From positions 51,336 through 115,335 of the forward strand of contig JAQWAQ010000001.1 in the NCBI GenBank assembly GCA_028707635.1: a DNA stretch of 64,000 nt, given 5' to 3'. This stretch comes from Negativicutes bacterium. Its GTDB lineage: Bacteria; Bacillota; Negativicutes; JAAYSF01. Shown in pieces: positions 1-64,000 of this stretch. The translations under genes were made by a program, and so were the position numbers. Under the pieces are notes generated by a model. That model did not search any database, had not been told where the DNA came from, and worked only from the letters and a program-made list of their open reading frames with translations. The first letter of the stretch is position 1, and each line of letters begins with the position of its first letter.

Positions 1-9787: not shown

Positions 9788-11176
9788 CTACCAGACCTTC
9801 CCTGGATTAAGGATACCTTTAGGATCAAAGGCTTGCTTGACCATTTTCAGCGCATTAATCCCGGATTCGCCTAAAGCCTTGGCAATATGGGGCCGTTTGG
9901 TTATGCCAATACCATGCTCGCCAGATAAAGTACCGCCTACAGAAAGCGCTGCATCGAAAATCTCATCTACGGCGGCATGAACTTTATGCTCTTCTCCAGG
10001 CTTGGATAGATCACAGAGTACAGACGGATGGATGTTTCCATCACCCGCATGGCCATAAACGGCAATGGTTAAATTGTATTTTTCTGCTATTTTGCGAATT
10101 AAACGAACAGTCTTCGGAAATGCATCGCGCGGTACAGAAATATCTTCGCCCAATCTATTTGGAGCCATAGCACCTATCGCTGAACTCAACCCTCGGCGTA
10201 TCGCCCAAATTTCATCGACTTCCTGCTGTGAAGCAGCAATCCGAACTTCAGCCACTTCAAATTCATTGGCAATCATGTCAATTTTTGCAGCTTGTTTTTG
10301 CAAGTCCTCATTGCTTTCACCGTCAATTTCAACCACAACACAGGCTTCTATTGAAGGATTAATATCAAGTTTGCGGTGTCTGGCGACTGCCTGGAGGCTA
10401 ATTCTATCCATTAATTCCGCCGCAGCAGGTACAGCTCCTGACATCAGCATTTTATGAATCGTGTTACAAGCATTATCTAATGAAGGGAACATTAATTGCA
10501 TGGTATTCCTTACTTTTGGCATAGGAATCAACCGTAATATTGCCTTGGTGATAACGCCTAAGGTACCTTCCGAGCCAGTAAACAATTGAGTGAGATTATA
10601 GCCAGTTACATTTTTTATTGCTTTACCACCCGTATTAATAATGCTGCCGTCAGCTAATACTACCTCAAGTCCCATGACGTAATTACTGGTCACCCCATAC
10701 TTAACGGCTCTCATTCCCCCAGCGTTTTCTCCCACATTTCCACCAATGGTTGAGTACTTCCAGCTTGCTGGGTCTGGAGGAAAAAACAAATCTTTTTCGG
10801 CACAAAAATTATAAACGTCAACAGTGCGAACACCAGCTTCCACTGTAATCATCATATTGCGTTCGTCTAATTCAATGATTTTTGTCATGCGGTGAAGTGC
10901 TAGAGAAATACCGCCTTGAACAGGAATACACCCGCCCGTGCGGCCACTAGCCGTACCCCGCGGTGTTACTGGAATGCTATGCTCATGGGCAATAGCCATT
11001 ACTGCCGCTATCTCCTCGGTCGTGCTCGGGATTACTACAAGATCAGGAACATTATCTGCCGACATTGGGACAAAAGATGAATCATAAGAATAACCAAAAC
11101 AATCAACACTAGATTCAAGGACATTCTCCGAACCAACTATATCTCGAACTTTTAGTTTAATTTCCTCTGTAATCAA
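9788..11176 (-). CDS. FAD-linked oxidase, GlcD/D-lactate dehydrogenase-like
   Basis: FAD_binding_4-type N-terminus (VVIPSTTEEIAAVMAIAHEHSIPVTPRGTASGRTGG) and the C-terminal FAD-oxidase domain. The likely start is the TTG at 11176 after AGGAGGTG. The gene lies 13 nt upstream of the Fe-S subunit gene, so the two probably form an operon. Confidence 0.85.
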   Translation of the reverse strand: MITEEIKLKVRDIVGSENVLESSVDCFGYSYDSSFVPMSADNVPDLVVIPSTTEEIAAVMAIAHEHSIPVTPRGTASGRTGGCIPVQGGISLALHRMTKIIELDERNMMITVEAGVRTVDVYNFCAEKDLFFPPDPASWKYSTIGGNVGENAGGMRAVKYGVTSNYVMGLEVVLADGSIINTGGKAIKNVTGYNLTQLFTGSEGTLGVITKAILRLIPMPKVRNTMQLMFPSLDNACNTIHKMLMSGAVPAAAELMDRISLQAVARHRKLDINPSIEACVVVEIDGESNEDLQKQAAKIDMIANEFEVAEVRIAASQQEVDEIWAIRRGLSSAIGAMAPNRLGEDISVPRDAFPKTVRLIRKIAEKYNLTIAVYGHAGDGNIHPSVLCDLSKPGEEHKVHAAVDEIFDAALSVGGTLSGEHGIGITKRPHIAKALGESGINALKMVKQAFDPKGILNPGKVW

Positions 11177-11283
11177 TTCATTACACCTCCTAAATTCCAG
11201 GCTACTACTTGTTATTTTATATTTATAAACAAACACTATCATATACTGGAACAAAAGTGAACTACGCTATAAGCAACACAATA

Positions 11284-11310
11284 AAAAACCGCGAATTCGC
11301 GGTTTTTTAT
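11284..11310. terminator. Perfect palindromic terminator between the MCP gene and the glcD-like promoter
   Basis: AAAAAACCGCGAATTCGCGGTTTTTTAT is a GC stem with A/T runs on both sides. Confidence 0.8.
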
Positions 11311-11371
11311 TCAACAACATTAAGCAAAGCCTCAACCCCTTACCCAGGAGTTGAGGCCTTGCTGTTACCTT

Positions 11372-13402
11372 TTAAACACGGAACTTGCTGACAGCTTCTT
11401 GGAGGTCCATTGCTAATTTAGCAAGACTCTGACTTGAAGAGGCAATTTCCTCCATGGATGCGGACTGCTCCTCGGTAGCTGCAGATACCGTCTGGGCTTC
11501 CCCGGATGCCTTTTTGCTCAAGTTATCGATCCGGTTCACCGCTGTAACAATTTGTTGGCTGCCAATAGCCATCTGTTCAATGGCCGTAGAGATTTCCTTT
11601 ATCTGATCAGATACTTGGGTGACCAGTTCCACGATTTCTTGGAAAGCTTGTCCGGCAGCGTTAACGACTTCTGCCCCCACCTTTACTTCTCGGGTGCCAT
11701 CATTCATAGCCGCTACAGCTTTATCGGTCTCTCCCTGGATTCCGCTGATCAGTGCGGCAATCTGCTTGGCTGCTTCCTGGGACTGCTCGGCGAGCTTGCG
11801 CACTTCATCAGCCACTACGGCGAAGCCGCGGCCGTGTTCACCCGCCCGCGCAGCCTCAATAGCGGCGTTAAGAGCTAGAAGATTAGTCTGGCCGGCGATC
11901 CCCGAGATAGCATCTACAATCTGGCCGATTTCATTGGATCGTTCGCCCAATTCAACTACTACTTTGGCCGATGTATTAACAGTCTGTTCAATTTGCATCA
12001 TTTGACTAATTGCTTTATTCACCGACTTGCTGCCATCGTTAGCCTTAGCAGCGGCCTGCGCCGACTGTGCAGCTACACCATTAGTAGTGGCCGCTACCTG
12101 CTGGATACTGGCTGATATCTGTTCAACCACGGCAGATGTGTCGTTAGCCGCATCGAGTTGTTCTGCCGCACCTGTCGCTACATCGGTAATTGACGCTGCG
12201 ACCTGGTTAGCGGCCTGGGCAGATTGGTCAGCACTTGCTGTCAGCTGTTCGCTCGAAGCAGCTAGTTGCTCAGACTGGGAATGAACTTTTGTGACAAGCT
12301 CACGTAAATGCGTCCTCATTTGCCTGATTCCTTGCGCCAGTTGGCCGATTTCATCTTCTAAAGAAACCTTCGCCTCACGTTCCTGCAGGTCGCCTTGGGC
12401 TATAAGCAGGCATTCGTCCCGTATCAGCGCAATGGGTTTGGTGAACTGTTTACTAATAAACACAATCGACGCTGCCGCAATAATTAAACAAAGCAGCGAA
12501 ATAATCAGCATGGTTCGCGCTAGAGCATCCGTATCTTTTGTAGCTTCAGCCTCAGGCGCCGACACTACCATTATCCAGCGTTGGCCACCTGGAAGATCGA
12601 CGGGCGTGAATACGCCGTCTCTTGTCACACCGTCAACAAAGCTGTATACGCCGTGTGTCTGCTGGCCAGACTGAGCTGCTGTCGTAAAAAAATTGATTAG
12701 ATGGTCGTCGAGTTCCTTCTTCGGTAGCTTAAGTTCGTCGTTAACCTTCTTTTCGGCAAGATTCAACTTTCCAATCACTTCAGGCATTTTCGGATGGGCA
12801 ATAATATTTCCTGAATCATCAGCGATGAGCCCATAGCCGGTATCCAGGAATGTCAGATCCTTAATCAACTCTGTCATTGTCGCAAGAGAGTATGTCCCCC
12901 CCACAACCGCGGTAAGCTGCCCATTGTTCATGACCGGCACAGCCAAAAAGACGGATATTTGACCTGTCGCCCTTGAAATCAATGGTTCAGAGACATATGG
13001 TTTTTTCGTATCAAGGACCTTTTTAAAATACTCGCGGTCGCCATATTGCCCTGTACTCCCATCGGCACGAATCGCCGAACCATCTGGTGAAATAAACAGG
13101 ACGGTCTCAAAACCAATCTCATCCTGTATTTCAGTCATTGCTGCAGTAAGCTGAGCCATATCAGTCCCAGCTCGGAAAGTCGGCGTCTTAGCGAGGTCCT
13201 CCAACTGAACCATGATTACCCGAATACTGCTCTGCAAACGTTGACCATAGTCAGTTCCAATCGCGTCAGCCGTTTGATTAATGCTATTTTCCAAAGATCG
13301 CTGTGAGATATAATAACTAATCCCGGACAACACGCTTAATACCACAAAAACAAGCGGCAACAAGTAAATTAGCAGTCGAGTCTGAACACTTTTAATTTTC
13401 AT
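11372..13402 (-). CDS. Methyl-accepting chemotaxis protein with a periplasmic dCache-like sensor, HAMP and MCP signalling domains
   Basis: 676 aa with N-terminal and second TM segments. The Ala/Gln-rich coiled coil contains the conserved MCP tip ([18 protein letters not shown]...) and methylation heptads. Confidence 0.9.
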
Positions 13403-13467
13403 GTGGATAGCCTCCTTTATTGAACCTTTACAACTCTTCCGTTTCTACTCGCAAAAAAAGATCAGGC

Positions 13468-13489
13468 CAAAGCCTGATCTCATCATACG
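13468..13489 (-). terminator. Terminator downstream of the phnA-like gene
   Basis: AGATCAGGC-caaa-GCCTGATCT hairpin, followed on the minus strand by TTTTTTTGCGAG. Confidence 0.7.
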
Positions 13490-13664
13490 CAATGGCAACC
13501 TGGCAATCGTAGGAAAAAACCCTTAGACCCATAGCTTTGCGTCCTTACCTTTCGATAAGTTTGCCAATTTTTTCTATACTGTAGCATAATTTGTCGCAAT
13601 TAGCAATATTTTTTTTGCCCGAACATCCTAGTAACAGGACTTTGGGCCTACTACTTGCACTCCT

Positions 13665-14006
13665 CTATATCTTCTTAACAAATTCAGACTTTAATTTCAT
13701 AGCGCCAAAACCATCAATTTGGCAGTCAATATTATGATCTCCATCAACCAAACGAATATTTTTAACTTTTGTACCTATTTTTATGGCAGATGAACTTCCC
13801 TTAACTTTAAGGTCTTTGATGACTGTCACAGAGTCACCGTTGCTTAAAACATTCCCATTTGCGTCTTTGACAGTCTTTTTATCGCCACTATTTTCGGTTT
13901 CTGACTCTAAAGCCCACTCATGAGCACATTCCGGACAAATCAAAAAACTTCCATCTTCATAAGTGTATTCTGAATTACATTTTGGGCAATTTGGCAAATC
14001 AGCCAT
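13665..14006 (-). CDS. phnA: PhnA/YjdC-family zinc-ribbon protein
   Basis: [19 protein letters not shown]...CPECAHEW zinc ribbon, then a C-terminal beta domain ending ...[20 protein letters not shown]. The start is the ATG at 14006 with a GGAGG RBS. Confidence 0.8.
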
Positions 14007-14155
14007 AATTCCATTCCTCCATTCGTTATTGTAATCTTTCTGCGCGTGGGATGGTTCCATAGTTTTGCCAGGTCTCTTTTTTGGTTATAACACCCAGGAA
14101 AATTAGGACAGATTGTTGGAACAATAGTATCGAGCAATGCCAACGAGGTGATATA

Positions 14156-15244
14156 TTGTTGTTAGATCAATTCCTTAATCAGCAAAAACTACCAAGAATC
14201 CTTATCCTTCGTTTAAGTTCCATTGGTGATGTCCTGCAGGCTTCACCCGTCGCTCGTGAACTTCGCAGGGCTTTCCCTGCTTCATATATCTCTTGGATAG
14301 TAGAGTCGAAATCACAAGAAGTCGTTCAAGGCAATAGTAATCTTGACAGCATTTTTGTGTGGCCTCGCAAAGAGTGGACCGACGAGGCCAAAAAAACCGG
14401 CAACTATCTTGCCTTAGCCAGAAGGAATCTGGCCTTCGTTAAGCAAATACGAAAAGAGAAGTTTCAAATTAGCATTGATCTGCACGGAATGCTTAGAAGT
14501 GGATTCCTAAGCTATCTCAGCGGCGCTAAATACCGCCTATGCTTACCCAACCCCCCGGAGCATGCCGAATACTTTGCTAATATTAACGCGAAGACTAGAA
14601 ATTTTACTACCGTATTCTCACGGTATTTGAGTGTTCTAAAAGAATTCGGCATTCATAAGACTGAGCCCGAAATGGAAATGCCAATTTCATTATGTAGCAA
14701 ACGCTTTGCGCTGGAATTTATGGCAAATCACGGTCTTAAGGAAAAAAAGTTCTTTATACTTAATCCTGCGACAAGCCTACCAGCTAAATGTTGGTCTGCC
14801 GATAAATTCGCAAAGTTAGGAGATGTGCTCATAGAAACATACCATTTGCCAGTACTAATCTTTGGTGCTCAAAGCGACCGCCTGCTTACTGAAAAGATAA
14901 TAACTGAAATGAGACACAAACCTATAGATGTTACCGGATTAATAAATCTAAAACAGTTGGGAGCCATAACAAAACAAGCATGTACTTTTATTTCCGGTGA
15001 TACAGGGCCCCTCTATATTGCTCAAGCAGTGGGAACTCCTACTGTTGCTATATTTGGACCAACTCATGCCAACTACTATAGCTTGGGAAAGAAAAATCAT
15101 ATTGCAATTCAAGGGCGGGATACATGCACGAATAATGTAACTACTATTGAAGTTTATCGTGCTATAAGACAATTAACTACTGTAAAAACATTTACTAACA
15201 TGCATTCACAGAAAAGAATCAACCTAACCCCCCTGGAATCATAG
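14156..15244 (+). CDS. Glycosyltransferase family 9 (ADP-heptose:LPS heptosyltransferase-like)
   Basis: N-terminal ILILRLSSIGDVLQASPV is the GT9 hallmark. The size is about 360 aa. The preferred start is the TTG at 14156, five nt after GAGGTG. An in-frame ATG at 14081 is the alternative. Confidence 0.8.
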   Translation: MLLDQFLNQQKLPRILILRLSSIGDVLQASPVARELRRAFPASYISWIVESKSQEVVQGNSNLDSIFVWPRKEWTDEAKKTGNYLALARRNLAFVKQIRKEKFQISIDLHGMLRSGFLSYLSGAKYRLCLPNPPEHAEYFANINAKTRNFTTVFSRYLSVLKEFGIHKTEPEMEMPISLCSKRFALEFMANHGLKEKKFFILNPATSLPAKCWSADKFAKLGDVLIETYHLPVLIFGAQSDRLLTEKIITEMRHKPIDVTGLINLKQLGAITKQACTFISGDTGPLYIAQAVGTPTVAIFGPTHANYYSLGKKNHIAIQGRDTCTNNVTTIEVYRAIRQLTTVKTFTNMHSQKRINLTPLES

Positions 15245-15277
15245 CATAGAAGCTAGTAATATTACGATACTATAATA

Positions 15278-15308
15278 AAAAATTCCTAGCTACTGTCATT
15301 AGTAGCCA
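15278..15308. terminator. Bidirectional hairpin terminator between the GT9 gene and the tRNA
   Basis: TTCCTAGCTACT-gtcatt-AGTAGCCAGGAA stem, followed by CTTTATTTGATTT. Confidence 0.6.
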
Positions 15309-15328
15309 GGAACTTTATTTGATTTAGC

Positions 15329-15403
15329 TGGTAGCCCTAAGGGGAATTGAACCCCTGACTCCGCCTTGAGAGGGCAGCGTCTTAACCACTTGACCATAGG
15401 GCC
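15329..15403 (-). tRNA. tRNA-Glu with anticodon CUC and an encoded CCA
   Basis: I folded the reverse complement GGCCCTATGGTCAAGTGGTTAAGACGCTGCCCTCTCAAGGCGGAGTCAGGGGTTCAATTCCCCTTAGGGCTACCA by hand into a cloverleaf. It has a 7-bp acceptor stem, a D-arm, an anticodon stem CTGCC/GGCGG with loop CTCTCAA (U33, anticodon CTC, A37), and a T-arm AGGGG-TTCAATT-CCCCT. It lies directly downstream of gltX. Confidence 0.8.
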
Positions 15404-15444
15404 AAAAAACTTAAGTATTTCCTACGACTATTAATTATAACTGT

Positions 15445-16917
15445 TTATATTGAAATTTGCAAGATAAAACTTATTGCCTGCTTCAACCTTGCCAGACAAC
15501 GGTCTTTACCTAATAATGCCATGACGTCAAACAATCCTGGACTCACCGTTCGTCCGGTCAATGCCAGTCTGGTGGGGTGAATAAGTTCGCCCGCCTTTAT
15601 ACCAAGCTCCTCGATGAGTATTTGATAGGTCTCTTCCGTATGTTTAACATCAAAGACCTCTAGCTGTTCCAAACGCTCATGAGCCTTGCGCAAAAGCTCG
15701 GCGACCCCCGGAGAAGAAAAGTATTTGCGCTGGCCCTTCTCCTCATATTCAGTAACATCCTTAAAATAATACTCTGCTGCTTCGGTTAGTTCGACAAGGG
15801 TTTTGACTCGATCCCGCACGACGCTGACGACTGCCCGGATTGTATCATACTGCTCTGCTGCTTGTTCTTCAGTTACCAGCCCTTTTCGTAAAAAGAAAGG
15901 TATTGTTTCGCGGGTAACATCGTCAAGATTCATGCTATTGAGATATTGGCCGTTGATCCAGGTAAGTTTTTTCGTATCATAAATGGCCGCCTTCTTTGAA
16001 ACCTTATCCAGTTGGAATTTATCCATTGACTCTGCAGGCGTAAAAATTTCTTGGTCACTCCCCGGCGACCATCCCAAAAGAGTCAAATAATTGACAATTG
16101 CCGGTGCCAAAAAGCCCTGGTCGCGGAATTCTTCTACCGATGTGGCTCCATGACGCTTGCTGAGCTTACTGCGATCAGGCGCAAGAATCATAGCCACATG
16201 TGCAAATTGAATAGGCTCATAGCCCAACGCCTCATAAAGCAATACTTGTTTCGGCGTATTCGAGAGGTGCTCTTCCGCACGAATTACATGGCTGATCGCC
16301 ATTGCATGATCATCAACAACGCAGGCAAAATTATAAGTTGGCATCCCATTCGACTTCATAATGACAAGATCGTCAAACTGATCAAGAGAAAACTTTACCT
16401 CTCCATGAACCAAATCTTTGACTTTCACCTGTCCTGAAGCAGGAATTCGCAGCCTAATCACAGCTTTTTCCCCTTCTGCAATCCTTTTCTGCGCTATAGA
16501 GAGCAAAAGGTCGCGACATTTGCCATTATACCGAAATGCCTCACCAGCCTGGTGCTGACTCACTCTGACCTCTTCTAATTCCGTTGGCGTGCAGAAGCAA
16601 TAATACGCTTTCCCTTCCTGAATAAGCCGTTCCGCTTCCTCCCGGTACAAGTCTAGTCGCTTAGACTGATAATAGGGTCCGCAGGGGCCGCCTGTTTCCG
16701 GTCCTTCGTCCCATTCTATCCCCAGCCATCTCATGCTGGACAGAATCTGCGATATGGAATCTTCCTTTAGCCGTTCTGTATCCGTATCCTCAATCCGAAG
16801 AACTAACTTCCCCTGATTTTGACGGGCAAAAAGCCAGTTAAACAGCGCCGTCCTCGCTCCACCAATATGTAAATAGCCCGTCGGACTTGGAGCAAACCTT
16901 ACTCTGACCGTATTCAA
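15445..16917 (-). CDS. gltX: Glutamate--tRNA ligase
   Basis: 490 aa. The HIGH motif reads PSPTGYLHIGGARTALFNWLFAR. The KMSKS-like motif is KLSKRHG. Confidence 0.95.
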   Translation of the reverse strand: MNTVRVRFAPSPTGYLHIGGARTALFNWLFARQNQGKLVLRIEDTDTERLKEDSISQILSSMRWLGIEWDEGPETGGPCGPYYQSKRLDLYREEAERLIQEGKAYYCFCTPTELEEVRVSQHQAGEAFRYNGKCRDLLLSIAQKRIAEGEKAVIRLRIPASGQVKVKDLVHGEVKFSLDQFDDLVIMKSNGMPTYNFACVVDDHAMAISHVIRAEEHLSNTPKQVLLYEALGYEPIQFAHVAMILAPDRSKLSKRHGATSVEEFRDQGFLAPAIVNYLTLLGWSPGSDQEIFTPAESMDKFQLDKVSKKAAIYDTKKLTWINGQYLNSMNLDDVTRETIPFFLRKGLVTEEQAAEQYDTIRAVVSVVRDRVKTLVELTEAAEYYFKDVTEYEEKGQRKYFSSPGVAELLRKAHERLEQLEVFDVKHTEETYQILIEELGIKAGELIHPTRLALTGRTVSPGLFDVMALLGKDRCLARLKQAISFILQISI

Positions 16918-17064
16918 ACACAGGCACCTCCTAACTTATATGTAAAATTCATTATATCACAATTGACACGAAATATATTTTCCAACTGCCCAATTCATGG
17001 AAACGGCCTATCATGACTATGACAATTAGAGTATGGATTTTACTTCTGTTAAAGGAGCTAAAAA

Positions 17065-18129
17065 ATGAAAAAGATTGCAATTGTTATGAGTCTGATTTTG
17101 TCCCTTATACTTTTAAGCAGCTGCACAAATAAGAATGCAATACCACAGGATAATCAACCACAACTTACTATTAAAGACTATTTTGCCTTTGAAGAAAATA
17201 CAAAATACATGTACGAAGGTACAGGGAATGAATATGCTGCTTACAATGTTCTGGTAGATTATTTGAGTGAAAACCGTGTTCAATTAAGATCGAATAACGG
17301 CGGCACAGAAACGGTAAAAGTACTGGAAAATAAAGATGGCAAGCTCACACTGCTATTATCAAGATCTGAATGTTATTATAGAGAAAATTTTACTCAAAGC
17401 CCTAGTAGTAACGGAGAAATATTATTGCAAGAACCGCTCACAAGCGGAACCGCCTGGACCCTCGCAGACAATAGAAAACGATATATCTCTAATACCGAGA
17501 TAGACATAATCACACCCGTAGGTAAATATAAAACGCTTGAAGTTACTACAGAGGGTAAAGAATATAAAACATTAGATTATTATGCACCAAAGGTTGGTTT
17601 AGTTAAAACAGTCTTCATTGCAAATGGAAATGAGATTTCCTCCTCGTTGAGTAAAATAGAGAGAAACATTGCATTCACTCAAACAGTACAATTCTATTAT
17701 CCAGCTGCATATGAAGATAGACTGTATTTTGTAGATAAGCAGCTTTCCTTTCATACTAATGATATAACAAGAGCTATTCTTGAAAAGGCTTATAACGATA
17801 CCCCTAAAGAAAATCTGGCCAAAGTGCTTAGCCGTAATGCTAAAATAAAAAGTCTATATTTAAATAATAATGTTGTTTATGTGGATTTCTCAAAAGAACT
17901 AGTTAGGGAAATGAATGCAGGTTCGGGCACTGAAGGTATGATCTTGCAAAGTATTACAAATACACTTGGCACATATTACGGTACCGATAAAGTTTATCTC
18001 ACCATCGAAGGCAGTCCTTACTCATCAGGTCATATTGTGATGGAAAAAGGTGAGTTTTTTACTGTAAATTTAAAAAATAGTGTTAAACTAGAGAACCCTC
18101 CCCGCGAGTCCAATAAGACTAAAAACTAA
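17065..18129 (+). CDS. Lipoprotein with a C-terminal GerMN domain
   Basis: Signal peptide plus lipobox (LLSSC). The C-terminal region (VYVDFSKELVREMNAGSGTEGMILQSITNTLGTYYGTDKVYLTIEGSPYSSGHIVM) resembles GerMN. Confidence 0.7.
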   Translation: MKKIAIVMSLILSLILLSSCTNKNAIPQDNQPQLTIKDYFAFEENTKYMYEGTGNEYAAYNVLVDYLSENRVQLRSNNGGTETVKVLENKDGKLTLLLSRSECYYRENFTQSPSSNGEILLQEPLTSGTAWTLADNRKRYISNTEIDIITPVGKYKTLEVTTEGKEYKTLDYYAPKVGLVKTVFIANGNEISSSLSKIERNIAFTQTVQFYYPAAYEDRLYFVDKQLSFHTNDITRAILEKAYNDTPKENLAKVLSRNAKIKSLYLNNNVVYVDFSKELVREMNAGSGTEGMILQSITNTLGTYYGTDKVYLTIEGSPYSSGHIVMEKGEFFTVNLKNSVKLENPPRESNKTKN

Positions 18130-18144
18130 GAAACGAGGTGCCCT

Positions 18145-18555
18145 ATGTCCTTTTGGCTAGCAAAAACAGAACCTAATACCTTTAGCTATGCTGATCTTGA
18201 GCGTCTAAAAAAAGATATGTGGGATGGCGTTCGCAATTTTACTGCAGCCAAGCACATTAAGAATATGCAGCCTAGCGACCTTATTCTCATTTATCACTCA
18301 GGCAAAGAGAGAGCTATTGTAGGCGTAGCAGAAGTAACGTCTGATCCCTACCCTGATCCCACATCGTCAGATTCCCGTTTCGTCACCGTCGACGTCATAC
18401 CTTGCCACCGCCTGCATCGTCCTGTTACCCTTCGTGAGATCAAGGCTTTACCCGCCTTTGCTAATTGGGAGCTTGTTCGCCAATCTCGGTTGTCTGTCAT
18501 GCCTGTTTCAGAAAGCCATTGGCAACTCATTATGAAATTATCCGCACAGCCTTAG
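18145..18555 (+). CDS. EVE (PUA-like) domain protein
   Basis: MSFWLAKTEPNTFSYADLERLKKDMWDGVRNFTAAKHIKNMQPSDLILIYHSG is the typical EVE domain. The protein is 136 aa. Confidence 0.8.
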   Translation: MSFWLAKTEPNTFSYADLERLKKDMWDGVRNFTAAKHIKNMQPSDLILIYHSGKERAIVGVAEVTSDPYPDPTSSDSRFVTVDVIPCHRLHRPVTLREIKALPAFANWELVRQSRLSVMPVSESHWQLIMKLSAQP

Positions 18556-18599
18556 TCTAGAGAAAGCAAAGATACAGAGTCTGTATTTCTGGCCAGTGC

Positions 18600-18950
18600 T
18601 CAAAATCCAAAGCTACGTAATGCTAGCATGGCAGCCATACCTCCCCCCATGGTCACCAGAGGGGGTTGGCGAAAATAGGCCAAAAGCACTGCTATTGTGC
18701 CGGCAATAAGATAGCTATTGCCTGTTGAAATTTCAATGTAACCATGTGGCGCGAAGAGTGTCGGAGCAATTAAAGCAGTAAGTATCGCCGTAGGTACATA
18801 CTTCAAAAAGCGTTTAAGACGCGGGGAAATACCTGCACCTCCCAAAATCGCCTGGCTGGTAAAACGCGTAAAGAAAGTGGCAACAGCCATAACAACAATT
18901 GTGATAACAACTTCAGTTCTCATCATTTTCAGCCCCCTCCAAAATCCCAC
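18600..18950 (-). CDS. azlD: Branched-chain amino acid transporter AzlD
   Basis: 116-aa polytopic membrane protein. It overlaps azlC upstream. Confidence 0.75.
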   Translation of the reverse strand: MGFWRGLKMMRTEVVITIVVMAVATFFTRFTSQAILGGAGISPRLKRFLKYVPTAILTALIAPTLFAPHGYIEISTGNSYLIAGTIAVLLAYFRQPPLVTMGGGMAAMLALRSFGF

Positions 18951-19602
18951 CTGCCACAGCTGCGGTCAAACAGGCAATAATGATATACCACTTTCCAGGG
19001 ATAGTAACCGCCGCCACTATGCTAACCCCAGCCGCAATCAGACATACCATTAGGTTACGTTTGTCAGTAAGGCGCGGAATTAATAAGGCCAAAAAAGTTG
19101 CCGGCATGGCAAAGTCTAACCCCCAAGAGAGTGGATTACTGATGCGGCTGCCGAGAAGAATTCCGCCAATAGTTGATACAACCCAAGTAACATAGCAAAT
19201 CATATTGCTGCCTAGTTGATAGGCCGCACTATAACCAATTGCTTGTACACGGCTAATCGTTACCGCATAAGATTCGTCAACCATACCAAATGAGAGGAAA
19301 GCTTTCTGTGGCATGGATAGTCCATTCATATAAGGCGCAAGAGACATCCCCATTAACAGATGCCGAAGATTTATCAGTAAAGCTGTTAGCGCAATCATTG
19401 CCATACCAGCTCCTTCGGCAAACATTGGCAAACTGATAAACTGGGCCGCCCCCGCAAAGACCAGCAGCGACATTAATAACGTCTCTCCTGAAGTAAGTCC
19501 GATAGATTGAGCTACAATACCATAAGCAAGCCCAAACGGGAACACCCCAACCATGATGGGAAGAGTGTCTTTAACCCCTGCCAAAAATTCTTTTGTTTTC
19601 AT
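18913..19602 (-). CDS. azlC: Branched-chain amino acid permease AzlC
   Basis: 229 aa. LPIMVGVFPFGLAYGIVAQSIGL matches the AzlC family. Confidence 0.8.
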   Translation of the reverse strand: MKTKEFLAGVKDTLPIMVGVFPFGLAYGIVAQSIGLTSGETLLMSLLVFAGAAQFISLPMFAEGAGMAMIALTALLINLRHLLMGMSLAPYMNGLSMPQKAFLSFGMVDESYAVTISRVQAIGYSAAYQLGSNMICYVTWVVSTIGGILLGSRISNPLSWGLDFAMPATFLALLIPRLTDKRNLMVCLIAAGVSIVAAVTIPGKWYIIIACLTAAVAGGILEGAENDEN

Positions 19603-19719
19603 TTATAGCTCCCCCACCCAACTTGTTTTATTCATATTAACTGGAAGGAATCCAACTGTAAATATCCAATATAATATAAATAAAATACCAATTTAGATGA
19701 TTTAGGAGAAATATCGCAA

Positions 19720-21231
19720 ATGGATATTACCAAAATAATAAGCAGTCTACGAATTTCGCCTTCGCATACAGCCCCACTATACCTCCAATTAGCGAATGGC
19801 TTAGCAGCAAAAATTCAAAATTTTACTCTTGCCAAGGGCACTAAGCTTCCCCCAGAACGCGAGCTCGCCAAATTACTCAAAGTAAGCCGCACTACAACAA
19901 TTAACGCTTATCGACTTCTAGAAAAACGCGGTTTGGTTATTACTAAAGTTGGCAGTGGCACTTATGTAAATGATTTATCATTAACTAATCAACAACAACC
20001 AACAATGTCTTGGGAACAACTCTTTACTCCTCAATACAAGTCCCCGCTTTCTTCTATATTACGCACCATAATTGCCACCCCGACAACAGATCAAACAATA
20101 TCCCTTGCAGCTGGTATGCCTGATCCGGCTTTTTATCCGCTTACCATTATTGAAGAAACCTTAGCCTCTAACAAATATCCTTTAGAATCAGCTGACTATG
20201 GCTATATTCCAACAGAAGGATATCTTCCGCTAAAACATTCTTTGGCAAAATGGCAGTCCCAACTTGGCATTCATGCCACCCCAGATCAATTCTTGATCGT
20301 ATCTGGCTCACAACAGGGCCTGTACCTCATTGTAAAAGCCTTCATAGAACCCCGCGACTACGTTATAGTAGAATCGCCAACTTATCTGGGCGCTATTCAG
20401 TCTTTAGAAGCTTCCGGGGCCCGCATCCTAACTCTCCCATCATCAGATAATCTTAATCTTGAACTTCTTGAAGATTATCTCATACGCTACCGCCCCAAAT
20501 TATTATATACTATTCCTACCTTTCAAAATCCCACCGGTCGAGTCATGTCGCTACAGGATCGCCAAGAATTAATCCGCTTAGCCGCACGTTATCGGCTCGT
20601 TATCGTAGAAGATGATCCTTACAGTCTGCTATATTACACTCATAAACCACCTGCTTCTTTAAAAAGCCTCGATACTTATGGCGGAGTAATTCATATGAGC
20701 ACTTTCTCCAAAACCCTTTTCCCTGGACTCCGTACAGGCTGGGTCACTGCTGCCCAACCAGTCATTAATCGCTTAGCACAGGAAAAGCAGCATATGGACC
20801 TACATAGCAATAACCTATCGCAAATCATCCTTAATACCTTCTTAGAGAAAGACTATCTTTCAGAACATCTGTCTTTCGTCCGCTCTGAATATAAAAAACG
20901 CCGCAATGCTATGGTTCATGCACTTCAGCGCTATTGTAACGATTATATGAACTTTAATATACCCGAAGGCGGTTTTTATATCTGGTGTACTATAAATTCT
21001 CCAATATCAACTACTGATCTCACTCGCCGCGCAGCAGCTGTAGGCGTTTCCTTTGTGCCTGGTATAGCTTTCTATACTAACGGAACACACAGCAACGAAA
21101 TACGCTTATGCTTTGTCACCCACGATGAAGACCTGTTAAAAGAAGGCATCCGAAGAATCGGTCGAATTCTCTCTTCAGATACTGCAAATGATTCGCAGCC
21201 ACTTCAGGCTGCAGGGTTGCCCATAATTTAA
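19720..21231 (+). CDS. MocR/PdxR-type GntR-family transcriptional regulator with a fold-type I aminotransferase domain
   Basis: The N-terminal wHTH reads LPPERELAKLLKVSRTTTINAYRLLEKRGLV. The ~400-aa aminotransferase-like domain includes the PLP-region motif (SFSKTLFPGLRTGWV). Confidence 0.85.
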   Translation: MDITKIISSLRISPSHTAPLYLQLANGLAAKIQNFTLAKGTKLPPERELAKLLKVSRTTTINAYRLLEKRGLVITKVGSGTYVNDLSLTNQQQPTMSWEQLFTPQYKSPLSSILRTIIATPTTDQTISLAAGMPDPAFYPLTIIEETLASNKYPLESADYGYIPTEGYLPLKHSLAKWQSQLGIHATPDQFLIVSGSQQGLYLIVKAFIEPRDYVIVESPTYLGAIQSLEASGARILTLPSSDNLNLELLEDYLIRYRPKLLYTIPTFQNPTGRVMSLQDRQELIRLAARYRLVIVEDDPYSLLYYTHKPPASLKSLDTYGGVIHMSTFSKTLFPGLRTGWVTAAQPVINRLAQEKQHMDLHSNNLSQIILNTFLEKDYLSEHLSFVRSEYKKRRNAMVHALQRYCNDYMNFNIPEGGFYIWCTINSPISTTDLTRRAAAVGVSFVPGIAFYTNGTHSNEIRLCFVTHDEDLLKEGIRRIGRILSSDTANDSQPLQAAGLPII

Positions 21232-21265
21232 AAACTAAGCGAACGCGAGGAAGGACTAATGCCTA

Positions 21266-22078
21266 ATGAAAATTATCGATGCCCACATTCACTTCTGTCA
21301 AGATCCCTATTTTGACCAGATTGCAGAATTGGCAGGTCATAAAAACACCAGTGCACACTTAAAAGAGCAATATGCTGTGCATAACATTGTTCACGGTGTA
21401 GTCATGGGTAACCGGAATCTGCAGTTGAGCGACCACGATTACCCTAATTATCTTAGCTATTGTATTGGGCTGGACAGTACCTGCTTCAACGCGGAAGAGG
21501 TAATGCAGCAAGCGAATTTGGTAGAAAAGCATTTACAAAGAAAGAATTGCGCGGGAATTAAGCTATATCCAGGCTATAATCACTTCTATGTTTATGATTC
21601 ATTGCTTGACCCTTTTTATCAACTGGCAATACAATATAAAAAACCGGTGGCCGTTCATACCGGATTGACAGCCACCAGTCATGCTTTACTAAAATACAGT
21701 CATCCGCTGACCTTGGACGAGGCAGCAGTGCGCTATCCTCTGGTTCAGTTTGTGATGTGTCATATAGGAAATCCTTGGATCGTGGACGCTATTGCGGTTA
21801 TGGAAAAAAACAAAAATGTAGCTGCCGACCTTTCAGGAATTTTGGAAGGCTATATTGTCAACATGCCGGATTTCTTTGCAAAAAAGCACAGCTATATTGA
21901 CTTCATCAAAGGCTGGCTAGAATACCTGGATAATTATGACTGCCTGCTGTATGGAACAGATTGGCCACTGGCTAACATTTCCAATTATATTGAGTTTGTT
22001 GCGAATCTCATTCCTTCAAGGCATCATGACAAAGTGTTTTTCGACAACGCCAACCGAATTTACGGTCTTGATCTTTAA
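21266..22078 (+). CDS. Amidohydrolase-family (TIM-barrel metal-dependent hydrolase) protein
   Basis: MKIIDAHIHF start, internal His residues (HTG, CHIG) and a 270-aa size are consistent with Amidohydro_2. It lies immediately downstream of the MocR regulator. Confidence 0.7.
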   Translation: MKIIDAHIHFCQDPYFDQIAELAGHKNTSAHLKEQYAVHNIVHGVVMGNRNLQLSDHDYPNYLSYCIGLDSTCFNAEEVMQQANLVEKHLQRKNCAGIKLYPGYNHFYVYDSLLDPFYQLAIQYKKPVAVHTGLTATSHALLKYSHPLTLDEAAVRYPLVQFVMCHIGNPWIVDAIAVMEKNKNVAADLSGILEGYIVNMPDFFAKKHSYIDFIKGWLEYLDNYDCLLYGTDWPLANISNYIEFVANLIPSRHHDKVFFDNANRIYGLDL

Positions 22079-22096
22079 TACCCATTCGGAGCCAAC

Positions 22097-22810
22097 CTAA
22101 AGAAGCCCTTGTTCTAGCTTCTCGACCACAAAGGCATTGACTGAACCAACAGCTTGGATCTCCTGTCGAGTTGAAGCAGAGATTTGAGGATTAGATAATA
22201 AGCCATAAATATAATTATCGACTTTTTCCTTTATTTCATAAGGAAGGTGTAAACTAAGATCCTTTTCCCCATAAGTAGGAAAGCACATCTTGACTTCCTT
22301 GCCTGCTTCTTTAGCAGACATTCCTTGCTTTTTTAACATCGAATAAATCGCCATTCTCTGAAATTCACTAAATTTTTTAATTAACCCTCGTTCTAGCTTA
22401 TCCTTATTCCACCATTGCCGGATTTCTTCATCAGAAACACCGAATAACCGACGTTTTTCAAGCATTTTATGAATACGAGGATTGCTTTTTTCAGTCTTTA
22501 AAAAATAATCCCCCATATTAGCGGGCAAATCAGATTCAGATACTATATCTGCTTTAACTTCTTTCAGTAGCTTTTGAAATATTAGCTGCGCTTGTTCTTT
22601 GGTGGCAATATCCTTCATAATTATTGGCAGGAATTGCCGCTCCAATTCCTGTTCACGCAAGGAAGGTGGACTTTTCTTACTAAACAGTCTAGATAATAAT
22701 CCCATAAATTGCACCTCATTTCCATTACACTTATAAGACACAGGGCGTTCCTTTAATGTCAACTCTTTGCTACTACTTCCCGCGTCATTTTGCAGGGGCG
22801 CATATGTCAT
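22097..22810 (-). CDS. Hypothetical protein, predicted helical and soluble
   Basis: 237-aa ORF with no recognisable motifs. Alternative internal starts exist, e.g. MGLLSRLF. Confidence 0.4.
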   Translation of the reverse strand: MTYAPLQNDAGSSSKELTLKERPVSYKCNGNEVQFMGLLSRLFSKKSPPSLREQELERQFLPIIMKDIATKEQAQLIFQKLLKEVKADIVSESDLPANMGDYFLKTEKSNPRIHKMLEKRRLFGVSDEEIRQWWNKDKLERGLIKKFSEFQRMAIYSMLKKQGMSAKEAGKEVKMCFPTYGEKDLSLHLPYEIKEKVDNYIYGLLSNPQISASTRQEIQAVGSVNAFVVEKLEQGLL

Positions 22811-23112
22811 ATAATTCCATCAGACTTGTGACTTTGTATGTACTTTGAATCTCTGCAGAGCATTTTTGCGAATTTCTGTTAATCCAGCAGGTATCAATTC
22901 CTGACAGAAGGCCACCTTTTATATCGGTATTTAATGAATCCCCAATAATAAGTGCTTCCTTTATATTAAATCTTTACTTCGTCTCATCTTACTAGACAAA
23001 GAAGGAGCGTCCCTGCTGTCATATAGAGATAGCTAATAAGACGCATTTCTCAAACTTTACAAATAATAACTTGTACTTCTGTGACCGGGCGAGGTAGACT
23101 GTCCCGTCTTTC

Positions 23113-23286
23113 CTAATACCCCTCCCATAATCTATCCCCGTCGTCTCGGAAACCGTCCACACAACATACACTCGTGCTCCCGCATTTGGGACAACATTCT
23201 AAATATCCACCATCGCCTATCGGTTTCAGTATTGCTCCCTCTGTATTAAACACTTTTCCACATTTTGTACATTTTACAACTGCCAT
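23113..23286 (-). CDS. Small zinc-ribbon protein
   Basis: MAVVKCTKCGK...CCPKCGS is a CxxC...CxxC zinc ribbon, about 57 aa. Confidence 0.4.
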   Translation of the reverse strand: MAVVKCTKCGKVFNTEGAILKPIGDGGYLECCPKCGSTSVCCVDGFRDDGDRLWEGY

Positions 23287-23298
23287 TTTTCTCTCCTT

Positions 23299-23330
23299 AA
23301 AGTGCATGAATTGTCAAGGGGACGGGGTTG
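23299..23330. repeat. REP-like palindromic element flanking the RAYT gene on its 3' side
   Basis: TTGTCAAGGGGACGGGGTTGTTGTCAGG is the reverse complement of the units on the other side of the transposase gene. Confidence 0.8.
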
Positions 23331-23342
23331 TTGTCAGGATTT

Positions 23343-24113
23343 TTATGCTTTAAAAACAATTCCTCTATTAATCCCCGTGAGCCTTTCAATTTGTCGAATC
23401 GATAACTTATGCTTCTGCTTCAGTATTCTTAAGTACGTATTTCTTGTTTGAGAATCAACCTTCTGCAAATCTATTCCACTTTTTAAGTTACAAACCGTTT
23501 TTATTATTGCTCTTGCTTCTTCGTCCGTAATTCGCTGCTTGAACTCATCGTCAATATCTAAACAACATTCATGGTCACTACCATCATTGATGTATTTTAT
23601 AAATTTTTGTCTTCCGTTTTCGCAATCATCGCTTAGCATATCCATTAGAAGATTTATGGTTACCAAGTTTGCTTGATTTACATATTCATGAAAGCTACTC
23701 CATTTATATTCTTCAACGTTTTTTACTAGTCCAGCTTTAACTGGATTTTGATGAATATATCTTAGCACTGTTTGAAAGTATTGATCGTTTTCCACTGGCT
23801 CACTCTTAAATCGGTCTTGAAATAGATTCCCAATTCTCTGATATTTATTATTATACCAATACACATAGCTTCCGCATAACCGGCGCATTACTTGTTCCAA
23901 TGGCTCTATTCCTATTTTCAACAGCAGGTGTACATGATTCCCCATCAGACAATATGCATAGATTTCATATTTACTTTTTTCTTTATAGCGTTGCAGCGCC
24001 TCTAGGAATTGGGCACAATCTTCTTCGTCTTCAAAAATTGTCTGACGGTTTATTCCGCGCATGAGTATATGGTAAATTCCGCTGCAACTTTTTTTTCTTG
24101 CTGTTCTTGGCAT
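23343..24113 (-). mobile_element. REP-associated tyrosine transposase (RAYT, IS200/IS605-like Y1 HuH transposase) with a C-terminal DnaA-C-like HTH domain
   Basis: MPRTARKKSCSGIYHILMRGINRQTIFEDEEDCAQFLE...AYCLMGNHVHLLLK carries the HuH motif, and the catalytic-Tyr region is present. The C-terminal HTH reads LSIRQIERLTGINRGIV. It is flanked by inverted REP copies at 23299-23330 and 24151-24214. Confidence 0.85.
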
Positions 24114-24150
24114 GCTCTCACCCCTAAACTCATTGTATTTTACATTTCTA

Positions 24151-24214
24151 TTGTTGTCAACAACCCCGTCCCCTTGACATTTTGTTGTCAACAACCCCGT
24201 CCCCTTGACATTTT
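24151..24214. repeat. Tandem doublet of a REP element upstream of the RAYT gene
   Basis: Two direct copies of TTGTCAACAACCCCGTCCCCTTGACATTTT. Each is itself a palindrome, TGTCAA-N13-TTGACA. Confidence 0.85.
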
Positions 24215-24238
24215 AACAGATTGCCGGAGAAAACTCCT

Positions 24239-24790
24239 TTACAGCTTAATCATTACATCGGCCCGTTTACTCGCTTCCGCCGCAAAGAATTCCTTGGACT
24301 TATGATTGGCTCTGTTGGCAATGATACTGTCAGGAAATACGACAATAGCTTGGTTAAATGAGGATACGTTCATATTATAAACCCGCCGCGCCGCCTGCAA
24401 ATGATCCTCCGCATCGACAATGGCATTTTGAAGTTGCTGGTAATTCTCGCTGGATTTGAGCTCCGGATACGCTTCGGCGATGACCTGAAGCCTTTGCCGC
24501 AGAGCGTCGTATTGACTGCTCAGCTCGGCTTTTTCCGTTATGCCTAGGCCGCTGCGCATTTCAACCAGCTTGCCCAGCGTTTCCATCTCGTGTTTAGCAT
24601 AGGCGCGCACCACATCGAGCAGCTTGGTAAGTGTGTCATAACGCTTGGTTAAGGCCACGTCGATGCCCGAGTCAGCTTCGGCGATTTTCACCAGCAGAGT
24701 TTTAAAGCGATTAGAAACATCTATTGACCATATTACAGCGGCAATACCGGCAATGCCAAGAACACCGACAGCAACAATTGTCGAGCTCAT
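24239..24790 (-). CDS. lemA: LemA-family protein
   Basis: An N-terminal TM segment and then LLVKIAEADSGIDVALTKRYDTL...YPELKSSENYQQLQ...NMNVSSFNQAIVVFP match the LemA family. Confidence 0.8.
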   Translation of the reverse strand: MSSTIVAVGVLGIAGIAAVIWSIDVSNRFKTLLVKIAEADSGIDVALTKRYDTLTKLLDVVRAYAKHEMETLGKLVEMRSGLGITEKAELSSQYDALRQRLQVIAEAYPELKSSENYQQLQNAIVDAEDHLQAARRVYNMNVSSFNQAIVVFPDSIIANRANHKSKEFFAAEASKRADVMIKL

Positions 24791-24813
24791 GACCGTACTC
24801 CTCCTTTTTGCGA

Positions 24814-25449
24814 TTAGTTTTTCATACCTTCCTCTGGGAGAACTTTCTGTTCCCGCACAAGCTGCAGCTTGCCGTGTTCATCTGGCCGGTATTCTCTTTC
24901 TATCAACAGCTTTTCGTCGTTGCTATAGCTACGCTCAAGCTTCTGGATTGGCAGCAGCTTACCATTTGCCCAAATATAAACTGCTTCCTCACTATCGGTG
25001 GCACTAATATGGGTAAAAGAACGCACAGTATGGATGTTAGGATTAAATACAGGTGAGGCAAGCTGACTTAATTCCTCATGCATAACGAATTGCTGGGTTG
25101 CTTTATCCCATAGCCAGCAGTCATCATAACGGTTGGCACCGCCCACTGATGCAGCAATTTTCACATCCATATAACCGTCAAAGTTCATGTCCTCGAAGCT
25201 AAGGAGTTCATTAGCTGCAATCTCGGCGTAAGCCGGAATGCTATAGGGGATTTCCTGCAAGAGCTTATGCTCTTTGTTTTGCTGATAGATAGCAACCTTA
25301 TCAGCATTGACGACAAACTCCACCGTTGGCGCATCCTTGTCAACCGCCACCACCAAAGTAGAGCCTGCTTGACCAGCCTGCGTTAACGGCAAATTAAGGT
25401 TAAACGAACATAATAATACTGCAGTCAGCGTTATGAGTAATCTTCGCAT
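24814..25449 (-). CDS. Secreted hypothetical protein
   Basis: Signal peptide MRRLLITLTAVLLCSF. No recognisable domain. Confidence 0.5.
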   Translation of the reverse strand: MRRLLITLTAVLLCSFNLNLPLTQAGQAGSTLVVAVDKDAPTVEFVVNADKVAIYQQNKEHKLLQEIPYSIPAYAEIAANELLSFEDMNFDGYMDVKIAASVGGANRYDDCWLWDKATQQFVMHEELSQLASPVFNPNIHTVRSFTHISATDSEEAVYIWANGKLLPIQKLERSYSNDEKLLIEREYRPDEHGKLQLVREQKVLPEEGMKN

Positions 25450-25490
25450 TAAACACAACTCCTTTTATATAACAACGCAATAGTCTATTT

Positions 25491-25676
25491 TTAATCTCTG
25501 ATTAAAAGCAGCATGGTCAAGGCCAGATACAAACACATAGCTAGAGCCAACAGCAGTCCGCATGTTACAATAATACGGCGCTGCCAGATCGGTAGCCATT
25601 TCTGGCCTATAGTGAGGAATACTACAACAGTCACTACTCCTACGCAAAATAGCAAAGCCGCCAGATAACCCGGCAC
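25491..25676 (-). CDS. Possible small two-TM membrane protein
   Basis: 61-aa hydrophobic ORF supported only by its position in the gene string. Confidence 0.25.
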   Translation of the reverse strand: MPGYLAALLFCVGVVTVVVFLTIGQKWLPIWQRRIIVTCGLLLALAMCLYLALTMLLLIRD

Positions 25677-25721
25677 AGCATTCCCTCCTAAAAAACCGGA
25701 TATTATCCGCCCAATCTACAC

Positions 25722-26147
25722 TCAGCCCGCCGCGCTACTCTGCTTCCATCGAATATAACCGCGTTTTACATCATAGCTTTCCACAGGCCAAATAATTTCC
25801 ACATTTCTAACTCTGAAGGTATGATTAGATGATGAGCTATAAGGCTCAATCATTTTTTCAAAATCCCAAAAGGTACATTTAATGGTATCGGTATAGCCAA
25901 CATCATTGGTAATCGTTGCCTTCAGGTTAAGTTCATAGAAATAATTGATATATTTGTCAGTGTTATTGACAAAAAAACCTTTAATAATCAAGATATCTTC
26001 TGGTGTACCATCTTCATTTACTTCATAATATAAATCGGTAGTAATCCACTCGACCTTTTGTTCTGCCGCTTCTGCTGCCGGCACCATACACACAAAAGAA
26101 ACCATCATGATTAAACAAATTAATAATAAACTGCTGCCTTTTCTCAA
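25722..26147 (-). CDS. Secreted hypothetical protein
   Basis: 141 aa. Signal peptide MRKGSSLLLICLIMMVSFVCMVPAAEA. Confidence 0.5.
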   Translation of the reverse strand: MRKGSSLLLICLIMMVSFVCMVPAAEAAEQKVEWITTDLYYEVNEDGTPEDILIIKGFFVNNTDKYINYFYELNLKATITNDVGYTDTIKCTFWDFEKMIEPYSSSSNHTFRVRNVEIIWPVESYDVKRGYIRWKQSSAAG

Positions 26148-26241
26148 CTTTCGTCCTCTCCCTTGTGGTTTTAGCTTAACTATATACCTCCTTCAATCAA
26201 TGAAATAGACCCGAAAAGTTACCTTTTACCAATTAACGATT

Positions 26242-26877
26242 TTAATAAAAGAATTCCTTTACCGCGCTGCGTTTATCAATATCCAGGCGGTCAAACAATC
26301 GGGACACTACTTTTTTTACATAAGCGGGCGAGTAGCTCAATTGCTTGCCAATTTCATAATTGGTATGCCCGCGCGCAACAAGCAGGGCAACGGCAAATTC
26401 AGTGTGTGTCAGCAGTTCTTTCATGTGCAGCAATTTAGCCGGCTGTACGCCGCCGACCTCCAGTTGCTGCGTCTCCACCAGCTTGAGCTGGCGGCGTTTA
26501 TCGTCATTTTCCAGATGAAGAGCAAGACGAGCCAGCAGCACTTGCTTGTTCACCGGTTTCCTTATGTAATCGACAGCGCCCATCCTGAGGCCCCGCGCCT
26601 CGCTGCCGGCATCAATAATACCAGTCAAATAGATGACAGAAATCTCGTGCCCAGCGTCTGTGGCGCGCAGTGTGAGCAGCGTTTCAAAGCCATCCATGTC
26701 CGGCATGTCAATATCGAGTAATATCAGATCAGGCGAACCGCCCTTCTCCAGAAAGCGGACAGCCTGCGCTCCTGATTTAGCAAGGCTTACTTCATATTCT
26801 TCCCGGAGCAGTTCCTCAACAACGGCCAGCGAAGCGACATTGTCATCCACCACAAAAATTTTCCGTTTTGGTGTCAC
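26242..26877 (-). CDS. Response regulator, REC plus LuxR/FixJ-type HTH
   Basis: The REC domain (KIFVVDDN...DLILLDIDMPDMDG) is followed by the C-terminal HTH TEFAVALLVARGHTNYEIGKQLSYSPAYVKKVVSRLFDRLDI. It overlaps the upstream HK gene by 4 bp. Confidence 0.9.
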   Translation of the reverse strand: MTPKRKIFVVDDNVASLAVVEELLREEYEVSLAKSGAQAVRFLEKGGSPDLILLDIDMPDMDGFETLLTLRATDAGHEISVIYLTGIIDAGSEARGLRMGAVDYIRKPVNKQVLLARLALHLENDDKRRQLKLVETQQLEVGGVQPAKLLHMKELLTHTEFAVALLVARGHTNYEIGKQLSYSPAYVKKVVSRLFDRLDIDKRSAVKEFFY

Positions 26878-29276
26878 AGGCTATCCCCTTCCTTTCGCAC
26901 TAGTATCAGGAACTTCTGCAAGATTTCCTCCGCTTCTTCAAAATTAAGCTCATCAATAGCAGTACCTAACTTCACCAGAAGTAACCGGCATTTATCATCA
27001 TATTCCATTGAAAGCAACTGCGTCAGCACTTGTTTGCTTGCCGCGTGCTGATAATTGGCGATAGCTGCCTCGGCGCGTGCCAGCAAATCCTCTTTCGTCG
27101 CACCAGGCGCTGTCTGGGCCTCATCCTCGGCAGACGTTTCCTGCAAAAATCGAGCCAGCCCCTGGCGAATCGTTTCAAGCTTATAAACAAACAGCAGCAA
27201 GGCATTATCGATATATGCCATTTGCCCGGCGGCACATTTCTCTTCCAGTCGTCCAGCAAAGACGGCAAGATCGTTAGCGCCAACAGTTCCGGCAAGGCTT
27301 TTTAGCGAATGGACGATGCGAGCGAAAGACTGATAGTCCCCCTCCTTAACCAGGCTTTGCAGACGATGGGAAAGCTCTGCAGTATGAGTGAGAAAAATAC
27401 CAACAATGGTCTGATACTGGTCTAGATTGTCGCCAACAAAGAAAAGTCCGTCCGCCAAGGAAATACCATATGGCTTTAGCAACCGTGCCTGCTTATCGGC
27501 CATCCCGTCATGATGCTCGCCGCCCCCACAGGGCATAACGATGGTTACTAGTTCGGCCGGCAAACAAGTCAGCAGCACTTGTTCCAGACGTGACGGGCTA
27601 ACAGGCTTGGTGATATAATCGGTAAAACCTGCTTCCAGCAGTTTTTGCCGCGTATCGAGCGTAGCATCGGCAGTCAGAGCAATTACCGGCGCCTGACAGC
27701 CCATTTGCTGCAAACTCCCCAATGTCGTTATACCGTCCATTTGCGGCATCATATAATCCAGCAAAATAACATGATATTGATTTTGACGCGCTTTGACTAA
27801 ACACTCCTTACCGCTCAGCGCTATATCAATCGAGAGCATCGTCCGGGCCAACAAAAACTGCAACACACCCAAATTCCCCTCATTATCGTCCACTGCCAAA
27901 ATTCGTCCCTGCGGTGCGATAAAGCTCCGCTCATCCGCCGAATCATGAACATTGCTGCAGGCGGCTGTTTCGTCAGCATAACGCTGGGGAATTTCCACGG
28001 TAAAGGTGCTGCCATGTCCGTATTCACTGACGACTGACAGTCGTCCACCCATCCGCTCGGTCAATTCCTTAACAATGGCCAGGCCAAGCCCCGTGCCTTC
28101 GATTTTGCTGTTGCGAGCCTCTTCACTGCGGGCAAAGGCCTCAAAGATGTTCGGCAATAGCTCTGGCGAAATGCCTTTACCGGTGTCTATTACCTTGAGG
28201 GTAAGCAGGATGCCGCTTTTATCCGATGCTTCGCAGCCGGTGAGGCTCAGACTTACCGATCCGGCTTCGGTATATTTCACGGCATTGCTGATTAGATTAG
28301 CGCCAATTTGACGCATATGCAGACTATCACCCCAAAGCGCAGCTGGCAGTCCAGCGACTTCGACAGCAAATAGCAACCCTTTGTTTTCTGTCTGCTCCCG
28401 ACCCATCTGCACCAAGCTCTGCACCAAGTCATCGGTAAGATAGACTTCTTCCACAACCTCCAGCTTACCTGATTCGATTTTGGCAACATCCAAAATGTCA
28501 TTAATCAGCGCCAACAGCATCCGCCCCGCATCCTGGGCCCTGACAGCGTAACCGGCAATCTCCGCCGAGGCGCGCGACCTGATAATCATTTCATTCATGG
28601 CCAACATAATATTGATAGGTGTACGGATTTCATGACTCATGCTGGCGAGAAAAAGGTTTTTTGCTTGATTTGCCTGGATGGCTTCCTCACGGGCCTGCTC
28701 AAGCTGACGCTGCTGACTGTTGTACAGATGAAAACTCAAAAGCATAGTTATCCCTAAAATGACACTGACGGTCACAAAGCCAAAAACAATATCGATAATT
28801 GCTTCTTCTTCAGTCTCAAACCAAATAATCTGTGACGGCACCGAATAGGCATACAGACAAAGCAGACTGTAAAAGATGATTTCCAAAGCGGCGACAATCA
28901 GCATTTTCCGCCCTTCCAGCATAAACACAGTAAACACAATACTGAAAATAAAAAAGGATGGCATACCACTGTAATAACCGCCGCCAGCCAGGAACAGCAA
29001 GGCAAAGCCTACAAAAAAGATAACAAGAATGGTAATCAAATAGCAGCGCTGATAATTACCGCTCTTATTTGAATAGTAAAGCAACCCGCCAGAAAGGCAG
29101 GCACTGAAAAAACTAATAACTGCCATTTGTAGGCCGTTAATCAATACCAATGAAAAAACCACACTAAGCAAACTAATAATAATACCCGCCATGGCGAGCA
29201 GATTAAACAATCGCACCCGAAAAGCTAATTCGGGCCGGAAAAAGGCACTGATCACTGGGGACAGCGAAACTTTCAT
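26874..29276 (-). CDS. Hybrid sensor histidine kinase (membrane domain, HisKA, HATPase, two REC domains and an Hpt domain)
   Basis: 800 aa. The H-box is MSHEIRTPINIML and the G-boxes read DTGKGI and GTGLGL. There are two receiver-like regions. The C-terminal Hpt reads SHRLQSLVKEGDYQSFARIVHSLKSLAGTVGANDL. Confidence 0.9.
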   Translation of the reverse strand: MKVSLSPVISAFFRPELAFRVRLFNLLAMAGIIISLLSVVFSLVLINGLQMAVISFFSACLSGGLLYYSNKSGNYQRCYLITILVIFFVGFALLFLAGGGYYSGMPSFFIFSIVFTVFMLEGRKMLIVAALEIIFYSLLCLYAYSVPSQIIWFETEEEAIIDIVFGFVTVSVILGITMLLSFHLYNSQQRQLEQAREEAIQANQAKNLFLASMSHEIRTPINIMLAMNEMIIRSRASAEIAGYAVRAQDAGRMLLALINDILDVAKIESGKLEVVEEVYLTDDLVQSLVQMGREQTENKGLLFAVEVAGLPAALWGDSLHMRQIGANLISNAVKYTEAGSVSLSLTGCEASDKSGILLTLKVIDTGKGISPELLPNIFEAFARSEEARNSKIEGTGLGLAIVKELTERMGGRLSVVSEYGHGSTFTVEIPQRYADETAACSNVHDSADERSFIAPQGRILAVDDNEGNLGVLQFLLARTMLSIDIALSGKECLVKARQNQYHVILLDYMMPQMDGITTLGSLQQMGCQAPVIALTADATLDTRQKLLEAGFTDYITKPVSPSRLEQVLLTCLPAELVTIVMPCGGGEHHDGMADKQARLLKPYGISLADGLFFVGDNLDQYQTIVGIFLTHTAELSHRLQSLVKEGDYQSFARIVHSLKSLAGTVGANDLAVFAGRLEEKCAAGQMAYIDNALLLFVYKLETIRQGLARFLQETSAEDEAQTAPGATKEDLLARAEAAIANYQHAASKQVLTQLLSMEYDDKCRLLLVKLGTAIDELNFEEAEEILQKFLILVRKEGDSL

Positions 29277-29491
29277 AGCATACCTCCGTAAAATTATTAC
29301 ATTGGAGTTGCTGTATGAATTTGCCTAATTCATAGGCTCTCTTCTGTTCGTGCTTACCTTAAGTATCGCCGGGTTGAATCACACCTCCGACTAATCCCCC
29401 TTAGCTTGTCTATATTATAATACAAAATTAACCAGTTTTAATGATTTTTTATATAGCAGTCACGCGGTTAATTGCAAAATCTAATAAAAAA

Positions 29492-29516
29492 ACCGATAGA
29501 GTTAATACCTCTATCG
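29492..29516 (-). terminator. Terminator downstream of the GGDEF gene
   Basis: CCGATAGAG-ttaatac-CTCTATCGG, followed on the minus strand by TTTTTTTATTAG. Confidence 0.75.
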
Positions 29517-29695
29517 GCCACGCTTCGTGAATGATAAATATTTCGTAGGGAATCAGCGAAAACTCACAGGCATAATTACTTGCTCCGAACAACATCCCTG
29601 CTTTGCTGCTCAAATTTAAGCCTCTTGCAAACTTTGTGTAGTTTGAGCAATCATGAACTACTAACATGACCTATACTTTAGTTTTTGACAAGTCT

Positions 29696-30820
29696 TCAAT
29701 TCTTTTTTTTCTTTGCTTCATACATGAGTTTATCACTATGATGTATAAGCTCATCTATATTATTATAAATATTATCAAATATCGCCATGCCATAACTAAA
29801 CTTGATACTATACGGCATTGGGTTGCCTTCGTTGTAGGCGTCAATCTTATTATTTAGTATATTTATATATTTTTCTACTACTTCCTTTTTGTTTTCGTTA
29901 ATCAAAATCATAAACTCATCGCCACCGGAACGAATAGCAACTCCTTTTCCTACGAAAACATCTTCAAGTTGCCGGGCAAATAACCTTAATACTTTATCAC
30001 CCTCATGATGCCCATGAACATCATTAATACTTTTAAAGTCATCAAGGTCAATATTTAACACTGCTAACATAATATCATTCTTCCTGCGCAAGTTTGCAAG
30101 ATATTCATTATAAGCTACTCGATTACCTAACCCTGTTAATGGATCAAGCTTTGTTTGGCTGTGTACAATATAAATGTAATTAATCACAATAGCTATCGCT
30201 ACACTATTCCAAATCGTTAGATAGACAAAATAGTACAATTGGATAATAGACAGCAGAAATGGGATGACTGTAAGCAAACTAAGGGTAAGCAGCTCTTCTC
30301 TATTATGTTCTTTTCGAACATTGTATAAAAGCCATAGGTTGATAAAGTAATAAAAATAACTTGTTAGTGGTGAAACAAGCCATAGTGGTCCGCGCATATA
30401 GCTATTTTCATTAGTTACAGCAAATATCCAATTAAAATTATAGCTGCCTAAAGATATGACGCTATTCACAACAAAAGGCACGCTCAGCCAAATAAGCGTA
30501 TTGAAATTTATTTTTTTGTATTTATTCGTTCTTCTATAAACATATAGTAATGTACAAATCGGAACCAACGGAGCCAAAAAAAATCCAAGAATATTAACCA
30601 GCTTATGTACAGTAATAAAATTAATGTAATTACTGTTATTTAATAATACGCTCAAAATTTCTAATATCAATATTAATGTCGTTAAGGAAATTAGCGTTAA
30701 AAATAACCGATTAACCTGCTCCTTGCTATTCATTTTATAGCAAGCATGTACAAGAATACTTGCCAATAATATAACCATAAAAATATTTACTTGAATCGTA
30801 AGTAATGTATTAATTTTCAT
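29696..30820 (-). CDS. Membrane-anchored diguanylate cyclase (GGDEF domain)
   Basis: About 200 aa of polytopic N-terminus, then LTGLGNRVAYNEY...LNIDLDDFKSINDVHGHHEGDKVL...RSGGDEFMIL, which contains the GGDEF motif. Confidence 0.9.
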   Translation of the reverse strand: MKINTLLTIQVNIFMVILLASILVHACYKMNSKEQVNRLFLTLISLTTLILILEILSVLLNNSNYINFITVHKLVNILGFFLAPLVPICTLLYVYRRTNKYKKINFNTLIWLSVPFVVNSVISLGSYNFNWIFAVTNENSYMRGPLWLVSPLTSYFYYFINLWLLYNVRKEHNREELLTLSLLTVIPFLLSIIQLYYFVYLTIWNSVAIAIVINYIYIVHSQTKLDPLTGLGNRVAYNEYLANLRRKNDIMLAVLNIDLDDFKSINDVHGHHEGDKVLRLFARQLEDVFVGKGVAIRSGGDEFMILINENKKEVVEKYINILNNKIDAYNEGNPMPYSIKFSYGMAIFDNIYNNIDELIHHSDKLMYEAKKKKN

Positions 30821-31096
30821 CTACTCCCTGCCCAGTTACGTTACCGATTGTTTGCGGCGGGATACAGTCAGAGCTGCCATCCCTGACGGCAAAGATTCCT
30901 CGGCCTGTTTTCTGGAAGCGGAAAATCCGAGTGTTATCCTGGTATTGAGGTCTGGAGACGCTCACTGATAATTTTTGCCCGTTCATAAGGTCAAAAATCG
31001 CCGACTCGCACTTTAATTGCGTTCTATAAATAAAGACTAAAATCCTGTATATTACCACAATACATCAGGCATTTTACGAAAAAAAACAATTAAATA

Positions 31097-31134
31097 AGTC
31101 CCTTGAATGAAAACAGGGGGAACCCTCCCCCTGT
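31097..31134. terminator. Long perfect hairpin (17-bp stem), probably a terminator
   Basis: TGAATGAAAACAGGGGG-aaccct-CCCCCTGTTTTCATTCA. Confidence 0.6.
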
Positions 31135-31255
31135 TTTCATTCAAAAGCTTTGTGATTTTAACTCTACCTGAACGCTAAGAAAAAACAGCAATTATTTCAA
31201 TAACATCATCACTATCAAAGAAATAGCCGCAGAAGCGGCTCATCTTTACCGATAA

Positions 31256-31684
31256 TCAGGGACTCCAATAAACAACGCCATTTTCCGTATACCAGCGGTC
31301 AAAAGATACCTGACGTCGGTTACTCCCCGCCGGGCATGACTCACCATCATAATATTTAAAGGGTTCCTTGATTACCGTTCGCTTGACCGCATTTTCACCT
31401 TCGCCACCCCAGCTTGCCTCACTAGTATAAGCATAGATATAGACAGAATCCCGCTTAGTTGAAGAAGAGAAATTCAAATTTCTTGTATTGTACGGCTCAA
31501 CCTTGTACCAGCCTCTTGTTACCCATTTGCTGGCCGAATCCTCATAATAGATGACAGCCGCCCACAAAGTATCTGAATAGGGATTTTCAAGATTGATGTT
31601 GATAGCTTCCGCCTGTTGCGGAATAATCATAACCAAAAACAAGAGACATAAGCCCAGCAGGAACTTTTTTACACGTACAGTCAT
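31256..31684 (-). CDS. Secreted hypothetical protein
   Basis: 142 aa with a signal peptide. It is Trp/Tyr-rich. Confidence 0.5.
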   Translation of the reverse strand: MTVRVKKFLLGLCLLFLVMIIPQQAEAININLENPYSDTLWAAVIYYEDSASKWVTRGWYKVEPYNTRNLNFSSSTKRDSVYIYAYTSEASWGGEGENAVKRTVIKEPFKYYDGESCPAGSNRRQVSFDRWYTENGVVYWSP

Positions 31685-31742
31685 TGAAATTCACCTCTAC
31701 GTTTTATTTTTTCTTGTAAGACCTAGATAGCCAGACATATCT

Positions 31743-32261
31743 TTACTTCTCCTCCAGCCTCAGGGTGACGCTGCGCAAATTCATAAAGTATTCGGTACCG
31801 ATATAGTCTGTGGCAAAGCTTGGCCGAATCGACAAGGTCAACGGGCCCTTTTCCAAATTGCTGCCACAATTGTCATTGATAGTATACACCGACCAGTCCC
31901 CGCTATCTTTACCAGTAGGATGTGCGGAAAACTTCAGTCGTTGCACCTCTTTGCCGGGTGAACTAAGGACGAGTAAGCCGCTTGCTTTCGGCTCGTTTCC
32001 TGGTCGAGAATACTCAATCAGAATCTGATACATGCCTGATCGGGGGATATCCACTTTCCAGCTAACCTCGTTATTTTCGAGCCAACCGCCTAAGTTATAA
32101 GGCGCTTTTTTAGGCTCAATCACAACATCAGACGCTTTTTCCAGATTAGCATCCTGCGGCAACAGTTTTACCTCCACCTTCTCTCCACCACAGCCCGCCA
32201 GCATAGCCAGCATAACAACAGCGGCAAGAATGATAAGCAACATTTTCCCTAACCCTTTCAT
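31743..32261 (-). CDS. Lipoprotein of unknown function
   Basis: Signal peptide with lipobox LAGCGG. The rest is beta-rich (a possible carbohydrate-binding-like fold). Confidence 0.55.
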   Translation of the reverse strand: MKGLGKMLLIILAAVVMLAMLAGCGGEKVEVKLLPQDANLEKASDVVIEPKKAPYNLGGWLENNEVSWKVDIPRSGMYQILIEYSRPGNEPKASGLLVLSSPGKEVQRLKFSAHPTGKDSGDWSVYTINDNCGSNLEKGPLTLSIRPSFATDYIGTEYFMNLRSVTLRLEEK

Positions 32262-32292
32262 TGTCTCACTCCTTCTATTGTATTAATGAATG

Positions 32293-32718
32293 CTAGTTTT
32301 TTAAGTATAAAGTGTCGACGAGCTCAAGCATAGCCTTAATCTCACTAATAACGCGCTGGCGCTGCTCGGAAAGCGTCATATCGCCGTCAGCGGCTTCAAA
32401 CGAATCACCGCAGCCCAACGCCACATAGAGTTTATCATCGCGAAATGAAAGATATAACGGGCATCCCAGCTTGTCTGAAGCCAGCACAATGCCTTCCAAA
32501 ACCGGCGGAGTCAAGATACGCAAAGCCGCCATCGGACTAGAGGCGACAATGGAAAACTTCTGGTTGAAGGCGTCCATCTCGGTTTGGATCGCCTCATTGC
32601 TTTTGAACTTGCCGCCATGCCGGTCATAAACAGATACCGGTTCATTGGAGATGGCTTCGTAGTCAAAGACCACCAGCCGCCCACGAAAAACGCTTTTCAG
32701 CACCGTCCTTGTCTGCAA
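32293..32718 (-). pseudogene. C-terminal piece of a split (frameshifted) membrane protein gene, DUF3137-like
   Basis: The reading frame continues upstream without a stop (..ETYRDDNDELQTRTVLKS..) into the end of the 32729..33481 ORF. One indel would fuse the two. Confidence 0.45.
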
Positions 32719-32728
32719 TTCATCATTG

Positions 32729-33481
32729 TCATCCCGGTACGTCTCCCTCCCTTTCCTCCTGCAAATTTATATCTGACTGGATAAAGTAACGCCCTTGATA
32801 ATCTGCCGCCAAATAATCGTTGCCGCTGTAAATGTCATAATGCGGAAACAGCGCCGCTGCTTTGATTATGGATTCATCCAGCTTTGCCTCGGGCTGAAAA
32901 TCCACATTATCCAAAACAGATTCCAAACCCTTAGCCACAACCTGTTCCTTGAAAGCTCTCTTATAGCGCATGTTAACAGGCACTTTCGCCAGCCAAAAGC
33001 CGATAAGGAAAGTCGCCGCCAAGATTGCATAACCATAAAAACCCGCCTCGCCGAAAGCGTCGTAAATATCTTCCAAGAAGACAAAACCCAGAATCGACAA
33101 AATAATCGCTGTAACAAAAAAGAGCAAATCAAGACCCTGTGATTTCATCCGCAGCTTCTCCAGGTCCATCAGAGCCTCGGAACCGGTTTTAGCGGTGTCC
33201 TTAAAGCTTTGCCGCTGCCTAATCCCGCTAAGCGTACCGCCAACCAGCGTGCCAATCAGCGCGGCAACTCCCAGCATAATAGCCAAAATCGGAGCAAACA
33301 ATACAAAAAAGAGAATAAGCGCGATGATTGTGCCGATGATGTCGCCGTCCATCACCAAGAACTCAAAATTCGACCAAAAGGCTGCAGCAATAATTAAAGC
33401 GACGACGGCAAAAGCCATCCGCAGCCACTTAACCCAGGAGTACGGACTATCAAAGCCTAACACTTTTTTAATCAGTTTCAT
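32729..33481 (-). CDS. N-terminal piece of the same split gene. It encodes a membrane protein with 4-5 TM helices.
   Basis: 250 aa. It ends ..NLQEEREGDVPG* directly abutting the downstream ORF, which is in another frame. Confidence 0.5.
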   Translation of the reverse strand: MKLIKKVLGFDSPYSWVKWLRMAFAVVALIIAAAFWSNFEFLVMDGDIIGTIIALILFFVLFAPILAIMLGVAALIGTLVGGTLSGIRQRQSFKDTAKTGSEALMDLEKLRMKSQGLDLLFFVTAIILSILGFVFLEDIYDAFGEAGFYGYAILAATFLIGFWLAKVPVNMRYKRAFKEQVVAKGLESVLDNVDFQPEAKLDESIIKAAALFPHYDIYSGNDYLAADYQGRYFIQSDINLQEEREGDVPG

Positions 33482-33757
33482 GTATTACCCCCAAAACAAT
33501 CTCGCTGCTTTTTCGCGGAAACTGAACAGGAAGAACATCAGGCTTTCAATTACTATCTATCCGCGCAAACCAGATTTAGCCTAATTATATATACTAACTA
33601 TACGCCCAGAGGCGGTAACCAAAATAGACCCGAAAAGTATCCTATTTATTAAAAAATTCATCTCATTGTCTGATATAATAAAGTGTGGGTAAGAGCTGCT
33701 AGAAGTACGGATAAGAGTAACAGTATATTACCTGACAGAACTACGAAAGGCTTAAAC

Positions 33758-34909
33758 ATGGCAAAATATGATTATTTAATTATTGGCAGCGGCTTGTTCG
33801 GCTCAGTATTTGCTCATGAAGCAGTAAAGCTGAAAAAAGAAGTTTTAGTGTTAGAGCGCCGGCCTCATATTGGCGGAAATTTGTATTGCCAAAGAAAAAA
33901 TGACATATGGCTTCATTGCTATGGTGCACATATATTTCATACAAACAGTAAGCTGATTTGGGACTATGTTAATCATATTACAGAATTCAAGCAATATATC
34001 CATATGCCCTTAGCAAACTATAAAGGGCAAATTTATAACCTGCCCTTTAACATGCATACCTTTTATCAAATGTGGGGAACAACCACTCCAGAGCAAGCAA
34101 GAAAAAAAATTGACCATCAAAAGAAAGTCTTGGCGAAAGAGCCGCAAAATTTAGAAGAACAAGCCCTTGCTTCTGTTGGTGAAGAGCTATATCTTAAACT
34201 GATTAAGGGCTACACAGAAAAACAATGGGGACGCCCCTGCAAAGAACTTCCGCCTTTTATCCTAAATAGAATTCCTCTTCGCTATAGATATGACAACAAT
34301 TACTTTAACTGCTCCTATCAGGGAATACCTCTTGGCGGCTATAACCCTTTAATTGAAGGCTTGCTGGAAGGAAGCGAAATAATCTTAGGCGAAGATTTCA
34401 ATGAGCAGCGTTCAAAATATGAGCATATGGCACACAAGCTTATATATACTGGCCCAATAGATGCTTATTTTAATTACTGCTATGGACAGCTTGCCTATCG
34501 GAGCTTGTCGTTTAAGTCGGAGCTGTTAGAAATAGAAAATTATCAAGGCACTGCGGTAATGAACTTTACCGATAGGGAAACTCCCTATACACGTATCATT
34601 GAGCATAAGCATTTTGAATTTGCCAATCAACCTGTTACATGGATTACAAAAGAGTATCCTTTAGAGTGGACCATAGAAAAAGAAGCATATTATCCAATTA
34701 ATGACTTAAAAAATCAAGCCTTATATAAAAAATATGCTCAGCTAGCAAAAAATGAAAAAAATGTACTCTTTGGCGGACGTTTAGCACAATATCGTTATTA
34801 TGATATGGACCAAATTATTGAACAAGCACTTACTTTAGCCCACTTAGAATTAAAAGGCAAAAAGGAGAATATGGATGCCAAAAATATCGGTAATTGTTCC
34901 TATTTTTAA
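33758..34909 (+). CDS. glf: UDP-galactopyranose mutase
   Basis: MAKYDYLIIGSGLFGSVFAHE is the FAD Rossmann start and LVLERRPHIGGN follows. Its length is about 383 aa. An upstream in-frame ATG at 33683 is unlikely to be the start. Confidence 0.9.
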   Translation: MAKYDYLIIGSGLFGSVFAHEAVKLKKEVLVLERRPHIGGNLYCQRKNDIWLHCYGAHIFHTNSKLIWDYVNHITEFKQYIHMPLANYKGQIYNLPFNMHTFYQMWGTTTPEQARKKIDHQKKVLAKEPQNLEEQALASVGEELYLKLIKGYTEKQWGRPCKELPPFILNRIPLRYRYDNNYFNCSYQGIPLGGYNPLIEGLLEGSEIILGEDFNEQRSKYEHMAHKLIYTGPIDAYFNYCYGQLAYRSLSFKSELLEIENYQGTAVMNFTDRETPYTRIIEHKHFEFANQPVTWITKEYPLEWTIEKEAYYPINDLKNQALYKKYAQLAKNEKNVLFGGRLAQYRYYDMDQIIEQALTLAHLELKGKKENMDAKNIGNCSYF

Positions 34910-36719
34910 CTGTGCAAACTATGTAAGCGAGGCTTTAGACAGTGTATGTCAGCAGACCCTAAAAGATATAGAAATTATCTGTGTCAATGACGGTTCCACA
35001 GATAATTCACCAGAAATAATAGCTAATTATAGCCAAAAGGATGCACGTATAAAAGTAATACATAAACCTAATACCGGCTATGGACATACCATGAACATCG
35101 GCATCAATGAAGCTAAAGGCAAATATATTGCTGTTTTAGAAGCAGATGACTATCTTCAGCCTGATTTCTATGCCTCACTTTATGAAGAAGCGGAAAAAAG
35201 CGGTGCACAGCTTGTTAGATCTGATTTCGGCAGATTCTATGACCATGAAGGGCGACGAAAAATTGAATACTGCCAGGTTACCTATGACGATTTGTATGGA
35301 AAAATTTTAAATCCTCAAACCTTGGATATACGAATTTTTCGTTCGGCAATGATGTCTTGGACGGGAATTGTCTTACGAAGTTTTTTAAATACATACTGCA
35401 TACATCATCATGAAACTCCCGGAGCTGCCTATCAGGATAATGGCTTTTGGTTTCAGATGTTTTGTCAAGCCGATAAAATTTTGTATTTACCTAAATTAGG
35501 CTATATGTATAGGATTGACAATCCCGCGTCTTCAGTGCATAACCGCAGCAGGCTCTTTTCTATGAATGAGGAATATGCCTTTATTTATGGGTTTTTACAG
35601 CATCGTCCAGACTTGCATAAGTTTCTGGGCATATATTGGATGAAGAAATATGAAAATAATTTATTTACACTTCGCCGCATCGATAAACAGTATCAGGAGA
35701 TCTATTTAAAGCATTTTCAAGAAGAATTTAAAGCTGCCGAAGCAAAGGGCGAGCTGGATAAAAAGTATTTTCTTCCGGAAGAATGGTGTGATGTAGAAGT
35801 TTTATTGAAAACTCCAGAATTGTATTTAGAAAAAATATACGCTGCCCAGTATGGTTATCCTTATGACCAAAACCTGCCTTACCCAGCCATTTCTATAGCA
35901 GTAATAACCGGCCAACATGTACAGGCTTTACATAAAAGCATCCAAAGCTTATTAAACCAGACTTTTGGCAGCTTTGAAATTATTCTTTTGGATGATACCA
36001 CATCAGAAGCCGTTACCCAATACTGTTTAAGCTGCTGTAAGCATGACAGGTTCGTATATGTAAACACCGTTTCTGCGGCTCGTTATCAAGAGGCTTTGCT
36101 AAAAGCGCGCGGCTGTTACATTACCTTTATCGATGCCGGCGACACTGTAAAACCTGAGTTTCTGGACATCTTGTACAGCTTCACTAAGCAGGAGCAAATT
36201 GAGCTGGTAAGCTGCAGCTATGAATATAATGAGGACAAAGCAAGAACACAACGTCTGGCTTCATCGCCGCCAATTAAAGTTACAGGAGAAATGAAGGAGC
36301 GCATGCTCTTTGAAATGAATTTCAGCGCCTGGGGTGTTTTATGGGGAAAATTATACAGCCGCCAGCTATTGACAAGGGTATGGTGGAGCTTTTTAACCGG
36401 CAAAGAAATCTATGACAATAGGCTGGTGGCTTTTTCTGCTGCTGTGCAGGCAAACGGGTATATCATACTGCCTCAATGCCACTATCAGCGCCAATACTCG
36501 CAGGATGAATGGGAGGATGAAAATCTGCCTGCAGTCTTGACCTTGTTATGGAAAATGGCAAAAGCATTTGGCAATACAGAATTATTGCCAAAATGGGGTA
36601 CATATTTTTTAGGCTCCTATTGGGAAGAAAAATTAGAAGCAAACTATCAACAAAGTACATTAAATAAAAAATCACTGGCAGAAACAAGTTATCTCGAATT
36701 TATTAAAGAAATGCTATAA
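34875..36719 (+). CDS. Two-domain family-2 glycosyltransferase, probably a galactofuranosyltransferase
   Basis: The first GT-A domain reads ISVIVPIFNCANYVSEALDSVCQQT...EADDY. The second reads ISIAVITGQHVQALHKSIQSLLNQTF...LLDD. It overlaps the glf stop. Confidence 0.8.
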   Translation: MPKISVIVPIFNCANYVSEALDSVCQQTLKDIEIICVNDGSTDNSPEIIANYSQKDARIKVIHKPNTGYGHTMNIGINEAKGKYIAVLEADDYLQPDFYASLYEEAEKSGAQLVRSDFGRFYDHEGRRKIEYCQVTYDDLYGKILNPQTLDIRIFRSAMMSWTGIVLRSFLNTYCIHHHETPGAAYQDNGFWFQMFCQADKILYLPKLGYMYRIDNPASSVHNRSRLFSMNEEYAFIYGFLQHRPDLHKFLGIYWMKKYENNLFTLRRIDKQYQEIYLKHFQEEFKAAEAKGELDKKYFLPEEWCDVEVLLKTPELYLEKIYAAQYGYPYDQNLPYPAISIAVITGQHVQALHKSIQSLLNQTFGSFEIILLDDTTSEAVTQYCLSCCKHDRFVYVNTVSAARYQEALLKARGCYITFIDAGDTVKPEFLDILYSFTKQEQIELVSCSYEYNEDKARTQRLASSPPIKVTGEMKERMLFEMNFSAWGVLWGKLYSRQLLTRVWWSFLTGKEIYDNRLVAFSAAVQANGYIILPQCHYQRQYSQDEWEDENLPAVLTLLWKMAKAFGNTELLPKWGTYFLGSYWEEKLEANYQQSTLNKKSLAETSYLEFIKEML

Positions 36720-36757
36720 CTATTACTCAATATAAGGCTACCCTCCAAAATACAAAG

Positions 36758-36813
36758 GCGTGTCGCAAAACGTTTGTTTAGTAATAAAACGTTTCGCGAC
36801 ACGCTTTTTGTTT
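36758..36813. terminator. Bidirectional long-hairpin terminator
   Basis: GCGTGTCGCAAAACGTTT...AAACGTTTCGCGACACGC, followed by TTTTTGTTTG. Confidence 0.75.
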
Positions 36814-36821
36814 GTAACTTT

Positions 36822-38798
36822 TTAAAAGCTGTGCCTATAGCCTAAATTTGCTTTCCATTTTTCCGTCACTTTATCTGCTCCGGCAGTTTTAGTGATTTCA
36901 CCGTAGAGATTGTTGTTTTTGCTAAGCTTGGTGTTAAATCCGATGCCGTATTCGAACCAGGTGTCTTTCATGTCCTCGTTAGTATATTTTTCATAATTCT
37001 GGTAGCTTGTTGTTACACCTGTATCACCTGAAAATTCACGCATGAGTGAGAGTTTGGCATAAACATTCCCGTTTTTTGTATTTTTACCAGCATTTATTCC
37101 CAGTCTGCCGATAAAGGAGTTTATAGCATTATTTTTAACATATGCCCCATTTACTCCATTCATTTTCATAGTATAATCGTTGCTGTTTATGTGCCCATAA
37201 TTTATTTCTGCCTGCGGCTCAATATACCATCCGTCTTTTAAATCCTTATGATATCCATATTCTATAGACATATTAAGTCCATTGGCCGCGGTATCGCTTT
37301 CGTAGTTAGTAGTAGATGACCAGGTATTCATTTTACCGCTCATTCTTCCGTATTTGATAATGGCATCGGCAAAATGCCCTTTTTCTCCTACATAGCTTCC
37401 ATAAATGCCAAACATGGTAGAATCAGTGTCACCCTTGCCGCCGTATGAAGCTATATCTCCATCCATATGCGATAGGGCAAGGCCGGTGAATAGTTTGCCT
37501 TGCTTTATTTCTACCTTGCGGTCATAGCCCGCCTGTATTCCTCTATACTGCACCGTTGATGACAAGGAGCTGTTTATTTCTGTTTCACCGCCGTAAATTC
37601 TGGCCCAGGTACCTGTGCTGTTTTCTTCCTGGCGTAAATCACCCATCCGCCTTAATAAGTCATTGTTTTCTAACCGCCATGTGGATAGAGCTACATTTCC
37701 TAATCCTGCTGCTGTATTGGCCATTTGCTGTCCTGGTCCATCGCTAAGGCTGCCATTGCCTTCAATTTGGACTGCGGTTAGTTTTGTCACACCATTTTCG
37801 GTACTTATAGTAGGAGTAATTGTCAGGGTTTTTGTCAATAGTCCTGCGGCTACGTCTTTTTCTGTCTTATACGGTTTGGCCTGTACCGTATCATTTACAC
37901 CATTATTTGTTGTCAATACAGTAGCTCCGCCAACATATGTACCATCAATATCTTGGCTCGCATCATGTACAACCTGAATATAATAGGTGTTAGAATCGCC
38001 CGTAACGCCCTGTAGCGTCACACTGTCTGCTTGATTATTTTTTATGTCGCTGGCTATAGCAAAGGTTGCACCGTTGAGCGCACCTTCTGCATTACCAATT
38101 GTGAAGCTTCTGTCAATGGAGCTAGTTCGCACTTTATTCGGTGATTGGTGATAGAGATCGATAATTCCGCCGTTTGCCGATAGATGAATACCGTTGTTAC
38201 CTAATGTCGCAAGCGAATAGCTGTCATCGCCTTGCTGCACATACCATACAGCACCATCGCTGAGCTTCATAGATATATCTCCACGGCCTGCATCGCCTTG
38301 CAGCAACATTTTGCCTGCAAGATATGAGTTTTCATTTGTTAAATTAAGCTCTACGTAACCTGTGCCGTCGTACCCATGCTCCTTATCAGTCGTATTGTGG
38401 CCTTGAGCTATAACATTACCAGAAATCTGCACTGTTTTTGTTTTATCAGGATCTGTTTCTGAAATAGGATTTATTTTTAAAGTGGCCCTTGCACCAGATC
38501 CATCAGCAAGTCCATCCACAAATAATGCATAACTCTCACTAGCATCTTGCGTAATAGCAACATTTCCCTTTAACTGTACAGTACCCCACCGAGATGAATA
38601 AGATATATGTCCTTTAGCAATCGCAATATTATCAATTATTTCACCTGGATAATTAGACTCCGTGTAATCCTGCGATTCAGTAATCGTATCCAGCTTTGCC
38701 TCAGCAGGTGCCGGCATTAAGGATGTCGATAATACTATCCCGCCTGTGCAAAGCATATGCAGCAGGCGCTGCCGTTTTTTTTTACTTAGTTTTTTCAA
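36822..38798 (-). CDS. Classical (type Va) autotransporter: signal peptide, beta-helical passenger and C-terminal outer-membrane beta-barrel
   Basis: 658 aa. The passenger is Gly/Thr/Asn-rich with repeats. The C-terminal barrel ends ..KWKANLGYRHSF with an aromatic terminal residue. Confidence 0.75.
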   Translation of the reverse strand: MKKLSKKKRQRLLHMLCTGGIVLSTSLMPAPAEAKLDTITESQDYTESNYPGEIIDNIAIAKGHISYSSRWGTVQLKGNVAITQDASESYALFVDGLADGSGARATLKINPISETDPDKTKTVQISGNVIAQGHNTTDKEHGYDGTGYVELNLTNENSYLAGKMLLQGDAGRGDISMKLSDGAVWYVQQGDDSYSLATLGNNGIHLSANGGIIDLYHQSPNKVRTSSIDRSFTIGNAEGALNGATFAIASDIKNNQADSVTLQGVTGDSNTYYIQVVHDASQDIDGTYVGGATVLTTNNGVNDTVQAKPYKTEKDVAAGLLTKTLTITPTISTENGVTKLTAVQIEGNGSLSDGPGQQMANTAAGLGNVALSTWRLENNDLLRRMGDLRQEENSTGTWARIYGGETEINSSLSSTVQYRGIQAGYDRKVEIKQGKLFTGLALSHMDGDIASYGGKGDTDSTMFGIYGSYVGEKGHFADAIIKYGRMSGKMNTWSSTTNYESDTAANGLNMSIEYGYHKDLKDGWYIEPQAEINYGHINSNDYTMKMNGVNGAYVKNNAINSFIGRLGINAGKNTKNGNVYAKLSLMREFSGDTGVTTSYQNYEKYTNEDMKDTWFEYGIGFNTKLSKNNNLYGEITKTAGADKVTEKWKANLGYRHSF

Positions 38799-39759
38799 TG
38801 TTTTGTCCTCCTGTTACTTGATTTGTTTTTTCCAGAAAAAATTCCATTAACTGGTGCGCAGCTATGCCAAGATAATAGGCCGCCGCTTTATATTCACCGC
38901 GTCCTTGGGCATTTTGGCCAGCCAAAAAAGCAGTCTTCACATCCCAAGGCTCACTCGGCTCCATAGTAAACCATAAAGAACGCCGCACATAGCTCCAGTA
39001 GAGCTGTTCGATTTCATCGGCACAATAGCGAATCCAGGGCTTACCCTCATTGACAAAATGAATAATCGCATCTTCAGGCAGAATTTTGGCCTGAAGAGGA
39101 TTGAAGGCTTCCAGCATATGGTTAAAACAAGGTGAAATCTCGATAACCTGCCCCTCTAAAATACAGTTTAATGTATCCTGCTCCAGTAAGACAAAGTCTT
39201 TGCCGTGTTTTTTATACACCTCAAGTACCTGCTTGGTCAGCTTTTGCTGCCGCCAGATGGGAAGATTCATCAGCATCATGCCGGCATTAAAATACTCTTC
39301 ACCCTTTAAATGTAACCGCAAAGCATGTTCACATGGCTTAGGATAAAAGCTTACTGCCACAGCCTTATTGTTAAGCTCAACCTGCCAAAGCTTGTCCAAC
39401 CTGCCAATACAAAGCATATCCGCATCAAGATAAATAACTTTTGTTAGCTCTTTTGGCAGAAAGTTAGGCAGCAAAATACGCAAAAAGACAGTTTTATTCA
39501 TTCTTTCCGGACCAGCAACAATTTCCGGCACACTTTTTAATAGCTCGCGTACATCATAAATCATGATCCGCGTATTACGATACAGCCTGGTAAATTCATC
39601 AAGTTTGACTTTGTCAGCTTCATCAATTCCGCTACAAGCAAGATGAAAACAGACTGGCTGCCCGGAATGATTTAATACAATAGAGGTCATCATCACGCCA
39701 GCATATTTTACATAGTTTGCATCTACACCAAATGCAAATTGCCACTCTTCCAAATGCAA
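38782..39759 (-). CDS. Glycosyltransferase family 8 (LPS glucosyl/galactosyltransferase-like)
   Basis: FAFGVDANYVKYAGVMMTSIVLNH...YLDADMLCIGRLDKLW shows the DxD motif, and NAGMMLMNL follows. Confidence 0.8.
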   Translation of the reverse strand: MHLEEWQFAFGVDANYVKYAGVMMTSIVLNHSGQPVCFHLACSGIDEADKVKLDEFTRLYRNTRIMIYDVRELLKSVPEIVAGPERMNKTVFLRILLPNFLPKELTKVIYLDADMLCIGRLDKLWQVELNNKAVAVSFYPKPCEHALRLHLKGEEYFNAGMMLMNLPIWRQQKLTKQVLEVYKKHGKDFVLLEQDTLNCILEGQVIEISPCFNHMLEAFNPLQAKILPEDAIIHFVNEGKPWIRYCADEIEQLYWSYVRRSLWFTMEPSEPWDVKTAFLAGQNAQGRGEYKAAAYYLGIAAHQLMEFFLEKTNQVTGGQNIEKTK

Positions 39760-40006
39760 CTCCCTTTCTTTGATTTCAAGTAGTTGTTAAAATCAGCCCC
39801 CGTTACTTCCACGACTATGTCCATGTCTCATTCATCTATTTTAAAAAATAATTCAAAGGAAGACATTTCAGACAAGCAATGATAGCTAAAGCTTTGATAA
39901 ATGCTTTAAAGACGCCAGCAATAGAGCTTTATGCTTACATCTCACTTCACTACCCTCCATTTCTTAGTAATGCAGCAACGCCCTTATCCAAAGCAGATGG
40001 CAAGGG

Positions 40007-42073
40007 TCATTTGGTTATGGTGATCCAATACGTTTCCTTAGTAATACCTTCGTACTGTATTTCAATCAATTTCCTTCCGGCGCTGGTAAACGGAATCGGA
40101 CGGCCTTGCTTTAGTTCAACAAACTTCACGCCATCCGTCGAATAACGAAAAGTGAGTTTATCGGTGATATTTGTTGATTTGTCGTCAACACGATTAAGCC
40201 CGAGTGTATTATAAACCGCTTTCATCCCGGTGATGTCAAAGTTCTCGCCAATCTTGAATGTGGTCTTTGGAGGAAATGCCTCTATTCTGAAGCCTACCAG
40301 CAAACGAGGCTTAGCCAGTTCATCCTTTTTGCTCACAGGGGGCTTTACGACCGTCTGACTTGCGGAATCGCCAGTCACGGTAATAAAGTATCTCGCCACA
40401 AGCGTTAAACGGCCATTGCCAATGTCTCCTTTTATTTCAATTAACTTTATTCCGGCGGTCTGGAACGGACGGCCTTGGGTCAACTTAACGCCATCTGAGG
40501 TGTAAAAACCATAATCCAAGAGTTCCGTTATTTTCCCTCCGTCATTATCATCCTTATATACCAGCTTAAACCCGGTGCTGTCAAAGCCCTCGCCGACCCT
40601 ATAGGTGGTTTTCGTGGGGTATGACACTAGATTCCTTCCGTGCCTGAGCATGGTTGCCACGGTCGGCGTGTGGGAATTTACGCCACGCACCATATAGAAG
40701 TTGAACTCGGCATTGTGCGGATAATCGGGGGCGCTGTTTTCTCTCCATTTATTTTCACTGTACCAGGTAATGATGTGTGTACCGTCCTTACTGCTTCGGC
40801 CCGCAGCATTCAGGTACTGGTCATGAAAGTCGGGAACTTTTATCGTAGCTGTCTTCGCGAGGTCGTTCATTCGGCTAGTAATCCACCACAGAAACTCTGC
40901 GTTCCGGGTAATCAGGCGGCTGCGGTTTGACGGAAGTCCTTCGATAGCGAGATATTTGCCTCCCTCTGTTTGAATCGTAAACAGCTTCATGGGTATAGTA
41001 AATGAAGCATTTTTCGGGTCGACTGCCGGGACGGTTTTCTTGTAGGTGACTTTGAATTTCTGCATTCTTGTGTTGGAAAGCTCTCCCTTGCCGTCTGCGC
41101 CGATGACAACGTGGGGCTGATTGGGATATTTCCCGAGCGATACATCCATAACAAAAACACCTGGGTCCATCAAGGTGGCTCCTTGCCGAGTCCCGCGCAC
41201 CAGCCAATACTGCTCATCAGTCCAGCATTTGTTAGCGTCGCACAGGATTCTCGCCTGTTCCATGGTGATTTTCGCACCTGCGCTCGTGTCGCCGCCGACG
41301 GCAAACTCCTGGATGTCGGCCTCAGAGAGTGCCCCGAGGTTGCCGTCGTATAAATATTTATTGCTATAGGCTGAGAGCTTGAGGAGGGCTTCCGTAAACT
41401 CTTCATAGGTCACGCTCGCCGCCGCATTGAAATTCCCTCCGCTAGGGATGACGCCCATACTGGCAAGAAAATTTGCAGCCGCGCCGATATTCACGCCGCC
41501 AATCTTTTGGTTAAACTTTATGTCAGTGAAGTGCTCTGCTTTGTAAAAAGGCATATCGCCTTCAAATGGCGCACCGCCGTTCCGAAAGAGCAAGAAGAGC
41601 ATTTCTGCCATGTCCGCACGGGTGATGGGCTTTGTCCAGTCGTTTGCCGCATTCGGCCACACGTCCTTCGTGCCGATATAGCCATTGTAGTATGACAGCC
41701 GCTCTTTTGCCCAAGCGGAACACACGATGTCCGGCTGGCTCACCTTTGACAGTTTTGCCTGATAAACATAGCAGTCGCGGCCGCCGTATTTCACCTTTAA
41801 CCATGTCCCGTCACTGGCGGTCGCCGCCAGCACCGTCCCCCAGGGGATTTCACCCTGAACGGGACCGCCCGGGGACAGGCGATACGGTACATTCCAGTTG
41901 TTCCATATATCGGGGATGGTAACACTCGGGTGTGACTGCGGATCGCGTTGATTGACCTTGTACAGCGTCACTCCCGCTATTGGCGTCATGCTGCCAGCCG
42001 CCAGTGCCGCCGGCGGCAGCAGGGTCAGTACCAGGCACAGGGTTAGCAGGCTGCTTATCAGTCGCTTTTTCAT
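40007..42073 (-). CDS. Secreted SLH-domain surface protein with two C-terminal ~90-aa tandem repeat domains
   Basis: Signal peptide MKKRLISSLLTLCLVLTLLPPAALA. Two SLH-like segments (..ITRADMAEMLFLLF.. and HFTDIK..VTYEEFTEALLKL) precede a large domain. A duplicated C-terminal module contains TTFKIGENFDITGMKAVYN and TTYRVGEGFDSTGFKLVYK. The gene is GC-rich. Confidence 0.7.
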   Translation of the reverse strand: MKKRLISSLLTLCLVLTLLPPAALAAGSMTPIAGVTLYKVNQRDPQSHPSVTIPDIWNNWNVPYRLSPGGPVQGEIPWGTVLAATASDGTWLKVKYGGRDCYVYQAKLSKVSQPDIVCSAWAKERLSYYNGYIGTKDVWPNAANDWTKPITRADMAEMLFLLFRNGGAPFEGDMPFYKAEHFTDIKFNQKIGGVNIGAAANFLASMGVIPSGGNFNAAASVTYEEFTEALLKLSAYSNKYLYDGNLGALSEADIQEFAVGGDTSAGAKITMEQARILCDANKCWTDEQYWLVRGTRQGATLMDPGVFVMDVSLGKYPNQPHVVIGADGKGELSNTRMQKFKVTYKKTVPAVDPKNASFTIPMKLFTIQTEGGKYLAIEGLPSNRSRLITRNAEFLWWITSRMNDLAKTATIKVPDFHDQYLNAAGRSSKDGTHIITWYSENKWRENSAPDYPHNAEFNFYMVRGVNSHTPTVATMLRHGRNLVSYPTKTTYRVGEGFDSTGFKLVYKDDNDGGKITELLDYGFYTSDGVKLTQGRPFQTAGIKLIEIKGDIGNGRLTLVARYFITVTGDSASQTVVKPPVSKKDELAKPRLLVGFRIEAFPPKTTFKIGENFDITGMKAVYNTLGLNRVDDKSTNITDKLTFRYSTDGVKFVELKQGRPIPFTSAGRKLIEIQYEGITKETYWITITK

Positions 42074-42100
42074 GGCTTTGTTCCTCCCATAAGTAGATGG

Positions 42101-42204
42101 CAATACTGCAATTCATAGATACATTAATTATAGTTTAATCTTGCGACTGCTCATTCCATATGTGGAAAATTGCAGGTTTTTTGGTGAAATTGGAGAAATA
42201 CGAC
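42101..42204 (-). promoter_or_regulatory. Conserved promoter module, copy A, upstream of the SLH gene: a TATAAT -10 box plus two 9-bp direct repeats (CAATTTCAC / CAATTTTCC) with 20-bp phasing
   Basis: About 85% identical over ~100 nt to 46706..46805. In transcript orientation the repeats lie at 42184-42192 and 42164-42172. TATAAT lies at 42126-42131. Confidence 0.6.
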
Positions 42205-42498
42205 GATGGCGCACAAGCAAAATGTACGTCCCATTGCTTCTCTAAAAGCAAACCCTTGCCTCGGCATGAGATACCGGGGCAAGGGTTCGTGTTTGTTCCT
42301 GCCGGGTTTAGCGCCACTGCGTTTCTACCGGCTGCGATGTCAGCAGGACTTTCAGACAGTACCGCCGTCCCTGCGAACAAAACTCCGCTCTTTTTGCAAT
42401 TGCTTTGGAGCGGAGTTTTGTTTTGCTGATTCAATTTTACAACAGTTTGCTATGAATGTGGTAGTGTCTTATAACCCGGTTTTTAATTAGCTTTTTTA

Positions 42499-42753
42499 TT
42501 ACTTAAACTTGTTATACGCTACAGTACTGTTTGTAGAGCCCATATTTACGACTTGATCAAAATCAGAGCGGTAAGCTCCGTTAAGCTTGCCGATAATTGT
42601 GTAAGTACTATTTGGTGCTAAACCGCTAAATATCATTTGACTGCCTGTCCTACTGCTGGCAGTTATTTCAAAGCCTGCTGAATCTCGAAGGTATAACACT
42701 ACACTAGCTGCAGCTGGATCGTAGTTCGAATTTACTGTAAGGGTTACCCGCGT
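42499..42753 (-). pseudogene. Probable out-of-frame C-terminal extension of the giant adhesin (frameshift near 42.74 kb)
   Basis: The 66-aa ORF directly downstream, in another frame, encodes a beta-rich domain-like sequence (..FEITASSRTGSQMIFSGLAPNSTYTIIGKLNGAYRSD..). Its frame is open upstream into the adhesin's 3' end (..VTLTVNSNYDPAAASVV..). Confidence 0.4.
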
Positions 42754-45700
42754 TTATGGATCTAGTGGTGTTAGCTTTATTTCAACAAGGGTATATGGAT
42801 CATATGTGCCGGCTCCGGGGGCAATCGTTGCCGTTACGGTATTACTGGCATAGCCAGTCATGCTCGCTGTAAAGGTCACTTCGCCGGACGGAACAGATTC
42901 AAATCTAGCATAGCCGTACACGTTCGTGGTTTTTGAAGTTCCACCCTCCAGAGTTACCGTAGCGCCTTGGAGAGTATTGGTGCCGCTTTTGACTGTGACC
43001 TGGGCTTTACCTGGTAACCTATCCAGAACAATCACCTGCTCATTAGTGCCTTCATTGACTGTCACCCCCTGCATCATGCCTTGGTAACCATCTTTGAGTG
43101 CGGTATAGAAGTAGCTTTGTGTCGATACGTTAGTCGGCACTTTCGTTAATGTAAACTTACCATCTGCGCCTGAATACCCTAATACTTTCTTAGGATTAGA
43201 GTAACTTTCGCTAATTTCTGCTCCGCTGATCGGCTGACCCTTGCTGTCTTTAACTATCAAAGTTAAATCGCCGACCTTGTGAACGATAGTCAGATTAACG
43301 GAGTTGTTCTCCTCTGATATAGAAATAGTCTTACTGTCATCGTTATAGTTGTTACACGTTGTGGTAAAAGTATAGTCTCCGGCGGGCACACTAAAGGATA
43401 CATTCCCATAGCTGTCAGTTGTTTTAGTTTGGTCAACGCCATTACCTGTAACGCGCACGCTTGCACCCCACACATTTTTCTCAGCGTCGTCTTTGACATT
43501 AACTTGAGCAGTAATTATTTTATTGATCGTCAAAGAAATGTTGCCAGTGATACTTCTGGAGATTGTCACGCTTTGGGACTTACTTTCATAACCGGTGCAA
43601 GTTATATCAAAGGTATAGTTACCGACAGGGAGGTTTGTAAAAGAAACTTTACCGTCAGCGCCGCTATTTTTATCAATCTTACTGCCGTTTACAGTTACAG
43701 AGATTTTAGCTCCGGGAACCGGCCCTGAGCCGCTAGTCACTATAAAGTCCACGCTGCCCATTGCCGGCAAAGTTATTGTCGTGCTCGCCGGAGTATCGGC
43801 TGCAATTGTTACGACAGCAGTCTTACTGTCATAGCCTGATGTGGCGGTAAAGGTGTACTGACCGGTGGGGATGGAGGTAAATGTTGCTTCCCCTTGTGCA
43901 TTAGTTGTTTCTGTTTTTACTTGACCATTCACTGTCACGCTGACAGTTATGCCGCTAATGGGGTTATCGCCGTCCGTGACCGTAATCTTCGCGCCGCCGG
44001 TCTGGCGGGTTAAGGCGATGCTTGAGGTCGCTGTGGCTCCGTTTGCTATGACTACGTCACTTGCTGTACCGCTGACGTAATCCGCCTTAGTGGCTGTGAA
44101 GGTATATGTGCCGGTCGGGATGTTTGCAAAGATCACCTCGCCGTTAGCGGCGGTAGTCGCCGTTTGCTCCTGACCGTTTAGCGTCACTTTGACAGTGACT
44201 CCGCTAAGCGGTGCTGTGCCATCAGTAACCGTGATCTTTGCATTACCTGTCTGGCGTGCTAGGGCTATGGCTGCAGTCGCTGTTGTTCCGTTTGCTATGA
44301 CTACATCGCTTGCTGTACCGCTGCCGTAATCCGCCTTAGTGGCTGTGAAGGTATATGTCCCTGTCGGTATGTTCGCAAAGGTCGCCTCACCGTTAGCGAC
44401 GGTAGTTGCCGTTTGCTCTTGGCCGTTTACAGTCACTTTGACAGCGACTCCGCTAAGCGGTGCTGTGCCGTCAGTAACCGTGATCTTTGCTCCGCCGGTC
44501 TGGCGAGTTAAGGTCACATCGGCAGTAGCTATTGAGCCGCCGGTTATGGTTGTGCTTATTGTGTTGCTGTTATAATCTGCCTTCGTTGCTATAAAGGTGT
44601 AGGTTCCTACTGGCAGATTCGTAAATGCCGCCACACCGTAATCATCGGTAACAGCCGTCTGGGGTTGGCCGTTTACCGTCACGCTGACGGCTGCTCCGCT
44701 AAGCGGTGCATTAGAATCATCTTTAACAGTAATGTTTGCTCCGCCGCCCTGTGGTGTCAGAGCAATCGCCGCAGCTACCGTCTCTTTGTCGGCAACAGCT
44801 GTATTTACACTTTTGCCGCTGTAGTTGGCAGCGCTGGCAGCTACTGTATAGGTTGAACCGGCTGTCAGACCGCTAAAAACGGCTGTGCCGTCGCTGCCGG
44901 TGGTTTTTGTATCAATAACATTGGAACCGCTTTTCAGCTCGACTGCAGCGCCGTTTATGACTGCTTTACTGACTGCGTCGATAATCATTGCCACAATGTT
45001 GCCTCCGCTGGCTGGTAATACGACGGTAGAATTGCTTGTCGAGCCGTCTGCTACGCTTACCGCCAAGCTTTTCATCTCTTTGCCGCTATAGGCAACCGTG
45101 AATTTGTAGTTCCCCGGCGGTAAATTCGGGAATGTGGCTATACCGCTTGCATTGGTAACTGCCGTCACTTTGAAACCGGCAGCCGCATAGGCTGTCTTAA
45201 CTCCGAGAATTCGGTCAAAGAGACTCTTGTCGGCCGCACCATACAGCCCGTCTGCAGTTTCGGCGGTAACTGTCGCGCCGCCAACATCTGCCCCGGCTTC
45301 ATCCAGTACATGGATAAACGCTTTGCCGCCAAGAATGGCTAAAGCAATAGGAGGAACGGTTGTAGTTTGGTCTTTTTGTACAATCACCGCCGAGCTAGTG
45401 CTGCTAATGCTGAAATAGGAGGCGCGTACTGTATAATCTCCTGCATCCAGGCCGCTTAACACCGCTATGCCATTTGCGTCGGTTATCGCTACCGCGCCGA
45501 CCGGACTACCGTTTTGATATGCTTGCACTTGCGCGTCTTGCAGTGCTGCACCGCTGCCATTGGTTACTGTTACGCTTAAGCTGCCGGTGTAAGCGACAAA
45601 TTTAGTAAAGGTTTCGGTTTTGATATCATTTTCCCGTTGCACCTTTTGCAAGATCTTATGACTGATATCATTCGACCGCTCTTGGGGATTGCCGCCATGC

Positions 45701-46632
45701 AAGGCCGGCCCTGCCGTATCGGCCAGTTGATAAAGGACTTTGCCGTAGAGACTTCCGCTGCTCAGGTTAGAATTGGTATAGCCCATTTCCATGGATAGCC
45801 TGGGGGTAAGCTGCATTTTACTGCGCAGTCTGTAGCCGTTTTCATCTTCTTTGTGCTTGTTGTCATAGTGAAATCCTGAGGCATAAAGGCTGAACCAGGG
45901 AACATTCGCTAGCGATGTGCCCACTTCATAATCAAAACCGCTCACCGCCCGAATGTAGGAATACAATATTCCATCGGCAAGGGCGGTTCTGCCAGTTTGC
46001 CTATCGCCTGAAGTCGGGATGTAGAAGTTGGCCCGGTATTCCGCTTGCTTGTTGAAATATTCTGCGCCGACTCCAACGCGGGAAAGGTCGTGCTGGAAGG
46101 CATAGTCATAAAAAGCATTGACCCCGGTGATGCTGGTTTTATCTTCAGACAGCCATCTTAATCCCATGCCAAGATTTGCTGTGCTGTTTGCCCCGCTTTG
46201 ATAAGCGTAGCGTCCTTGCCAGAAGCCAAGCTTACCGTCTGTAACTTCCTTTGTAAAAGGTTGAAGGGTCTCAAGCGAGTATATCGGCTTGAAATCCTCG
46301 GTAAACGTAAGATTGATATCAGTCGTCCGCAGCCATTCTGGCCCTTGCTGCTTGCCATTTTGCGCGTAATAAGGGATAAGTTGATTGATAAATTGGACAA
46401 CTTTCTCCTTTGTTGATAAAGTAGCCGTGTCAGCATTCTGCTTGTTTTGGAACTGATCTTCTACCTGTTTATCTAGTGTAATTTCCGGTAGTTCGCTAGT
46501 TTGCTCGCTAGTATTTGCGCTGGCGGCTGCGTACACCGGGACTAGCGCCACCGTATTGGACATAAGCAACAGTGCCGTCAGAAAACAGGCCAACAGCTTG
46601 TTCAGTCGTTTAAAAATGTTAAACAAAGCCAA
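42754..46632 (-). CDS. Giant inverse autotransporter (intimin/invasin-type N-terminal beta-barrel) with a passenger of tandem CarboxypepD_reg-like repeats
   Basis: The N-terminal barrel motifs NAFYDYAFQHDLSRVGVGAEYFNKQAEYRANFYIPTSG match the intimin/invasin barrel pattern. Many ~88-aa Ig/CarboxypepD_reg-like repeats follow (ITVTDGTAPLSGV.VKVT.NGQEQTATT.ANGE..FANIPTGTYTFTATKADY). The start is the TTG at 46632 or 46626. Confidence 0.8.
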   Translation of the reverse strand: MALFNIFKRLNKLLACFLTALLLMSNTVALVPVYAAASANTSEQTSELPEITLDKQVEDQFQNKQNADTATLSTKEKVVQFINQLIPYYAQNGKQQGPEWLRTTDINLTFTEDFKPIYSLETLQPFTKEVTDGKLGFWQGRYAYQSGANSTANLGMGLRWLSEDKTSITGVNAFYDYAFQHDLSRVGVGAEYFNKQAEYRANFYIPTSGDRQTGRTALADGILYSYIRAVSGFDYEVGTSLANVPWFSLYASGFHYDNKHKEDENGYRLRSKMQLTPRLSMEMGYTNSNLSSGSLYGKVLYQLADTAGPALHGGNPQERSNDISHKILQKVQRENDIKTETFTKFVAYTGSLSVTVTNGSGAALQDAQVQAYQNGSPVGAVAITDANGIAVLSGLDAGDYTVRASYFSISSTSSAVIVQKDQTTTVPPIALAILGGKAFIHVLDEAGADVGGATVTAETADGLYGAADKSLFDRILGVKTAYAAAGFKVTAVTNASGIATFPNLPPGNYKFTVAYSGKEMKSLAVSVADGSTSNSTVVLPASGGNIVAMIIDAVSKAVINGAAVELKSGSNVIDTKTTGSDGTAVFSGLTAGSTYTVAASAANYSGKSVNTAVADKETVAAAIALTPQGGGANITVKDDSNAPLSGAAVSVTVNGQPQTAVTDDYGVAAFTNLPVGTYTFIATKADYNSNTISTTITGGSIATADVTLTRQTGGAKITVTDGTAPLSGVAVKVTVNGQEQTATTVANGEATFANIPTGTYTFTATKADYGSGTASDVVIANGTTATAAIALARQTGNAKITVTDGTAPLSGVTVKVTLNGQEQTATTAANGEVIFANIPTGTYTFTATKADYVSGTASDVVIANGATATSSIALTRQTGGAKITVTDGDNPISGITVSVTVNGQVKTETTNAQGEATFTSIPTGQYTFTATSGYDSKTAVVTIAADTPASTTITLPAMGSVDFIVTSGSGPVPGAKISVTVNGSKIDKNSGADGKVSFTNLPVGNYTFDITCTGYESKSQSVTISRSITGNISLTINKIITAQVNVKDDAEKNVWGASVRVTGNGVDQTKTTDSYGNVSFSVPAGDYTFTTTCNNYNDDSKTISISEENNSVNLTIVHKVGDLTLIVKDSKGQPISGAEISESYSNPKKVLGYSGADGKFTLTKVPTNVSTQSYFYTALKDGYQGMMQGVTVNEGTNEQVIVLDRLPGKAQVTVKSGTNTLQGATVTLEGGTSKTTNVYGYARFESVPSGEVTFTASMTGYASNTVTATIAPGAGTYDPYTLVEIKLTPLDP
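43975..44770. repeat. About three near-identical 264-bp tandem repeats inside the giant adhesin gene
   Basis: The repeats are visible at nucleotide level, e.g. ccgtttgctatgactac...gtaaccgtgatctttgc recurs. They encode the 88-aa domain copies. Confidence 0.85.
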
Positions 46633-46705
46633 TCCTCCTCACTTTCTTTAAATGAAACTGCATTTTTATTGATACATCACAAAACCCCTCTACAAACTTT
46701 AAGTA

Positions 46706-46805
46706 TTGCAATCCATAGTTAAATTAATTATAGCTAAATCTTGCAGCTATTAATTCCATATAAGGAAAGTTGCAGGTTTTTGGGTGAAATTGGCGAAATA
46801 AGAGA
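46706..46805 (-). promoter_or_regulatory. Conserved promoter module, copy B, upstream of the giant adhesin gene
   Basis: Repeats GTGAAATTG (46784-46792) and GGAAAGTTG (46764-46772) on the + strand, TATAAT at 46728-46733, and the same 20-bp phasing as copy A. Confidence 0.6.
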
Positions 46806-46854
46806 AAGAAAAAAGCCATGCATGACGCATGGCAACTAATTGTGATTATATATA

Positions 46855-47577
46855 CTATTGACTATTTAGAAGAGCATAGAAGGCTTCCTTCACTTTATCT
46901 CTATTTGTTCGACTAATTGGTATCACTGTTCCGTCAGTTAATACAAACTTGTCATTTTCATATTTCTCGATGTAGAGGAAATTGACCAGATAGCTTTTGT
47001 GTGACCGGATAAAAGTGTTTAACTGCTGCATTTGTTCGAATTCGTCCAGTTTAGCATAAACAGTTATTTTCTCCGCTATCTTCGCTAGGACAATATTAAC
47101 TTTATTATTTTCACTTTCTAAGTACAGGATATCTTTTGTCGGTATTTTTTGAGTTACACCACGGTAAGTGATACAAATACTTGCTTTATCTGCACTTTCG
47201 ATCTGCGCTATTGCCCTTTCCATAACCTTGGCTAACTGATCTAGCTTTATCGGTTTTACCAGATAACCCGTTGCGTTGACTTCGTATCCTTCATAAACGT
47301 AATCTGTTGAACTTGTCAGAAATATAATGTTAACTAATTTGTCCTGTTTACGGATTATCCGTGCACATGTCATTCCATTCATGTCACCCATAATAATATC
47401 CAGAAATATGATATCAAAACATACGGTTTTACTCTCGATAACTGAGTTTAATTTATAAGGGTTATCGTAAGTAAAGATAGTAGCATTGACACCCTGCTTG
47501 CATAAATATCTCTCAATTGTTTCATATAGCTTTATTCTGTCAGCAACATTATCGTCACAAATCGCTATGATTATCAT
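46855..47577 (-). CDS. LytTR-family response regulator (AgrA/ComE-like)
   Basis: The REC domain (IIIAICDDN...DIIFLDIIMGDMNGM) is followed by a C-terminal LytTR domain (..ICITYRGVTQKIPTKDILYLESENNKVNIVL...FIRSHKSYLVN). The start ATG at 47577 is preceded by GAGGTGG. Confidence 0.9.
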   Translation of the reverse strand: MIIIAICDDNVADRIKLYETIERYLCKQGVNATIFTYDNPYKLNSVIESKTVCFDIIFLDIIMGDMNGMTCARIIRKQDKLVNIIFLTSSTDYVYEGYEVNATGYLVKPIKLDQLAKVMERAIAQIESADKASICITYRGVTQKIPTKDILYLESENNKVNIVLAKIAEKITVYAKLDEFEQMQQLNTFIRSHKSYLVNFLYIEKYENDKFVLTDGTVIPISRTNRDKVKEAFYALLNSQ

Positions 47578-47756
47578 TGGTTGCCACCTCGTAACCAGAT
47601 TCACCTAAGGCGTGGGATATAAAGGCTCTGTCAAACCTTGTATCTGTAGGAAAGTTGTAAACAGCGTGAAACGCGACATAAATAATAATTCTGCAATATT
47701 ATATGTAATCCTTTTTAGTTGGCTTGATTTAATGTTGCAGCAGTAGGAGGGTTATT

Positions 47757-49049
47757 TTGCAAGAAAGTATAGTGTTTATAAGCAGAGGTATGTTTTTAAT
47801 AACAAATATTTTGCTGCTATATATATTCTTAACGCCAAAGCGGCCTTTCTGGTTTCAAATTACTGCCTTATCTGTTACCTGGATCGCTATTTACTTTTTG
47901 CGCGACATTTTGCAATCAATTATCCCTGATCCCTTTTTAGTTGGCTACCTAGTGGGCTCATTGTATATAATCCCTTGCGCACTGATTTTTAAAGAAACAA
48001 TTAATGCTAAGCTTTTTGTCTTTTTTATGATTTTTTCACTTTCCCAGTTTACTTTTCTTATTTTTTTATTTCTAGAGCAATTAGTATTTAACCATCTTGT
48101 AGGCAGTTTGATTTTGGCAGGTCTACTGCTTGAAGCTGCATCACTGCCTTTAATAAAGAAATATGTGTCACCCCATGTCAGCAATATTATTGCGATTATC
48201 GATCAGCGAAATTTCGCTTTTACCTGTTTTCCCCTTTTGTCATTTGTACTGCTGGCGTTTTATGGGGTGCAAAGAACATATTTGCTATCCAACTTCATTC
48301 CACTAGTAGTAAGTACCTTATTGATTCTTTTTACCTATTACCTGATTGCCACAGCAATCTATCAGACAATGCGTAACCAGCAAGCAGAAAAACAACTGGC
48401 CTTGCAACGCGAACATTATCGCAGCCTAAACGATAGTATTAACGCAATGAAAACAATGCGCCATGACTTGCGTCATCATCTTGTGACGTGCTTAGAGTTT
48501 TTAGTGAAAAAGAATTCGGCTGCAGCAGAAAATTATCTGGGTCAGCTTTGCAATCACTATGACGATATTGCTATCCCTAAAGTTTGTTCTAACCAATTTG
48601 CTGATGCTCTTATTTGCCATTACCTAAAGGTGGCGAAGGAGCAAGGTGTTAATATAAATACAAACTTGCATTTGCCTGACGATTTAGGTATTGATGATCA
48701 AGACCTGTGCGTTATTCTTGGCAATTGCTTGGAAAACGCTATTGAAGCCTGCAGTAAAATACCTAAAAATCAGTTGCGTTATATTGATATTAAAACCACC
48801 ATAACTAAGAATCATCTAGTAATTAAAATTGCTAATTCTTTTTGTGGTTCCGCCATCCGTCAAGGCGACAGTTTTGTATCCTCAAAAAACGGTGATAGTC
48901 ACGGAATGGGGCTTTCCAGTGTAAAAGCGCTAACTTCCAAATACCACGGTTATTGCTCTATCAATTGTGAACAACAAGTATTCAAAGTTGCTGTCTCTTT
49001 GAAACTTCCGGAAACAGTTGCCGAGTCACAATCATTAAGTATTTCTTGA
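47757..49049 (+). CDS. HPK10-type (AgrC/ComD-like) sensor histidine kinase with a 6-TM N-terminal domain
   Basis: The polytopic N-terminus is followed by H-box MRHDLRHHL. The C-terminal GHKL ATPase carries the N-box NCLENAIEA and the G-box GMGLSSV. It is divergent from the LytTR regulator. Confidence 0.85.
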   Translation: MQESIVFISRGMFLITNILLLYIFLTPKRPFWFQITALSVTWIAIYFLRDILQSIIPDPFLVGYLVGSLYIIPCALIFKETINAKLFVFFMIFSLSQFTFLIFLFLEQLVFNHLVGSLILAGLLLEAASLPLIKKYVSPHVSNIIAIIDQRNFAFTCFPLLSFVLLAFYGVQRTYLLSNFIPLVVSTLLILFTYYLIATAIYQTMRNQQAEKQLALQREHYRSLNDSINAMKTMRHDLRHHLVTCLEFLVKKNSAAAENYLGQLCNHYDDIAIPKVCSNQFADALICHYLKVAKEQGVNINTNLHLPDDLGIDDQDLCVILGNCLENAIEACSKIPKNQLRYIDIKTTITKNHLVIKIANSFCGSAIRQGDSFVSSKNGDSHGMGLSSVKALTSKYHGYCSINCEQQVFKVAVSLKLPETVAESQSLSIS

Positions 49050-49410
49050 ATTTAGTTTACCCAACTTTATATTTCGTTTGGTCCGGTTCATTTATAAGTT
49101 CATAACGACTTACAGCCTTATCAAAGGTAGGAACTACTGTTAGTGTTTGTTTAAGGATTCACAGGGACGGTTCTTCCGATTCTAATCGTCCTATTAAGCT
49201 TCACAAATAATGAATTTACCGTAGAAATACCAAGTTCCTGCAAATTGGTATAACCTTCTGCCGGAACCTTGACTATTTTTGTAGTTGTCACGGGAAGTTG
49301 TCCCCTTGACAGCTTTTCCTATTTAGGGGTAATTTAGGAGGACAAGATCGTAAAAGGTTGAATTATATATAATACATTATTACATTGGAACACACACAGG
49401 GAGGGTATTT

Positions 49411-50304
49411 ATGCGAAAAAGTTGGATTGTGGTCATATTAACAGCTTTATTGTTATTGACAATTTCTAGTACCGTTTTAGCAAATTCCACGAAAAGAATC
49501 GGTGTGCTGACCTTAAATAACGACAGCTCATACACACAATTTGGATCTATTGCCGCTGAAACAATTACTGCTGATTTAGCGAAGCTAAAATCTTGTGTTG
49601 TCGTTGAACGAAACGAGTTATCTAGCGTTTTTGCTGAACAAAGCTTTGGTGCCAAAGGATACATTGATGAAGCAACAGTTACAGAATTAGGCGGGATCCT
49701 TGGTCTGAACTACCTGCTAATGGGTTCTGTTGATTGCGATTCGGTGAAAGAACGTGGGCACTATTATTATAATAAAAAACATAAGCGAAATGAATGGATA
49801 GACGGAACCCAAAAGACAACTGTTATGCTTACTCTAAAATTAATTGATGTCAAAAACGGACACATCGTTTGGTCAGATCAATCAAGCGTTACTAATTATA
49901 ACGACGATATTAACATCACTCTTGCCGAAGCAGCGTATGATTCTGTACGAAAAATATATAAATTTATTCCCTTGCAGGGTTATATAATTAAAAACGACGC
50001 TGGCCAATATATTATTGATTTAGGCACTAATCACAATGTTACTACTGGTGATATTTTTGAAGTAAATAGCGTCAACAGCACTATTCACCATCCTGTAACT
50101 GGTGAACTTATTGTAATGAAAAAAAATGTTGGCGAACTTAAAGTAACAGAAGTTTTTGATTCCATTTGTGCTGCTAAAATCAAAGATTCAGATGACGAAA
50201 AAGCAATGGAAAATATTCAACCTGGAGATATTGTAGTAAAGAAATTAAAGAAAAAGCCACGTGGCTTCTTGGGGTTAGGCTGGTCAGGCAAACACGATTT
50301 TTAA
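49411..50304 (+). CDS. CsgG-family-like (curli secretion/LpoB-like fold) secreted protein
   Basis: Signal peptide. KRIGVLTLNNDSS...AETITADLAKLKSCVVVERNELSSVFAEQSFGAKGYIDEATVTELGGILGLNYLLMGSV matches the CsgG-family pattern. Confidence 0.65.
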   Translation: MRKSWIVVILTALLLLTISSTVLANSTKRIGVLTLNNDSSYTQFGSIAAETITADLAKLKSCVVVERNELSSVFAEQSFGAKGYIDEATVTELGGILGLNYLLMGSVDCDSVKERGHYYYNKKHKRNEWIDGTQKTTVMLTLKLIDVKNGHIVWSDQSSVTNYNDDINITLAEAAYDSVRKIYKFIPLQGYIIKNDAGQYIIDLGTNHNVTTGDIFEVNSVNSTIHHPVTGELIVMKKNVGELKVTEVFDSICAAKIKDSDDEKAMENIQPGDIVVKKLKKKPRGFLGLGWSGKHDF

Positions 50305-50311
50305 AAAAATA

Positions 50312-50341
50312 AGGACAGTTGCAAATTTGCAACTGTCCTTA
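50312..50341. terminator. Bidirectional terminator
   Basis: AAGGACAGTTGCAAATTTGCAACTGTCCTT is a perfect hairpin, followed by ATTTTTTGTT. Confidence 0.85.
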
Positions 50342-50349
50342 TTTTTTGT

Positions 50350-51444
50350 TCACTTAAGGGAAATGGTAATACAATTGTTGGATACTTCGATGACTTTAAT
50401 AGGTAATTGAGGCATAGCTTCTAGCTGTTCAGCTAACACAGTCGGAGATCCCGTGTAGTTAACATCAAGCATAGCAACTCCTTGTTGAAAATCACGTAAA
50501 AATACATTGGCAATGCCTGTTTGCTGCTTAATTGAGCGATTTAATAAATTGACAATGGAATAGTCATTGACTCCCATAACTTTAATTTGAACACCCTTTT
50601 CTGGGTTGGCTGCATAGGTTAGAAGTTTTTCGGCAAAATATTTGCCTGCAGCTTTACCGGCATTGTTTAGAGACTTTTTAGCGGCCGTTAATTCTGTTAT
50701 ATCAATACCGCCAAGCTGAAAACCTTGCGCAGCTATAATCTCGCCTGTATCCACCTTGATCATTCTGGCTTCTACTCGGGCGCGACAGGATATAATACTG
50801 CCTCCCATATCCCGACCGGCATACTCGGCAAAACCTTCTCCTACGATTAAGTAATCCATCCTGTCTTTTAGCATCATCAGAAGAGCTGTTTGACTATCTC
50901 CTTGAATTATTGCCTTTACAGTGTCCGACTGACGGATTTGAGCTAAGCTATCGGGATCTACAATCCTACGAAATCCGGCTTCGGCTAATTGATCGATAAC
51001 TGCTGTTTCGGCAGCTGAATCAGAGATAGGCCGTATGTAGTATTCTTTAATTACGACACCAATTCGCGGATCACGCAACCCCATATCAATTAGTTTTAAA
51101 CGTTGAAGTTTTGTCATTAAGGTTGAGTTGGGCTGTGAGTCAACTGTTACATGGGCCTGCAATGTAAATACACCGTTCGCTTCTTTCTCACTTATAATAG
51201 TATAGTCACGGATATATCCCTGTGATTTTGCATATATCTCATCTTTTAACACCATATTGTTTTGCACCAGCGTTTGAGAGTCAATTAAAGTTCCCACCGC
51301 TTGCTCAACGGCCTGGCGCATGGCGTCATGCAGCGCCGCCTCACGCGTTGGCCCTTGCCCGTCTACAAGGACTGTCTGTGCTGATACCAACAGGCATTGT
51401 GAAATTACAATTAATGTGATAACCATGATTTTTAATGCTTGCAA
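50350..51444 (-). CDS. Secreted multi-domain protein with LPP20-like and CsgG-like modules
   Basis: Signal peptide. The N-terminal LPP20-like region reads REAALHDAMRQAVEQAVGTLIDSQTLV. The central CsgG-like segment reads PRIGVVIKEYY...YLIVGEGFAEYAG. Confidence 0.55.
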   Translation of the reverse strand: MQALKIMVITLIVISQCLLVSAQTVLVDGQGPTREAALHDAMRQAVEQAVGTLIDSQTLVQNNMVLKDEIYAKSQGYIRDYTIISEKEANGVFTLQAHVTVDSQPNSTLMTKLQRLKLIDMGLRDPRIGVVIKEYYIRPISDSAAETAVIDQLAEAGFRRIVDPDSLAQIRQSDTVKAIIQGDSQTALLMMLKDRMDYLIVGEGFAEYAGRDMGGSIISCRARVEARMIKVDTGEIIAAQGFQLGGIDITELTAAKKSLNNAGKAAGKYFAEKLLTYAANPEKGVQIKVMGVNDYSIVNLLNRSIKQQTGIANVFLRDFQQGVAMLDVNYTGSPTVLAEQLEAMPQLPIKVIEVSNNCITISLK

Positions 51445-51508
51445 ATTAAACCACCCTTATCCTGAAACTTTACACATGCAATCAATACTGTTTGGCTGCT
51501 GTCGAAGC

Positions 51509-52357
51509 TTATTGAAGGAAAACTACAGGACAGTTCCGAAAAAAGCCAGATTCCGCATTTGCTGATAAAATTATGTCCGCATCTTCTCTGGCAATCACAG
51601 GATTCCGATTAAAATCATTAAGTCTTAACGCTTTTACATAAATTGGCTGATCCCCAGCCCGCGAAACATCGCCGGGATTATCAGGACCGGCATAGCCAAC
51701 CGCGCCATAGTTAATAATGAAACTCGAGTCAATAAATTGAGCTCCATAAATAATACGACCCAAATCATCTATAATTATCGGAGACATTACCCGATCAAGA
51801 TCTAGACCGCGACAATCTACAATCACTCCGGTAACTGAATTTAACGGTACCATTCTGTTTTGCATCTGAACAGTTTCAACGGACTCGACTGGCGCCGGAG
51901 CATCTATAACGGCTGGCTTATGAGCCCAAATACTAGCGGCCAAACTATCTTGGGCACCAAATATATTGACGCTCAATGTTACTAGGTATGTACCATTAGG
52001 CATTTGTTCTTCTTTTAAAATCTTAGCATTTTTGATTAGCCCTGATACTGCTATTTTTGTATTGTCTTCTACTACCATTAACTGCTCAACAGTTGTATTA
52101 CTGTCAACCTGCACTCCATAAATTTGCTCGGCAAGTCCCCGGTAAGCATCTACTATGGCTGCTCTGCGCGCGAGTACAGCTCCCAAAGCATCACTTGCAA
52201 TGTTTTGTGGTCGAATGCCTGTACCTGTTGCCGCAACTATACCTTCCTGCCATTTCACACCATTGCTGATTTCGGTAAGGCTGTTTGGTGCAGCAAAAGA
52301 TACACTTGTCATTAGCATCATCACGACTGCAAAACTGAATATAAATAGCTTTTTCAT
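51509..52357 (-). CDS. LPP20-family-like secreted lipoprotein with an extra C-terminal domain
   Basis: Signal peptide. The LPP20-like region reads GIVAATGTGIRPQNIASDALGAVLARRAAIVDAYRGLAEQIYGVQV. Confidence 0.55.
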   Translation of the reverse strand: MKKLFIFSFAVVMMLMTSVSFAAPNSLTEISNGVKWQEGIVAATGTGIRPQNIASDALGAVLARRAAIVDAYRGLAEQIYGVQVDSNTTVEQLMVVEDNTKIAVSGLIKNAKILKEEQMPNGTYLVTLSVNIFGAQDSLAASIWAHKPAVIDAPAPVESVETVQMQNRMVPLNSVTGVIVDCRGLDLDRVMSPIIIDDLGRIIYGAQFIDSSFIINYGAVGYAGPDNPGDVSRAGDQPIYVKALRLNDFNRNPVIAREDADIILSANAESGFFRNCPVVFLQ

Positions 52358-52500
52358 TTAAGTCCCTCCTTTTGAAATCAAAGAATTTGGTAATTATATG
52401 TATCCATATAGATTCCAACGAAATACAAAATATCCTGCAATTCTTAAAAAAATTGCAGGATATTTCCGTGTGTCACACCCTACACCTCATCTTTTGTTTT

Positions 52501-52886
52501 TCACCTCTGTGAATTTTTTACGCCAATAGGTACATGCCCGGTTGGGACTACTTTTGATGCAGTTATGCAGTATGTATGTTGGTCGTCAAAGAAAATGTGC
52601 GGATTAAAGCTCTCTAATATTGGCGCCTTGTCCAAGCCACCTAAAAAGAAAGCCTCATCAACGCCAATTCCCCATTCACGAAGCGTCTTTATTGCGCGCG
52701 CATGGGCAGGCGCTTTATTAACGGAAAGGCTACTCCATGTCCCAGCACTTCATTTTCGTGCTCTATCTGATACGCCGTATATTCATCCTCGCCTTTTTTA
52801 TCAAAAATTCTATTACTGTCATCTAAATCAAAAAGTGCCCGCGAAGATATCGCGATTACTAATTTACTTTCCAATGTAACAGACAT
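52501..52886 (-). pseudogene. Frameshifted fragment of a bacterial 5'-nucleotidase family gene (N-terminal HAD-like region)
   Basis: Frame 1 gives MSVTLESKLVIAISSRALFDLDDSNRIFDKKGEDEYTAYQIEHENEV.. ending in a stop. The next frame continues ..TLREWGIGVDEAFFLGGLDKAPILESFNPHIFFDDQ... The total length is far shorter than the family norm. Confidence 0.5.
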
Positions 52887-52966
52887 CTTGGCTACCTCCC
52901 CTATAAAAAATAGGATTGCTTACAACTAGCATTGTAAAATCCCCTTCCTAACAAAACTCTCACTAA

Positions 52967-53227
52967 AAGTTACACCAGCAAACTCAAGGCTCAGAGACTC
53001 ATAGTAGCGACTTTTCCTATTTTCTTGAAAGCCGTGAGCGATTAAAAGAAGAAATTCGTCGCATTATATTACAGAATACAGACGAGCAGGAGCCTTATGA
53101 AATTGCAGGCTGGCTTAAAACAAATCGAAATTCTTTAATCCACGATTTTAAAGAAAATGCTAGCCTTTCGATTCGCCAGATTGAGCAGGCAACCGGTATA
53201 TCTTATGGTGTTACCGCAAAAAGCTGA
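52967..53227 (+). pseudogene. Remnant of a RAYT-type transposase C-terminal (DnaA-C-like HTH) domain
   Basis: ..ASLSIRQIEQATGISYGVTAKS* parallels ..LSIRQIERLTGINRGIVFKA* of the intact transposase at 23343..24113. It has no start codon and no catalytic domain. Confidence 0.5.
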
Positions 53228-53235
53228 CAAGAAAA

Positions 53236-53409
53236 GAACGTCAGGCTGTGCGAAAACAAATTCCCATAAATTCCATTCACCACCCAGATATTAAAACCAG
53301 GCACTAACATTGAATTTAGGAACAAAATAATAGTGGAATATCGCTGATGCCCTCCACTTTTTCGGTATTTTCCCGACCAACTTGGAGTTTCCGCACAGCC
53401 TGACGTCCC
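53236..53409. repeat. Inverted repeat with 22-bp arms enclosing ~130 bp (MITE-like or hairpin element)
   Basis: GAACGTCAGGCTGTGCGAAAAC (53236-53257) pairs with GTTTCCGCACAGCCTGACGTCCC (53387-53409). The arm sequence is related to the GGAACGTCCCC..CTGTCC motif seen at 23001, 60041 and 63362. Confidence 0.6.
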
Positions 53410-53443
53410 TAATTGTCCTAATATAATATTCTTCTTCATCCGT

Positions 53444-54055
53444 TCATTTTTTTCCACTCATAATAAATAAAGAATAGTCCACACTTACTTCTCCAATCAT
53501 TTTTTTATCACTATAAAAACTGTATGATTCTATTCTTTGAAATCCAATTTTTTCAAGAACCTTTTTTAGTTCATTTTGATTAAATCCATTATGACCAATA
53601 AAATCTTTCTCTGATTCATGGAAACTCCCATCATCCTCATCCAACTCAATAATACATATATATCCATATTTTTTTAACAAGCGATATAAGTTTGTTAAAG
53701 TTCTTTCAATGTCTACGATATGGTGTAATGCCATCGACGTATAAATTAAATCATATGTAGGTATTAATAGGCAATCATCATTAATATCGAGCTGATGAGC
53801 TCTCATATTTTTCACTTGGTGCTGTTGAATTTTTAAATTTAACGTATCTATCATCCCTTGTGATGTATCAATGCAAGTTATGTCTTTAAGGTTGTCATAG
53901 AGATTAAAGCTAACGAGACCAGTTCCAGAACCAAACTCTAAGGCGCTATAATACTGCTCAAGTTTAACAACACGAGCTATCTGGTCCGCAATAATCTTTG
54001 CTCTTTTGATTCTTTTTTCATTATCCCAGTTTGTAGCTTGAATATTAAAATCCAT
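53444..54055 (-). CDS. Class I SAM-dependent methyltransferase
   Basis: Motif I reads ALEFGSGTGLVSF. The fold is consistent with Methyltransf_11/25. The protein is 203 aa. Confidence 0.8.
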   Translation of the reverse strand: MDFNIQATNWDNEKRIKRAKIIADQIARVVKLEQYYSALEFGSGTGLVSFNLYDNLKDITCIDTSQGMIDTLNLKIQQHQVKNMRAHQLDINDDCLLIPTYDLIYTSMALHHIVDIERTLTNLYRLLKKYGYICIIELDEDDGSFHESEKDFIGHNGFNQNELKKVLEKIGFQRIESYSFYSDKKMIGEVSVDYSLFIMSGKK

Positions 54056-54266
54056 TTTTCACCTCCTATTAGATTGCTTTCCATATAAATACAATATTCC
54101 TGCCAAATTCATCAAAAAAATTTGACAGGATTTTTTCACCATCACCATACGGTTCCCCGTAACAGGTCAAGGGGTGCAGATTTTTGATTATCTTTCTGCC
54201 CTCATTGCCCTCTTCATTTGATAAATTTTTTATTTATACCGGATATGAATCATTTTATTGATTTGT

Positions 54267-54840
54267 CTTTAAGAGATTATGTAATCGACGTCTCATACCG
54301 TCGGGCTACCTCCTTCCAGTCAATTACTTGAAAGAAACCTTCGATATAATCAGGGCGGAGTTTTTTATATTTTAGATAATAAGCATGCTCCCACACATCA
54401 ATCGTGAAAATAGGTCTCCATTTGGCTTCTTGTTCCATAAACGGATTATCTTAATTGGGAGTGGAGCTTATTGCAAGATTTCCTGCGCAATCGGTAGAAA
54501 GCCATGCCCACCCTGATCCAAATCGTGCAAGAGTTGCGGACTTTATTTTTTCCTTAAAGCCAGCAAAACTTCCGAAATCTTTCTCAATTTGCTTTGCCAG
54601 AATCCCTGTCGGCTCTCCGCCGCCTTCAGGTGACATAACTGAAAATAGAGATTATGATTATAGTATCCACCCCCATTATTTTGGATGGCAGTTCGTAGTG
54701 TTATATCAGAAATAGCGGGCAGATTTGTCAAGATTTCTTCCACAGTCCTGCCAGAGAGTTCTGGCACCTTTTCTCCAACAAACGGTAGTCCTAAAATCAT
54801 AGCTATCAGTGAAAATGCTGCCACAACTGGTGACACACGA
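54267..54840 (-). pseudogene. sodA: Fe/Mn superoxide dismutase pseudogene with a frameshift and an in-frame nonsense codon
   Basis: The N-domain frame reads ..[16 protein letters not shown].. The C-domain is in another frame: ..[46 protein letters not shown]...ISSTPN-TAA-DNPFMEQEAKWRPIFTIDVWEHAYYLKYKKLRPDYIEGFFQVIDWKEVARR. A TAA sits where the conserved Gln of STPNQDNP is expected. Confidence 0.8.
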
Positions 54841-54977
54841 CCTACATCCCCAAATTTTAACGCGAAGTAATAGACTAATAATCAAACTGGGTATAATCAG
54901 TGTGGCTAGTGGTTGTAATTCCAGCTAAAAAATATGCATTCATCCTTCTGTCCTAGCCTCCTGTTCGAACTATCACA

Positions 54978-55715
54978 TTAAATCACTCTTAATATCATTA
55001 AGATTCCCAAAATAAAAACTCCTACTAATATGATCTTTTTAAACAACTCATATGAAACTTTAGGAAGTATTTTACTCCCTAAAATCGTACCTAAAATCGC
55101 CGATACAACCACAGCGGCCAGAAGCATAATATTTTCCTGCATGTACTTATAGTTAGAATATGCATAAATAGGTATACGTGTCGAATCTATGATTACGGCA
55201 ATTAAAGCAGACGACACGATTAGCTCTTTCTTTTCCATTTCATAGTTCAATAAATATAGAGAGCGAATTGCCCCCTGATTTCCTATTAATCCACCAATTA
55301 ATCCAGATAGAAAACCGCCTATGAAATCTACATTTGCAGATAATGTAATTTTAATCTTATTAGGAATTAGTGTTAGTAAACTATAGACAATCAAGAAGAC
55401 ACCCAACCCGACCTTCAACCAACTGCTGTCCAGATAGATTTGAGCAAACGATCCAATAAAGGCTCCGATTATGCTTACAACTCCGAATCGCCTTATGATT
55501 CCCCAATTTATTTCTGATCTGTATAATGCTAAGCGAGACATATTGTTAAAAAAGTGAACAATCGCTGCTAGGAATATGGCTACTTTAACATCAAAAAACA
55601 GGGCCATGATTGGCATCATAATTGTACCAACCCCAAACCCAGTAAATAGGGTAATCAAAGAAGTTACCATTGTAACAGGAATTAAAACAAGATATTGATA
55701 AAATACTACATCCAT
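54978..55715 (-). CDS. TauE/SafE-family (DUF81) sulfite/anion exporter membrane protein
   Basis: Polytopic protein with Gly-rich TM repeats (GFGVGTIMMP...GGFLSGLIGGLIGNQGA). The start ATG at 55715 follows GAGGTG. Confidence 0.75.
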   Translation of the reverse strand: MDVVFYQYLVLIPVTMVTSLITLFTGFGVGTIMMPIMALFFDVKVAIFLAAIVHFFNNMSRLALYRSEINWGIIRRFGVVSIIGAFIGSFAQIYLDSSWLKVGLGVFLIVYSLLTLIPNKIKITLSANVDFIGGFLSGLIGGLIGNQGAIRSLYLLNYEMEKKELIVSSALIAVIIDSTRIPIYAYSNYKYMQENIMLLAAVVVSAILGTILGSKILPKVSYELFKKIILVGVFILGILMILRVI

Positions 55716-55927
55716 ACTATCACACCTCATTTTCTTATTTCCTATACGTCTTTCATATAATGCGTACAACGTATAATCTTGATAGATTGCGACTATCTCA
55801 ATGAGAGTCTATCTAAATCCCTCACATGAACTATTATAACTAATAAATCTTGTGGTTTCCTGTAATTTTTTGAACGAGATGTATAAATTGATCTTTTTCT
55901 ACTGGTTGCAAAGCCGATATCATCGAG

Positions 55928-56260
55928 CTAAAAAAAGCCTGATCTTTCTTCGATATGCTTTCTCGCAATATCTTGTCCGCTAAAAGCACAATTCAAATAG
56001 ACTGCCTTGCGGTCTCCTTCGCTTCTTCCCCGCTTCACCAGCCCCTTCTCCAGTCTAATTACAATGCCTGTCAAGGTAGATTGTTTAATACAATAATTCT
56101 CGATTATCTTCACGTATATGCTCAAGAACATACGGCTCTTTCCCAGAAAGTCCAGTGATCTCAAACTGTCGCGCTTCCTTTTCTTTAAATAAGTGAATCA
56201 ATCTATGAAATATCTGAAAATCATCCATATCAAAAGAGACTCAACTGTATGTCTCCGTTA
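55928..56260 (-). pseudogene. Decayed ORF fragments of unknown family. Two frames abut.
   Basis: ..MDDFQIFHRLIHLFKEKEARQFEITGLSGKEPYVLEHIREDNRELLY* is followed in another frame by ..TGIVIRLEKGLVKRGRSEGDRKAVYLNCAFSGQDIARKHIEERSGFF*. There is no convincing start or RBS. Confidence 0.3.
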
Positions 56261-56392
56261 GAGTACAGACGATATATTTCAAATACAGCTGCATAAAAAA
56301 TGATGTCAATCATAACTTAATGATTGACATCATAAAACTTTTATTTTTTTCTACTGTCTACTTGACAGGGGGCACTTCATTGTGGAATGGTT

Positions 56393-56444
56393 GAGGCTGT
56401 TTTTCGCCATTACCAGTGATACGGTTCTCCGTATCAGGTATAGC
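56393..56444 (+). repeat. About 50-nt hairpin-containing repeat, copy 1
   Basis: TTTTCGCCATTACCAGTGATACGGTTCTCCGTATCAGGTA with stem GATACGG/CCGTATC. The second copy is at 57850-57900. Together they flank phzF. Confidence 0.6.
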
Positions 56445-56549
56445 GGCGAACTTTCACTACATTGTTTCGCACGCAAACTGTCCACACTTATTTAAAAGCT
56501 CAAGCCTGACACCTAGCATCTCTCGTATTAGGTATATCTCATTTACGGA

Positions 56550-57404
56550 CTAAACAAAAAGCTCTCCCTCTCCAAAAAACGACACTTCTCCGCGTATAAA
56601 TATTCTTTTGCCTGATTCCATTTCAGTGGCCCAACCTTGAATAAGACTAGGCCTACCAATATATTTCCCCTGATAAATATTAATTATCTCGTCCAATTTC
56701 TTAAAGCCATTTTTGATTAGGTATGCACATAACGGTCCTGCCGCACTTCCTGTAGCAACATCCTCTACATTACCCGCATTGTCCCAAGTTCTACATTCTA
56801 ATAATTGGGGGTCGAAAAGATATACAAATTTTGCTCCAAATTTATTAAGTAATCCTTCAAAATTTGGAATAATTATTTTAGTTTTACCTAAATTTGTCTT
56901 TAATGGAACCAGCATATATGGAAGGCCGGTAGATACTACCTCGACTGGATATTCTTCATGAAGGTCACCTATGTTTATATTCAAAGCAGCGGCAATATCC
57001 TGATAATTCTCTCGTGCGACTGTCAACAAAAATTGCGGTTCTCCTTGGTCCATAATAACATTATAGGTATTTTGCATTCGCTCTGATTTTGTATAAATTT
57101 TTCTCCCGGACACGGTAAGGTAAATTTCTACAGCTTCTTGTTCGGGATATAAATATCTATGAATAACAGCACTTGCACCTAGTATCGGATGCCCCGCAAA
57201 ATTCAGTTCTTCCTCTACTGTAAAAATTCTTACAGGATATCCGCCCTTCGACTGTGGGAAAATAAAGATAGTTTCAAATTGCTTAAACTCCTGGGTAATA
57301 TATAATAAGGTTTGGCAATCGAATTCCTTATTAATAAACACAACTGTTAACCCATTACCACTTAACGGTTGCGCAGAAAATACATCCACGTGAGCATAGT
57401 TCAT
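56550..57404 (-). CDS. PhzF-family (phenazine biosynthesis-like, DAP-epimerase-fold) isomerase
   Basis: MNYAHVDVFSAQPLSGNGLTVVF...FAGHPILGASAVIH is the PhzF/YddE signature. The protein is 284 aa. Confidence 0.85.
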   Translation of the reverse strand: MNYAHVDVFSAQPLSGNGLTVVFINKEFDCQTLLYITQEFKQFETIFIFPQSKGGYPVRIFTVEEELNFAGHPILGASAVIHRYLYPEQEAVEIYLTVSGRKIYTKSERMQNTYNVIMDQGEPQFLLTVARENYQDIAAALNINIGDLHEEYPVEVVSTGLPYMLVPLKTNLGKTKIIIPNFEGLLNKFGAKFVYLFDPQLLECRTWDNAGNVEDVATGSAAGPLCAYLIKNGFKKLDEIINIYQGKYIGRPSLIQGWATEMESGKRIFIRGEVSFFGEGELFV

Positions 57405-57849
57405 AGATATCCCCTCTATCTCAATTTCTATATTGTCTATAATTAGTATTCTTCACTGATTTGCCACTCCCTTCGTCTTTTAATCATATTAAACATCTAT
57501 CATAAACAGTTCAATACTTTCCATGATAGAAAAAGTCATAAATCCTTATTGCATAATGATTCAAAAGGAAGCAACGGGACGGTTCTTTTGCTTCCTCATA
57601 GAACCTTTTTTCCTAAAATCCAAACGAAATGAAGCACCAGAACCGCCCCATTGCTTTTACTTGCTTTAAATAAAATACGGCAAATCCCGATAATAGTTTC
57701 TAAAAAATCCACCCTAAAACCAAAAGAAAAACGCTCTGACCACAAGTGTCAAAGCGTATTCCCGAGGCCGTTCAGAATTGCCCAGATGCTAGGCGGCTGC
57801 GAGGAAGCGCGCTCCCGGAGCACCAACAACGCAGGTGGTTAATTATGGG

Positions 57850-57900
57850 CGGCCTCTTTTCGCCGTTACCAATGATACGGCTCTCCGTATCGGGTTAAAC
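57850..57900 (+). repeat. About 50-nt hairpin-containing repeat, copy 2
   Basis: TTTTCGCCGTTACCAATGATACGGCTCTCCGTATCGGGTTA. See copy 1 at 56393-56444. Confidence 0.6.
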
Positions 57901-57993
57901 GACAAAACAGGACAATGAGTTGACCTCATTGCCCTCATGTTTATGGCAATCCGCGCTTAGTAAAGTAACCAAAACTTAAAGCGATGCCAATTT

Positions 57994-58956
57994 TTATATA
58001 TGGCTATTATTGACTTTTACCTTTAACTGCAGTAAATCCGTAAAGAATTCTACAGGAACAAGCGTTTTTCCATTAACGATTTCTGGTGCATAGTCTAATT
58101 GAACAGCCATTTTAAATTTGCCATACGTGTTTCTGCCTATTGTCATAGTTGCCATAGTACGCGCGCCATTTTGCAGCTCAACTGTTTTAGTTTCATCATC
58201 CCAAACAACGTTATAGCCCTGGCTTTCTGCAATAACCCTCAACGGCAACATGAGCGTATTTCCATTGCTTTCTATCCTGTCATCTACGCTTAATACCAGT
58301 TCCTTCCCATTTACAACTATGGTGCCTGCGCTCGGATGAACCGTGATATCTGCTTGATCGTGAAGCAGCACCACCTTAGTTGCCGTGGCCTGTGCAGGTA
58401 TACTCATAGTCATCATATCATACCAAACAATTAATTCCGAACCCTCTTTGATATCTGTAGTTTGTGCAAATACGTCAGGACTAATTGTTACCAGTCTATC
58501 AAAGTTCGTACAAAGTACCTTTATACTTCCGTCTCTATCCTCTTCTACCTTAGCAACTTTCATATACATCCCCGCACTACCCGTTTTGGGCGTCCCTACA
58601 ATTAAAGCAATCGCATTGCCCTGTGGTGGGATACTTCTTGTAACGCTTGGACCATAGTATGCTGTTATCGCATCACTTTTTTTCAACTCTTTAAATGGGA
58701 TCGGTGTACCATCTTGTGCATTTAGAATATAGGTGCTATCTTGTATATTTAAAACTATTTCACTATATGCTCCTTCTCCAAAAACTCTTACTTGACCTTT
58801 GTTGATTTCTTTAATTTTGCCTTTTGTAGAAATTACATTGTGTACAGACCTTTCGATTACTGGTTTTGCAGAGATAATACCTTCCTCCTGTGCGTAAACT
58901 ATGGACATACTTAACATCATTGTAATTGCTAAAATTGTTGATAAAAGTTTTTTCAT
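57994..58956 (-). CDS. Secreted protein with a C-terminal copper-amine-oxidase N-terminal-like (stalk) domain
   Basis: Signal peptide. The C-terminal region reads ..VVNGKELVLSVDDRIESNGNTLMLPLRVIAESQGYNVVWDDETKTVEL..GKTLVPVEFFTDLLQLKV, which is typical of the Cu_amine_oxidN1 domain of Clostridia and Negativicutes. Confidence 0.65.
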   Translation of the reverse strand: MKKLLSTILAITMMLSMSIVYAQEEGIISAKPVIERSVHNVISTKGKIKEINKGQVRVFGEGAYSEIVLNIQDSTYILNAQDGTPIPFKELKKSDAITAYYGPSVTRSIPPQGNAIALIVGTPKTGSAGMYMKVAKVEEDRDGSIKVLCTNFDRLVTISPDVFAQTTDIKEGSELIVWYDMMTMSIPAQATATKVVLLHDQADITVHPSAGTIVVNGKELVLSVDDRIESNGNTLMLPLRVIAESQGYNVVWDDETKTVELQNGARTMATMTIGRNTYGKFKMAVQLDYAPEIVNGKTLVPVEFFTDLLQLKVKVNNSHI

Positions 58957-59367
58957 TTTTTTCCTCCTAGTGTTTATGTGTCTTATTTTACTTCTTAGTA
59001 TTCCAATTAACTTCTATATACTATTAAACGCCTATATCAGCATAAAGTAACGCTAGCTACACCAAAAAACTACTCAAAATCGATAATTACAGTAAACCAG
59101 CCGACCTCAAGATGTATGACTACATACAAAAACAACCTCAGCCCTTATTTTGATATGCTCCCCTTGTGGTCAATGTCATTAAGTTAAGCAAAATAGAACG
59201 TTTACATCCATAAAAGTAGATGTGAACGTTCTATTTTTATATTTGCTAATCATATAAAAAAACACTCGACAAATAGCAGAAAGTTTGCGGCTCTGCCCTT
59301 GAAATATAAAGATTCGAGGGAGGAACGCATAGAAACTTTATTCAAAGAATTAAAATATGATGTTGGA

Positions 59368-59874
59368 TTAGCGAGCCGCAGTATTTCGGTCAAGCACACC
59401 GACGCCAAGATAGGCGCGAACAACTCGACCTTTTTCAATAACAGACTGAAGAATCGGCCGGGCGGTATTGATGGGAATTGCAAATCCGATGCCTTCAACG
59501 CCTGCCACGGCAATCTTGGCGCTATTGATACCAACGACAACTCCGTCAGCATTCACCAATGCCCCACCTGAATTGCCGGGATTGATGGCTGCGTCGGTTT
59601 GAATGAGTTTAAATTTACGTTCACCGATTTCAATTGACCGATTCAGAGCGCTAATAACGCCAACAGTGACGCTCCCCCGAAATTCCATACCCAGCGGATT
59701 ACCAATAGCAATAGCAGGTTCGCCGATCAGCAAACCGTCTGAATCACCTAAGACAGCGGTAGGCAATCCGGTTGTGTCGACTTTAACCACCGCAAGGTCA
59801 GTAGCCGGGTCAACTCCTAAAACCTTACCGTTAAAGGTCCGTCCGTCGGCCAGATCGATTTTCAAGTCATGCAA
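59368..59874 (-). pseudogene. Truncated HtrA/DegP-family serine protease fragment. It retains the Ser-active-site region but lacks the N-terminal His region and the PDZ domain.
   Basis: ..FNGKVLGVDPATDLAVVKVD...TDAAINPGNSGGALVNADGVVVGINS.. The fragment has no proper start and is cut at 59875 by the repeat element. Confidence 0.7.
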
Positions 59875-59914
59875 TACCCTCAGTAAGTGGGTATATCACT
59901 CTTATCTGCAAAAA

Positions 59915-60075
59915 CGTGTTGATGATTAACGCCTCGGAACACTATATGATAAAAGCCGCTGCTGCTTAATTGTCGCGATTGCCTTCCCATTTATCATCAC
60001 CGCTGACGATAGCATATCAAAATAATGACAAAAAAGGAACGTCCCCTACTGTCCTTGTCATCGTGAAAAGGTTGC
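59915..60075 (+). repeat. About 160-bp dispersed element, copy 1 (about 75% identical to 63240..63395). It ends in a TGACAA..TTGTCA palindrome around GGAACGTCCCC.
   Basis: aaaacgtgttgatgattaacgcctcggaacactatatgataaaagcc...aatgacaaaaaaggaacgtcccctactgtccttgtca. Confidence 0.7.
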
Positions 60076-60474
60076 GAAGGAACTGGGCATCTCTAGGCGA
60101 ACACTCTAATACAAGCTGAATAAATTCGGTTTGAGGACAAAATAGAGCAATATCTTTAAGTGAAGACAACCCTTCGCGCAGTCTAAAGAGTGACAACGCG
60201 CAAGGGCTGTCTTTATTTGCTGGAGGTGTCTGTATTTTTAGTGCAATAATTGCACTAAAAATAACGATGTTTTGGTTTGGCTGCTCTTTGAAATGAGCAT
60301 CTTTTCACAAACCCTCTTTTAAATCTTCTGGGTTATCCAAACTCCACGTAAAGGTTAATTGTTTTAAAATGTCATAAAATTCTTAATTGTCACGTACTAT
60401 GCAATATAGTTAAATTTACTTTGATAATATACCGTGGAGCGCTTACCGGCGGTATACTTTTAGGAGGTTAAGAC

Positions 60475-61269
60475 ATGAAATTGGAAAAATTGCAGTACAC
60501 AGTGGAAGACGGCATCGGCATCGTAATTATGAACTACATGAAGAATCTAAATGCCATTGACGAACAGATGGCTGATGAACTCATGTATATCGTGGAAACC
60601 CTGGAGAAAGACCCCAACGTTAAGGTAGTCGTATTCAAGGGCTCCGAGAAGGCATTCTCGGCTGGCGGAGACATTGGATATTTCTATCAACTTATCAAGG
60701 CTGGCGGCGAGGTCAATATGGACGGCCTGATCGAAAAGGTCGGCGTTGTCACCGACGGGATTAAGAAGATGAGCAAGCTAGTTATCGCCTCCGTCTGCGG
60801 CGCCGCAGCCGGTGCCGGCGTCAGTCTTGCGCTCTCCGCCGACTTCATTGTCTGCGCGGACAACGCCAAGTTCATCATGGCTTTCGTAAATCTCGGCTTG
60901 GTCCCCGATACCGGCGGAACCTATTTACTGGTCAAGGAGCTGGGCGAGAAGCGCGCCATGGAGCTCTGCGCCACCGGGCGTCCTTTGGGTGCCGAGGAAG
61001 CCAAGGCTGCGGGCATAATTTACCAGGTCGTTCCCAAGGAGGAGCTGGACGCCACTACCATGAAGCTTGCCAAGAAGTTTGCCGCCGGCCCGCTGCTCTC
61101 CTACAAGAATATCAAGAAACAGATATACGAAGCCAGCTTCCCAGACTACAAGAAGTATCTCGACGAGTGCGAGATCCCCACTCAGCGCGAATGTGCCGCC
61201 TCCACTGATTTCCAGGAAGGCGTCAAGGCCTTCATGGAGAAGCGCAAGGCTGCCTTCGAGGGCAAATAG
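60475..61269 (+). CDS. Enoyl-CoA hydratase/isomerase (crotonase-fold) protein
   Basis: VVVFKGSEKAFSAGGDIGYF and ..ASVCGAAAGAGVSLALSADFIVCADNAKFIMAFVNLGLVPDTGGTYLL show the crotonase oxyanion-hole motifs. GC is far above the window average. Confidence 0.85.
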   Translation: MKLEKLQYTVEDGIGIVIMNYMKNLNAIDEQMADELMYIVETLEKDPNVKVVVFKGSEKAFSAGGDIGYFYQLIKAGGEVNMDGLIEKVGVVTDGIKKMSKLVIASVCGAAAGAGVSLALSADFIVCADNAKFIMAFVNLGLVPDTGGTYLLVKELGEKRAMELCATGRPLGAEEAKAAGIIYQVVPKEELDATTMKLAKKFAAGPLLSYKNIKKQIYEASFPDYKKYLDECEIPTQRECAASTDFQEGVKAFMEKRKAAFEGK

Positions 61270-61692
61270 TCAAAGACGGAACGAGCTGTTGACTGCCTGG
61301 CTGATTGGTGGTTCTACTATGCAGATTATTGGCGCGAGCAAGGAGCTTGATCATGGCGAGTTCTCGGCGACAACGTGTTCTGCTTCTTTCAAGGCTTCTT
61401 CACGCTCACCGGCGCGGTCAGCAGCTTTATGAAGTTCCTCTGCCCGGTAATAGGTGCGACCTATGACGTCAGAGTTGAAGACCTCGGTTTGAGTGTGTGC
61501 ATCTTTGCGCTCATTCTGCCCCGCATACTTCAAGAATCCCAACGGCACCTTCGACATCTATGTCGCAAGCGCAGTGCAGCTCAACGCCGCCTTTGACAAG
61601 GCTGTCCCTGCCTCTTCTTCTGCCTCTGATCAAAAGCAAGGCAACTGAAACAACCTGATTCCTGATGGCTCAAGATAGCATAATACGGAAAG

Positions 61693-62424
61693 GTGGTAAC
61701 TAAATTGCGATCAAAAGTTGTGACTAGAGAAGAAGCCCTAACAAAGATTAAAGATGGTCAGACAATAATGTTTGGTGATTGGCACGGCGAGCTCTCCGCA
61801 GAAGAGATCATCACCGGAATGCTCGAGAAGGGTATTCAGAACATTTCTGCCATAGCCGTTTCCGCCGGTATGCCCGACCAGGGCGTTGGCAGGCTCATCA
61901 AAGAGCATCGTGTCAAGAGTATTGTCACGACACATATCGGTCTCAATCCCGTCGCCCGCGACCAGATGTTTGCAGGTGAACTTGAGGTCGAGTTCATCCC
62001 GCAGGGTACTTTTGCGGAGCGTATTCGTTGCGGCGGCGCCGGCCTCGGGGGCTGCCTCACCCCGACAGGCATCGGCACCGATGTTGAGATCGGCAAGCAG
62101 AAGCTCACCATCAACGGTAAGGATTATCTTCTTGAACTGCCCCTGTACTCGGATGTCGCGCTCATCAAAGCATGGAAGGCCGATACCGCCGGCAACATCG
62201 CTTTCAGACTAACCGGCAGAGCAACAAATAGTTATATGGCCTTTGCGGCAGATATTGTCATCGTCGAAGTCGAGGAACTGGTGGAGGTCGGAGAGCTCGG
62301 ACCCGAAGAGATTGACGTTGCGGCTCCTATCATTGATATGGTATATGTCAGAACCGGTGAGAAGAAACCTTTCTGCCTGATGTGGCAGCGTGCTAAGGCA
62401 AAAGCAGAAGGAGGCAAAAAGTAA
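61693..62424 (+). CDS. CoA transferase subunit A (3-oxoacid/acetate CoA-transferase alpha; AtoD/ScoA-like)
   Basis: ..GQTIMFGDWHGELSAEEIITG...IVTTHIGLNP..FIPQGTFAERIRCGGAGLGG.. The start is the GTG at 61693 or the TTG at 61705. The gene is GC-rich. Confidence 0.85.
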   Translation: MVTKLRSKVVTREEALTKIKDGQTIMFGDWHGELSAEEIITGMLEKGIQNISAIAVSAGMPDQGVGRLIKEHRVKSIVTTHIGLNPVARDQMFAGELEVEFIPQGTFAERIRCGGAGLGGCLTPTGIGTDVEIGKQKLTINGKDYLLELPLYSDVALIKAWKADTAGNIAFRLTGRATNSYMAFAADIVIVEVEELVEVGELGPEEIDVAAPIIDMVYVRTGEKKPFCLMWQRAKAKAEGGKK

Positions 62425-63083
62425 TGGCAGGACTGACAGGACGCGCACTTATTGCAGCTCGTTGTGCAAAGTTCTTTAAAAACGGCGATTTTGTAAATCT
62501 TGGAATCGGCGTTCCTCTGATGTGTGTCAACTATTTGCCCGAAGGCGTCGACCTCTGGCTCGAGGCTGAGATTGGCATCGTTGGCTGCGGTTCCTCCCCC
62601 AAGTGGGAAGACGCAGACCCTGATCTCATTGACGCTGGAGGACAGCCGGCATCCATAATCAAGGGCGGCAGCGTATGCGACCACACTACTTCTTTCGCCT
62701 TGATCCGCGGCGGTCACATCGACGCGGCCGTACTTGGCACTCTCCAGGTTGACCAGGAGGGCAATATAGCAAACTGGACAATCCCCGGAAAGCTCGTTCC
62801 AGGCATGGGCGGCGCAATGGACCTTTGCGCCGGCGTAAAGAAGATCGTTGTAGCCACCGACCACTGTGAGAAGAGCGGCGAGTCAAAGATACTCAAGAAG
62901 TGCACCCTTCCTCTGACCGGCGCCAAGTGCGCAACTGACATTGTCACAGAGAGATGTTACTTCGAGGTCGGAGCCGACGGGATAATACTCAGAGAACTGA
63001 CTCCGGGCTACACCGTCGAGAAGATCCGCGCATGCACCGAAGCCGATTTCATAGTCCCCGAAAAGATTGGCGTAATGGAATAA
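62424..63083 (+). CDS. CoA transferase subunit B (AtoA/ScoB-like)
   Basis: ..FVNLGIGVPLMCVNYLPEGVDLWLEAEIGIVGCG...SFALIRGGHIDAAVLGTLQVDQEGNIANWTIPGKLVPGMGGAMDL.. The start is adjacent to subunit A's stop. Confidence 0.85.
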   Translation: MAGLTGRALIAARCAKFFKNGDFVNLGIGVPLMCVNYLPEGVDLWLEAEIGIVGCGSSPKWEDADPDLIDAGGQPASIIKGGSVCDHTTSFALIRGGHIDAAVLGTLQVDQEGNIANWTIPGKLVPGMGGAMDLCAGVKKIVVATDHCEKSGESKILKKCTLPLTGAKCATDIVTERCYFEVGADGIILRELTPGYTVEKIRACTEADFIVPEKIGVME

Positions 63084-63197
63084 TTCCGGGCCGGTAAGGA
63101 AAAAGCGGGGTCAAAAAAGTGGGGTCAGGCCTTACATTGTTGCATTTCTTGATGTAACACAATAACACAACACCTACTGAACGTCCAACGTCCAAAG

Positions 63198-63226
63198 GTG
63201 TCAATAACCCCGTCCCCTTAACACCT
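63198..63226. repeat. REP-like palindromic element
   Basis: GGTGTCAATAACCCCGTCCCCTTAACACC, with the same CCCCGTCCCC core as the RAYT-flanking REPs. Confidence 0.75.
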
Positions 63227-63239
63227 AATCACATACTCC

Positions 63240-63395
63240 CTCGAAAATATGTTGATGGTTAATACCACGGAAAACTATATGATAGAACCCTGTACTGCTT
63301 AGTTGCCTCACTTTCCTACCCACAGTCCCTCACCTCTATCCACAATTATGACAAAAAAAGGAACGTCCCCAGCTGTCCCGAAAAGTTTGTGTAAA
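63240..63395 (+). repeat. About 160-bp dispersed element, copy 2. An IS256-family transposase N-terminal remnant follows it.
   Basis: cgaaaatatgttgatggttaataccacggaaaactatatgatagaaccc...tatgacaaaaaaaggaacgtccccagctgtccc. Confidence 0.7.
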
Positions 63396-63457
63396 TATGT
63401 CTTCCTGAATGGCAAGAATAGGAATAAAACTATTCAAGTCAGCAAGGAAGATTTTTT

Positions 63458-63560
63458 ATGTCAGCGATTCCAAAGAAAGTAATTAACGAGCTAATTCGAG
63501 AGCAAAAATTCAGCAATACTACCGAAGTCATGAATCCATGCTGGCGGATTTGTGTGTCAT
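63458..63560 (+). pseudogene. N-terminal remnant of an IS256-family (mutator-type) transposase
   Basis: MSAIPKKVINELIREQKFSNTTEVMNP.. resembles the N-termini of IS256-family transposases (..ELIKEN.ITTTEDI..). It is truncated after ~35 aa and runs into REP copies. Confidence 0.45.
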
Positions 63561-63623
63561 GGGGAAGGGGTTACCGACAACCTTTCTCTATTGTAATGTC
63601 AATAACCCCGTCCCCATGACACC
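63555..63623. repeat. Inverted pair of REP-like elements (BIME-like)
   Basis: TGTCATGGGGAAGGGGTTACCGACAAC (63555-63581) and TGTCAATAACCCCGTCCCCATGACACC (63596-63623) are in opposite orientations. Confidence 0.7.
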
Positions 63624-63724
63624 TATGTAAATAGACTTTCAGAGTAAAGGGCAATATCATACAAGAATGCTATTACCTCTTATGTTACACTAAATATTAG
63701 ATAATCAGGAAAGGGGGAAAGTTT

Positions 63725-64000
63725 ATGAAACAGGAGATAAGAGCAGTAAAGTATGACGCCCAATTGAAAGTGGAAGCCTATCATTTTCAAGGAATTATGC
63801 AGAAATTCCCCAATCATTTTCATGACTATTACGTGATTGGTTTTATTGAAAAAGGTCAACGTTTTTTATCTTGCAAGAACAAGGAATATACTATAGAACC
63901 GGGAGATTTATTACTGTTTAATCCGCGTGATAATCATGCTTGCGAACAAATCGACGGTAAAACGCTGGATTATCGCTGTATCAATATCCAACCGGAAATT
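63725..64000 (+). CDS. AraC-family transcriptional regulator. The N-terminal cupin/effector domain is present and the 3' end runs off the window.
   Basis: MKQEIRAVKYDAQLKVEAYHFQGIMQKFPNHFHDYYVIGFIEKGQRFLSCKNKEYTIEPGDLLLFNPRDNHAC.. is preceded by a GGGGGAAAG RBS. It is absent from the ORF track because it is open at the window end. Confidence 0.75.
   Translation, partial: MKQEIRAVKYDAQLKVEAYHFQGIMQKFPNHFHDYYVIGFIEKGQRFLSCKNKEYTIEPGDLLLFNPRDNHACEQIDGKTLDYRCINIQPEI

What the first reader, a model, noticed from the sequence alone, without database searches (positions are those of the whole stretch)
23299..24214. An intact RAYT (REP-associated tyrosine transposase) with cognate REPs, and a dispersed REP family sharing a CCCCGTCCCC core
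The Y1 HuH transposase gene has a single REP on its 3' side and a tandem REP doublet in the opposite orientation on its 5' side, which is the textbook rayT-REP arrangement. Related palindromes recur at 49284-49312, 57567-57595, 63198-63226, 63555-63623 and in partial form elsewhere (49151, 54155, 56355). They are often attached to the GGAACGTCCCC..CTGTCC motif (23001, 60041, 63362, with arms at 53236 and 53387). This RAYT carries an unusual C-terminal DnaA-C-like HTH domain, and a decayed second copy of that domain lies at 52967-53227. RAYT/REP systems are mostly characterised in Proteobacteria. A complete, apparently active system in a Negativicute with a fused HTH domain is worth noting.
Basis: partly seen in the sequence, partly recalled or inferred. 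Interest (0 to 1): 0.5.

Follow-up and report, generated by a model that had tools for sequence, protein, structure and literature searches.

The report
Tyrosine transposase gene with inverted-repeat ends
This is an intact small mobile-element-like gene, a single-strand DNA-cutting tyrosine enzyme fused to a DNA-binding domain and bracketed by 25-base inverted repeats that are also scattered through the genome; the class is already described but little studied, so this is a good new example and not a new kind of system.

Summary
A 255-aa Y1 HUH gene (23343-24110, minus strand) has one 25-nt repeat just after its stop codon. An exact 31-nt tandem pair in the opposite orientation lies 45 nt upstream. 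Three more copies lie at 63199-63621.

The protein scores as REP-associated (NCBIfam 88.5 bits, cutoff 80; best fold match E. coli TnpAREP) and not as IS200 TnpA. The repeats, however, are not classical REP palindromes: single units barely fold, there is no GTAG tag, and the arms show no compensatory changes.

The unit matches the published "TIRtron/TIRYT" class (Di Nocera 2013), equated with TnpAY1 subclass 2.1 (Quentin 2018). In that class a C-terminal HTH extension is a reported feature, so it is not unusual. Its DnaA likeness is weak here.

The GGAACGTCCCC..CTGTCC motif is the terminal repeat of a second, decayed lineage; gene fragments sit beside it.

Observations I did not find in the papers read:
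- The 25-nt repeat is nearly invariant across many Bacillota lineages, while the protein drops to 54-67% identity.
- Head-to-head dimers occur in one polarity only.
- The gene's -35 box lies inside the repeat.
- The outer end alone carries partial "stutter" duplications, and these differ between samples.

Verdict: new member of a known kind.

The parts
23343..24110 (-). Intact 255-aa Y1 HUH tyrosine transposase-like gene (stop codon 23343-23345). The Y1 catalytic domain is about aa 1-146 (23673-24110). A poorly modelled linker covers aa 179-191. The C-terminal helical HTH domain is aa 196-255 (23346-23525).
   Evidence: ORF. Pfam Y1_Tnp 7e-17. NCBIfam REP_Tyr_transpos 88.5 bits (cutoff 80). 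Invariant H59, H61, Y118, N122. AlphaFold model, mean pLDDT 82. Foldseek best hit 4er8 TnpAREP, E 4e-8.
23312..23336 (-). Downstream terminal inverted repeat (TIR-1). It starts 7 nt after the stop codon. On the coding strand it reads TGACAACAACCCCGTCCCCTTGACA.
   Evidence: The same position relative to the stop codon is seen in L011, L014, L030, L069, L120, L121 and L123.
24151..24212 (+). Upstream TIR-1 as an exact tandem duplication of a 31-nt unit. The 25-nt cores are at 24155-24179 and 24186-24210, inverted relative to the downstream copy.
   Evidence: family D6, 100% identity.
24132..24160 (-). Promoter-like site of the gene: -35 TTGACA (24160-24155, which is the inner end of the proximal TIR), a 17-nt spacer, then -10 TACAAT (24137-24132).
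   Evidence: The scan gives 11 of 12 consensus matches. TTGACA-17 nt-TAxxxT recurs in L011, L014 and L030. The inner-end TTGACA is also present in L015, L069, L121 and L123, whose -10 I did not score.
63199..63223 (+). Solo TIR-1 copy with 2 mismatches. It abuts the truncated end of a lineage-2 gene fragment.
63554..63621 (.). Head-to-head inverted dimer of TIR-1 (63554-63579 minus, 63597-63621 plus, 17-nt spacer). It resembles a REPIN or MITE and folds into a long hairpin.
   Evidence: I8, 88% complementary. (-22.8 kcal/mol, z -6.6).
49284..49312 (+). Partial TIR-1-like palindrome (TGTCAcGGGaAg..GTCCCCTTGACA). It may be a remnant or a footprint. Membership is uncertain.
   Evidence: Fold -6.9 kcal/mol, z -3.2.
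60026..60054 (+). TIR-2 (TGACAAAAAAGGAACGTCCCCTACTGTCC), the upstream terminal repeat of a second, decayed lineage. Its GGAACG core (from 60036) lies 45 nt from the fragment's ATG.
59883..59990 (-). N-terminal fragment of a lineage-2 gene (MGRQSRQLSSSGFYHIVFRGVNHQHVF...), truncated near aa 33-35 and fused to an N-terminally truncated trypsin-like protease gene (59371-59874).
   Evidence: tblastn 44% identity, E 3e-6. Translation. Trypsin_2 profile matched only from position 33.
63349..63378 (+). Second TIR-2 copy (TGACAAAAAAAGGAACGTCCCCAGCTGTCC), upstream of a second lineage-2 N-terminal fragment.
63237..63320 (-). Second lineage-2 N-terminal fragment (GRKVRQLSSTGFYHIVFRGINHQHIFEG), truncated at about aa 28, next to the solo TIR-1 at 63199-63223.
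   Evidence: tblastn 56% identity, E 6e-5..
53048..53252 (+). Decayed C-terminal HTH fragment (...LSIRQIEQATGISYGVTAKS*, stop codon 53225-53227). Its stop overlaps a TIR-2-like repeat, TGACAAGAAAAGAACGTCAGGCTGTGCG (53225-53252). An inverted partner arm lies at 53387-53404.
57567..57655 (.). Third related repeat family (GGAAGCAACGGGACGGTTCTTTTGCTTCC) present as an inverted dimer. A solo copy lies at 49153-49182.
   Evidence: (D18). Folds: single unit -7.7 kcal/mol, z -3.0; dimer -18 kcal/mol, z -4.4.

Best explanation
The locus is a compact unit of about 900 bp of the 'TIRtron' type. It holds one gene for a Y1 HUH single-strand DNA endonuclease/transposase of the TnpAREP/RAYT branch, fused to a C-terminal helix-turn-helix domain. 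The gene is bracketed by 25-29 bp terminal inverted repeats (consensus GGTGTCAAGGGGACGGGGTTGTTGACA ... TGTCAACAACCCCGTCCCCYTGACACC).

Shown here:
- The gene is intact and its catalytic residues are conserved.
- The repeat-gene-repeat geometry is the same in relatives from many Bacillota lineages.
- The repeat is also scattered, mostly between genes. It occurs as solo copies, tandem copies and head-to-head dimers of one polarity only.
- An internally deleted intermediate exists.
- Close homologues sit in unrelated genomic neighbourhoods.
- Decayed copies of a sister lineage with its own repeat lie in the same window.

Inferred:
- The enzyme mobilises its own unit, or did so until recently, and mobilises the gene-less repeat dimers in trans. 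The process would resemble REPIN or MITE mobilisation.
- The Y1 domain cuts and rejoins single-stranded DNA at or near the conserved CGTCCCC core or the outer end.
- The nearly invariant HTH (LSIRQIERLTGINRGIV) supplies sequence-specific recognition of the nearly invariant repeat.
- The -35 box of the gene's own promoter lies inside the repeat, so binding there would also autoregulate expression.
- The partial 'stutter' duplications, found only at the outer end and differing between samples, are by-products of cleavage and rejoining, or of repair, at that end.
For: Family assignment:
- NCBIfam REP_Tyr_transpos scores above its cutoff and IS200 far below.
- The best PDB fold match is TnpAREP 4er8, covering the whole 165-aa chain.
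- HUH, Tyr and Asn are invariant in 26 homologues.
- The literature describes RAYT-like genes with C-terminal HTH extensions flanked by TIRs carrying GGGGWSAS, and not by REPs. Here the TIR carries GGGGACGG.

Geometry: the arrangement TIR - about 45 nt - ATG ... stop - TIR recurs in L011, L014, L015, L030, L069, L120, L121 and L123, at 54-85% protein identity. The TIRs there have 0-3 mismatches in 25.

Dispersal:
- 106 of 119 genome loci that hit the motif have no gene match within the 8 kb held.
- Unselected positions -7 to -1 are 76-90% conserved.
- The 14 loci with no full-length 25-mer match (mostly non-Bacillota records) look like chance hits and serve as an internal control.
- Repeat centres are mostly extragenic: 14% lie in open frames of 600 nt or more, against 68% of random positions.

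Derivatives:
- There are 19 head-to-head dimers with spacers of 4-63 nt and none of the opposite polarity.
- L118 holds TIR + last 30 codons + TIR.

Mobility hints:
- Homologues at 80-85% identity lie in three unrelated contexts.
- Gene fragments and a deletion junction with a truncated protease gene lie in the window.
- L121 carries a tandem duplication of TIR + promoter + 30 codons.

Stutter:
- A copy's own outer 7-mer recurs just outside it in 33 of 137 copies. The inner 7-mer recurs inside in 0 of 116.
- L123 and L124 are the same insertion but differ by a 12-nt stutter unit.

Promoter inside the TIR.

HTH and TIR co-variation: the lineage-2 fragment has a changed recognition helix (ISYGVTAKS) and a different repeat.
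Against: - No empty site or target-site signature was found, so transposition is inferred and not shown.
- Only one intact copy is visible in 64 kb, and the genome-wide repeat count for this organism is unknown.
- The TIR matches the published GGGGWSAS motif at only 7 of 8 positions.
- The protein was not placed on the published trees, so 'subclass 2.1' and 'Group 1' rest on shared features.
- HTH binding to the TIR and autoregulation are inference. Quentin et al. themselves doubted that the C-terminal domain recognises the repeats.
- The Sporomusa silvacetica copy has lost its start codon, so some copies are decaying rather than active.
- No copy was found on viral contigs, and no close copy on plasmids, so a horizontal-transfer vehicle is not identified.
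Confidence: 0.65

Rival explanations
1. Classical domesticated RAYT/REP (REPIN) system. A single-copy, vertically inherited enzyme maintains a population of palindromic REP hairpins, which it recognises as single-stranded stem-loops.
For: - NCBIfam names the protein a REP-associated tyrosine transposase, and the fold is closest to TnpAREP.
- The repeats are extragenic and form REPIN-like head-to-head dimers that fold strongly.
- Each unit has short inverted arms, and three sister families keep inverted arms of different sequence.
Against: - Single units fold weakly (z about 0 to -3.2).
- There is no GTAG or other 5' tag.
- Within the family, arm variants break pairing instead of compensating.
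- Close homologues are not syntenic.
- Several decayed gene copies lie in one 64-kb window.
- The repeat is shared across many Bacillota lineages, whereas each tnpAREP gene is reported to have its own REP family.
- Published searches found no REPs next to HTH-bearing subclass 2.1 genes.
Confidence: 0.2
2. The repeats are primarily host regulatory or architectural sites, and the protein is a domesticated site-specific DNA-binding or nicking factor with no mobility. The repeats would act as operators or promoter elements, since both ends of each repeat carry TTGACA-like hexamers.
For: - TTGACA at the inner end serves as the -35 box of the gene's own promoter in several taxa.
- The outer end also reads YTGACA pointing outward.
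- The arms TGTCA-N15-TGACA have the layout of a dimeric HTH operator.
- The repeat sequence is extremely conserved across taxa.
Against: - The outer hexamer is TTGACA in only about 42% of copies.
- The following are hallmarks of mobile or recombinogenic DNA and not of operators: non-syntenic gene positions, internally deleted derivatives, gene fragments, deletion junctions and polymorphic terminal stutter.
Confidence: 0.1
3. An ordinary IS200/IS605-family insertion sequence whose TnpA recognises subterminal hairpins.
For: Pfam places the N-terminal domain in Y1_Tnp, 'Transposase IS200 like'. IS608, ISDra2 and IS200 TnpA structures are significant fold matches.
Against: - The IS200 equivalog model scores 19.3 bits against a cutoff of 55.
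- The protein is about twice the size, with an extra HTH domain.
- The ends are inverted repeats and not two different subterminal hairpins.
- There is no tnpB partner gene next to it.
Confidence: 0.03

Closest known systems
TIRYT / TIRtron (Di Nocera et al. 2013, BMC Genomics 14:522), equated with TnpAY1 subclass 2.1 (Quentin et al. 2018, BMC Genomics 19:475)
   Same: - A RAYT-like Y1 HUH gene flanked by terminal inverted repeats instead of REP hairpins.
- The repeat carries a GGGG-W-S core (here GGGGACGG).
- The repeats form moderately abundant families present as singles, dimers and clusters.
- The protein is among the longest of the superfamily because of a C-terminal HTH extension.
   Different: - The published motif GGGGWSAS is matched at only 7 of 8 positions.
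- Pfam Bac_DnaA_C, HTH_23 and HTH_28 are not detected in this protein; only weak HTH_19 hits appear in 13 of 26 homologues.
- Placement on the published tree was not tested.
- None of the papers read mentions cross-lineage invariance of the 25-nt repeat, outer-end stutter, or the promoter inside the repeat.
E. coli TnpAREP (YafM, PDB 4ER8) with REP/BIME
   Same: - Best structural match (Foldseek E 4e-8, 164 aligned columns).
- The same HUH, Tyr and Asn active-site residues.
- The gene is bracketed by inverted copies of a dispersed extragenic repeat.
   Different: - E. coli TnpAREP is 165 aa with no HTH domain.
- It binds an imperfect REP hairpin with a GTAG tag and cuts at CT dinucleotides.
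- Here the units are weak palindromes with a 13-nt 'loop' that holds the conserved core, and they have no GTAG.
REPINs (Bertels and Rainey 2011) and bacterial MITEs
   Same: Head-to-head dimers of the repeat with short spacers form long hairpins, lie between genes, and have the polarity of the two ends of the full unit. An internally deleted intermediate (L118) links the full unit to the dimers.
   Different: REPIN-RAYT systems are described as single-copy, vertically inherited and lineage-specific. Here the gene is non-syntenic among close relatives, and the repeat is shared across many Bacillota lineages.
RAYT Group 1 (Bertels, Gallie and Rainey 2017)
   Same: Group 1 is described as the largest and most widely distributed RAYT group, found in Clostridia among others. 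[quoted passage not shown] All of this fits what is seen here.
   Different: Membership was not tested, because no reference sequences were available.

Membership tests
RAYT / TnpAREP (REP-associated tyrosine transposase) | [quoted passage not shown] | tested here: met
   NCBIfam NF047646 88.5 bits (cutoff 80) against IS200 19.3 (cutoff 55). H59/H61/Y118/N122 invariant and aligned to E. coli H59/H61/Y115/N119. Foldseek top hit 4er8.
RAYT / TnpAREP (REP-associated tyrosine transposase) | Gene flanked by REPs: 20-40 nt imperfect palindromic hairpins, usually tagged by GTAG | tested here: not met
   Inverted flanking repeats are present, but the 3' unit folds at z about 0, there is no GTAG, and the arms show 0-2 compensatory against 16-39 pair-breaking variants per pair.
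RAYT / TnpAREP (REP-associated tyrosine transposase) | Cognate repeat highly abundant genome-wide | not testable with these tools
   Only 64 kb of this genome is available (6 copies). In relatives the truncated scan gives lower bounds of 10 loci in one Pelotomaculum MAG and 9 in one Eubacteriales MAG.
RAYT / TnpAREP (REP-associated tyrosine transposase) | Single-copy, vertically inherited (syntenic) gene | tested here: inconclusive
   Homologues at 80-85% identity lie in three unrelated neighbourhoods, and three related gene fragments lie in the window. No same-species comparison was possible.
TIRYT / TIRtron = TnpAY1 subclass 2.1 | RAYT-like gene bracketed by terminal inverted repeats that are not REPs | tested here: met
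   The same geometry is seen in 8 other loci.
TIRYT / TIRtron = TnpAY1 subclass 2.1 | TIR carries the GGGGWSAS motif | tested here: inconclusive
   The TIR has GGGGACGG, 7 of 8 positions.
TIRYT / TIRtron = TnpAY1 subclass 2.1 | C-terminal HTH extension (Bac_DnaA_C, HTH_23 or HTH_28-like) | tested here: inconclusive
TIRYT / TIRtron = TnpAY1 subclass 2.1 | Phylogenetic placement within subclass 2.1 | not tested
IS200/IS605 insertion sequences | TnpA of about 130-150 aa that passes the IS200 model, ends with distinct subterminal hairpins, no TIRs | tested here: not met
   IS200 model 19.3 bits (cutoff 55). The protein is 255 aa with an extra domain. The ends are inverted repeats.
REPIN (non-autonomous inverted REP doublet) | Two repeat units in inverted orientation with a short spacer, forming a long hairpin, dispersed between genes | tested here: met
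   Window 63554-63621: -22.8 kcal/mol, z -6.6. 19 such dimers of one polarity in relatives. Extragenic bias. Mobilisation itself was not tested.

The most novel reading that the evidence does not exclude
These units could be an unrecognised, still active and very widespread insertion-sequence-like family of anaerobic Bacillota. Its mechanism would differ from both IS200/IS605 and RAYT/REP. A fused HTH would read a 25-bp double-stranded terminal repeat that is almost invariant across many Bacillota lineages. The Y1 domain would cut at the CGTCCCC core or the outer end. The polar, polymorphic terminal 'stutter' would be the footprint of that reaction. This would make the untested TIRYT / subclass 2.1 branch experimentally tractable.
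Probability: 0.3. Interest if true: 0.6.

Novelty: new member of a known kind. Interest (0 to 1): 0.38.

Why it matters
Quentin et al. report subclass 2.1 / TIRYT enzymes as the second largest branch of the Y1 HUH transposase superfamily. I found no biochemical work on them in the papers I searched, and the published surveys disagree on whether they have cognate repeats at all.

This locus and its relatives give a clean, conserved substrate:
- a defined 25-29 bp repeat with fixed spacing to the gene;
- gene-less dimers of a single polarity;
- a polar end-stutter that differs between samples.

These features make direct tests possible of what the HTH domain binds and where the tyrosine cuts. 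For genome annotation, the result also shows that 'REP-associated tyrosine transposase' calls in Bacillota refer to TIR-flanked units and not to classical REP systems.

Tried and rejected
- **Exact-protein contig lookup for the gene:** not on record, so the source genome could not be retrieved. Assignment to Sporomusaceae/Negativicutes rests only on best hits: Sporomusa silvacetica 84%, Acetonema 77%, Lucifera 73%.
- **Longer ORF from TTG at 24194:** rejected. It runs through the repeats, whereas the ATG at 24110 has an RBS and matches the start of all homologues.
- **Hairpin covariation:** flanking pairs are at most marginal, and the arms show no compensation.
- **Rfam:** nothing at any repeat.
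- **Search for intact lineage-2 genes:** The seven metagenome loci carrying TIR-2 have no adjacent gene. HTH/TIR co-variation therefore rests on one comparison.
- **Horizontal-transfer vehicles:** no TIR-1 in 2.9 million viral contigs, and no homologue of 60% identity or more on PLSDB plasmids.
- **C-terminal profile against 1.84 billion representatives:** 1,496 hits. The top 150 are family members or short fragments, with no DnaA-sized protein among them.
- **Target-site duplication or empty site:** not found. The L123 insertion next to an integrase-like fragment could not be resolved.
Full report
**1. What is in the sequence**

The finding's coordinates hold one intact ORF on the minus strand, 23343-24110. 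It is 255 aa from an ATG preceded by AGGGGTGA. A longer TTG-initiated reading runs into the repeats, and I rejected it because all homologues start at MPR(K/T)AR.

A 25-nt sequence lies seven nucleotides after the stop codon, at 23312-23336. On the coding strand it reads TGACAACAACCCCGTCCCCTTGACA. Its inverted counterpart lies 45 nt upstream of the ATG as an exact tandem duplication of a 31-nt unit (24151-24181 and 24182-24212).

The 10-nt core occurs 5 times in the window against 0.05 expected. The 25-mer with up to 3 mismatches occurs 5 times against 0 expected. The other copies are a solo copy at 63199-63223 and a head-to-head pair at 63554-63579 / 63597-63621.

- 57567 and 49153 carry a different motif, GGGACGGTTCTT.
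- 49284 shares only the outer 12 nt.
- 54155 and 56355 are too short to judge.

**2. The protein**

- Pfam finds Y1_Tnp over aa 12-122.
- The NCBIfam equivalog model for REP-associated tyrosine transposases scores 88.5 bits (cutoff 80). The IS200 model scores 19.3 bits (cutoff 55).
- An AlphaFold model (mean pLDDT 82) matches E. coli TnpAREP (4er8) best, with E 4e-8 over 164 columns, ahead of IS200, ISDra2 and IS608 TnpA.
- H59, H61, Y118 and N122 are invariant in 26 homologues. They align with the E. coli active-site residues H59, H61, Y115 and N119.

The gene therefore looks functional and belongs to the TnpAREP/RAYT branch.

Residues 196-255 form a confidently modelled five-helix domain (pLDDT above 90) that ends in the nearly invariant LSIRQIERLTGINRGIVLKA. 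Its DnaA-C likeness is weak:
- Pfam shows no Bac_DnaA_C hit, only weak HTH_19 in 13 of 26 homologues.
- Profile searches of PDB sequences find nothing.
- hhalign against E. coli DnaA domain IV is not significant, although it picks the expected register.
- Foldseek finds nothing below E=1.

The conclusion is that this is an HTH-type DNA-binding domain, and DnaA-IV-like only loosely.

**3. The repeats are terminal inverted repeats and not classical REPs**

- A single unit has only a 5-6 bp A/T-rich stem (TGTCA/TGACA) around a 13-nt C-rich 'loop'.
- The 3' copy folds no better than shuffled sequence (z about 0). The inverted pair at 63554-63621 folds at -22.8 kcal/mol (z -6.6).
- There is no GTAG tag.
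- In 190 copies collected from other genomes, variants in the five arm pairs break pairing 16-39 times per pair and compensate 0-2 times. Pairs just outside the arms show at most marginal covariation.
- Three sister families in the window keep short inverted arms of different sequence around an A-rich + CGTCCC(C) segment: TIR-1 TGTCA/TGACA, TIR-2 GACA/TGTC, TIR-3 GGAAGCA/TGCTTCC.

That layout fits either a large-loop hairpin or a two-half-site operator for a dimeric HTH. I cannot tell which.

**4. Relatives elsewhere**

- In 105 of them the unselected upstream bases complete the motif. Positions -7 to -1 are 76-90% conserved, giving the consensus G[G/T]TGTCAAC-AACCCCGTCCCC-YTGACAC[C][C].
- These loci come almost entirely from Bacillota: Syntrophomonas, Pelotomaculum, Desulfotomaculaceae, Peptococcaceae, Ca. 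Formimonas, Desulfosporosinus, Dehalobacterium, Lucifera, Sporomusa, Pelosinus, Sedimentibacter, Wukongibacter and others.
- The 14 loci with no full-length 25-mer match, nearly all from other phyla, look like chance hits and act as an internal control.
- Only 13 loci hold a gene match, so most copies are dispersed away from a gene.
- Repeat centres avoid long open frames: 14% lie in frames of 600 nt or more, against 68% of random positions.

Where an intact gene is present, the geometry matches the window: repeat, about 45 nt, ATG ... stop, repeat. This is seen in L011, L014, L015, L030, L069, L120, L121 and L123. In these loci the protein is 54-85% identical and the 25-nt repeat has 0-3 mismatches.

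At least 7,923 of the 8,000 scored 90%-identity cluster representatives match the protein. The best 120 are nearly all 253-257 aa and cover 94-100% of the query. A C-terminal-domain profile finds 1,496 clusters at 50% identity.

**5. Evidence bearing on mechanism**

(a) *Head-to-head dimers.* Dimers with spacers of 4-63 nt are common (19 cases) and always have the polarity of the two ends of the full unit. The opposite polarity is never seen at short range.

(b) *Deletion intermediate.* L118 holds repeat + last 30 codons + repeat. This links full units to dimers, as for MITEs and REPINs.

(c) *Different contexts.* Homologues at 80-85% identity lie in three unrelated gene neighbourhoods. None is next to LemA or the small zinc-ribbon gene that flank the window's copy.

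(d) *Decayed sister copies in the window.* There are two N-terminal fragments of a sister lineage and one sister-type C-terminal fragment.
- N-terminal fragments: 59883-59990 and 63237-63320. Each has TGACAAAAAAGGAACGTCCCCnnCTGTCC about 45 nt upstream of its start, which is the same geometry as the intact gene.
- C-terminal fragment: 53048-53227. Its stop codon overlaps a related repeat.
- TIR-2 also occurs in seven metagenome contigs, as solo copies and head-to-head dimers with no gene beside them.

(e) *A deletion junction.* One fragment is fused to an N-terminally truncated protease gene.

(f) *Recurrent truncation point.* Four independent N-terminal fragments end at aa 28-36: two in the window, plus L076 and L121. 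In L121 this is a tandem duplication of repeat + promoter + 30 codons.

(g) *Promoter inside the repeat.* The inner end of the upstream repeat supplies the -35 box of a promoter matching 11 of 12 consensus positions: TTGACA, 17 nt, TACAAT (24160-24132). TTGACA-17 nt-TAxxxT recurs in L011, L014 and L030.

(h) *Polar stutter.* In 33 of 137 copies, the copy's own outer 7-mer recurs just outside the repeat as a partial tandem duplication. Many units begin at CGTCCCC and include 2-4 flanking bases. The inner 7-mer never recurs inside (0 of 116).
- TIR-2 shows the same stutter.
- L123 and L124 are the same insertion in two samples and differ by one 12-nt stutter unit, so the stutter is dynamic.

**6. 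Comparison with what is known**

- Di Nocera et al. 2013 described RAYT-like genes flanked by terminal inverted repeats instead of REPs ('TIRtrons', enzymes 'TIRYT'). These share a GGGGWSAS motif and have moderately abundant repeat families present as singles, dimers and clusters.
- Quentin et al. 2018 placed 20 of the 26 TIRYTs in TnpAY1 subclass 2.1, the second largest subclass. It is characterised by a C-terminal HTH extension (Bac_DnaA_C, HTH_23 or HTH_28-like). They reported that no REP-like sequences could be found next to these genes.
- Bertels et al. 2017 described a large RAYT Group 1 that is widely distributed (including Clostridia), somewhat IS-like, and has moderately frequent flanking 16-mers.

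The locus fits these descriptions in every feature I could test, with three exceptions. The repeat has GGGGACGG, which is 7 of 8 positions of the published motif. None of the three Pfam HTH models is detected. I could not place the protein on the published trees.

The best name is therefore a TIRtron-type unit. It works like a RAYT/REPIN system in outline, but it fails the defining 'flanked by REP hairpins' test.

I found no paper describing this family in Sporomusa, Syntrophomonas or Pelotomaculum. None of the papers read mentions the cross-lineage invariance of the repeat, the promoter inside it, or the polar stutter.

**7. Verdict**

- Observation: confirmed.
- Interpretation: partly supported.
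- Novelty: a new member of a known but uncharacterised kind.

Mobility, the cleavage site and HTH-repeat recognition are inferred and not shown. No empty site was found, and the genome-wide copy number in this organism is unknown. Interest is moderate at 0.38. Nothing here contradicts current understanding, but the conserved substrate and the polymorphic end-stutter give concrete handles on a large, untested branch of HUH transposases.

Noticed in passing
L001-L124 and window; e.g. L094, L087, L011, L025, L036; L123 versus L124: Polar 'terminal stutter'. Partial tandem duplications of the outer 7-16 nt of the repeat plus 2-4 flanking bases occur in 33 of 137 copies outside the repeat and in 0 of 116 inside. 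One 12-nt unit differs between two samples that carry the same insertion. TIR-2 shows the same feature (L128, L129).
   Followed up: partly
window 59883-59990 and 63237-63320; L076 3681-3785; L121 about 5836-5934: Four independent N-terminal gene fragments all end at codon 28-36, around the IFED / GAAGACGAAGAAG stretch. This suggests a breakage or recombination hot spot inside the gene. In L121 it takes the form of a tandem duplication of repeat + promoter + 30 codons.
   Followed up: partly
L118 about 4900-5080: An internally deleted unit, repeat + last 30 codons + repeat (about 150 bp), in Wukongibacter baidiensis. It is an intermediate between full units and gene-less dimers.
   Followed up: partly
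window 59371-59874 (-): A trypsin-like (HtrA/DegP-type) protease ORF that lacks its N-terminal part; the Pfam profile matches only from position 33. It is joined directly to the lineage-2 transposase fragment, so this looks like a deletion junction.
   Followed up: partly
window 63100-63135: GCGGGGTCAAAAAAGTGGGGTCAGG: two GGGGTCA motifs 13 nt apart at the edge of the repeat-rich intergenic region 63084-63725. This may be another stuttered repeat end.
   Followed up: no
window 13491-13575 (-) and 15332-15403 (-): A c-di-GMP-I riboswitch (77.5 bits) and a tRNA gene (Rfam gathering hits).
   Followed up: no
window 43841-44751: Three to four tandem copies of a 249-nt unit (61-90% identity). This is probably a repeated domain inside a large coding sequence.
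   Followed up: no
window 42104-42203 and 46704-46803: A 100-nt direct repeat (83% identity) 4.6 kb apart. It brackets the region that holds the 249-nt tandem repeats.
   Followed up: no
window 50304-50347: A perfect 22+22 nt palindrome (AAAAAATAAGGACAGTTGCAAA/TTTGCAACTGTCCTTATTTTTT) between the convergent ORFs 49411-50304 (+) and 50350-51444 (-). It is likely a bidirectional terminator.
   Followed up: no
L120 5940-6000 (Sporomusa silvacetica CP155573.1): The closest named homologue (84% identity) has lost the ATG and first codons; its annotated product starts at MYHII. This suggests that copy is decaying.
   Followed up: no

Follow-up and report, generated by a model that had tools for sequence, protein, structure and literature searches.

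The window, a 64-kb stretch of DNA analysed as a whole, contains a two-component system adjacent to genes for two exported proteins; its host is an uncultured diderm Firmicute. The response regulator gene (46855..47577, minus strand, ATG at 47577) encodes a 240-aa protein with Response_reg (residues 5-118, 1.2e-16) and LytTR (residues 144-233, 4e-19) Pfam domains, which is the REC + LytTR architecture of LytTR-family response regulators. The database entry with the same sequence carries the name 'LytTR family DNA-binding domain-containing protein [Negativicutes bacterium]', and a full-length PDB match was found to ComE 4cbv (residues 6-231 versus 5-242). Divergent from the regulator is the gene for an AgrC-like (HPK10-type) membrane histidine kinase (47757..49049, plus strand), with about 6-7 hydrophobic segments in residues 1-205 and a HATPase_c_5 domain (2.2e-22). 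The only PDB sequence matches of the kinase were to S. aureus AgrC (6e52/4bxi), and no 5TMR-LYT/LytS sensor domain was detected in it by Pfam. These domains and matches confirm the LytTR regulator and the divergent AgrC-like kinase described in a previous, sequence-only reading of this DNA.

On the minus strand, a 1292-aa inverse autotransporter adhesin is encoded at 42754..46632, with a TTG start after GGAGGA. Pfam matches to IAT_beta (residues 64-333, 4e-28), Big_1 and CarboxypepD_reg (1e-101 over 11 stretches) agree with its previous identification, since an IAT_beta barrel followed by repeated Ig-like passenger domains is the organization of inverse autotransporters (type Ve secretion); the gene also contains 249-nt tandem repeats at 43841-44709. 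The second gene (40007..42073, minus strand) encodes a 688-aa secreted protein with a signal peptide and weak ricin-type lectin and Big_3 signals. No Pfam match was found for it at E<=0.001; the sub-threshold ones were Big_3 (E=0.004) and RicinB_lectin_2 (E=0.028), and a ricin B-like lectin was a weak PDB match (E=0.018). The SLH label given to this gene is weak: it is found only in its UniRef name ('SLH domain-containing protein'), and no Pfam SLH match was obtained for the window protein at E<=0.1, while an orthologue in L051, 86% identical, had a weak SLH score (E=0.037).

Both genes have a GC content above that of their flanks. Nevertheless, the order of regulator, inverse autotransporter and 688-aa orthologue is syntenic in several genomes. 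This conserved synteny argues against a recent horizontal acquisition of the adhesin genes, making the earlier suggestion of such an origin doubtful.

A repeated block upstream of both genes

A repeat search of the 64-kb window revealed a two-copy direct repeat of 100 nt (42104-42203 and 46704-46803), which is the sole long non-coding repeat in the window; no third copy was found in the rest of the 64 kb. Both copies are on the minus strand, each upstream of a gene unrelated to the other's. Pairwise alignment of the two copies showed that identity drops at either edge of the block, as expected from the claim that the surrounding intergenic DNA is unrelated; the measured identity was 83%, instead of the ~85% over ~100 nt first reported. 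A 29-nt core, CAATTTCACCNAAAAACCTGCAAYTTTCC, has exactly two occurrences, both on the minus strand, when up to 3 mismatches are allowed (chance expectation 0.00 in 100 shuffles).

Copy 1 (46702..46803), upstream of the inverse-autotransporter gene, is composed of TATTTCG (46794-46800), the left repeat CAATTTCAC (46784-46792), the 11-nt spacer CCAAAAACCTG (46773-46783), the right repeat CAACTTTCC (46764-46772) and a TATAAT -10 hexamer (46727-46732), with a predicted transcription start near 46720. Copy 2 (42100..42203), upstream of the 688-aa gene, contains TATTTCT (42194-42200), the same left repeat (42184-42192), the spacer CAAAAAACCTG (42173-42183), the right repeat CAATTTTCC (42164-42172) and TATAAT (42127-42132), with transcription predicted to start near 42120. 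All of these elements are on the minus strand. The distance from the right repeat to TATAAT is 31 nt in each copy, close to the ~30 nt noted before. The hexamers at the -35 position, at 17-18 nt spacing, are GAATTA/AATGAG, with no match to TTGACA, which bears out the description of a TATAAT -10 with a poor -35 in both copies; a complete promoter was not called at the block by the promoter scan.

Directly upstream of copy 1, a terminator scan detected an intrinsic terminator hairpin and T-tract (46815..46833, minus strand) that would end the regulator transcript. L001, L004, L043 and L051 have this hairpin, GCCATGCGTCATGCATGGC, at the same place after their regulator genes, and in L043 it additionally precedes a second module copy. 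A hairpin with a T-run is also present upstream of copy 2 (42244..42294, minus strand); it was found as an inverted repeat and differs from the post-regulator hairpin.

Block geometry and linkage to the regulator in related loci

Related loci were searched with a profile built from the block copies. The family loci that were fetched number 13 (the window, L001, L004, L043, L049, L051, L053, L055, L056, L057, L058, L059 and L060; L056 is from Pelosinus sp. sgz500959, a culturable relative), and their regulators are 52-100% identical. Because the regulator was the route to most of these loci, copies distant from it are under-sampled.

The layout of the block is TATTTCG, CAATTTCAC, an 11-nt A-tract/CTGC spacer, (A/T)TTTTCC, 31 nt and TATAAT. 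The spacer is 11 nt in 15/15 instances and the distance to the -10 is 31 nt in 14 of them and 32 nt in one; TATAA is invariant, the preceding ~31 nt are variable, and no -35 element was found in any of the 15. The repeats had been described as a pair with starts 20 bp apart. They are indeed imperfect repeats, but self-similarity across the 15 instances has its maxima at offsets of 9 and 21 nt, with a perfect 9/9 repeat at 21 bp in L055, and a third related 9-mer abuts the repeat pair. Within one copy, 3-8 of 9 positions are identical between the two repeats, and only 3-4/9 in the subtype B copies (TpsA of L001, inverse autotransporter of L004).

LytTR sites usually have a non-conserved spacer between their half-sites. 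The block departs from this, as the spacer AAAAACCTGC (A-tract + CTGC) is conserved as strongly as the repeats, with the consensus (C/G)AAAAACCTG kept across regulators that are 52-100% identical. In other respects the geometry is consistent with published sites, as previously proposed: 9-mers with an 11-nt spacer fit the layout of 9-11-nt repeats with an 11-13-nt spacer (PMC4847170), albeit with low repeat identity, and a right repeat 31 nt before TATAAT, with -35 hexamers unlike TTGACA, corresponds to the location of LytTR repeats just upstream of the -35 of promoters that have no good -35 (PMC5600425).

The block was found directly 3' of the regulator gene's terminator in 13/13 of the fetched loci, in all of which kinase and regulator are divergent. 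An outgroup locus (L061), with a regulator 36% identical, has co-directional kinase and regulator genes and no block. The gene after the regulator-linked block varies. It is an inverse autotransporter in 6 loci, with orthologues after the regulator gene in L043, L049, L051, L053 and L057. The other downstream genes encode a 243-aa lipoprotein-like protein, a TibC-like glycosyltransferase with an AIDA-type autotransporter, a 7001-aa protein, two secretins, an MCP-CheA-GGDEF chemosensory cluster and an 82-aa protein. What remains after the regulator in L001 is a truncated block with no gene behind it. The linkage of the block is to the regulator and not to the cargo gene.

Each extra copy points in the same direction as the gene it precedes, and in every case that gene encodes an exported protein: TpsA/TpsB, an inverse autotransporter, the 688-aa orthologue, or a protein whose long signal region resembles that of autotransporters. 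The L036 copy is a fusion in which the block, 5'UTR and signal peptide run into an unrelated protein body. By eye, this fusion adjoins an apparent tRNA 3' end, where ARAGORN called no tRNA.

Peptide signalling and comparison with known systems

The kinase-regulator intergenic region contains the motif pair CGTTTCAC-N8-CAACTTTCC (47649..47674, minus strand). It has the 17-bp phasing first reported, but its conservation does not go beyond >85% relatives: the pair is kept only in L001 and L049, L004 has lost half of it, and it is missing from L051, L053, L055, L056 and L057. It is therefore probably not a conserved operator, and autoregulation is unsupported. AgrB was not found by Pfam in the 30 window ORFs scanned, nor in the precomputed Pfam annotation of neighbouring genes in the 13 loci, which agrees with the reported absence of agrBD nearby; a small AgrD-like ORF may lie elsewhere in the genome. 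In consequence, peptide quorum sensing, which had been proposed as the type of this system, is unsupported, the kinase having a family resemblance only.

The features in common with S. aureus AgrC/AgrA and its P2/P3 promoters are an AgrC-like polytopic kinase with HATPase_c_5, a REC + LytTR regulator, and direct repeats, imperfect and spaced by about two helical turns, that immediately precede a -35 which is weak or absent. For AgrA, the boxes upstream of the -35 are separated by 12-13 bp (PMC5600425). In contrast to Agr, no agrB/agrD was found here, kinase and regulator are divergent instead of forming one operon, there is no conserved autoregulatory site, and the 11-nt spacer is conserved. 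The setting differs too, with adhesins of type V secretion as targets in a diderm Firmicute. The repeats also misfit the AgrA box [TA][AC][CA]GTTN[AG][TG], which had no match in the repeat blocks (regex, 15 instances, both strands). The E. coli systems YpdA/YpdB-yhjX and BtsS/BtsR-btsT likewise have a dedicated LytTR regulator with one or few target promoters, and the YpdB site, in which 11 nt separate the direct repeats of GGCATTTCAT (PMC4847170), resembles CAATTTCAC-N11 in geometry and in its CA(A)TTTCA core. These systems differ in the sensor, since the kinase here is AgrC-like and not of the LytS type, in their targets, which are transporters instead of adhesins, and in the third abutting 9-mer found here.

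In E. faecalis FsrABDC-gelE/sprE, a target promoter with paired LytTR boxes of fixed spacing is located immediately downstream of the two-component locus, and in C. perfringens VirS/VirR, VirR boxes with strictly fixed spacing define a small secreted-protein regulon. Both arrangements are similar to the one described here; however, both systems are driven by Agr-type cyclic peptides from AgrB/AgrD homologues, no such genes were seen at this locus, and the box sequences are unrelated. S. pneumoniae ComD/ComE is similar in the full-length alignment of the regulator with the ComE structure sequence, and ComE also uses direct-repeat target sites. It differs in regulon content and in the divergent gene order here, and no peptide or ABC exporter genes were found at this locus.

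Interpretation of the block

The block is likely to be an activator-dependent sigma-70-type promoter cassette, the output of the adjacent AgrC/AgrA-like two-component system. Its conserved spacer is unusual for a LytTR site and could point to recognition by another factor, or by an extra one. A genuine promoter cassette read by another transcription factor, alone or with the LytTR regulator, is nonetheless unlikely. Its candidate targets would be the A-tract/CTGC spacer, a TTCC-N6-GGAA palindrome or an inverted repeat, CTGCAA...TTGCAG, on either side of the core promoter, and the adjacency of the regulator would be a matter of gene order only. The strong conservation of the spacer, the weakly alike subtype B repeats, the palindrome, which overlaps the right repeat in roughly half of the instances, and the 8-nt inverted repeat CTGCAATT/AATTGCAG around the -10 of copy 2 are in agreement with this. 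However, the distant instances L053, L055, L056, L059 and L060 have neither the palindrome nor the inverted repeat any longer, but retain the TTTC-type 9-mers, the spacing and the -10. Moreover, the block stays at the regulator even where another gene, or none, now follows it, so synteny with the cargo gene does not explain its position.

Some observations would fit a mobile element: the block precedes the 688-aa gene in the window and L051 and is missing at the orthologous sites of L049 and L057, one copy in L043 was duplicated along with the regulator-type terminator, and the L036 fusion lies beside an apparent tRNA 3' end. It is, however, very unlikely that the block is a short MITE-like or cassette-like repeat, mobile or recombinogenic, with an outward promoter and no specific tie to the two-component system: no terminal inverted repeats common to the copies and no transposon-like ends were found, every intact copy lies between genes and points towards the gene it precedes, with none intragenic or reversed, the position of the block after the regulator gene is fixed in 13/13 loci, and it is very rare in public data (only 4 true matches in 241 million metagenome records). 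That the block encodes a leader RNA acting in cis or a small RNA, in place of protein-binding DNA, is hardly credible. In close relatives conservation does run ~25 nt past the -10 into the presumed transcript (GGATTGCA(A/G)TA), but RNAalifold on 15 instances gave 0 base pairs, Rfam at E<=1 had no match in 41900-47900, the inverse-autotransporter 5'UTR alignment was without compensatory changes, and the conserved part is mostly upstream of the -10, after the terminator.

For the two-component output promoter, we infer from sequence comparison that the regulator is the protein that binds and activates the block. Upon a signal, the membrane kinase would phosphorylate the LytTR response regulator, whose molecules would bind head-to-tail to the related 9-mers TATTTCGCC / AATTTCACC and to (A/T)TTTTCC 21 bp downstream, with the A-tract spacer probably aiding DNA bending. 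Bound ~8 nt upstream of the missing -35, the regulator could recruit RNA polymerase to the perfect TATAAT -10. The promoter targets in this genome would be the inverse-autotransporter adhesin and the 688-aa secreted lectin-like protein, while in relatives the same cassette appears to be placed before other outer-membrane or secreted proteins, suggesting that the system controls a fast-evolving surface-protein regulon. The core of the sequence-only reading, a LytTR-type, activator-dependent promoter common to two surface-protein genes and tied to the adjacent AgrCA-like system, is thus supported by the 13/13 linkage, the fixed spacing and the fit to published LytTR sites, while its peripheral claims fail or are unsupported. 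As a regulatory prediction this is solid and mechanistically ordinary, LytTR-regulated promoters being already known as a kind.

Because the block is, in the related genomes, always just after the same regulator gene, the two-component system probably turns on a changeable set of adhesin genes. A broader, joint reading is more tentative, and we regard it as possible: an undescribed AgrCA-like family would be widespread in Negativicutes, with kinase and regulator always divergent and without peptide-signal genes, and its regulator would read a tripartite site of three 9-mers plus a conserved A-tract spacer, not a classical two-box site. The family would carry its output promoter directly behind the regulator gene as a portable cassette which, sometimes with the 5'UTR and signal peptide, would repeatedly be copied or swapped to positions ahead of genes for various secretins, giant surface proteins and adhesins of type V secretion. 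If so, diderm Firmicutes would have a rapidly reshuffled repertoire of surface proteins under the command of a single sensor.

A shared block upstream of two surface-protein genes

Two genes on the minus strand carry the same upstream sequence. One (42754-46632) encodes a 1292-aa inverse autotransporter that combines an IAT_beta barrel with numerous CarboxypepD_reg repeats; tandem 249-nt repeats (x3, 61-100% identical) at 43841-44709 map inside the CarboxypepD_reg region of this gene. The other, at 40007-42073, codes for a 688-aa protein that carries a signal peptide. The label of SLH protein, given to the latter by the sequence-only reading and also by its UniRef name, is weak: Pfam searches gave no significant SLH match, PDB sequence searches did not confirm it, and the ricin-type lectin and Big_3 signals were weak. 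Just 3' of this gene, a classical autotransporter gene (Autotransporter beta-domain) and an overlapping family-8 glycosyltransferase gene occupy 36822-39759 (-); no block was detected upstream of this pair.

The inverse-autotransporter gene is preceded by a response regulator gene (46855-47577, minus strand) with REC and LytTR domains, whose product aligned over its full length with the ComE sequence in the PDB. Divergent from it is a kinase gene (47757-49049, plus strand) with a HATPase_c_5 domain, for which Staphylococcus aureus AgrC was the only PDB sequence relative. A terminator hairpin (46833-46815) lies between the regulator gene and the first block copy. Adjoining the kinase gene is a lipoprotein-like cluster (49411-52357; CsgG/LpoB-like, FlgT_N-like/LipL46-like and LPP20-like), which is not kept beside the kinase in other loci. 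Elsewhere in the window are a c-di-GMP-I riboswitch (13491-13575, minus strand, 77.5 bits) located 5' of a dCache_1-HAMP-MCPsignal chemoreceptor gene (11372-13402, minus strand), an IS200-like Y1 transposase gene (23343-24194, minus strand; Pfam Y1_Tnp, 9e-17), and a second signalling pair, unrelated to the kinase and LytTR regulator, composed of a HisKA-HATPase_c-REC-Hpt hybrid kinase and, after it, a REC-GerE (LuxR-type) response regulator (26242-29276, minus strand).

A repeat search of the 64-kb window reported a single long non-coding direct repeat, 42104-42203 versus 46704-46803 (100 nt, 83% identity). Both copies are on the minus strand, each 5' of a minus-strand gene, and pairwise alignment of the upstream regions showed that the similarity is limited to the block and fades on both flanks. 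The 29-nt core CAATTTCACCNAAAAACCTGCAAYTTTCC had exactly two matches at up to three mismatches, against 0.00 expected in shuffled sequence, so that the shared block noticed in the sequence-only reading is real.

In transcript orientation the block has the consensus TATTTCG-N-CAATTTCAC-(C/G)AAAAACCTG-CA(T/A)TTTTCC-31 nt-TATAAT(TAAT). The spacer between the left and right 9-mers is 11 nt long in all 15 aligned instances, and in 14 of them the right 9-mer lies 31 nt from the -10, against 32 nt in the other. TATAA is constant throughout, a TTGACA-like hexamer never occurs at the -35 position, and in distant instances the sequence of the ~31 nt between the right 9-mer and the -10 varies freely. Self-similarity of the upstream 42 nt is maximal at offsets of 9 and 21 nt (mean best 9-mer match of 6.5 and 6.4), compared with 5.7 at offset 20 and a background of 2-5, and in the L055 locus the repeat at 21 bp is perfect (9/9). 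On these alignments the site is most aptly described as three related 9-mers, of which two abut and the third lies 21 bp downstream; the repeat pair proposed earlier stands, with its 20-bp phasing corrected to 21 bp and a third 9-mer added. The operator/promoter so defined spans ~75 bp, and the block is very probably a promoter.

LytTR sites generally consist of repeats 9-11 nt long with spacers of 11-13 nt and share no consensus (PMC4847170), and the block agrees with this arrangement. It also resembles AgrA sites in lying upstream of the -35 (PMC5600425), and its half-site is similar to that of YpdB, GGCATTTCAT-N11 (PMC4847170), but not to the AgrA box, and identity with the AgrA box was rejected as there was no match. 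The block departs from the usual LytTR pattern in its A-tract/CTGC spacer, which is as conserved as the repeats.

Linkage of the block to the regulator gene

Close homologues of the regulator are numerous in Negativicutes MAGs, and the loci around 12 homologues, with identities from 92% down to 36%, were retrieved. Metagenome contigs were also scanned with a pattern of the block, which matched 28 loci; only L027, L035, L036 and L043 had true blocks, the other matches being coding-sequence coincidences in abundant unrelated organisms. A scan of the genome collection with a pattern one N longer (NNN instead of NN), to which the true block cannot conform, gave 14 matches in unrelated taxa that serve only as a chance-level control. 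With an nhmmer profile and MAFFT alignments, ~19 non-redundant block instances were collected.

The block was found directly after the regulator's terminator in 13 of 13 loci with divergent kinase and regulator genes, most loci having been retrieved via the regulator itself (regulator identity 52-100%; the window, L001, L004, L043, L049, L051, L053, L055, L056, L057, L058, L059 and L060). One of these, L056, is from a cultured relative, Pelosinus sp. sgz500959. In the outgroup locus L061 (36% regulator identity) the kinase and regulator genes are co-directional and the block is absent.

Some genomes have two paralogous whole units of kinase, regulator, block and adhesin genes (L049 and L058, on one 48-kb contig; L043 and L057, in GCA_002925955), which in one case are adjacent. 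Paralogue half-sites differ slightly, as CAATTTTCC-N11-CAAAATTTC.

The motif pair with 17-bp phasing reported between the kinase and regulator genes (47649-47674) is present in the window, but L004 has a deletion of half of it, and the corresponding intergenic regions of L051, L053, L055, L056 and L057 lack it; autoregulation through it thus lacks comparative support and was rejected. Close relatives have (A/G)TTGCAG 3' of TATAAT in this intergenic region. A search of 30 window ORFs and of the neighbouring genes in every fetched locus gave no AgrB domain, and the suggested peptide quorum sensing reduces to the family likeness of the kinase. Nor do the data point to a recent horizontal gain of the two target genes, because the order of regulator, inverse autotransporter and 688-aa gene is syntenic in several genomes, despite a GC content of 46-52% against 37-42% in the flanks.

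Cargo genes and the spread of the block

The gene downstream of the regulator-linked block is an inverse autotransporter in the window, L043, L049, L051, L053 and L057. It is replaced by a 243-aa exported protein in L004, a TibC-like glycosyltransferase with an AIDA-type autotransporter in L058, a 7001-aa protein in L059, two secretin genes with a CarboxypepD_reg protein in L060, an MCP-CheA-REC-GGDEF cluster in L055 and an 82-aa protein in Pelosinus; in L001 there is no cargo and the block is truncated before its -10. Since its position after the regulator is constant and the downstream gene varied, the block travels with the regulator gene and not with a given cargo. The L058 pair resembles the glycosyltransferase and autotransporter pair of the window. 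In L059, from a Veillonellales MAG, the gene with the 7001-residue annotated product (10999-20723+) continues beyond the end of the fetched locus. The 243-aa protein, which in relatives lies 3' of the block or of the 688-aa orthologue, has no homologue at window 61693-62424, where the gene is a CoA transferase.

Extra copies were also found. In L001 the extra copy precedes TpsA/TpsB, in L004 an inverse autotransporter that lies on the kinase side, and in L051 the 688-aa orthologue, whose product is 86% identical. In L043 (6594-7444) a 234-aa receiver-only protein, 28% identical to the regulator's receiver, is followed by a regulator-type terminator hairpin and the extra copy, and then by a gene whose product begins with a long signal region like that of autotransporters. 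In L036 the gene after the copy encodes a 500-aa protein that has nothing but its 5'UTR and signal peptide in common with the 688-aa protein of the window (22/28 identical), the mature protein being unrelated. The L036 copy (760-1130, VSSQ01000046.1), from the same bioreactor metagenome project as the window, adjoins by eye an apparent tRNA 3' end, where ARAGORN calls no gene.

These copies raise the possibility of a mobile element. The window and L051 have the block before the 688-aa gene, whereas L049 and L057 lack it at the orthologous position, one L043 copy was duplicated along with the regulator-type terminator, and in L036 the block, together with 5'UTR and signal peptide, stands before an unrelated protein body, which suggests that promoter and signal-peptide cassettes may have been recombined onto varied cargo genes. 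However, the copies share no terminal inverted repeats, and all intact ones are intergenic and oriented as the next gene. Nevertheless, the block behaves like a copyable cassette. An RNA element was rejected, with 0 pairs predicted by RNAalifold in the 15-sequence block alignment, no covariation in the inverse-autotransporter 5'UTR, and no Rfam match in window 41900-47900 at E<=1 or in the gathering-threshold search.

Another factor could read the block through the conserved spacer, a TTCC-N6-GGAA palindrome or a CTGCAA/TTGCAG inverted repeat. The spacer is indeed conserved as strongly as the repeats, but the palindrome and inverted repeat are lost in distant instances, which retain the 9-mers, their spacing and the -10. 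In the window the palindrome occurs at 42153-42166 and 46753-46766, and in roughly half the instances it overlaps the right repeat. The core promoter of the copy before the 688-aa gene is flanked by an 8-nt inverted repeat, CTGCAATT/AATTGCAG (42106-42113 and 42168-42175). A sigma-54 reading of TGGAAT-N-TGCA, made by eye, was discarded because its GG/GC elements are off register by one base and distant instances do not conserve the sequence.

Proposed regulation and its significance

The linkage and fixed geometry argue for the earlier proposal of a LytTR-type promoter tied to the adjacent AgrCA-like system. The block, its geometry, its linkage to the regulator gene and its range of cargo are observed directly, and binding, the sign of regulation, the start sites and the signal are inferred; from the comparisons, the adjacent regulator is probably the direct activator of the block. 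In response to a putative signal, the AgrC-like kinase would phosphorylate the LytTR regulator, which would bind the 9-mers as a head-to-tail oligomer at about -45 to -85 and activate a promoter without a -35. On the minus strand, transcription is predicted to start near 46720 and 42120, with 5'UTRs of ~88 and ~47 nt.

Adhesin regulation in diderm Firmicutes (Negativicutes) appears little studied, and a full-text literature search gave no account of autotransporter-type adhesins under LytTR control in this group. The finding extends current knowledge and does not overturn it, because the mechanism follows the LytTR paradigm. Its distinctive features are the divergent kinase and regulator genes, the tripartite site with a conserved spacer, and the cassette-like spread of a promoter before type V secretion adhesins and other surface proteins. 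The defined operator/promoter, the named regulator family and the cultured Pelosinus relative make the prediction testable, and the loci illustrate how a regulon can grow by copying of a promoter cassette before new cargo genes.

What the first reader, a model, noticed from the sequence alone, without database searches (positions are those of the whole stretch)
42499..46632. A 1292-aa inverse autotransporter (intimin/invasin-type barrel) in a diderm Firmicute, built from near-identical 264-bp tandem repeats with a likely 3' frameshift
The N-terminal ~300 aa match the inverse-autotransporter beta-barrel pattern (NAFYD..HD.SRVGVGAEY...ANFYIPTSG). The passenger is a long array of ~88-aa CarboxypepD_reg/Ig-like domains. 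At least three copies are more than 90% identical at DNA level (43975-44770), which implies recent expansion or contraction, possibly phase or size variation by recombination. The ORF ends at 42754. The next 66-aa ORF, at 42499-42699 in another frame, looks like a further beta domain, and its frame is open back into the adhesin. The true C-terminus therefore probably lies at 42499 and is interrupted by a frameshift or a sequencing error. Type Ve secretion in Negativicutes is poorly documented.
Basis: partly seen in the sequence, partly recalled or inferred. Interest (0 to 1): 0.55.

Follow-up and report, generated by a model that had tools for sequence, protein, structure and literature searches.

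The report
Inverse-autotransporter adhesin with stop-truncated tip
This is a real intimin/invasin-type outer-membrane adhesin gene from a Pelosinus-like diderm Firmicute, and its last domain is cut off by a single in-frame TAA stop codon (not a frameshift) that related strains share, so the gene family is ordinary but the shared stop is a small unsolved puzzle.

Summary
The ORF at 42754-46632(-) is real and is an inverse autotransporter. It matches Pfam IAT_beta (99 bits), and its predicted barrel superposes on the intimin and invasin barrels. Twelve beta-sandwich domains follow the barrel.

First, the repeats are not near-identical 264-bp units. Only one adjacent pair of 249-bp units is 87% identical, and the others are 45-69% identical. 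Second, the 66-aa ORF is in the same frame as the adhesin, so there is no frameshift. A single TAA (42754-42756) separates the adhesin from 84 further codons (42502-42753).

In four relatives those 84 codons form the C-terminal domain of one uninterrupted protein, with Ala (GCA in the three with DNA) where the window has TAA. Seven other lineages from independent assemblies have a stop at the same codon. In some of them the tail is intact and in three it is deleted. A sequencing error is therefore very unlikely.

Best reading: an inherited nonsense allele gives a tip-less but otherwise intact adhesin, and the tail is slowly decaying (confidence about 0.6). Functional readthrough is not excluded (about 0.15).

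The family is already auto-annotated across Sporomusaceae, so this is a new member of a known kind.

The parts
47757..49049 (+). GHKL-type sensor histidine kinase, divergent from the regulator/adhesin genes
   Evidence: Pfam HATPase_c_5 E=2e-22. An orthologue of 77-92% identity lies next to the adhesin gene in L001, L003, L004, L008/L013, L010 and L012.
46855..47604 (-). LytTR-family response regulator directly upstream of the adhesin, same strand
   Evidence: Pfam Response_reg plus LytTR. The adjacency is conserved in related loci. Regulation of the adhesin by this pair is inferred only.
46815..46833 (-). Terminator-like hairpin plus T-run between the regulator gene and the adhesin gene
   Evidence: It suggests that the adhesin has its own promoter in 46641-46815 (inferred).
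46634..46640 (-). Ribosome-binding site GAGGAGG
   Evidence: Read directly. It lies 7 nt before the TTG at 46626 and only 1 nt before the TTG at 46632.
42754..46632 (-). Adhesin ORF as it stands: 1292 codons from the first TTG, probably 1290 from 46626, ending at TAA 42754-42756
   Evidence: P0001 is 100% identical (1290 aa, bioreactor metagenome).
46528..46632 (-). Probable Sec signal peptide (MFNIFKRLNKLLACFLTALLLMSNTVALVPVYA|AAS)
   Evidence: Read from the sequence. AlphaFold2 models it as a helix, model residues 2-35, at low confidence (pLDDT below 50 over most of it). No signal-peptide predictor was available.
45634..46443 (-). Inverse-autotransporter beta-barrel (aa 64-333)
   Evidence: PF11924 at 99.2 bits. 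By sequence, intimin 4e1s E=1e-4 and invasin 4e1t E=4e-4. AlphaFold2 model with Foldseek matches to 4e1s (E=1.3e-14, TM 0.79) and 4e1t (E=2.4e-14, TM 0.77).
42757..45585 (-). Passenger: 11 tandem beta-sandwich domains (aa 350-1292). The first also matches Big_1; the rest are CarboxypepD_reg/SpaA-like.
43999..44496 (-). The only recent duplication: domains 5 and 6, two 249-bp units 87% identical
   Evidence: There are 33 mismatches, 17 synonymous and 11 non-synonymous codon differences, and a longest identical run of 34 nt.
42754..42756 (-). In-frame TAA at the boundary between domain 11 and the tip domain. It is GCA (Ala) in L001, L002 and L009, and Ala in P0056.
42502..42753 (-). 84 in-frame codons after the stop: an intact tip-domain remnant
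   Evidence: 82%, 75%, 77% and 80% identical to the last 84 (or 83) residues of P0008, P0002, P0054 and P0056. AlphaFold2 gives pLDDT 89 and an all-beta sandwich. The nearest solved folds are CBM20/CBM41 modules, TM 0.5-0.68. No Pfam hit.
42496..42501 (-). Tandem TAA TAA ending the tail frame
42376..42422 (-). Strong hairpin flanked by A- and U-runs, the likely transcription terminator. It lies after the tail, not after the TAA.
   Evidence: (15-bp stem, z=-3.4). It is conserved in L001, L002, L004 and L009.
40007..42103 (-). 698-aa secreted protein downstream (weak Big_3 match), a conserved neighbour
   Evidence: It is 83% identical downstream of the adhesin in L011. Big_3-like ORFs lie next to the adhesin in L001 and L002.

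Best explanation
The gene encodes a type Ve (inverse autotransporter) surface adhesin of a Pelosinus-like member of the Sporomusaceae.

Proposed mechanism, following the established intimin/invasin mechanism:
- A Sec signal peptide takes the protein to the periplasm.
- The N-terminal barrel inserts into the outer membrane.
- The C-terminal passenger is threaded out and forms a stalk of 11 tandem ~83-aa beta-sandwich domains.

Ancestrally the stalk carried a 12th, sequence-distinct tip domain. In this genome a nonsense codon (TAA, where read-through relatives have GCA/Ala) sits exactly at the linker before that tip. The product is therefore a tip-less adhesin that should otherwise be fully exportable. 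The 84 tip codons are still transcribed, because the terminator lies after them, but they are essentially untranslated.

The stop is a real, heritable allele shared by descent and/or recombination among related strains. Their adhesin genes are mosaics, and in some strains the silent tail has already been deleted.

Shown: family membership, domain anatomy, in-frame stop, homology of the tail, and recurrence of the stop in other assemblies. Inferred: export mechanism, adhesive function, control by the adjacent LytTR two-component pair, and that the tail is not translated to a useful level.
For: Identity of the protein:
- PF11924 at 99 bits and PF13620 in 11 stretches.
- The barrel model matches intimin and invasin, TM 0.77-0.79.
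- There are 53 homologues, nearly all from Negativicutes.

Stop and tail:
- The tail is in the same frame after one TAA.
- The tail equals the C-terminal domain of four read-through homologues.
- The window has TAA where L001, L002 and L009 have GCA.
- The same-site stop occurs in L003, L004/L005, L006, L007, L010 and L011 (TAA) and in L008/L013 (TGA).

Decay of the tail:
- The tail is deleted or disrupted in L006, L008/L013 and L010.
- Differences in the tail are spread evenly over codon positions (73:89:70 in stop-bearing pairs).
- Pooled dN/dS is 0.75 in stop-bearing pairs.
- Neutral simulation gives a 26-37% chance per lineage that the tail stays stop-free.
- There is no conserved RNA structure after the stop.
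- TAA is the tightest stop in E. coli reporters, with mean readthrough of 0.01-0.05% (PMC11126739).
- TAA is also the commonest ordinary stop in the window, 27 of 43.

Mosaicism and other nonsense alleles:
- Read-through alleles are near-identical at the junction and tail, but are scattered in a tree of the upstream 185 codons (0 of 300 bootstraps recover them as a group).
- Nonsense alleles occur elsewhere in the family: L007 within the barrel and L011 near the N-terminus.
Against: - The stop is older than a recent accident. Codons within 7 positions on either side of it differ among stop-bearing lineages.
- Four type-1 tails and one very divergent type-2 tail (L011, 90 codons, about 35% identical over the 42 residues that align) are still open and free of indels. 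The adjacent 3'UTR shows 2-7 small indels per ~120 nt.
- dN/dS of the tail is not clearly higher in stop-bearing pairs (0.75) than in read-through pairs (0.58).
- If TAA is ancestral, the read-through alleles would need a two-base reversion to GCA.
- The Pro-stop context is known to slow peptide release in E. coli (Hayes et al. 2002, as cited in PMC7246954).
- Read-level support for the TAA in this particular assembly could not be checked.
Confidence: 0.6

Rival explanations
1. The stop is a maintained recoding site. A fraction of ribosomes read through the TAA (or TGA in one lineage), so cells make mostly tip-less adhesin plus a minority carrying the tip domain. Alternatively, the site acts as an evolutionary on/off switch for the tip, kept usable by selection.
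For: - The same codon is a stop in 8 lineages although flanking codons have diverged.
- One lineage has TGA instead of TAA, so the stop was kept through a substitution.
- Tails stay in frame without indels at 18-30% nucleotide divergence, whereas the neighbouring 3'UTR has many small indels.
- Two deeply diverged tip classes both sit behind the stop.
- The tail folds confidently as a domain.
- The terminator lies after the tail.
- Substitution patterns are similar in stop-bearing and read-through alleles.
- A Pro-stop context slows termination in E. coli.
Against: - TAA is the least leaky stop codon.
- The nucleotide context is not conserved: CCA/TCA/GTG before the stop and A/G after it.
- There is no conserved downstream RNA structure.
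- The tail shows no third-position bias and dN/dS is near 0.75.
- The tail has been deleted in 3 of 8 lineages.
- No suppressor tRNA was seen, though only local DNA was available.
- Recombination among mosaic alleles could produce the same pattern.
Confidence: 0.15
2. One reading: the interruption is a frameshift or a sequencing/assembly error, and the true protein runs uninterrupted to 42499.
For: - The tail is clearly homologous to the C-terminal domain of read-through relatives.
- The window comes from a metagenome assembly.
Against: - There is no frame change.
- TAA against GCA needs two adjacent base changes.
- The same stop is found in independent assemblies from ENA, Logan and NCBI MAGs.
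Confidence: 0.03
3. The whole gene is a dying pseudogene. The TAA is just the first lesion, and the adhesin is no longer made or useful.
For: - Relatives show further lesions: a barrel TAA in L007, an N-terminal TAG in L011, and tail deletions elsewhere.
Against: - The window's 1290 codons upstream of the stop are fully open. The RBS, signal peptide and barrel motifs are intact, and all 48 columns that are invariant across 37 homologues are conserved.
- A truncation at a domain boundary at the distal end should not affect barrel insertion or export of the stalk. This is an inference from the type Ve mechanism.
Confidence: 0.1
4. The repeat array drives rapid phase or size variation by recombination between near-identical units.
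For: - Domains 5 and 6 are a recent duplication, 87% identical.
- Domain number ranges from 8 to 14 among close homologues.
- Contigs often break inside these genes.
Against: - There is only one similar pair, and its longest identical run is 34 nt.
- All other units are 45-69% identical at DNA level.
- Loss or gain of an 83-aa unit keeps the frame, so it cannot switch expression off.
Confidence: 0.08

Closest known systems
Intimin (EHEC/EPEC) and invasin (Yersinia), type Ve secretion; barrels 4E1S and 4E1T
   Same: - An N-terminal signal peptide is followed by a PF11924 barrel and then a C-terminal passenger of tandem beta-sandwich domains.
- The predicted barrel superposes on both solved barrels, TM 0.77-0.79.
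- The first passenger domain matches Big_1.
   Different: - Barrel identity is only 20-22%.
- No LysM periplasmic domain was found by Pfam.
- The stalk is built of CarboxypepD_reg/SpaA-like (prealbumin-like) domains rather than Big_1 domains.
- The tip is not a C-type lectin-like domain. It is a small beta-sandwich whose nearest solved folds are CBM20/CBM41.
- The host is a Negativicute, not a proteobacterium.
- The tip lies behind a stop codon.
Long multi-domain E. coli inverse autotransporters (YeeJ, SinH, FdeC group; PMC5595812, PMC6714894)
   Same: They are long stalks of many repeated Ig-like domains after an IAT barrel, with biofilm or adhesion roles and a domain number that varies between alleles.
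   Different: The domain family and the host phylum differ. No experimental data exist for the Sporomusaceae proteins.
Veillonella parvula SKV38 FNLLGLLA_00035 (PF11924 barrel only) and split autotransporter genes (PMC7549365)
   Same: It is the only PF11924 (IAT barrel) protein in a Negativicute mentioned in the papers found. The same paper notes autotransporter genes that appear split.
   Different: The Veillonella protein has no passenger. Veillonella loci here carry tandem arrays of barrel-only genes. The Sporomusaceae proteins have full passengers.
Bacterial 'pseudo-pseudogenes' and low-level stop-codon readthrough (Salmonella, PMC9122581; E. coli, PMC11126739)
   Same: A gene interrupted by an in-frame stop may still yield traces of full-length protein.
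   Different: In those cases readthrough is a low-level error, not a conserved site. Here the same stop is shared by many lineages, but no expression data exist.

Membership tests
Inverse autotransporter (type Ve secretion, PF11924) | Beta-barrel domain scoring above the curated threshold of the IAT_beta model | tested here: met
   99.2 bits against a cutoff of 22.3, E=4e-28, aa 64-333 covering profile positions 10-277 of 279.
Inverse autotransporter (type Ve secretion, PF11924) | Barrel fold like the solved intimin/invasin barrels | tested here: met
   AlphaFold2 model with barrel pLDDT mostly 80-95. Foldseek matches 4e1s (E=1.3e-14, TM 0.79) and 4e1t (E=2.4e-14, TM 0.77). The strand count in the model is 12-14 DSSP segments; an exact count of 12 was not verified.
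Inverse autotransporter (type Ve secretion, PF11924) | Inverted order: signal peptide, then barrel, then passenger at the C-terminus | tested here: met
   Barrel at aa 64-333 and passenger domains at aa 350-1292. The signal peptide was read from the sequence only.
Inverse autotransporter (type Ve secretion, PF11924) | Passenger of tandem Ig-like domains ending in a receptor-binding tip | tested here: inconclusive
   There are 11 tandem beta-sandwich domains, of which only the first matches Big_1. A distinct 12th domain exists but lies behind the TAA. Its binding role is unknown.
Inverse autotransporter (type Ve secretion, PF11924) | Host has an outer membrane | tested here: met
   The closest genomes are Pelosinus and other Sporomusaceae, class Negativicutes. 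The window also encodes a type Va autotransporter barrel (PF03797) and CsgG-like lipoproteins. BAM genes themselves were not seen in the window.
Inverse autotransporter (type Ve secretion, PF11924) | Passenger actually displayed on the cell surface | not testable with these tools
   This needs surface labelling or protease shaving of cells.
Programmed stop-codon readthrough (recoding) | Stop conserved at the same position across diverged lineages with an open in-frame extension | tested here: met
   Eight lineages have a stop at the same codon. The extension is open in 5 of them (partly visible in 2) and deleted in 3.
Programmed stop-codon readthrough (recoding) | Extension shows a protein-coding conservation signature | tested here: inconclusive
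   There are no indels or stops, but differences are even over codon positions and dN/dS is 0.75, against 0.58 in read-through alleles. Neutral survival of the ORF is 26-37% per lineage.
Programmed stop-codon readthrough (recoding) | Leaky stop type, or a conserved context or downstream RNA structure | tested here: not met
   The stop is TAA in 7 of 8 lineages. Flanking codons vary. The consensus fold is -6.4 kcal/mol with an unfavourable (positive) covariation term.
Programmed stop-codon readthrough (recoding) | Extended protein detected | not testable with these tools
   This needs proteomics or a reporter assay.
Repeat-mediated phase/size-variable surface protein | Several near-identical tandem units long enough for frequent recombination | tested here: not met
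   There is one pair at 87% identity, with a longest identical run of 34 nt. The rest are 45-69% identical.

The most novel reading that the evidence does not exclude
The in-frame stop before the tip domain is an old, selectively maintained feature of this clade of Sporomusaceae adhesins. It would be a recoding or switch site that lets one gene give a tip-less stalk and, rarely or conditionally, a tip-bearing adhesin. That would be a bacterial chromosomal example of functional UAA readthrough controlling the ligand-binding end of a type V adhesin.
Probability: 0.15. Interest if true: 0.7.

Novelty: new member of a known kind. Interest (0 to 1): 0.4.

Why it matters
Type Ve adhesins have been studied almost only in Proteobacteria. 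In the papers searched, the only mention for Negativicutes is a barrel-only Veillonella protein.

This locus and its 50-odd relatives show that Sporomusaceae carry full-length inverse autotransporters with a different stalk domain type, usually next to a LytTR two-component pair. That is useful for anyone studying biofilms of these bioreactor and subsurface anaerobes, or outer-membrane biogenesis in diderm Firmicutes.

The shared stop codon at the stalk/tip boundary is a clean natural experiment. If the tail is silent, it shows that a tip-less allele spreads and persists. If the tail is read through, it would be an unusual way to regulate the binding end of an adhesin. For annotation, the practical point is that the 66-aa ORF should not be called as a gene, and the locus should not be repaired as a frameshift.

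Tried and rejected
- **Tail-only protein search.** The 84-aa tail alone found nothing in the word-indexed database. A 256-aa query gave two new relatives.
- **Collection scans.** Scans of JGI metagenome contigs and GTDB genomes with the tail alignment found no relative. The tail is confined to a narrow clade: a full HMMER scan of 1.84 billion representatives gave only two close hits, both at the C-terminus of read-through forms.
- **Independent copy of the window's protein.** An exact look-up of P0001, to find a second assembly of this allele, found nothing on record.
- **Suppressor tRNAs.** Only tRNA-Glu(CTC) in the window and one tRNA-Pro in the loci were found. This is uninformative because only local DNA is held.
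- **Readthrough-stimulating RNA structure.** None was found.
- **Translational bypass of the T4 gene-60 kind.** In the window GAT CCA precedes the stop and recurs 39 nt downstream, but the second copy is not conserved in L004 or L003. Rejected.
- **Separate translation of the tail.** The internal GTG at 42699 has no RBS, would cut off the first strands of the domain, and is followed by no signal peptide. Rejected.
- **Other long in-frame continuations after stops.** Those in L028, L033 and L034, and after window ORF 17065-18129, are separate genes that share the frame by chance.
- **Altered genetic code.** TAA ends 27 of 43 long ORFs here, and the tail itself ends in TAA TAA. Rejected.
- **dN/dS and codon-position tests.** These were run to decide whether the tail is translated. 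They did not separate stop-bearing from read-through alleles.

Full report
**What is at the coordinates**

The window has a 1292-codon ORF at 42754..46632 on the minus strand and a 66-codon ORF at 42499..42699. A GAGGAGG ribosome-binding site at 46634-46640 lies only 1 nt before the first TTG and 7 nt before the second TTG at 46626. The likely protein is therefore the 1290-aa form. That form is 100% identical to a deposited protein from a bioreactor metagenome, which UniRef already names an inverse autotransporter beta-domain protein (P0001).

**Family assignment**

- Pfam gives IAT_beta (PF11924) at E=4e-28, 99.2 bits against a cutoff of 22.3. The match covers aa 64-333 and profile positions 10-277 of 279.
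- Pfam also gives CarboxypepD_reg (PF13620) at E=1e-101 in 11 stretches, overlapping SpaA/CarbopepD_reg_2-type matches, and a Big_1 match on the first passenger domain.
- By sequence alone, the N-terminal 411 aa hit only the intimin (4e1s, E=1e-4) and invasin (4e1t, E=4e-4) barrels in the PDB.
- An AlphaFold2 model of aa 3-440, built with 36 homologues, has barrel pLDDT mostly 80-95.
- The best Foldseek matches of that model are 4e1s (E=1.3e-14, TM 0.79 on the target) and 4e1t (E=2.4e-14, TM 0.77).
- No LysM or SLH domain is detected.

The protein is a type Ve adhesin by every feature that could be tested.

**Organism**

- All close protein relatives with names come from Sporomusa, Pelosinus, Methylomusa and Anaerosporomusa.
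- A scan of one genome per GTDB species returned 39 loci. All are Negativicutes except two weak outliers.
- The best is an uncultured Pelosinus MAG, 84% identical over aa 1-888. Its neighbouring kinase is 92% identical and its regulator 88%.
- Pelosinus is in Sporomusaceae, Negativicutes.
- The window also encodes a classical type Va autotransporter and CsgG-like lipoproteins.

The 'diderm Firmicute' statement holds.

**Repeats**

- Tandem Repeats Finder reports one array of period 249 bp, 2.2 copies and 84% matches.
- A sliding comparison at offsets 246-267 shows similarity only at 249 bp, and only across about 43969-44300.
- I delimited 12 domains of 80-107 aa.
- Domains 5 and 6 (44248-44496 and 43999-44247) are 87% identical at both DNA and protein level. 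They have 33 mismatches and a longest identical run of 34 nt.
- Their neighbours are 57-69% identical and all other pairs 45-57%.

The 'near-identical 264-bp repeats, at least three copies above 90%' is therefore not there. What is there is one recent duplication inside an old, diverged domain array. Close homologues have 8 to 14 such domains, so length does change over evolutionary time. A gain or loss of one unit keeps the frame, and nothing suggests rapid switching.

**The 3' end**

The 66-aa ORF is in the same frame as the adhesin: 42756-42699 = 57 nt, which is 19 codons. Translating straight through gives ...IKLTPLDP*TRVTLTVNSNYDPAAAS...VAYNKFK**. That is one TAA, then 84 sense codons, then TAA TAA.

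- The 84 residues are 82% and 75% identical to the last 84 residues of P0008 (1140 aa) and P0002 (1532 aa).
- They are 77% and 80% identical to the C-terminus of P0054 and P0056 over the 83 residues that align.
- All four relatives have Ala at the position of the stop.
- At DNA level the window reads GAT CCA TAA ACG, where L001, L002 and L009 read GAC CC(A/G) GCA ACG. That is two adjacent base differences with no length change.
- A strong hairpin with flanking A- and U-runs (42376-42422, z=-3.4) follows the tail, not the TAA. It is conserved in the relatives.
- The tail alone is modelled confidently as an eight-strand beta-sandwich (pLDDT 89).
- Its nearest solved folds are CBM20/CBM41 carbohydrate-binding modules, TM 0.5-0.68. 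This is only a weak lead, because the fold is generic.

**The stop is not private to this assembly**

I fetched the DNA of relatives whose proteins end at ...LDP. Each has an in-frame stop at the homologous codon, followed by the tail in the same frame:

| Locus | Stop | State of the tail |
|---|---|---|
| L003 | TAA | Open to the contig end |
| L004 = L005 | TAA | Intact, 84 codons |
| L007 | TAA | Open for 72 codons to the contig end |
| L006 | TAA | Deleted after about 12 codons |
| L008 / L013 (two MAGs of one lineage) | TGA | Deleted after about 11 codons |
| L010 | TAA | Destroyed by a 1-nt insertion and a deletion |
| L011 (Sporomusa MAG) | TAA | Intact, 90 codons, very divergent |

The L011 tail shares only motifs such as L.DSAGF and F.GLA..YTI with the window's tail. 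It is about 35% identical over the 42 residues that align.

That makes eight stop-bearing lineages, counting the window, against four read-through lineages. A sequencing or assembly error in the window is therefore very unlikely.

**How old is the stop, and is the tail still used?**

Evidence for a silent, decaying tail:
- Three of eight lineages have lost the tail.
- Differences between tails are spread evenly over codon positions (73:89:70 in stop-bearing pairs).
- Pooled dN/dS is 0.75 in stop-bearing pairs.
- If all observed differences are treated as random hits, a tail stays stop-free with probability 0.26-0.37 per lineage. Four or five survivors out of eight is unremarkable.
- No conserved RNA structure follows the stop.
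- The flanking nucleotides vary.
- TAA is the tightest stop in E. coli reporters, with mean readthrough of 0.01-0.05% (PMC11126739).
- TAA is the commonest ordinary stop in this window, 27 of 43.
- Nonsense codons also occur elsewhere in the family. A TAA replaces Ser inside the barrel in L007, and a TAG replaces Gln near the N-terminus in L011.
- The genes are mosaics. The read-through alleles are nearly identical at the junction and tail, but they scatter in a tree of the 185 upstream codons (0 of 300 bootstraps recover them as a group). The 3' cassette, with or without the stop, evidently moves by recombination.

Evidence that does not fit simple decay:
- Codons within seven positions on either side of the stop differ among stop-bearing lineages, so the allele is not a recently spread patch.
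- One lineage changed TAA to TGA and so kept a stop.
- The surviving tails have no indels at 18-30% nucleotide divergence. The adjacent 3'UTR, at only 9-15% divergence, has 2-7 small indels per ~120 nt. Many of those that I checked by eye in the window-L004 pair lie in homopolymer runs, which the tail has fewer of.
- Two deeply diverged tip classes both sit behind the stop.
- dN/dS is not clearly different in read-through pairs (0.58).
- The residue before the stop is usually Pro, a context reported to slow peptide release in E. coli (Hayes et al. 2002, as cited in PMC7246954).

These points keep a functional-readthrough or maintained-switch reading alive, but none of them is decisive.

**Mechanism proposed**

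By analogy with intimin and invasin (established mechanism; an inference here):
1. The signal peptide directs Sec export.
2. The barrel is inserted into the outer membrane.
3. The passenger is threaded out starting from its barrel-proximal end.

A truncation at the distal end, exactly at a domain boundary, should therefore still yield an exported 11-domain stalk that lacks its tip. I put about 0.6 on this 'heritable tip-less allele with a silent tail'. I put about 0.15 on maintained readthrough or a switch, about 0.1 on the gene being functionally dead, under 0.1 on repeat-driven variation being relevant, and about 0.03 on error or frameshift.

The LytTR response regulator (46855-47604) and GHKL kinase (47757-49049) are adjacent to the adhesin gene in at least six related loci. 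They are the obvious candidate regulators, but this is inference only.

**Comparison with what is known**

- The 2016 survey of the inverse autotransporter family does not mention Firmicutes (PMC4943183).
- The only Negativicute mention found is a barrel-only protein in Veillonella parvula, in a paper that also notes split autotransporter genes (PMC7549365).
- No paper links the family to Sporomusa or Pelosinus.
- The proteins are, however, already recognised by automatic annotation, and the architecture is the known type Ve architecture with a different stalk domain.

This is a new member of a known kind. The shared stop before the tip is the only part that could turn out to be new biology.

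**Limits**

- I could not see reads for this assembly.
- The number of independent lineages is small, and two tails are only partly visible at contig ends.
- Recombination blurs any tree-based dating of the stop.
- No expression data exist.

Noticed in passing
window 36822-39759 (-): A classical type Va autotransporter (PF03797, E=3e-41; 36822-38798) has a start that overlaps the end of a family-8 glycosyltransferase gene (38782-39759). This may be a glycosylated autotransporter pair.
   Followed up: no
window 13491-13575 (-) and 11372-13402 (-): A c-di-GMP-I riboswitch (77.5 bits) lies directly upstream of a dCache-HAMP-MCP chemoreceptor gene. A GGDEF gene (29696-30820) and a hybrid kinase (26874-29276) lie nearby.
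   Followed up: no
window 49411-52357: Three lipoprotein-like genes have CsgG/LpoB/FlgT/LPP20-type matches next to the adhesin's two-component pair. They may be part of the same surface or biofilm island.
   Followed up: no
L007:325 and L011:572: Related adhesin genes carry further in-frame stops at positions that should be essential. In L007 a TAA replaces Ser inside the barrel. In L011 a TAG replaces Gln in the N-terminal region. Each is followed by 870-970 open in-frame codons.
   Followed up: partly
L036-L046 (Veillonella genomes): Veillonella loci contain tandem arrays of two to six IAT barrel-only genes of about 370-440 codons. Some have in-frame stops, for example in V. atypica KON.
   Followed up: no
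window 42376-42500 and the same region of L001, L002, L004, L009: The 3'UTR between the tail and the terminator is 85-91% identical among loci whose adhesin bodies are only about 60-66% identical. The 3' end of the gene behaves as a conserved cassette.
   Followed up: partly
L006 and L008/L013, about 11-12 codons after the stop: Two independent deletions of the tail start at almost the same codon: after ...LTVNSNY in L006 and after ...LTVNANA in L008/L013. In the window the same spot carries a second GAT CCA, like the one before the stop. This may be a recombination or deletion hotspot.
   Followed up: no
window 17065-18552 (+): The ORF 17065-18129 is followed by 141 open in-frame codons. These are a separate EVE-like gene (MSFWLAKTEPNTFSY...) that shares the frame by chance.
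   Followed up: yes
L001, L004, L008/L013 versus window, L003, L010, L012: The adhesin gene lies either downstream of the LytTR regulator or upstream of the kinase, depending on the genome, while the kinase and regulator stay about 77-92% identical. The adhesin gene has moved around a conserved two-component pair.
   Followed up: no

Follow-up and report, generated by a model that had tools for sequence, protein, structure and literature searches.

A probable horizontally acquired operon, with a proposed role in small organic acid activation, amid broken genes and REP/RAYT debris in a Negativicutes bacterium

How did a compact set of acyl-CoA genes come to lie amongst broken genes and repeats in the genome of a diderm Firmicute, and does the surrounding debris record its arrival? 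The window, by which we mean the whole 64,000-nt stretch analysed (Negativicutes bacterium, GCA_028707635.1, contig JAQWAQ010000001.1, 51,336-115,335 of the forward strand), belongs to a Negativicutes MAG of bioreactor origin: its PhzF is 100% identical to a Negativicutes MAG protein and 70% identical to that of Propionispira arboris, and inverse-autotransporter, CsgG and FlgT genes are present. An earlier note had proposed that the three genes at 60475-63083 (the cassette; Table 1) are a horizontally acquired short-chain acyl-CoA module. This reading is well supported, given their atypical composition, their near-identity across phyla, a different context in each relative and tight homology limits (60453-63097). 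To our explanation as a whole, an imported acyl-CoA operon for small organic acid activation in a decaying zone holding the host's REP/RAYT debris, we assign a probability of about 0.7. Within it, the analysis demonstrates the gene identities, the make-up of the pseudogenes, the nature of the repeats, the anomalous composition, the spread over taxa and purifying selection on the intact genes, whereas substrate, reaction, sequence of events and route of entry are inferred.

Table 1. Features in and around the cassette (window coordinates).
Feature	Position	Strand	Details
HtrA/Do-family serine protease gene, internal fragment	59371..59848	-	about residues 114-273; N-terminal part and PDZ domain missing
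RAYT pseudogene stub, copy 1	59848..59990	-	codons 1-32, frameshift, codons 33-48, in-frame fusion to htrA fragment
Leader upstream of RAYT stub copy 1	59991..60058	-	REP-2 motif TGACAAAAAAGGAACGTCCCCTACTGTCC (about 60026-60054)
C-terminal HTH remnant, putative sigma54-dependent (AtoC/NtrC-type) activator	60062..60145	+	in-frame stop; translation EKVAKELGISRRTL*YKLNKFGLRTK*
Perfect 15-nt-arm palindrome, then T-rich tail	60233..60263	+	terminator-like; repeat search, terminator scan
Leader upstream of cassette, travelled with it	60362..60474	+	82% identical to L016 4-97; RBS; sigma70-like site 60387-60416, no better than chance expectation
Crotonase-fold protein, 264 aa, PaaG/FabM-like isomerase type	60475..61269	+	Pfam ECH_1 1.5e-57
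Pseudogene of 203-aa membrane protein, weakly AceTr/SatP-like	61286..61649	+	first ~37 and ~41 internal codons deleted; at least 3 frame changes
CoA-transferase subunit A, AtoD/ScoA type	61693..62424	+	Pfam CoA_trans 9e-51; TIGR02429 166 bits, cut-off 128.5
CoA-transferase subunit B, AtoA/ScoB type	62424..63083	+	TIGR02428 307 bits, cut-off 243.6
REP-1 unit	63199..63227	+	abuts and truncates RAYT stub copy 2
RAYT pseudogene stub, copy 2	63228..63323	-	codons 1-32, GTG replacing ATG
Leader of RAYT stub copy 2	63324..63378	-	REP-2 motif 63354-63378
Element stub	63380..63553	+	about 78 nt leader and about 26-32 codons (MSAIPKKVINELIREQKFSNTTEVMN...)
Inverted REP-1 doublet, REPIN-like hairpin	63554..63622	.	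repeat search; DNA fold -22.8 kcal/mol, z = -6.6

The raised GC and G/C-ending codons of the three genes, already remarked upon in the earlier note, are borne out: GC is 0.52-0.55 against 0.42 for the window, GC3 is 0.72, 0.57 and 0.61 against ~0.3-0.45 in flanking genes, and synonymous-codon deviation ranks them first, second and third of the 48 ORFs in the window. Independent Logan contigs run unbroken from the cassette into the right flank, whose GC is 0.34. Taken by itself, however, composition is weaker evidence than it seems, since other window ORFs lie at GC3 0.5-0.6 (up to 0.61), making the window a mosaic with the cassette as its extreme. These ORFs, together with a 76%-identical homologue in Megasphaera hexanoica, also a Negativicute, could be taken to mean that the host lineage inherited the cassette from its ancestors and that selection, e.g. 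for high expression, rather than transfer shaped its composition. We find this scarcely credible: a GC3 of 0.72 tops every other ORF in the window, the closest homologues lie outside the Negativicutes (one shares a 91% cluster with Sporolactobacillus; a second, 94% identical in DNA, sits on a contig with different flanks), and the context of the trio differs in every genome examined. Judged from identities, the gene tree of the trio would appear incongruent with the species tree. At one comparison locus, L007, the GC of the cassette is native (0.595 against 0.58 in the flanks, on a 59% GC contig), and the Fusobacterium copy is fully ameliorated (GC3 0.12-0.15).

The proteins of the trio have counterparts in Sporolactobacillus, Fusobacterium, Lachnospiraceae and Christensenella at 75-97% identity, and the trio is always differently placed, with unrelated contexts in L007, L009, L012/13, L016 and L017; the crotonase-fold protein by itself is 97-75% identical in Sporolactobacillus (the 91% cluster), Frisingicoccus, Fusobacterium nucleatum, Christensenella and Megasphaera-named proteins. 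DNA homology with relatives stops at 60362/60453 and at 63097, well inside the repeats that flank the cassette, and no relative shares those repeats. Propionispira arboris, the sole related species genome retrieved, has no synteny here and no empty site was found, so we infer the insertion rather than see it.

Could the flanking repeats nonetheless be the vehicle? The earlier note had described a ~160-bp element in two copies around the cassette and had suggested composite-transposon or IS-mediated delivery. The direct repeat is real (59896-60058 versus 63228-63378, about 72-73% identical), but its copies are not IS ends: each consists of an upstream REP-like motif and the opening 32-48 codons of a RAYT transposase gene (Y1/IS200-like, on the minus strand), and a related metagenome contig has intact versions of this gene, 246 aa long. 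Judged against outside copies, copy 1 truly extends over 59849-60058 and is 89% identical in nucleotides to L031/L032; in tblastn searches with the intact L032 RAYT, aa 1-32 fall at 59990-59895 (84%) and aa 33-48, in a different frame, at 59895-59848, and copy 2 matches aa 1-32 at 69%. The two repeats are independent 5′ stubs, each with its upstream REP-2 motif, copy 1 having been joined through a deletion to a piece from within htrA and copy 2 truncated by a REP-1 unit, with a further element stub and a REP-1 hairpin beyond it.

A composite transposon, or an IS256-mediated insertion with these copies as its ends, would suit two homologous segments bracketing the cassette in direct orientation, the position of the trio next to ISL3 in F. 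nucleatum 25586 and beside rve and recombinase genes in L009, and the element stub after copy 2, whose short N-terminal ORF recurs in L038 and whose left end, GAAAAGTTTGTGTAAATA, loosely recalls what we take to be TTGTGTAAAA of the IS256 inverted repeat, a lead only. Yet the mechanism is unsupported, because the repeats are only ~72% identical and carry no intact transposase, and a repeat search of the window turned up no terminal repeats in inverted orientation around the cassette; the copies are other-strand coding stubs without transposase bodies and do not themselves form terminal inverted repeats, the homology of the cassette ends inside them, and they recur in no relative. The stub itself was not confirmed as the IS256-family transposase N-terminal remnant for which it had been taken: the ORF from 63458 onward matched no Pfam or NCBIfam profile even at E<=10 and nothing by tblastn in plasmids, and phmmer against 1.84 billion representatives returned one real match, a 60-aa stub, and no full-length protein, the other match being a low-complexity repeat protein. 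Its copy at L038 102-268 (78% nt) is likewise only a stub. The 160-bp copies are not IS256 termini, delivery by composite transposon or IS256 is largely refuted and very improbable, and nothing points to the cassette having transposed as one unit.

What does surround the cassette is decayed mobile DNA, as had been suspected, in the form of RAYT stubs, REP palindromes and the further element stub. The REP-1 palindrome TGTCAAYAACCCCGTCCCC occurs six times in the window against 0.01 expected, and also flanks, as inverted units, an intact RAYT gene at 23343-24194; the REP-2 motif was found at 17 metagenome loci, often as palindromic doublets, and in L031/L032 it immediately precedes the intact RAYT genes. 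As in known REP/RAYT systems, an intact RAYT lies between inverted REP units, REP-1 doublets form hairpins and RAYT stubs adjoin REP-like motifs. Unlike those systems, there are two REP families here and at least three RAYT pseudogene fragments within 11 kb, and two nearly identical RAYT copies, both intact, lie on a related contig, which makes the Y1 gene more like a multi-copy IS200-type element than a single domesticated RAYT. The operon sits in a decaying intergenic zone occupied by the REP/RAYT system of the host's own lineage.

The htrA piece further upstream had been taken for a gene cut at 59875 by the ~160-bp element. A truncated htrA is indeed there, but the junction lies at 59848/59849, against RAYT codon 48, and both ends are truncated; simple interruption by an insertion is rejected in favour of a deletion that joined this twice-truncated fragment to the RAYT stub. 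It matches positions 114-273 of the 357 in the NCBIfam SerProtHtrA profile, as well as Pfam Trypsin_2, and the missing N-terminal part presumably held the catalytic His. Perhaps a larger integrative or conjugative element brought the cassette and left this fragment, a sigma54-activator remnant and other debris behind after deletion: the fragment is atypical in composition (GC 0.505, fifth most deviant codon usage), the region has undergone serial deletions, and an 84%-identical htrA homologue, P0124, lies in the ICE/IME-like region L015 with a MobA/MobL relaxase, a topoisomerase and a serine recombinase (83% aa identity over window 59841-59371). We consider this unlikely, as 57-64 kb showed no remnant of a relaxase, integrase or conjugation gene, att-like repeats were not found, L015 and the window have only htrA in common, and htrA homologues come from the host's own class (Sporomusaceae, other Negativicutes), the nearest named one being from a Sporomusaceae MAG (84%).

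The same fragment raises the question of whether the assembly is chimeric, through a repeated htrA or RAYT segment, with the cassette not truly beside the 54-59 kb genes. Logan contigs break inside it, at 59398 and 59783-59812, and their overlap of only 30 nt suggests an assembly-graph branch within the htrA piece; that the cassette is physically joined to the 54-59 kb region is thus known from the source assembly. Against a chimera, independent contigs from several runs cross each of the two htrA junctions (L004, 54498-59812; L001/L002, from 59783), and L001 carries the cassette, at 100% identity, in one piece with 7 kb of AT-rich flank on its right, so that the compositional contrast survives even if the left join is wrong. 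We regard a chimera as quite improbable.

What would the imported genes do? The three intact genes are under purifying selection (Ka/Ks 0.05-0.16; 0.05 for the crotonase-fold gene against L016). The first had been called a crotonase or hydratase, and a true crotonase it is unlikely to be: in an alignment with the hydratase 5xzd both glutamate positions are Ser and Phe, and the PaaG motif MAF..GLVPDTGG is present. It resembles PaaG (1,2-epoxyphenylacetyl-CoA isomerase) and FabM in lacking both canonical hydratase glutamates and in its active-site region (PaaG FVMAFSKLGLIPDCGGT, window protein FIMAFVNLGLVPDTGGT). However, it reaches no NCBIfam equivalog, standing far below the cut-offs for FabM, which ranks first (220 bits against 400), and for PaaG, which ranks fifth (183 against 345), with two generic enoyl-CoA hydratase/isomerase models after FabM. 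Nor are there other paa or fab genes among the neighbours examined; its partner is a CoA-transferase, in strict anaerobes, and its substrate is for this reason probably a short aliphatic enoyl-CoA. Subunit A of the transferase, which likely starts at TTG 61705 (239 aa), the gene caller's start visible in L001, has 8k9h_B and AtoD 5dbn_A as its best solved structures, and subunit B keeps the catalytic Glu (LEAEIG opposite LQSENG in AtoA 5dbn_B). We propose that the transferase would move CoA from acetyl-CoA or butyryl-CoA to an imported C4-C6 carboxylate (e.g. acetoacetate, an unsaturated or a hydroxy acid), and that the crotonase-fold enzyme would turn the acyl-CoA into an intermediate of the butyrate/beta-oxidation pathway, most likely by shifting a double bond and not by hydrating it.

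The suspicion that the 420-bp gap at 61270-61692 hides a decayed gene proved right. The intact L017 gene (854-1465) matches it by tblastn in three frames (77% identity over 53 aa), and DNA alignment with L016 and L017 yields the structure of the pseudogene, the 203-aa gene being intact in relatives. Its parent is weakly AceTr/SatP-like, judging from full-length but below cut-off matches to NCBIfam acetate uptake transporter models (E 5e-4 and 9e-4). The window and L016 pseudogenes share the same 5′ deletion junction in different flanks, which implies that the channel gene would already have been broken before the two copies reached their different contexts.

A sigma54-activator gene would formerly have stood ahead of the operon, now reduced to its last ~28 codons; we assume this assignment mainly from our reading of the motif in about 25 residues, which weakly match the C-terminal end of AtoC (435-457 of its 461 positions, E 0.07). 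The palindrome after it is possibly the terminator of that lost gene. No sigma54 promoter was found upstream of the cassette in the window, and in L009/L010 a sigma54 promoter consensus precedes the homologous MFS-ECH-CoAT operon, which is consistent with the activator remnant. The arrangement is reminiscent of the E. coli atoDAEB operon, which with AtoSC serves short-chain fatty acid and acetoacetate activation: both have a family I CoA-transferase of two subunits (the best matches of known structure include AtoD and AtoA, E 1e-59 and 1e-63), a dedicated small-carboxylate uptake protein within the operon and an associated sigma54-type activator, here a putative remnant. The cassette differs in having a PaaG-like crotonase-fold enzyme in place of a thiolase, and a transporter that is AceTr/SatP-like rather than AtoE, and dead.

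With generic metabolic genomic islands the locus shares atypical composition, a patchy spread across phyla and nearby mobile-element debris and pseudogenes, although at about 2.7 kb of shared DNA it is very small, and it lacks an integrase, a tRNA target and direct repeats at its flanks that could be ascribed to insertion. It is an ordinary genomic island, yielding useful annotation corrections, through which a Negativicutes host would have gained by horizontal transfer a compact operon composed of a PaaG/FabM-type crotonase-fold enzyme, an AceTr/SatP-like carboxylate channel that is now dead, and an AtoDA-type CoA-transferase.

The cassette singled out in the earlier note is real and correctly located, and the horizontal transfer proposed for it holds, but neither its delivery by a composite transposon or IS256 element nor several of its gene labels do. 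ORF listing and profile searches place three intact plus-strand genes in it, a crotonase-fold gene (ECH) and the genes for subunits A and B of a CoA-transferase. Their composition is as deviant as had been claimed: against 42% GC for the window, the cassette genes have 52-55% GC and GC3 values of 0.72, 0.57 and 0.61, compared with 0.29-0.36 in the neighbouring genes, and they rank 1, 2 and 3 for synonymous-codon deviation among 48 ORFs. A GC3 of 0.5-0.6 is also seen in several further ORFs of the window, and the genome is therefore compositionally patchy, yet the cassette is still extreme; its right flank, followed past the window end in an independent Logan contig (L001), has 34% GC.

Genes and gene remnants of the cassette and of the RAYT family (window positions unless a contig is named)
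Feature	Position	Strand	Evidence or remarks
Crotonase-fold protein (ECH), 264 aa	60475-61269	+	Pfam ECH_1 1.5e-57, full length
CoA-transferase subunit A	61693-62424	+	Pfam PF01144 9e-51; TIGR02429
CoA-transferase subunit B	62424-63083	+	Pfam PF01144 9e-34; TIGR02428
RAYT stub, repeat copy 1	residues 1-32 at 59990-59895 (84%); residues 33-48 at 59895-59848, shifted frame	-	tblastn with L032 RAYT
RAYT stub, repeat copy 2	residues 1-32 at 63323-63228 (69%), GTG replacing ATG	-	tblastn with L032 RAYT
Third partial repeat copy	L001 5891-5981, just past window end		adjoins RVT_1 genes; REP-1/REP-2 stub
RAYT C-terminal remnant (L031/L032 type), aa 190-246, 55% identity	53051-53224	+	tblastn; one of three RAYT pseudogene fragments within 11 kb
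Intact RAYT gene	23343-24194	-	NF047646 (REP-associated tyrosine transposases) 88.1 vs cut-off 80

The host belongs to the Negativicutes. Its PhzF protein, encoded in the flank, is 100% identical to a Negativicutes MAG protein and 70% identical to that of Propionispira arboris, and a homologue search with it returned only the same organism before a drop to 76%; the window also encodes inverse autotransporter, CsgG and FlgT-like proteins. The inverse autotransporter (1292 aa, 42754-46632, minus strand, with IAT_beta and ~11 CarboxypepD_reg repeats) shows the host to be diderm; the autotransporter's own composition is atypical too, with a raised GC of 0.49. ECH has homologues at 97-83% identity in unnamed metagenome sequences, with a cluster at 91% that includes Sporolactobacillus (Bacilli), and at 75-80% in Frisingicoccus, Fusobacterium nucleatum, Christensenella and Megasphaera. 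At each locus that was examined the trio has unrelated neighbours, and DNA homology to the window breaks off within ~20 nt of the start codon of the first gene and 14 nt past the last stop codon. Cassette GC matches the flanks in a contig of 59% GC, is fully AT-adapted in Fusobacterium and is not adapted in the window. Taken together, the composition, the close relatives across phyla, the differing and unrelated contexts and the tight limits of homology support the view that the cassette was acquired fairly recently from a donor of higher GC, bearing out the proposal that a metabolic module was acquired horizontally. No empty insertion site was found, because the only related species genome, that of Propionispira arboris (the sole return of a genome-contig search with PhzF), shows no synteny, tblastx revealing no shared neighbours. 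The ECH gene is 90% identical at the nucleotide level to that of L017, a relative with an intact gene in the cassette gap, and the CoA-transferase genes are only 74% identical to L017 and 85% to L009, a Sporolactobacillus-like relative; with ECH nearest to L017 and the transferase nearest to L009, this suggests that the cassette is a mosaic formed through recombination between cassette lineages. In F. nucleatum ATCC 25586 an ISL3 transposase, split in two ORFs, lies directly downstream of the trio (L012 12389-13664); at the matching position in the locus of the other strain (L013) no gene was called.

The ~160-bp repeat that brackets the cassette is a true direct repeat (59896-60058 and 63228-63378, ~72-73% identical), but it does not consist of IS ends, as had been supposed. 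Two places on one 256-kb JGI contig (L031 and L032, Ga0316604_10000030) match window 59849-60058 at 89%, and there the matching region comprises the upstream DNA and the 5' end of an intact gene that codes for 246 aa on the opposite strand and whose L032 protein matches Pfam Y1_Tnp (IS200-like) at 2.4e-13 and is 41% identical to the intact RAYT of the window. The tblastn placement of this protein thus identifies both repeat copies as 5' stubs of RAYT genes on the minus strand, each preceded by a REP-2, a motif of the second family described below. Both end before the HUH motif (HVHLLL, ~aa 60-65 in L032), and are thus pseudogene stubs without intact HUH/Tyr motifs. Two other identities considered for the repeat, a structured RNA and the C-terminus of a sigma54 activator, were ruled out by six-frame translation and by metagenome copies showing the RAYT frame. 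As for a composite transposon, the cassette is flanked by ~72% identical RAYT stubs of 32-48 codons and not by two IS copies with ends and a transposase; together with the lack of any IS256 match, this leaves that mode of delivery not borne out.

The palindromes noticed near the cassette are indeed REP-like. REP-1, TGTCAAYAACCCCGTCCCC, has six copies in the window, where 0.01 would be expected. Three of these lie near the cassette, at 63199, 63561 (minus strand) and 63597, the last two folding as a hairpin (-22.8 kcal/mol, z -6.6) and the first (63199-63227) abutting the end of RAYT stub copy 2; the others flank the intact RAYT gene in the classical inverted arrangement, at 23318-23336 (minus), 24155-24173 (plus) and 24186-24204 (plus). 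The REP-1 copies by the cassette probably derive from this gene, and the window as a whole fits a RAYT/REP system, with a RAYT gene between inverted REP units and REPs dispersed in intergenic DNA. A different and apparently second family, REP-2, has the motif TGACAAAAAAGGAACGTCCCCnnCTGTC, and forms tandem or perfectly palindromic doublets at three outside loci, on contigs of 38-48% GC (L022 6855-6921, L024 ~11560-11640 and L030 298-356). The best-conserved block of the direct repeat, AAAAAAGGAACGTCCCCNNSTGTC, was met at 17 loci in a scan of metagenome contigs, in most of them as a palindromic unit or doublet standing by itself, in the manner of REPs. The Y1 gene of the L031/L032 lineage is present in multiple copies, as an IS200-type element would be, and not as one domesticated RAYT. 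The two intact 246-aa RAYT-like genes there (L031 12871-13611 and L032 457-1197) are near-identical, on the same contig, and each follows a REP-2.

On the left-hand side, the earlier note saw an htrA gene cut at 59875 by a ~160-bp element. This is contradicted by the 168-aa ORF itself (59368-59874), a chimera whose first residues, HDLKIDLA, are RAYT residues 41-48, and in which HtrA homology runs from ~59841 to 59371 and covers profile positions 114-273 of 357 only. Doubly truncated, the htrA part lacks its N-terminal third, where we would expect the catalytic His, and its PDZ domain. The simplest reading, which we prefer to an insertion at 59875, is one of two deletions: the first would have joined a RAYT gene to an htrA gene lying downstream of it on the same strand, and the second would have removed the 3' end of htrA. 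The closest named homologues of the fragment belong to Sporomusaceae and other Negativicutes, at no more than 84% identity, and one 84% homologue lies in an ICE-like region (L015); the fragment may be what remains of a resident gene, a partial duplicate or a relic of a mobile element. Logan contigs from several sequencing runs break inside it, at 59398 and at 59783-59812, suggesting that in the Logan samples the htrA segment is present more than once or differs between strains, and the linkage of the cassette to the left-hand DNA therefore rests on the source assembly. Rfam searches of 57.4-64 kb and of the downstream 7 kb gave nothing at gathering score; a candidate HEARO (IscB-associated omega RNA) at 59249-59361 on the plus strand reached 20.7 bits against a gathering score of 83 (E 0.45), and is probably due to chance. 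Further left, the PhzF-like gene is bracketed by a repeat of 39-51 nt (56400-56450 and 57857-57895), with a 96% copy at L032 1375-1425; this could be a terminator or yet another intergenic repeat.

To the right of copy 2, the N-terminal remnant of an IS256-family transposase that had been read there finds no profile, plasmid or full-length protein support. In the search for an IS256 DDE transposase of Transposase_mut type, the peptide from 63458 had no Pfam or NCBIfam match at E<=10, plasmid blastn and tblastn searches with the segment returned no match, and phmmer against 1.84e9 representative proteins gave a single real match, to a 60-aa stub. The DNA of 63380-63553 recurs once, at 78%, in another contig (L038), where it is also a stub, of ~31 codons. 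One possible element end is present, at ~63380, which may loosely resemble an IS256 inverted repeat, with no right end and no 8-9-bp target duplication for comparison; the segment is the 5' end of some element. Past the window end, L001 carries two RVT_1 genes (681 and 435 aa, 6073-9575, ~2-5.4 kb beyond it), downstream of AraC-EamA-DUF2000 genes and probably of group II intron type.

The suspicion that the gap between ECH and subunit A (61270-61692) holds a decayed gene was correct. Two relatives, L017 and L018, have an intact 203-aa gene in this position, with DNA 82% identical to window 61287-61552, and tblastn of its product on the gap recovers residues 38-62, 63-115 (77% identity), 116-128, 171-187 and 188-201 in three frames; the first ~37 codons and ~41 internal codons are missing. 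The parent protein has no Pfam or PDB match, and its alignments to models of the acetate uptake transporter (SatP/AceTr) are collinear and full-length, at scores far below cut-off (PRK10659 E 5e-4, AceTr_1 E 9e-4). The closest DNA relative of the cassette (L016, 94%) has the identical 5' deletion junction, with further sequence lost, in different flanks; the putative channel gene was thus dead before the two copies reached their different contexts.

What, then, would the three intact genes do? Ka/Ks is 0.05-0.16 for them, and all three are under strong purifying selection. The transferase genes are adjacent and overlap by ATG/TAA at 62424 (in the independent assembly, the gene caller starts subunit A at TTG 61705), and both products have the CoA_trans fold. 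Both exceed curated NCBIfam thresholds, subunit A for TIGR02429 (pcaI/scoA, 166.1 against 128.5) and subunit B for TIGR02428 (pcaJ/scoB, 307.1 against 243.55), and the closest solved structures of both are 8k9h, an acetoacetate:butyrate/acetate CoA-transferase, and E. coli AtoD/AtoA. In AtoA and SCOT the catalytic glutamate of the B subunit is held in an S-E-N-G motif; subunit B keeps it, LEAEIG aligning with LQSENG of AtoA (5dbn_B), with Ser replaced by Ala and Asn by Ile. By sequence, the pair qualifies as a family I (3-oxoacid or AtoDA-type) CoA-transferase. The label of crotonase or hydratase given to ECH is right as to the fold, but not as to canonical hydratase function. Canonical enoyl-CoA hydratase (EC 4.2.1.17) uses two glutamates, Glu144 and Glu164 in rat ECH numbering; aligned with the hydratase 5xzd_A, ECH has Ser and Phe in their place (GGGCELAM against GAGVSLAL, GQPEINLG against IMAFVNLG), and it is probably not a crotonase proper. 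With PaaG (4fzw_C) it has in common the motif MAF...GL(I/V)PD.GGT, LGLVPDTGGT aligning with LGLIPDCGGT, and the Asp of this GL(I/V)PD.GG loop is the catalytic residue of PaaG-type isomerases. We thus regard ECH as a putative PaaG-type enzyme without hydratase residues, though it falls below the PaaG equivalog cut-off (TIGR02280, 182.7 against 345.15), as it does below every other in NCBIfam, where its top match is FabM; no paa genes occur in any of the gene contexts examined.

Regulation may have been part of the ancestral module. Directly after the REP-2 of copy 1, 60062-60145 translates as EKVAKELGISRRTL*YKLNKFGLRTK*, with an in-frame stop, and reads as the Fis-type HTH tail of a putative sigma54-dependent activator, its lone profile match being a weak one to the AtoC C-terminus; a perfect palindrome with a T-tail comes next (60233-60263). 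In the Sporolactobacillus-like relative, a perfect sigma54 promoter consensus (TGGCAY-N5-TTGCW; L009 5431-5446, L010 449-464) stands upstream of an MFS-ECH-CoAT operon whose ECH is 91% identical, and sigma54 may control this family of modules. The window cassette has no sigma54 promoter with <=1 mismatch upstream of it, and scans for sigma70 promoters and terminators gave no more sites than shuffled sequence.

For the trio we infer a pathway of uptake, CoA activation and isomerisation: a carboxylate would be taken up, originally via the putative AceTr-like channel, the AtoDA-like transferase would add CoA to it, and the crotonase-fold enzyme would isomerise, or perhaps hydrate, the acyl-CoA, feeding butyrate metabolism. 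More tentatively, at roughly one chance in four, the PaaG-like enzyme, the AtoDA-like CoA-transferase and the ancestral AceTr-like channel, under sigma54 control, would constitute an uncharacterised and highly mobile module for one small unsaturated or oxo acid, recently spread among Bacillota, Negativicutes and Fusobacteriota (Fusobacterium nucleatum among them), its proteins being 75-80% identical between phyla. A less probable extension would have REP/RAYT-rich zones serve as favoured places where such modules land or are captured. No paper on the substrate of the trio, and nothing specific on the trio in Fusobacterium or on PDB entry 8K9H, came up in a literature search that was brief and incomplete.

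The main value of these results is corrective, as the labels "htrA", "crotonase", "IS256 remnant" and "non-coding gap" were wrong or incomplete, and give way to a RAYT-htrA fusion pseudogene, a probable PaaG-type enzyme, an element stub and a dead putative channel gene. The trio repeatedly adjoins mobile DNA without being bound to one element, and as a case of horizontal transfer the locus is ordinary: a small acquired operon in a REP/RAYT-rich pseudogene zone. The main residual interest lies in the uncharacterised, widely shared enzymes themselves, a small acyl-CoA module unusually well conserved across phyla, including in the clinically studied Fusobacterium nucleatum. If its substrate were determined, the result would be applicable to many gut and bioreactor anaerobes.
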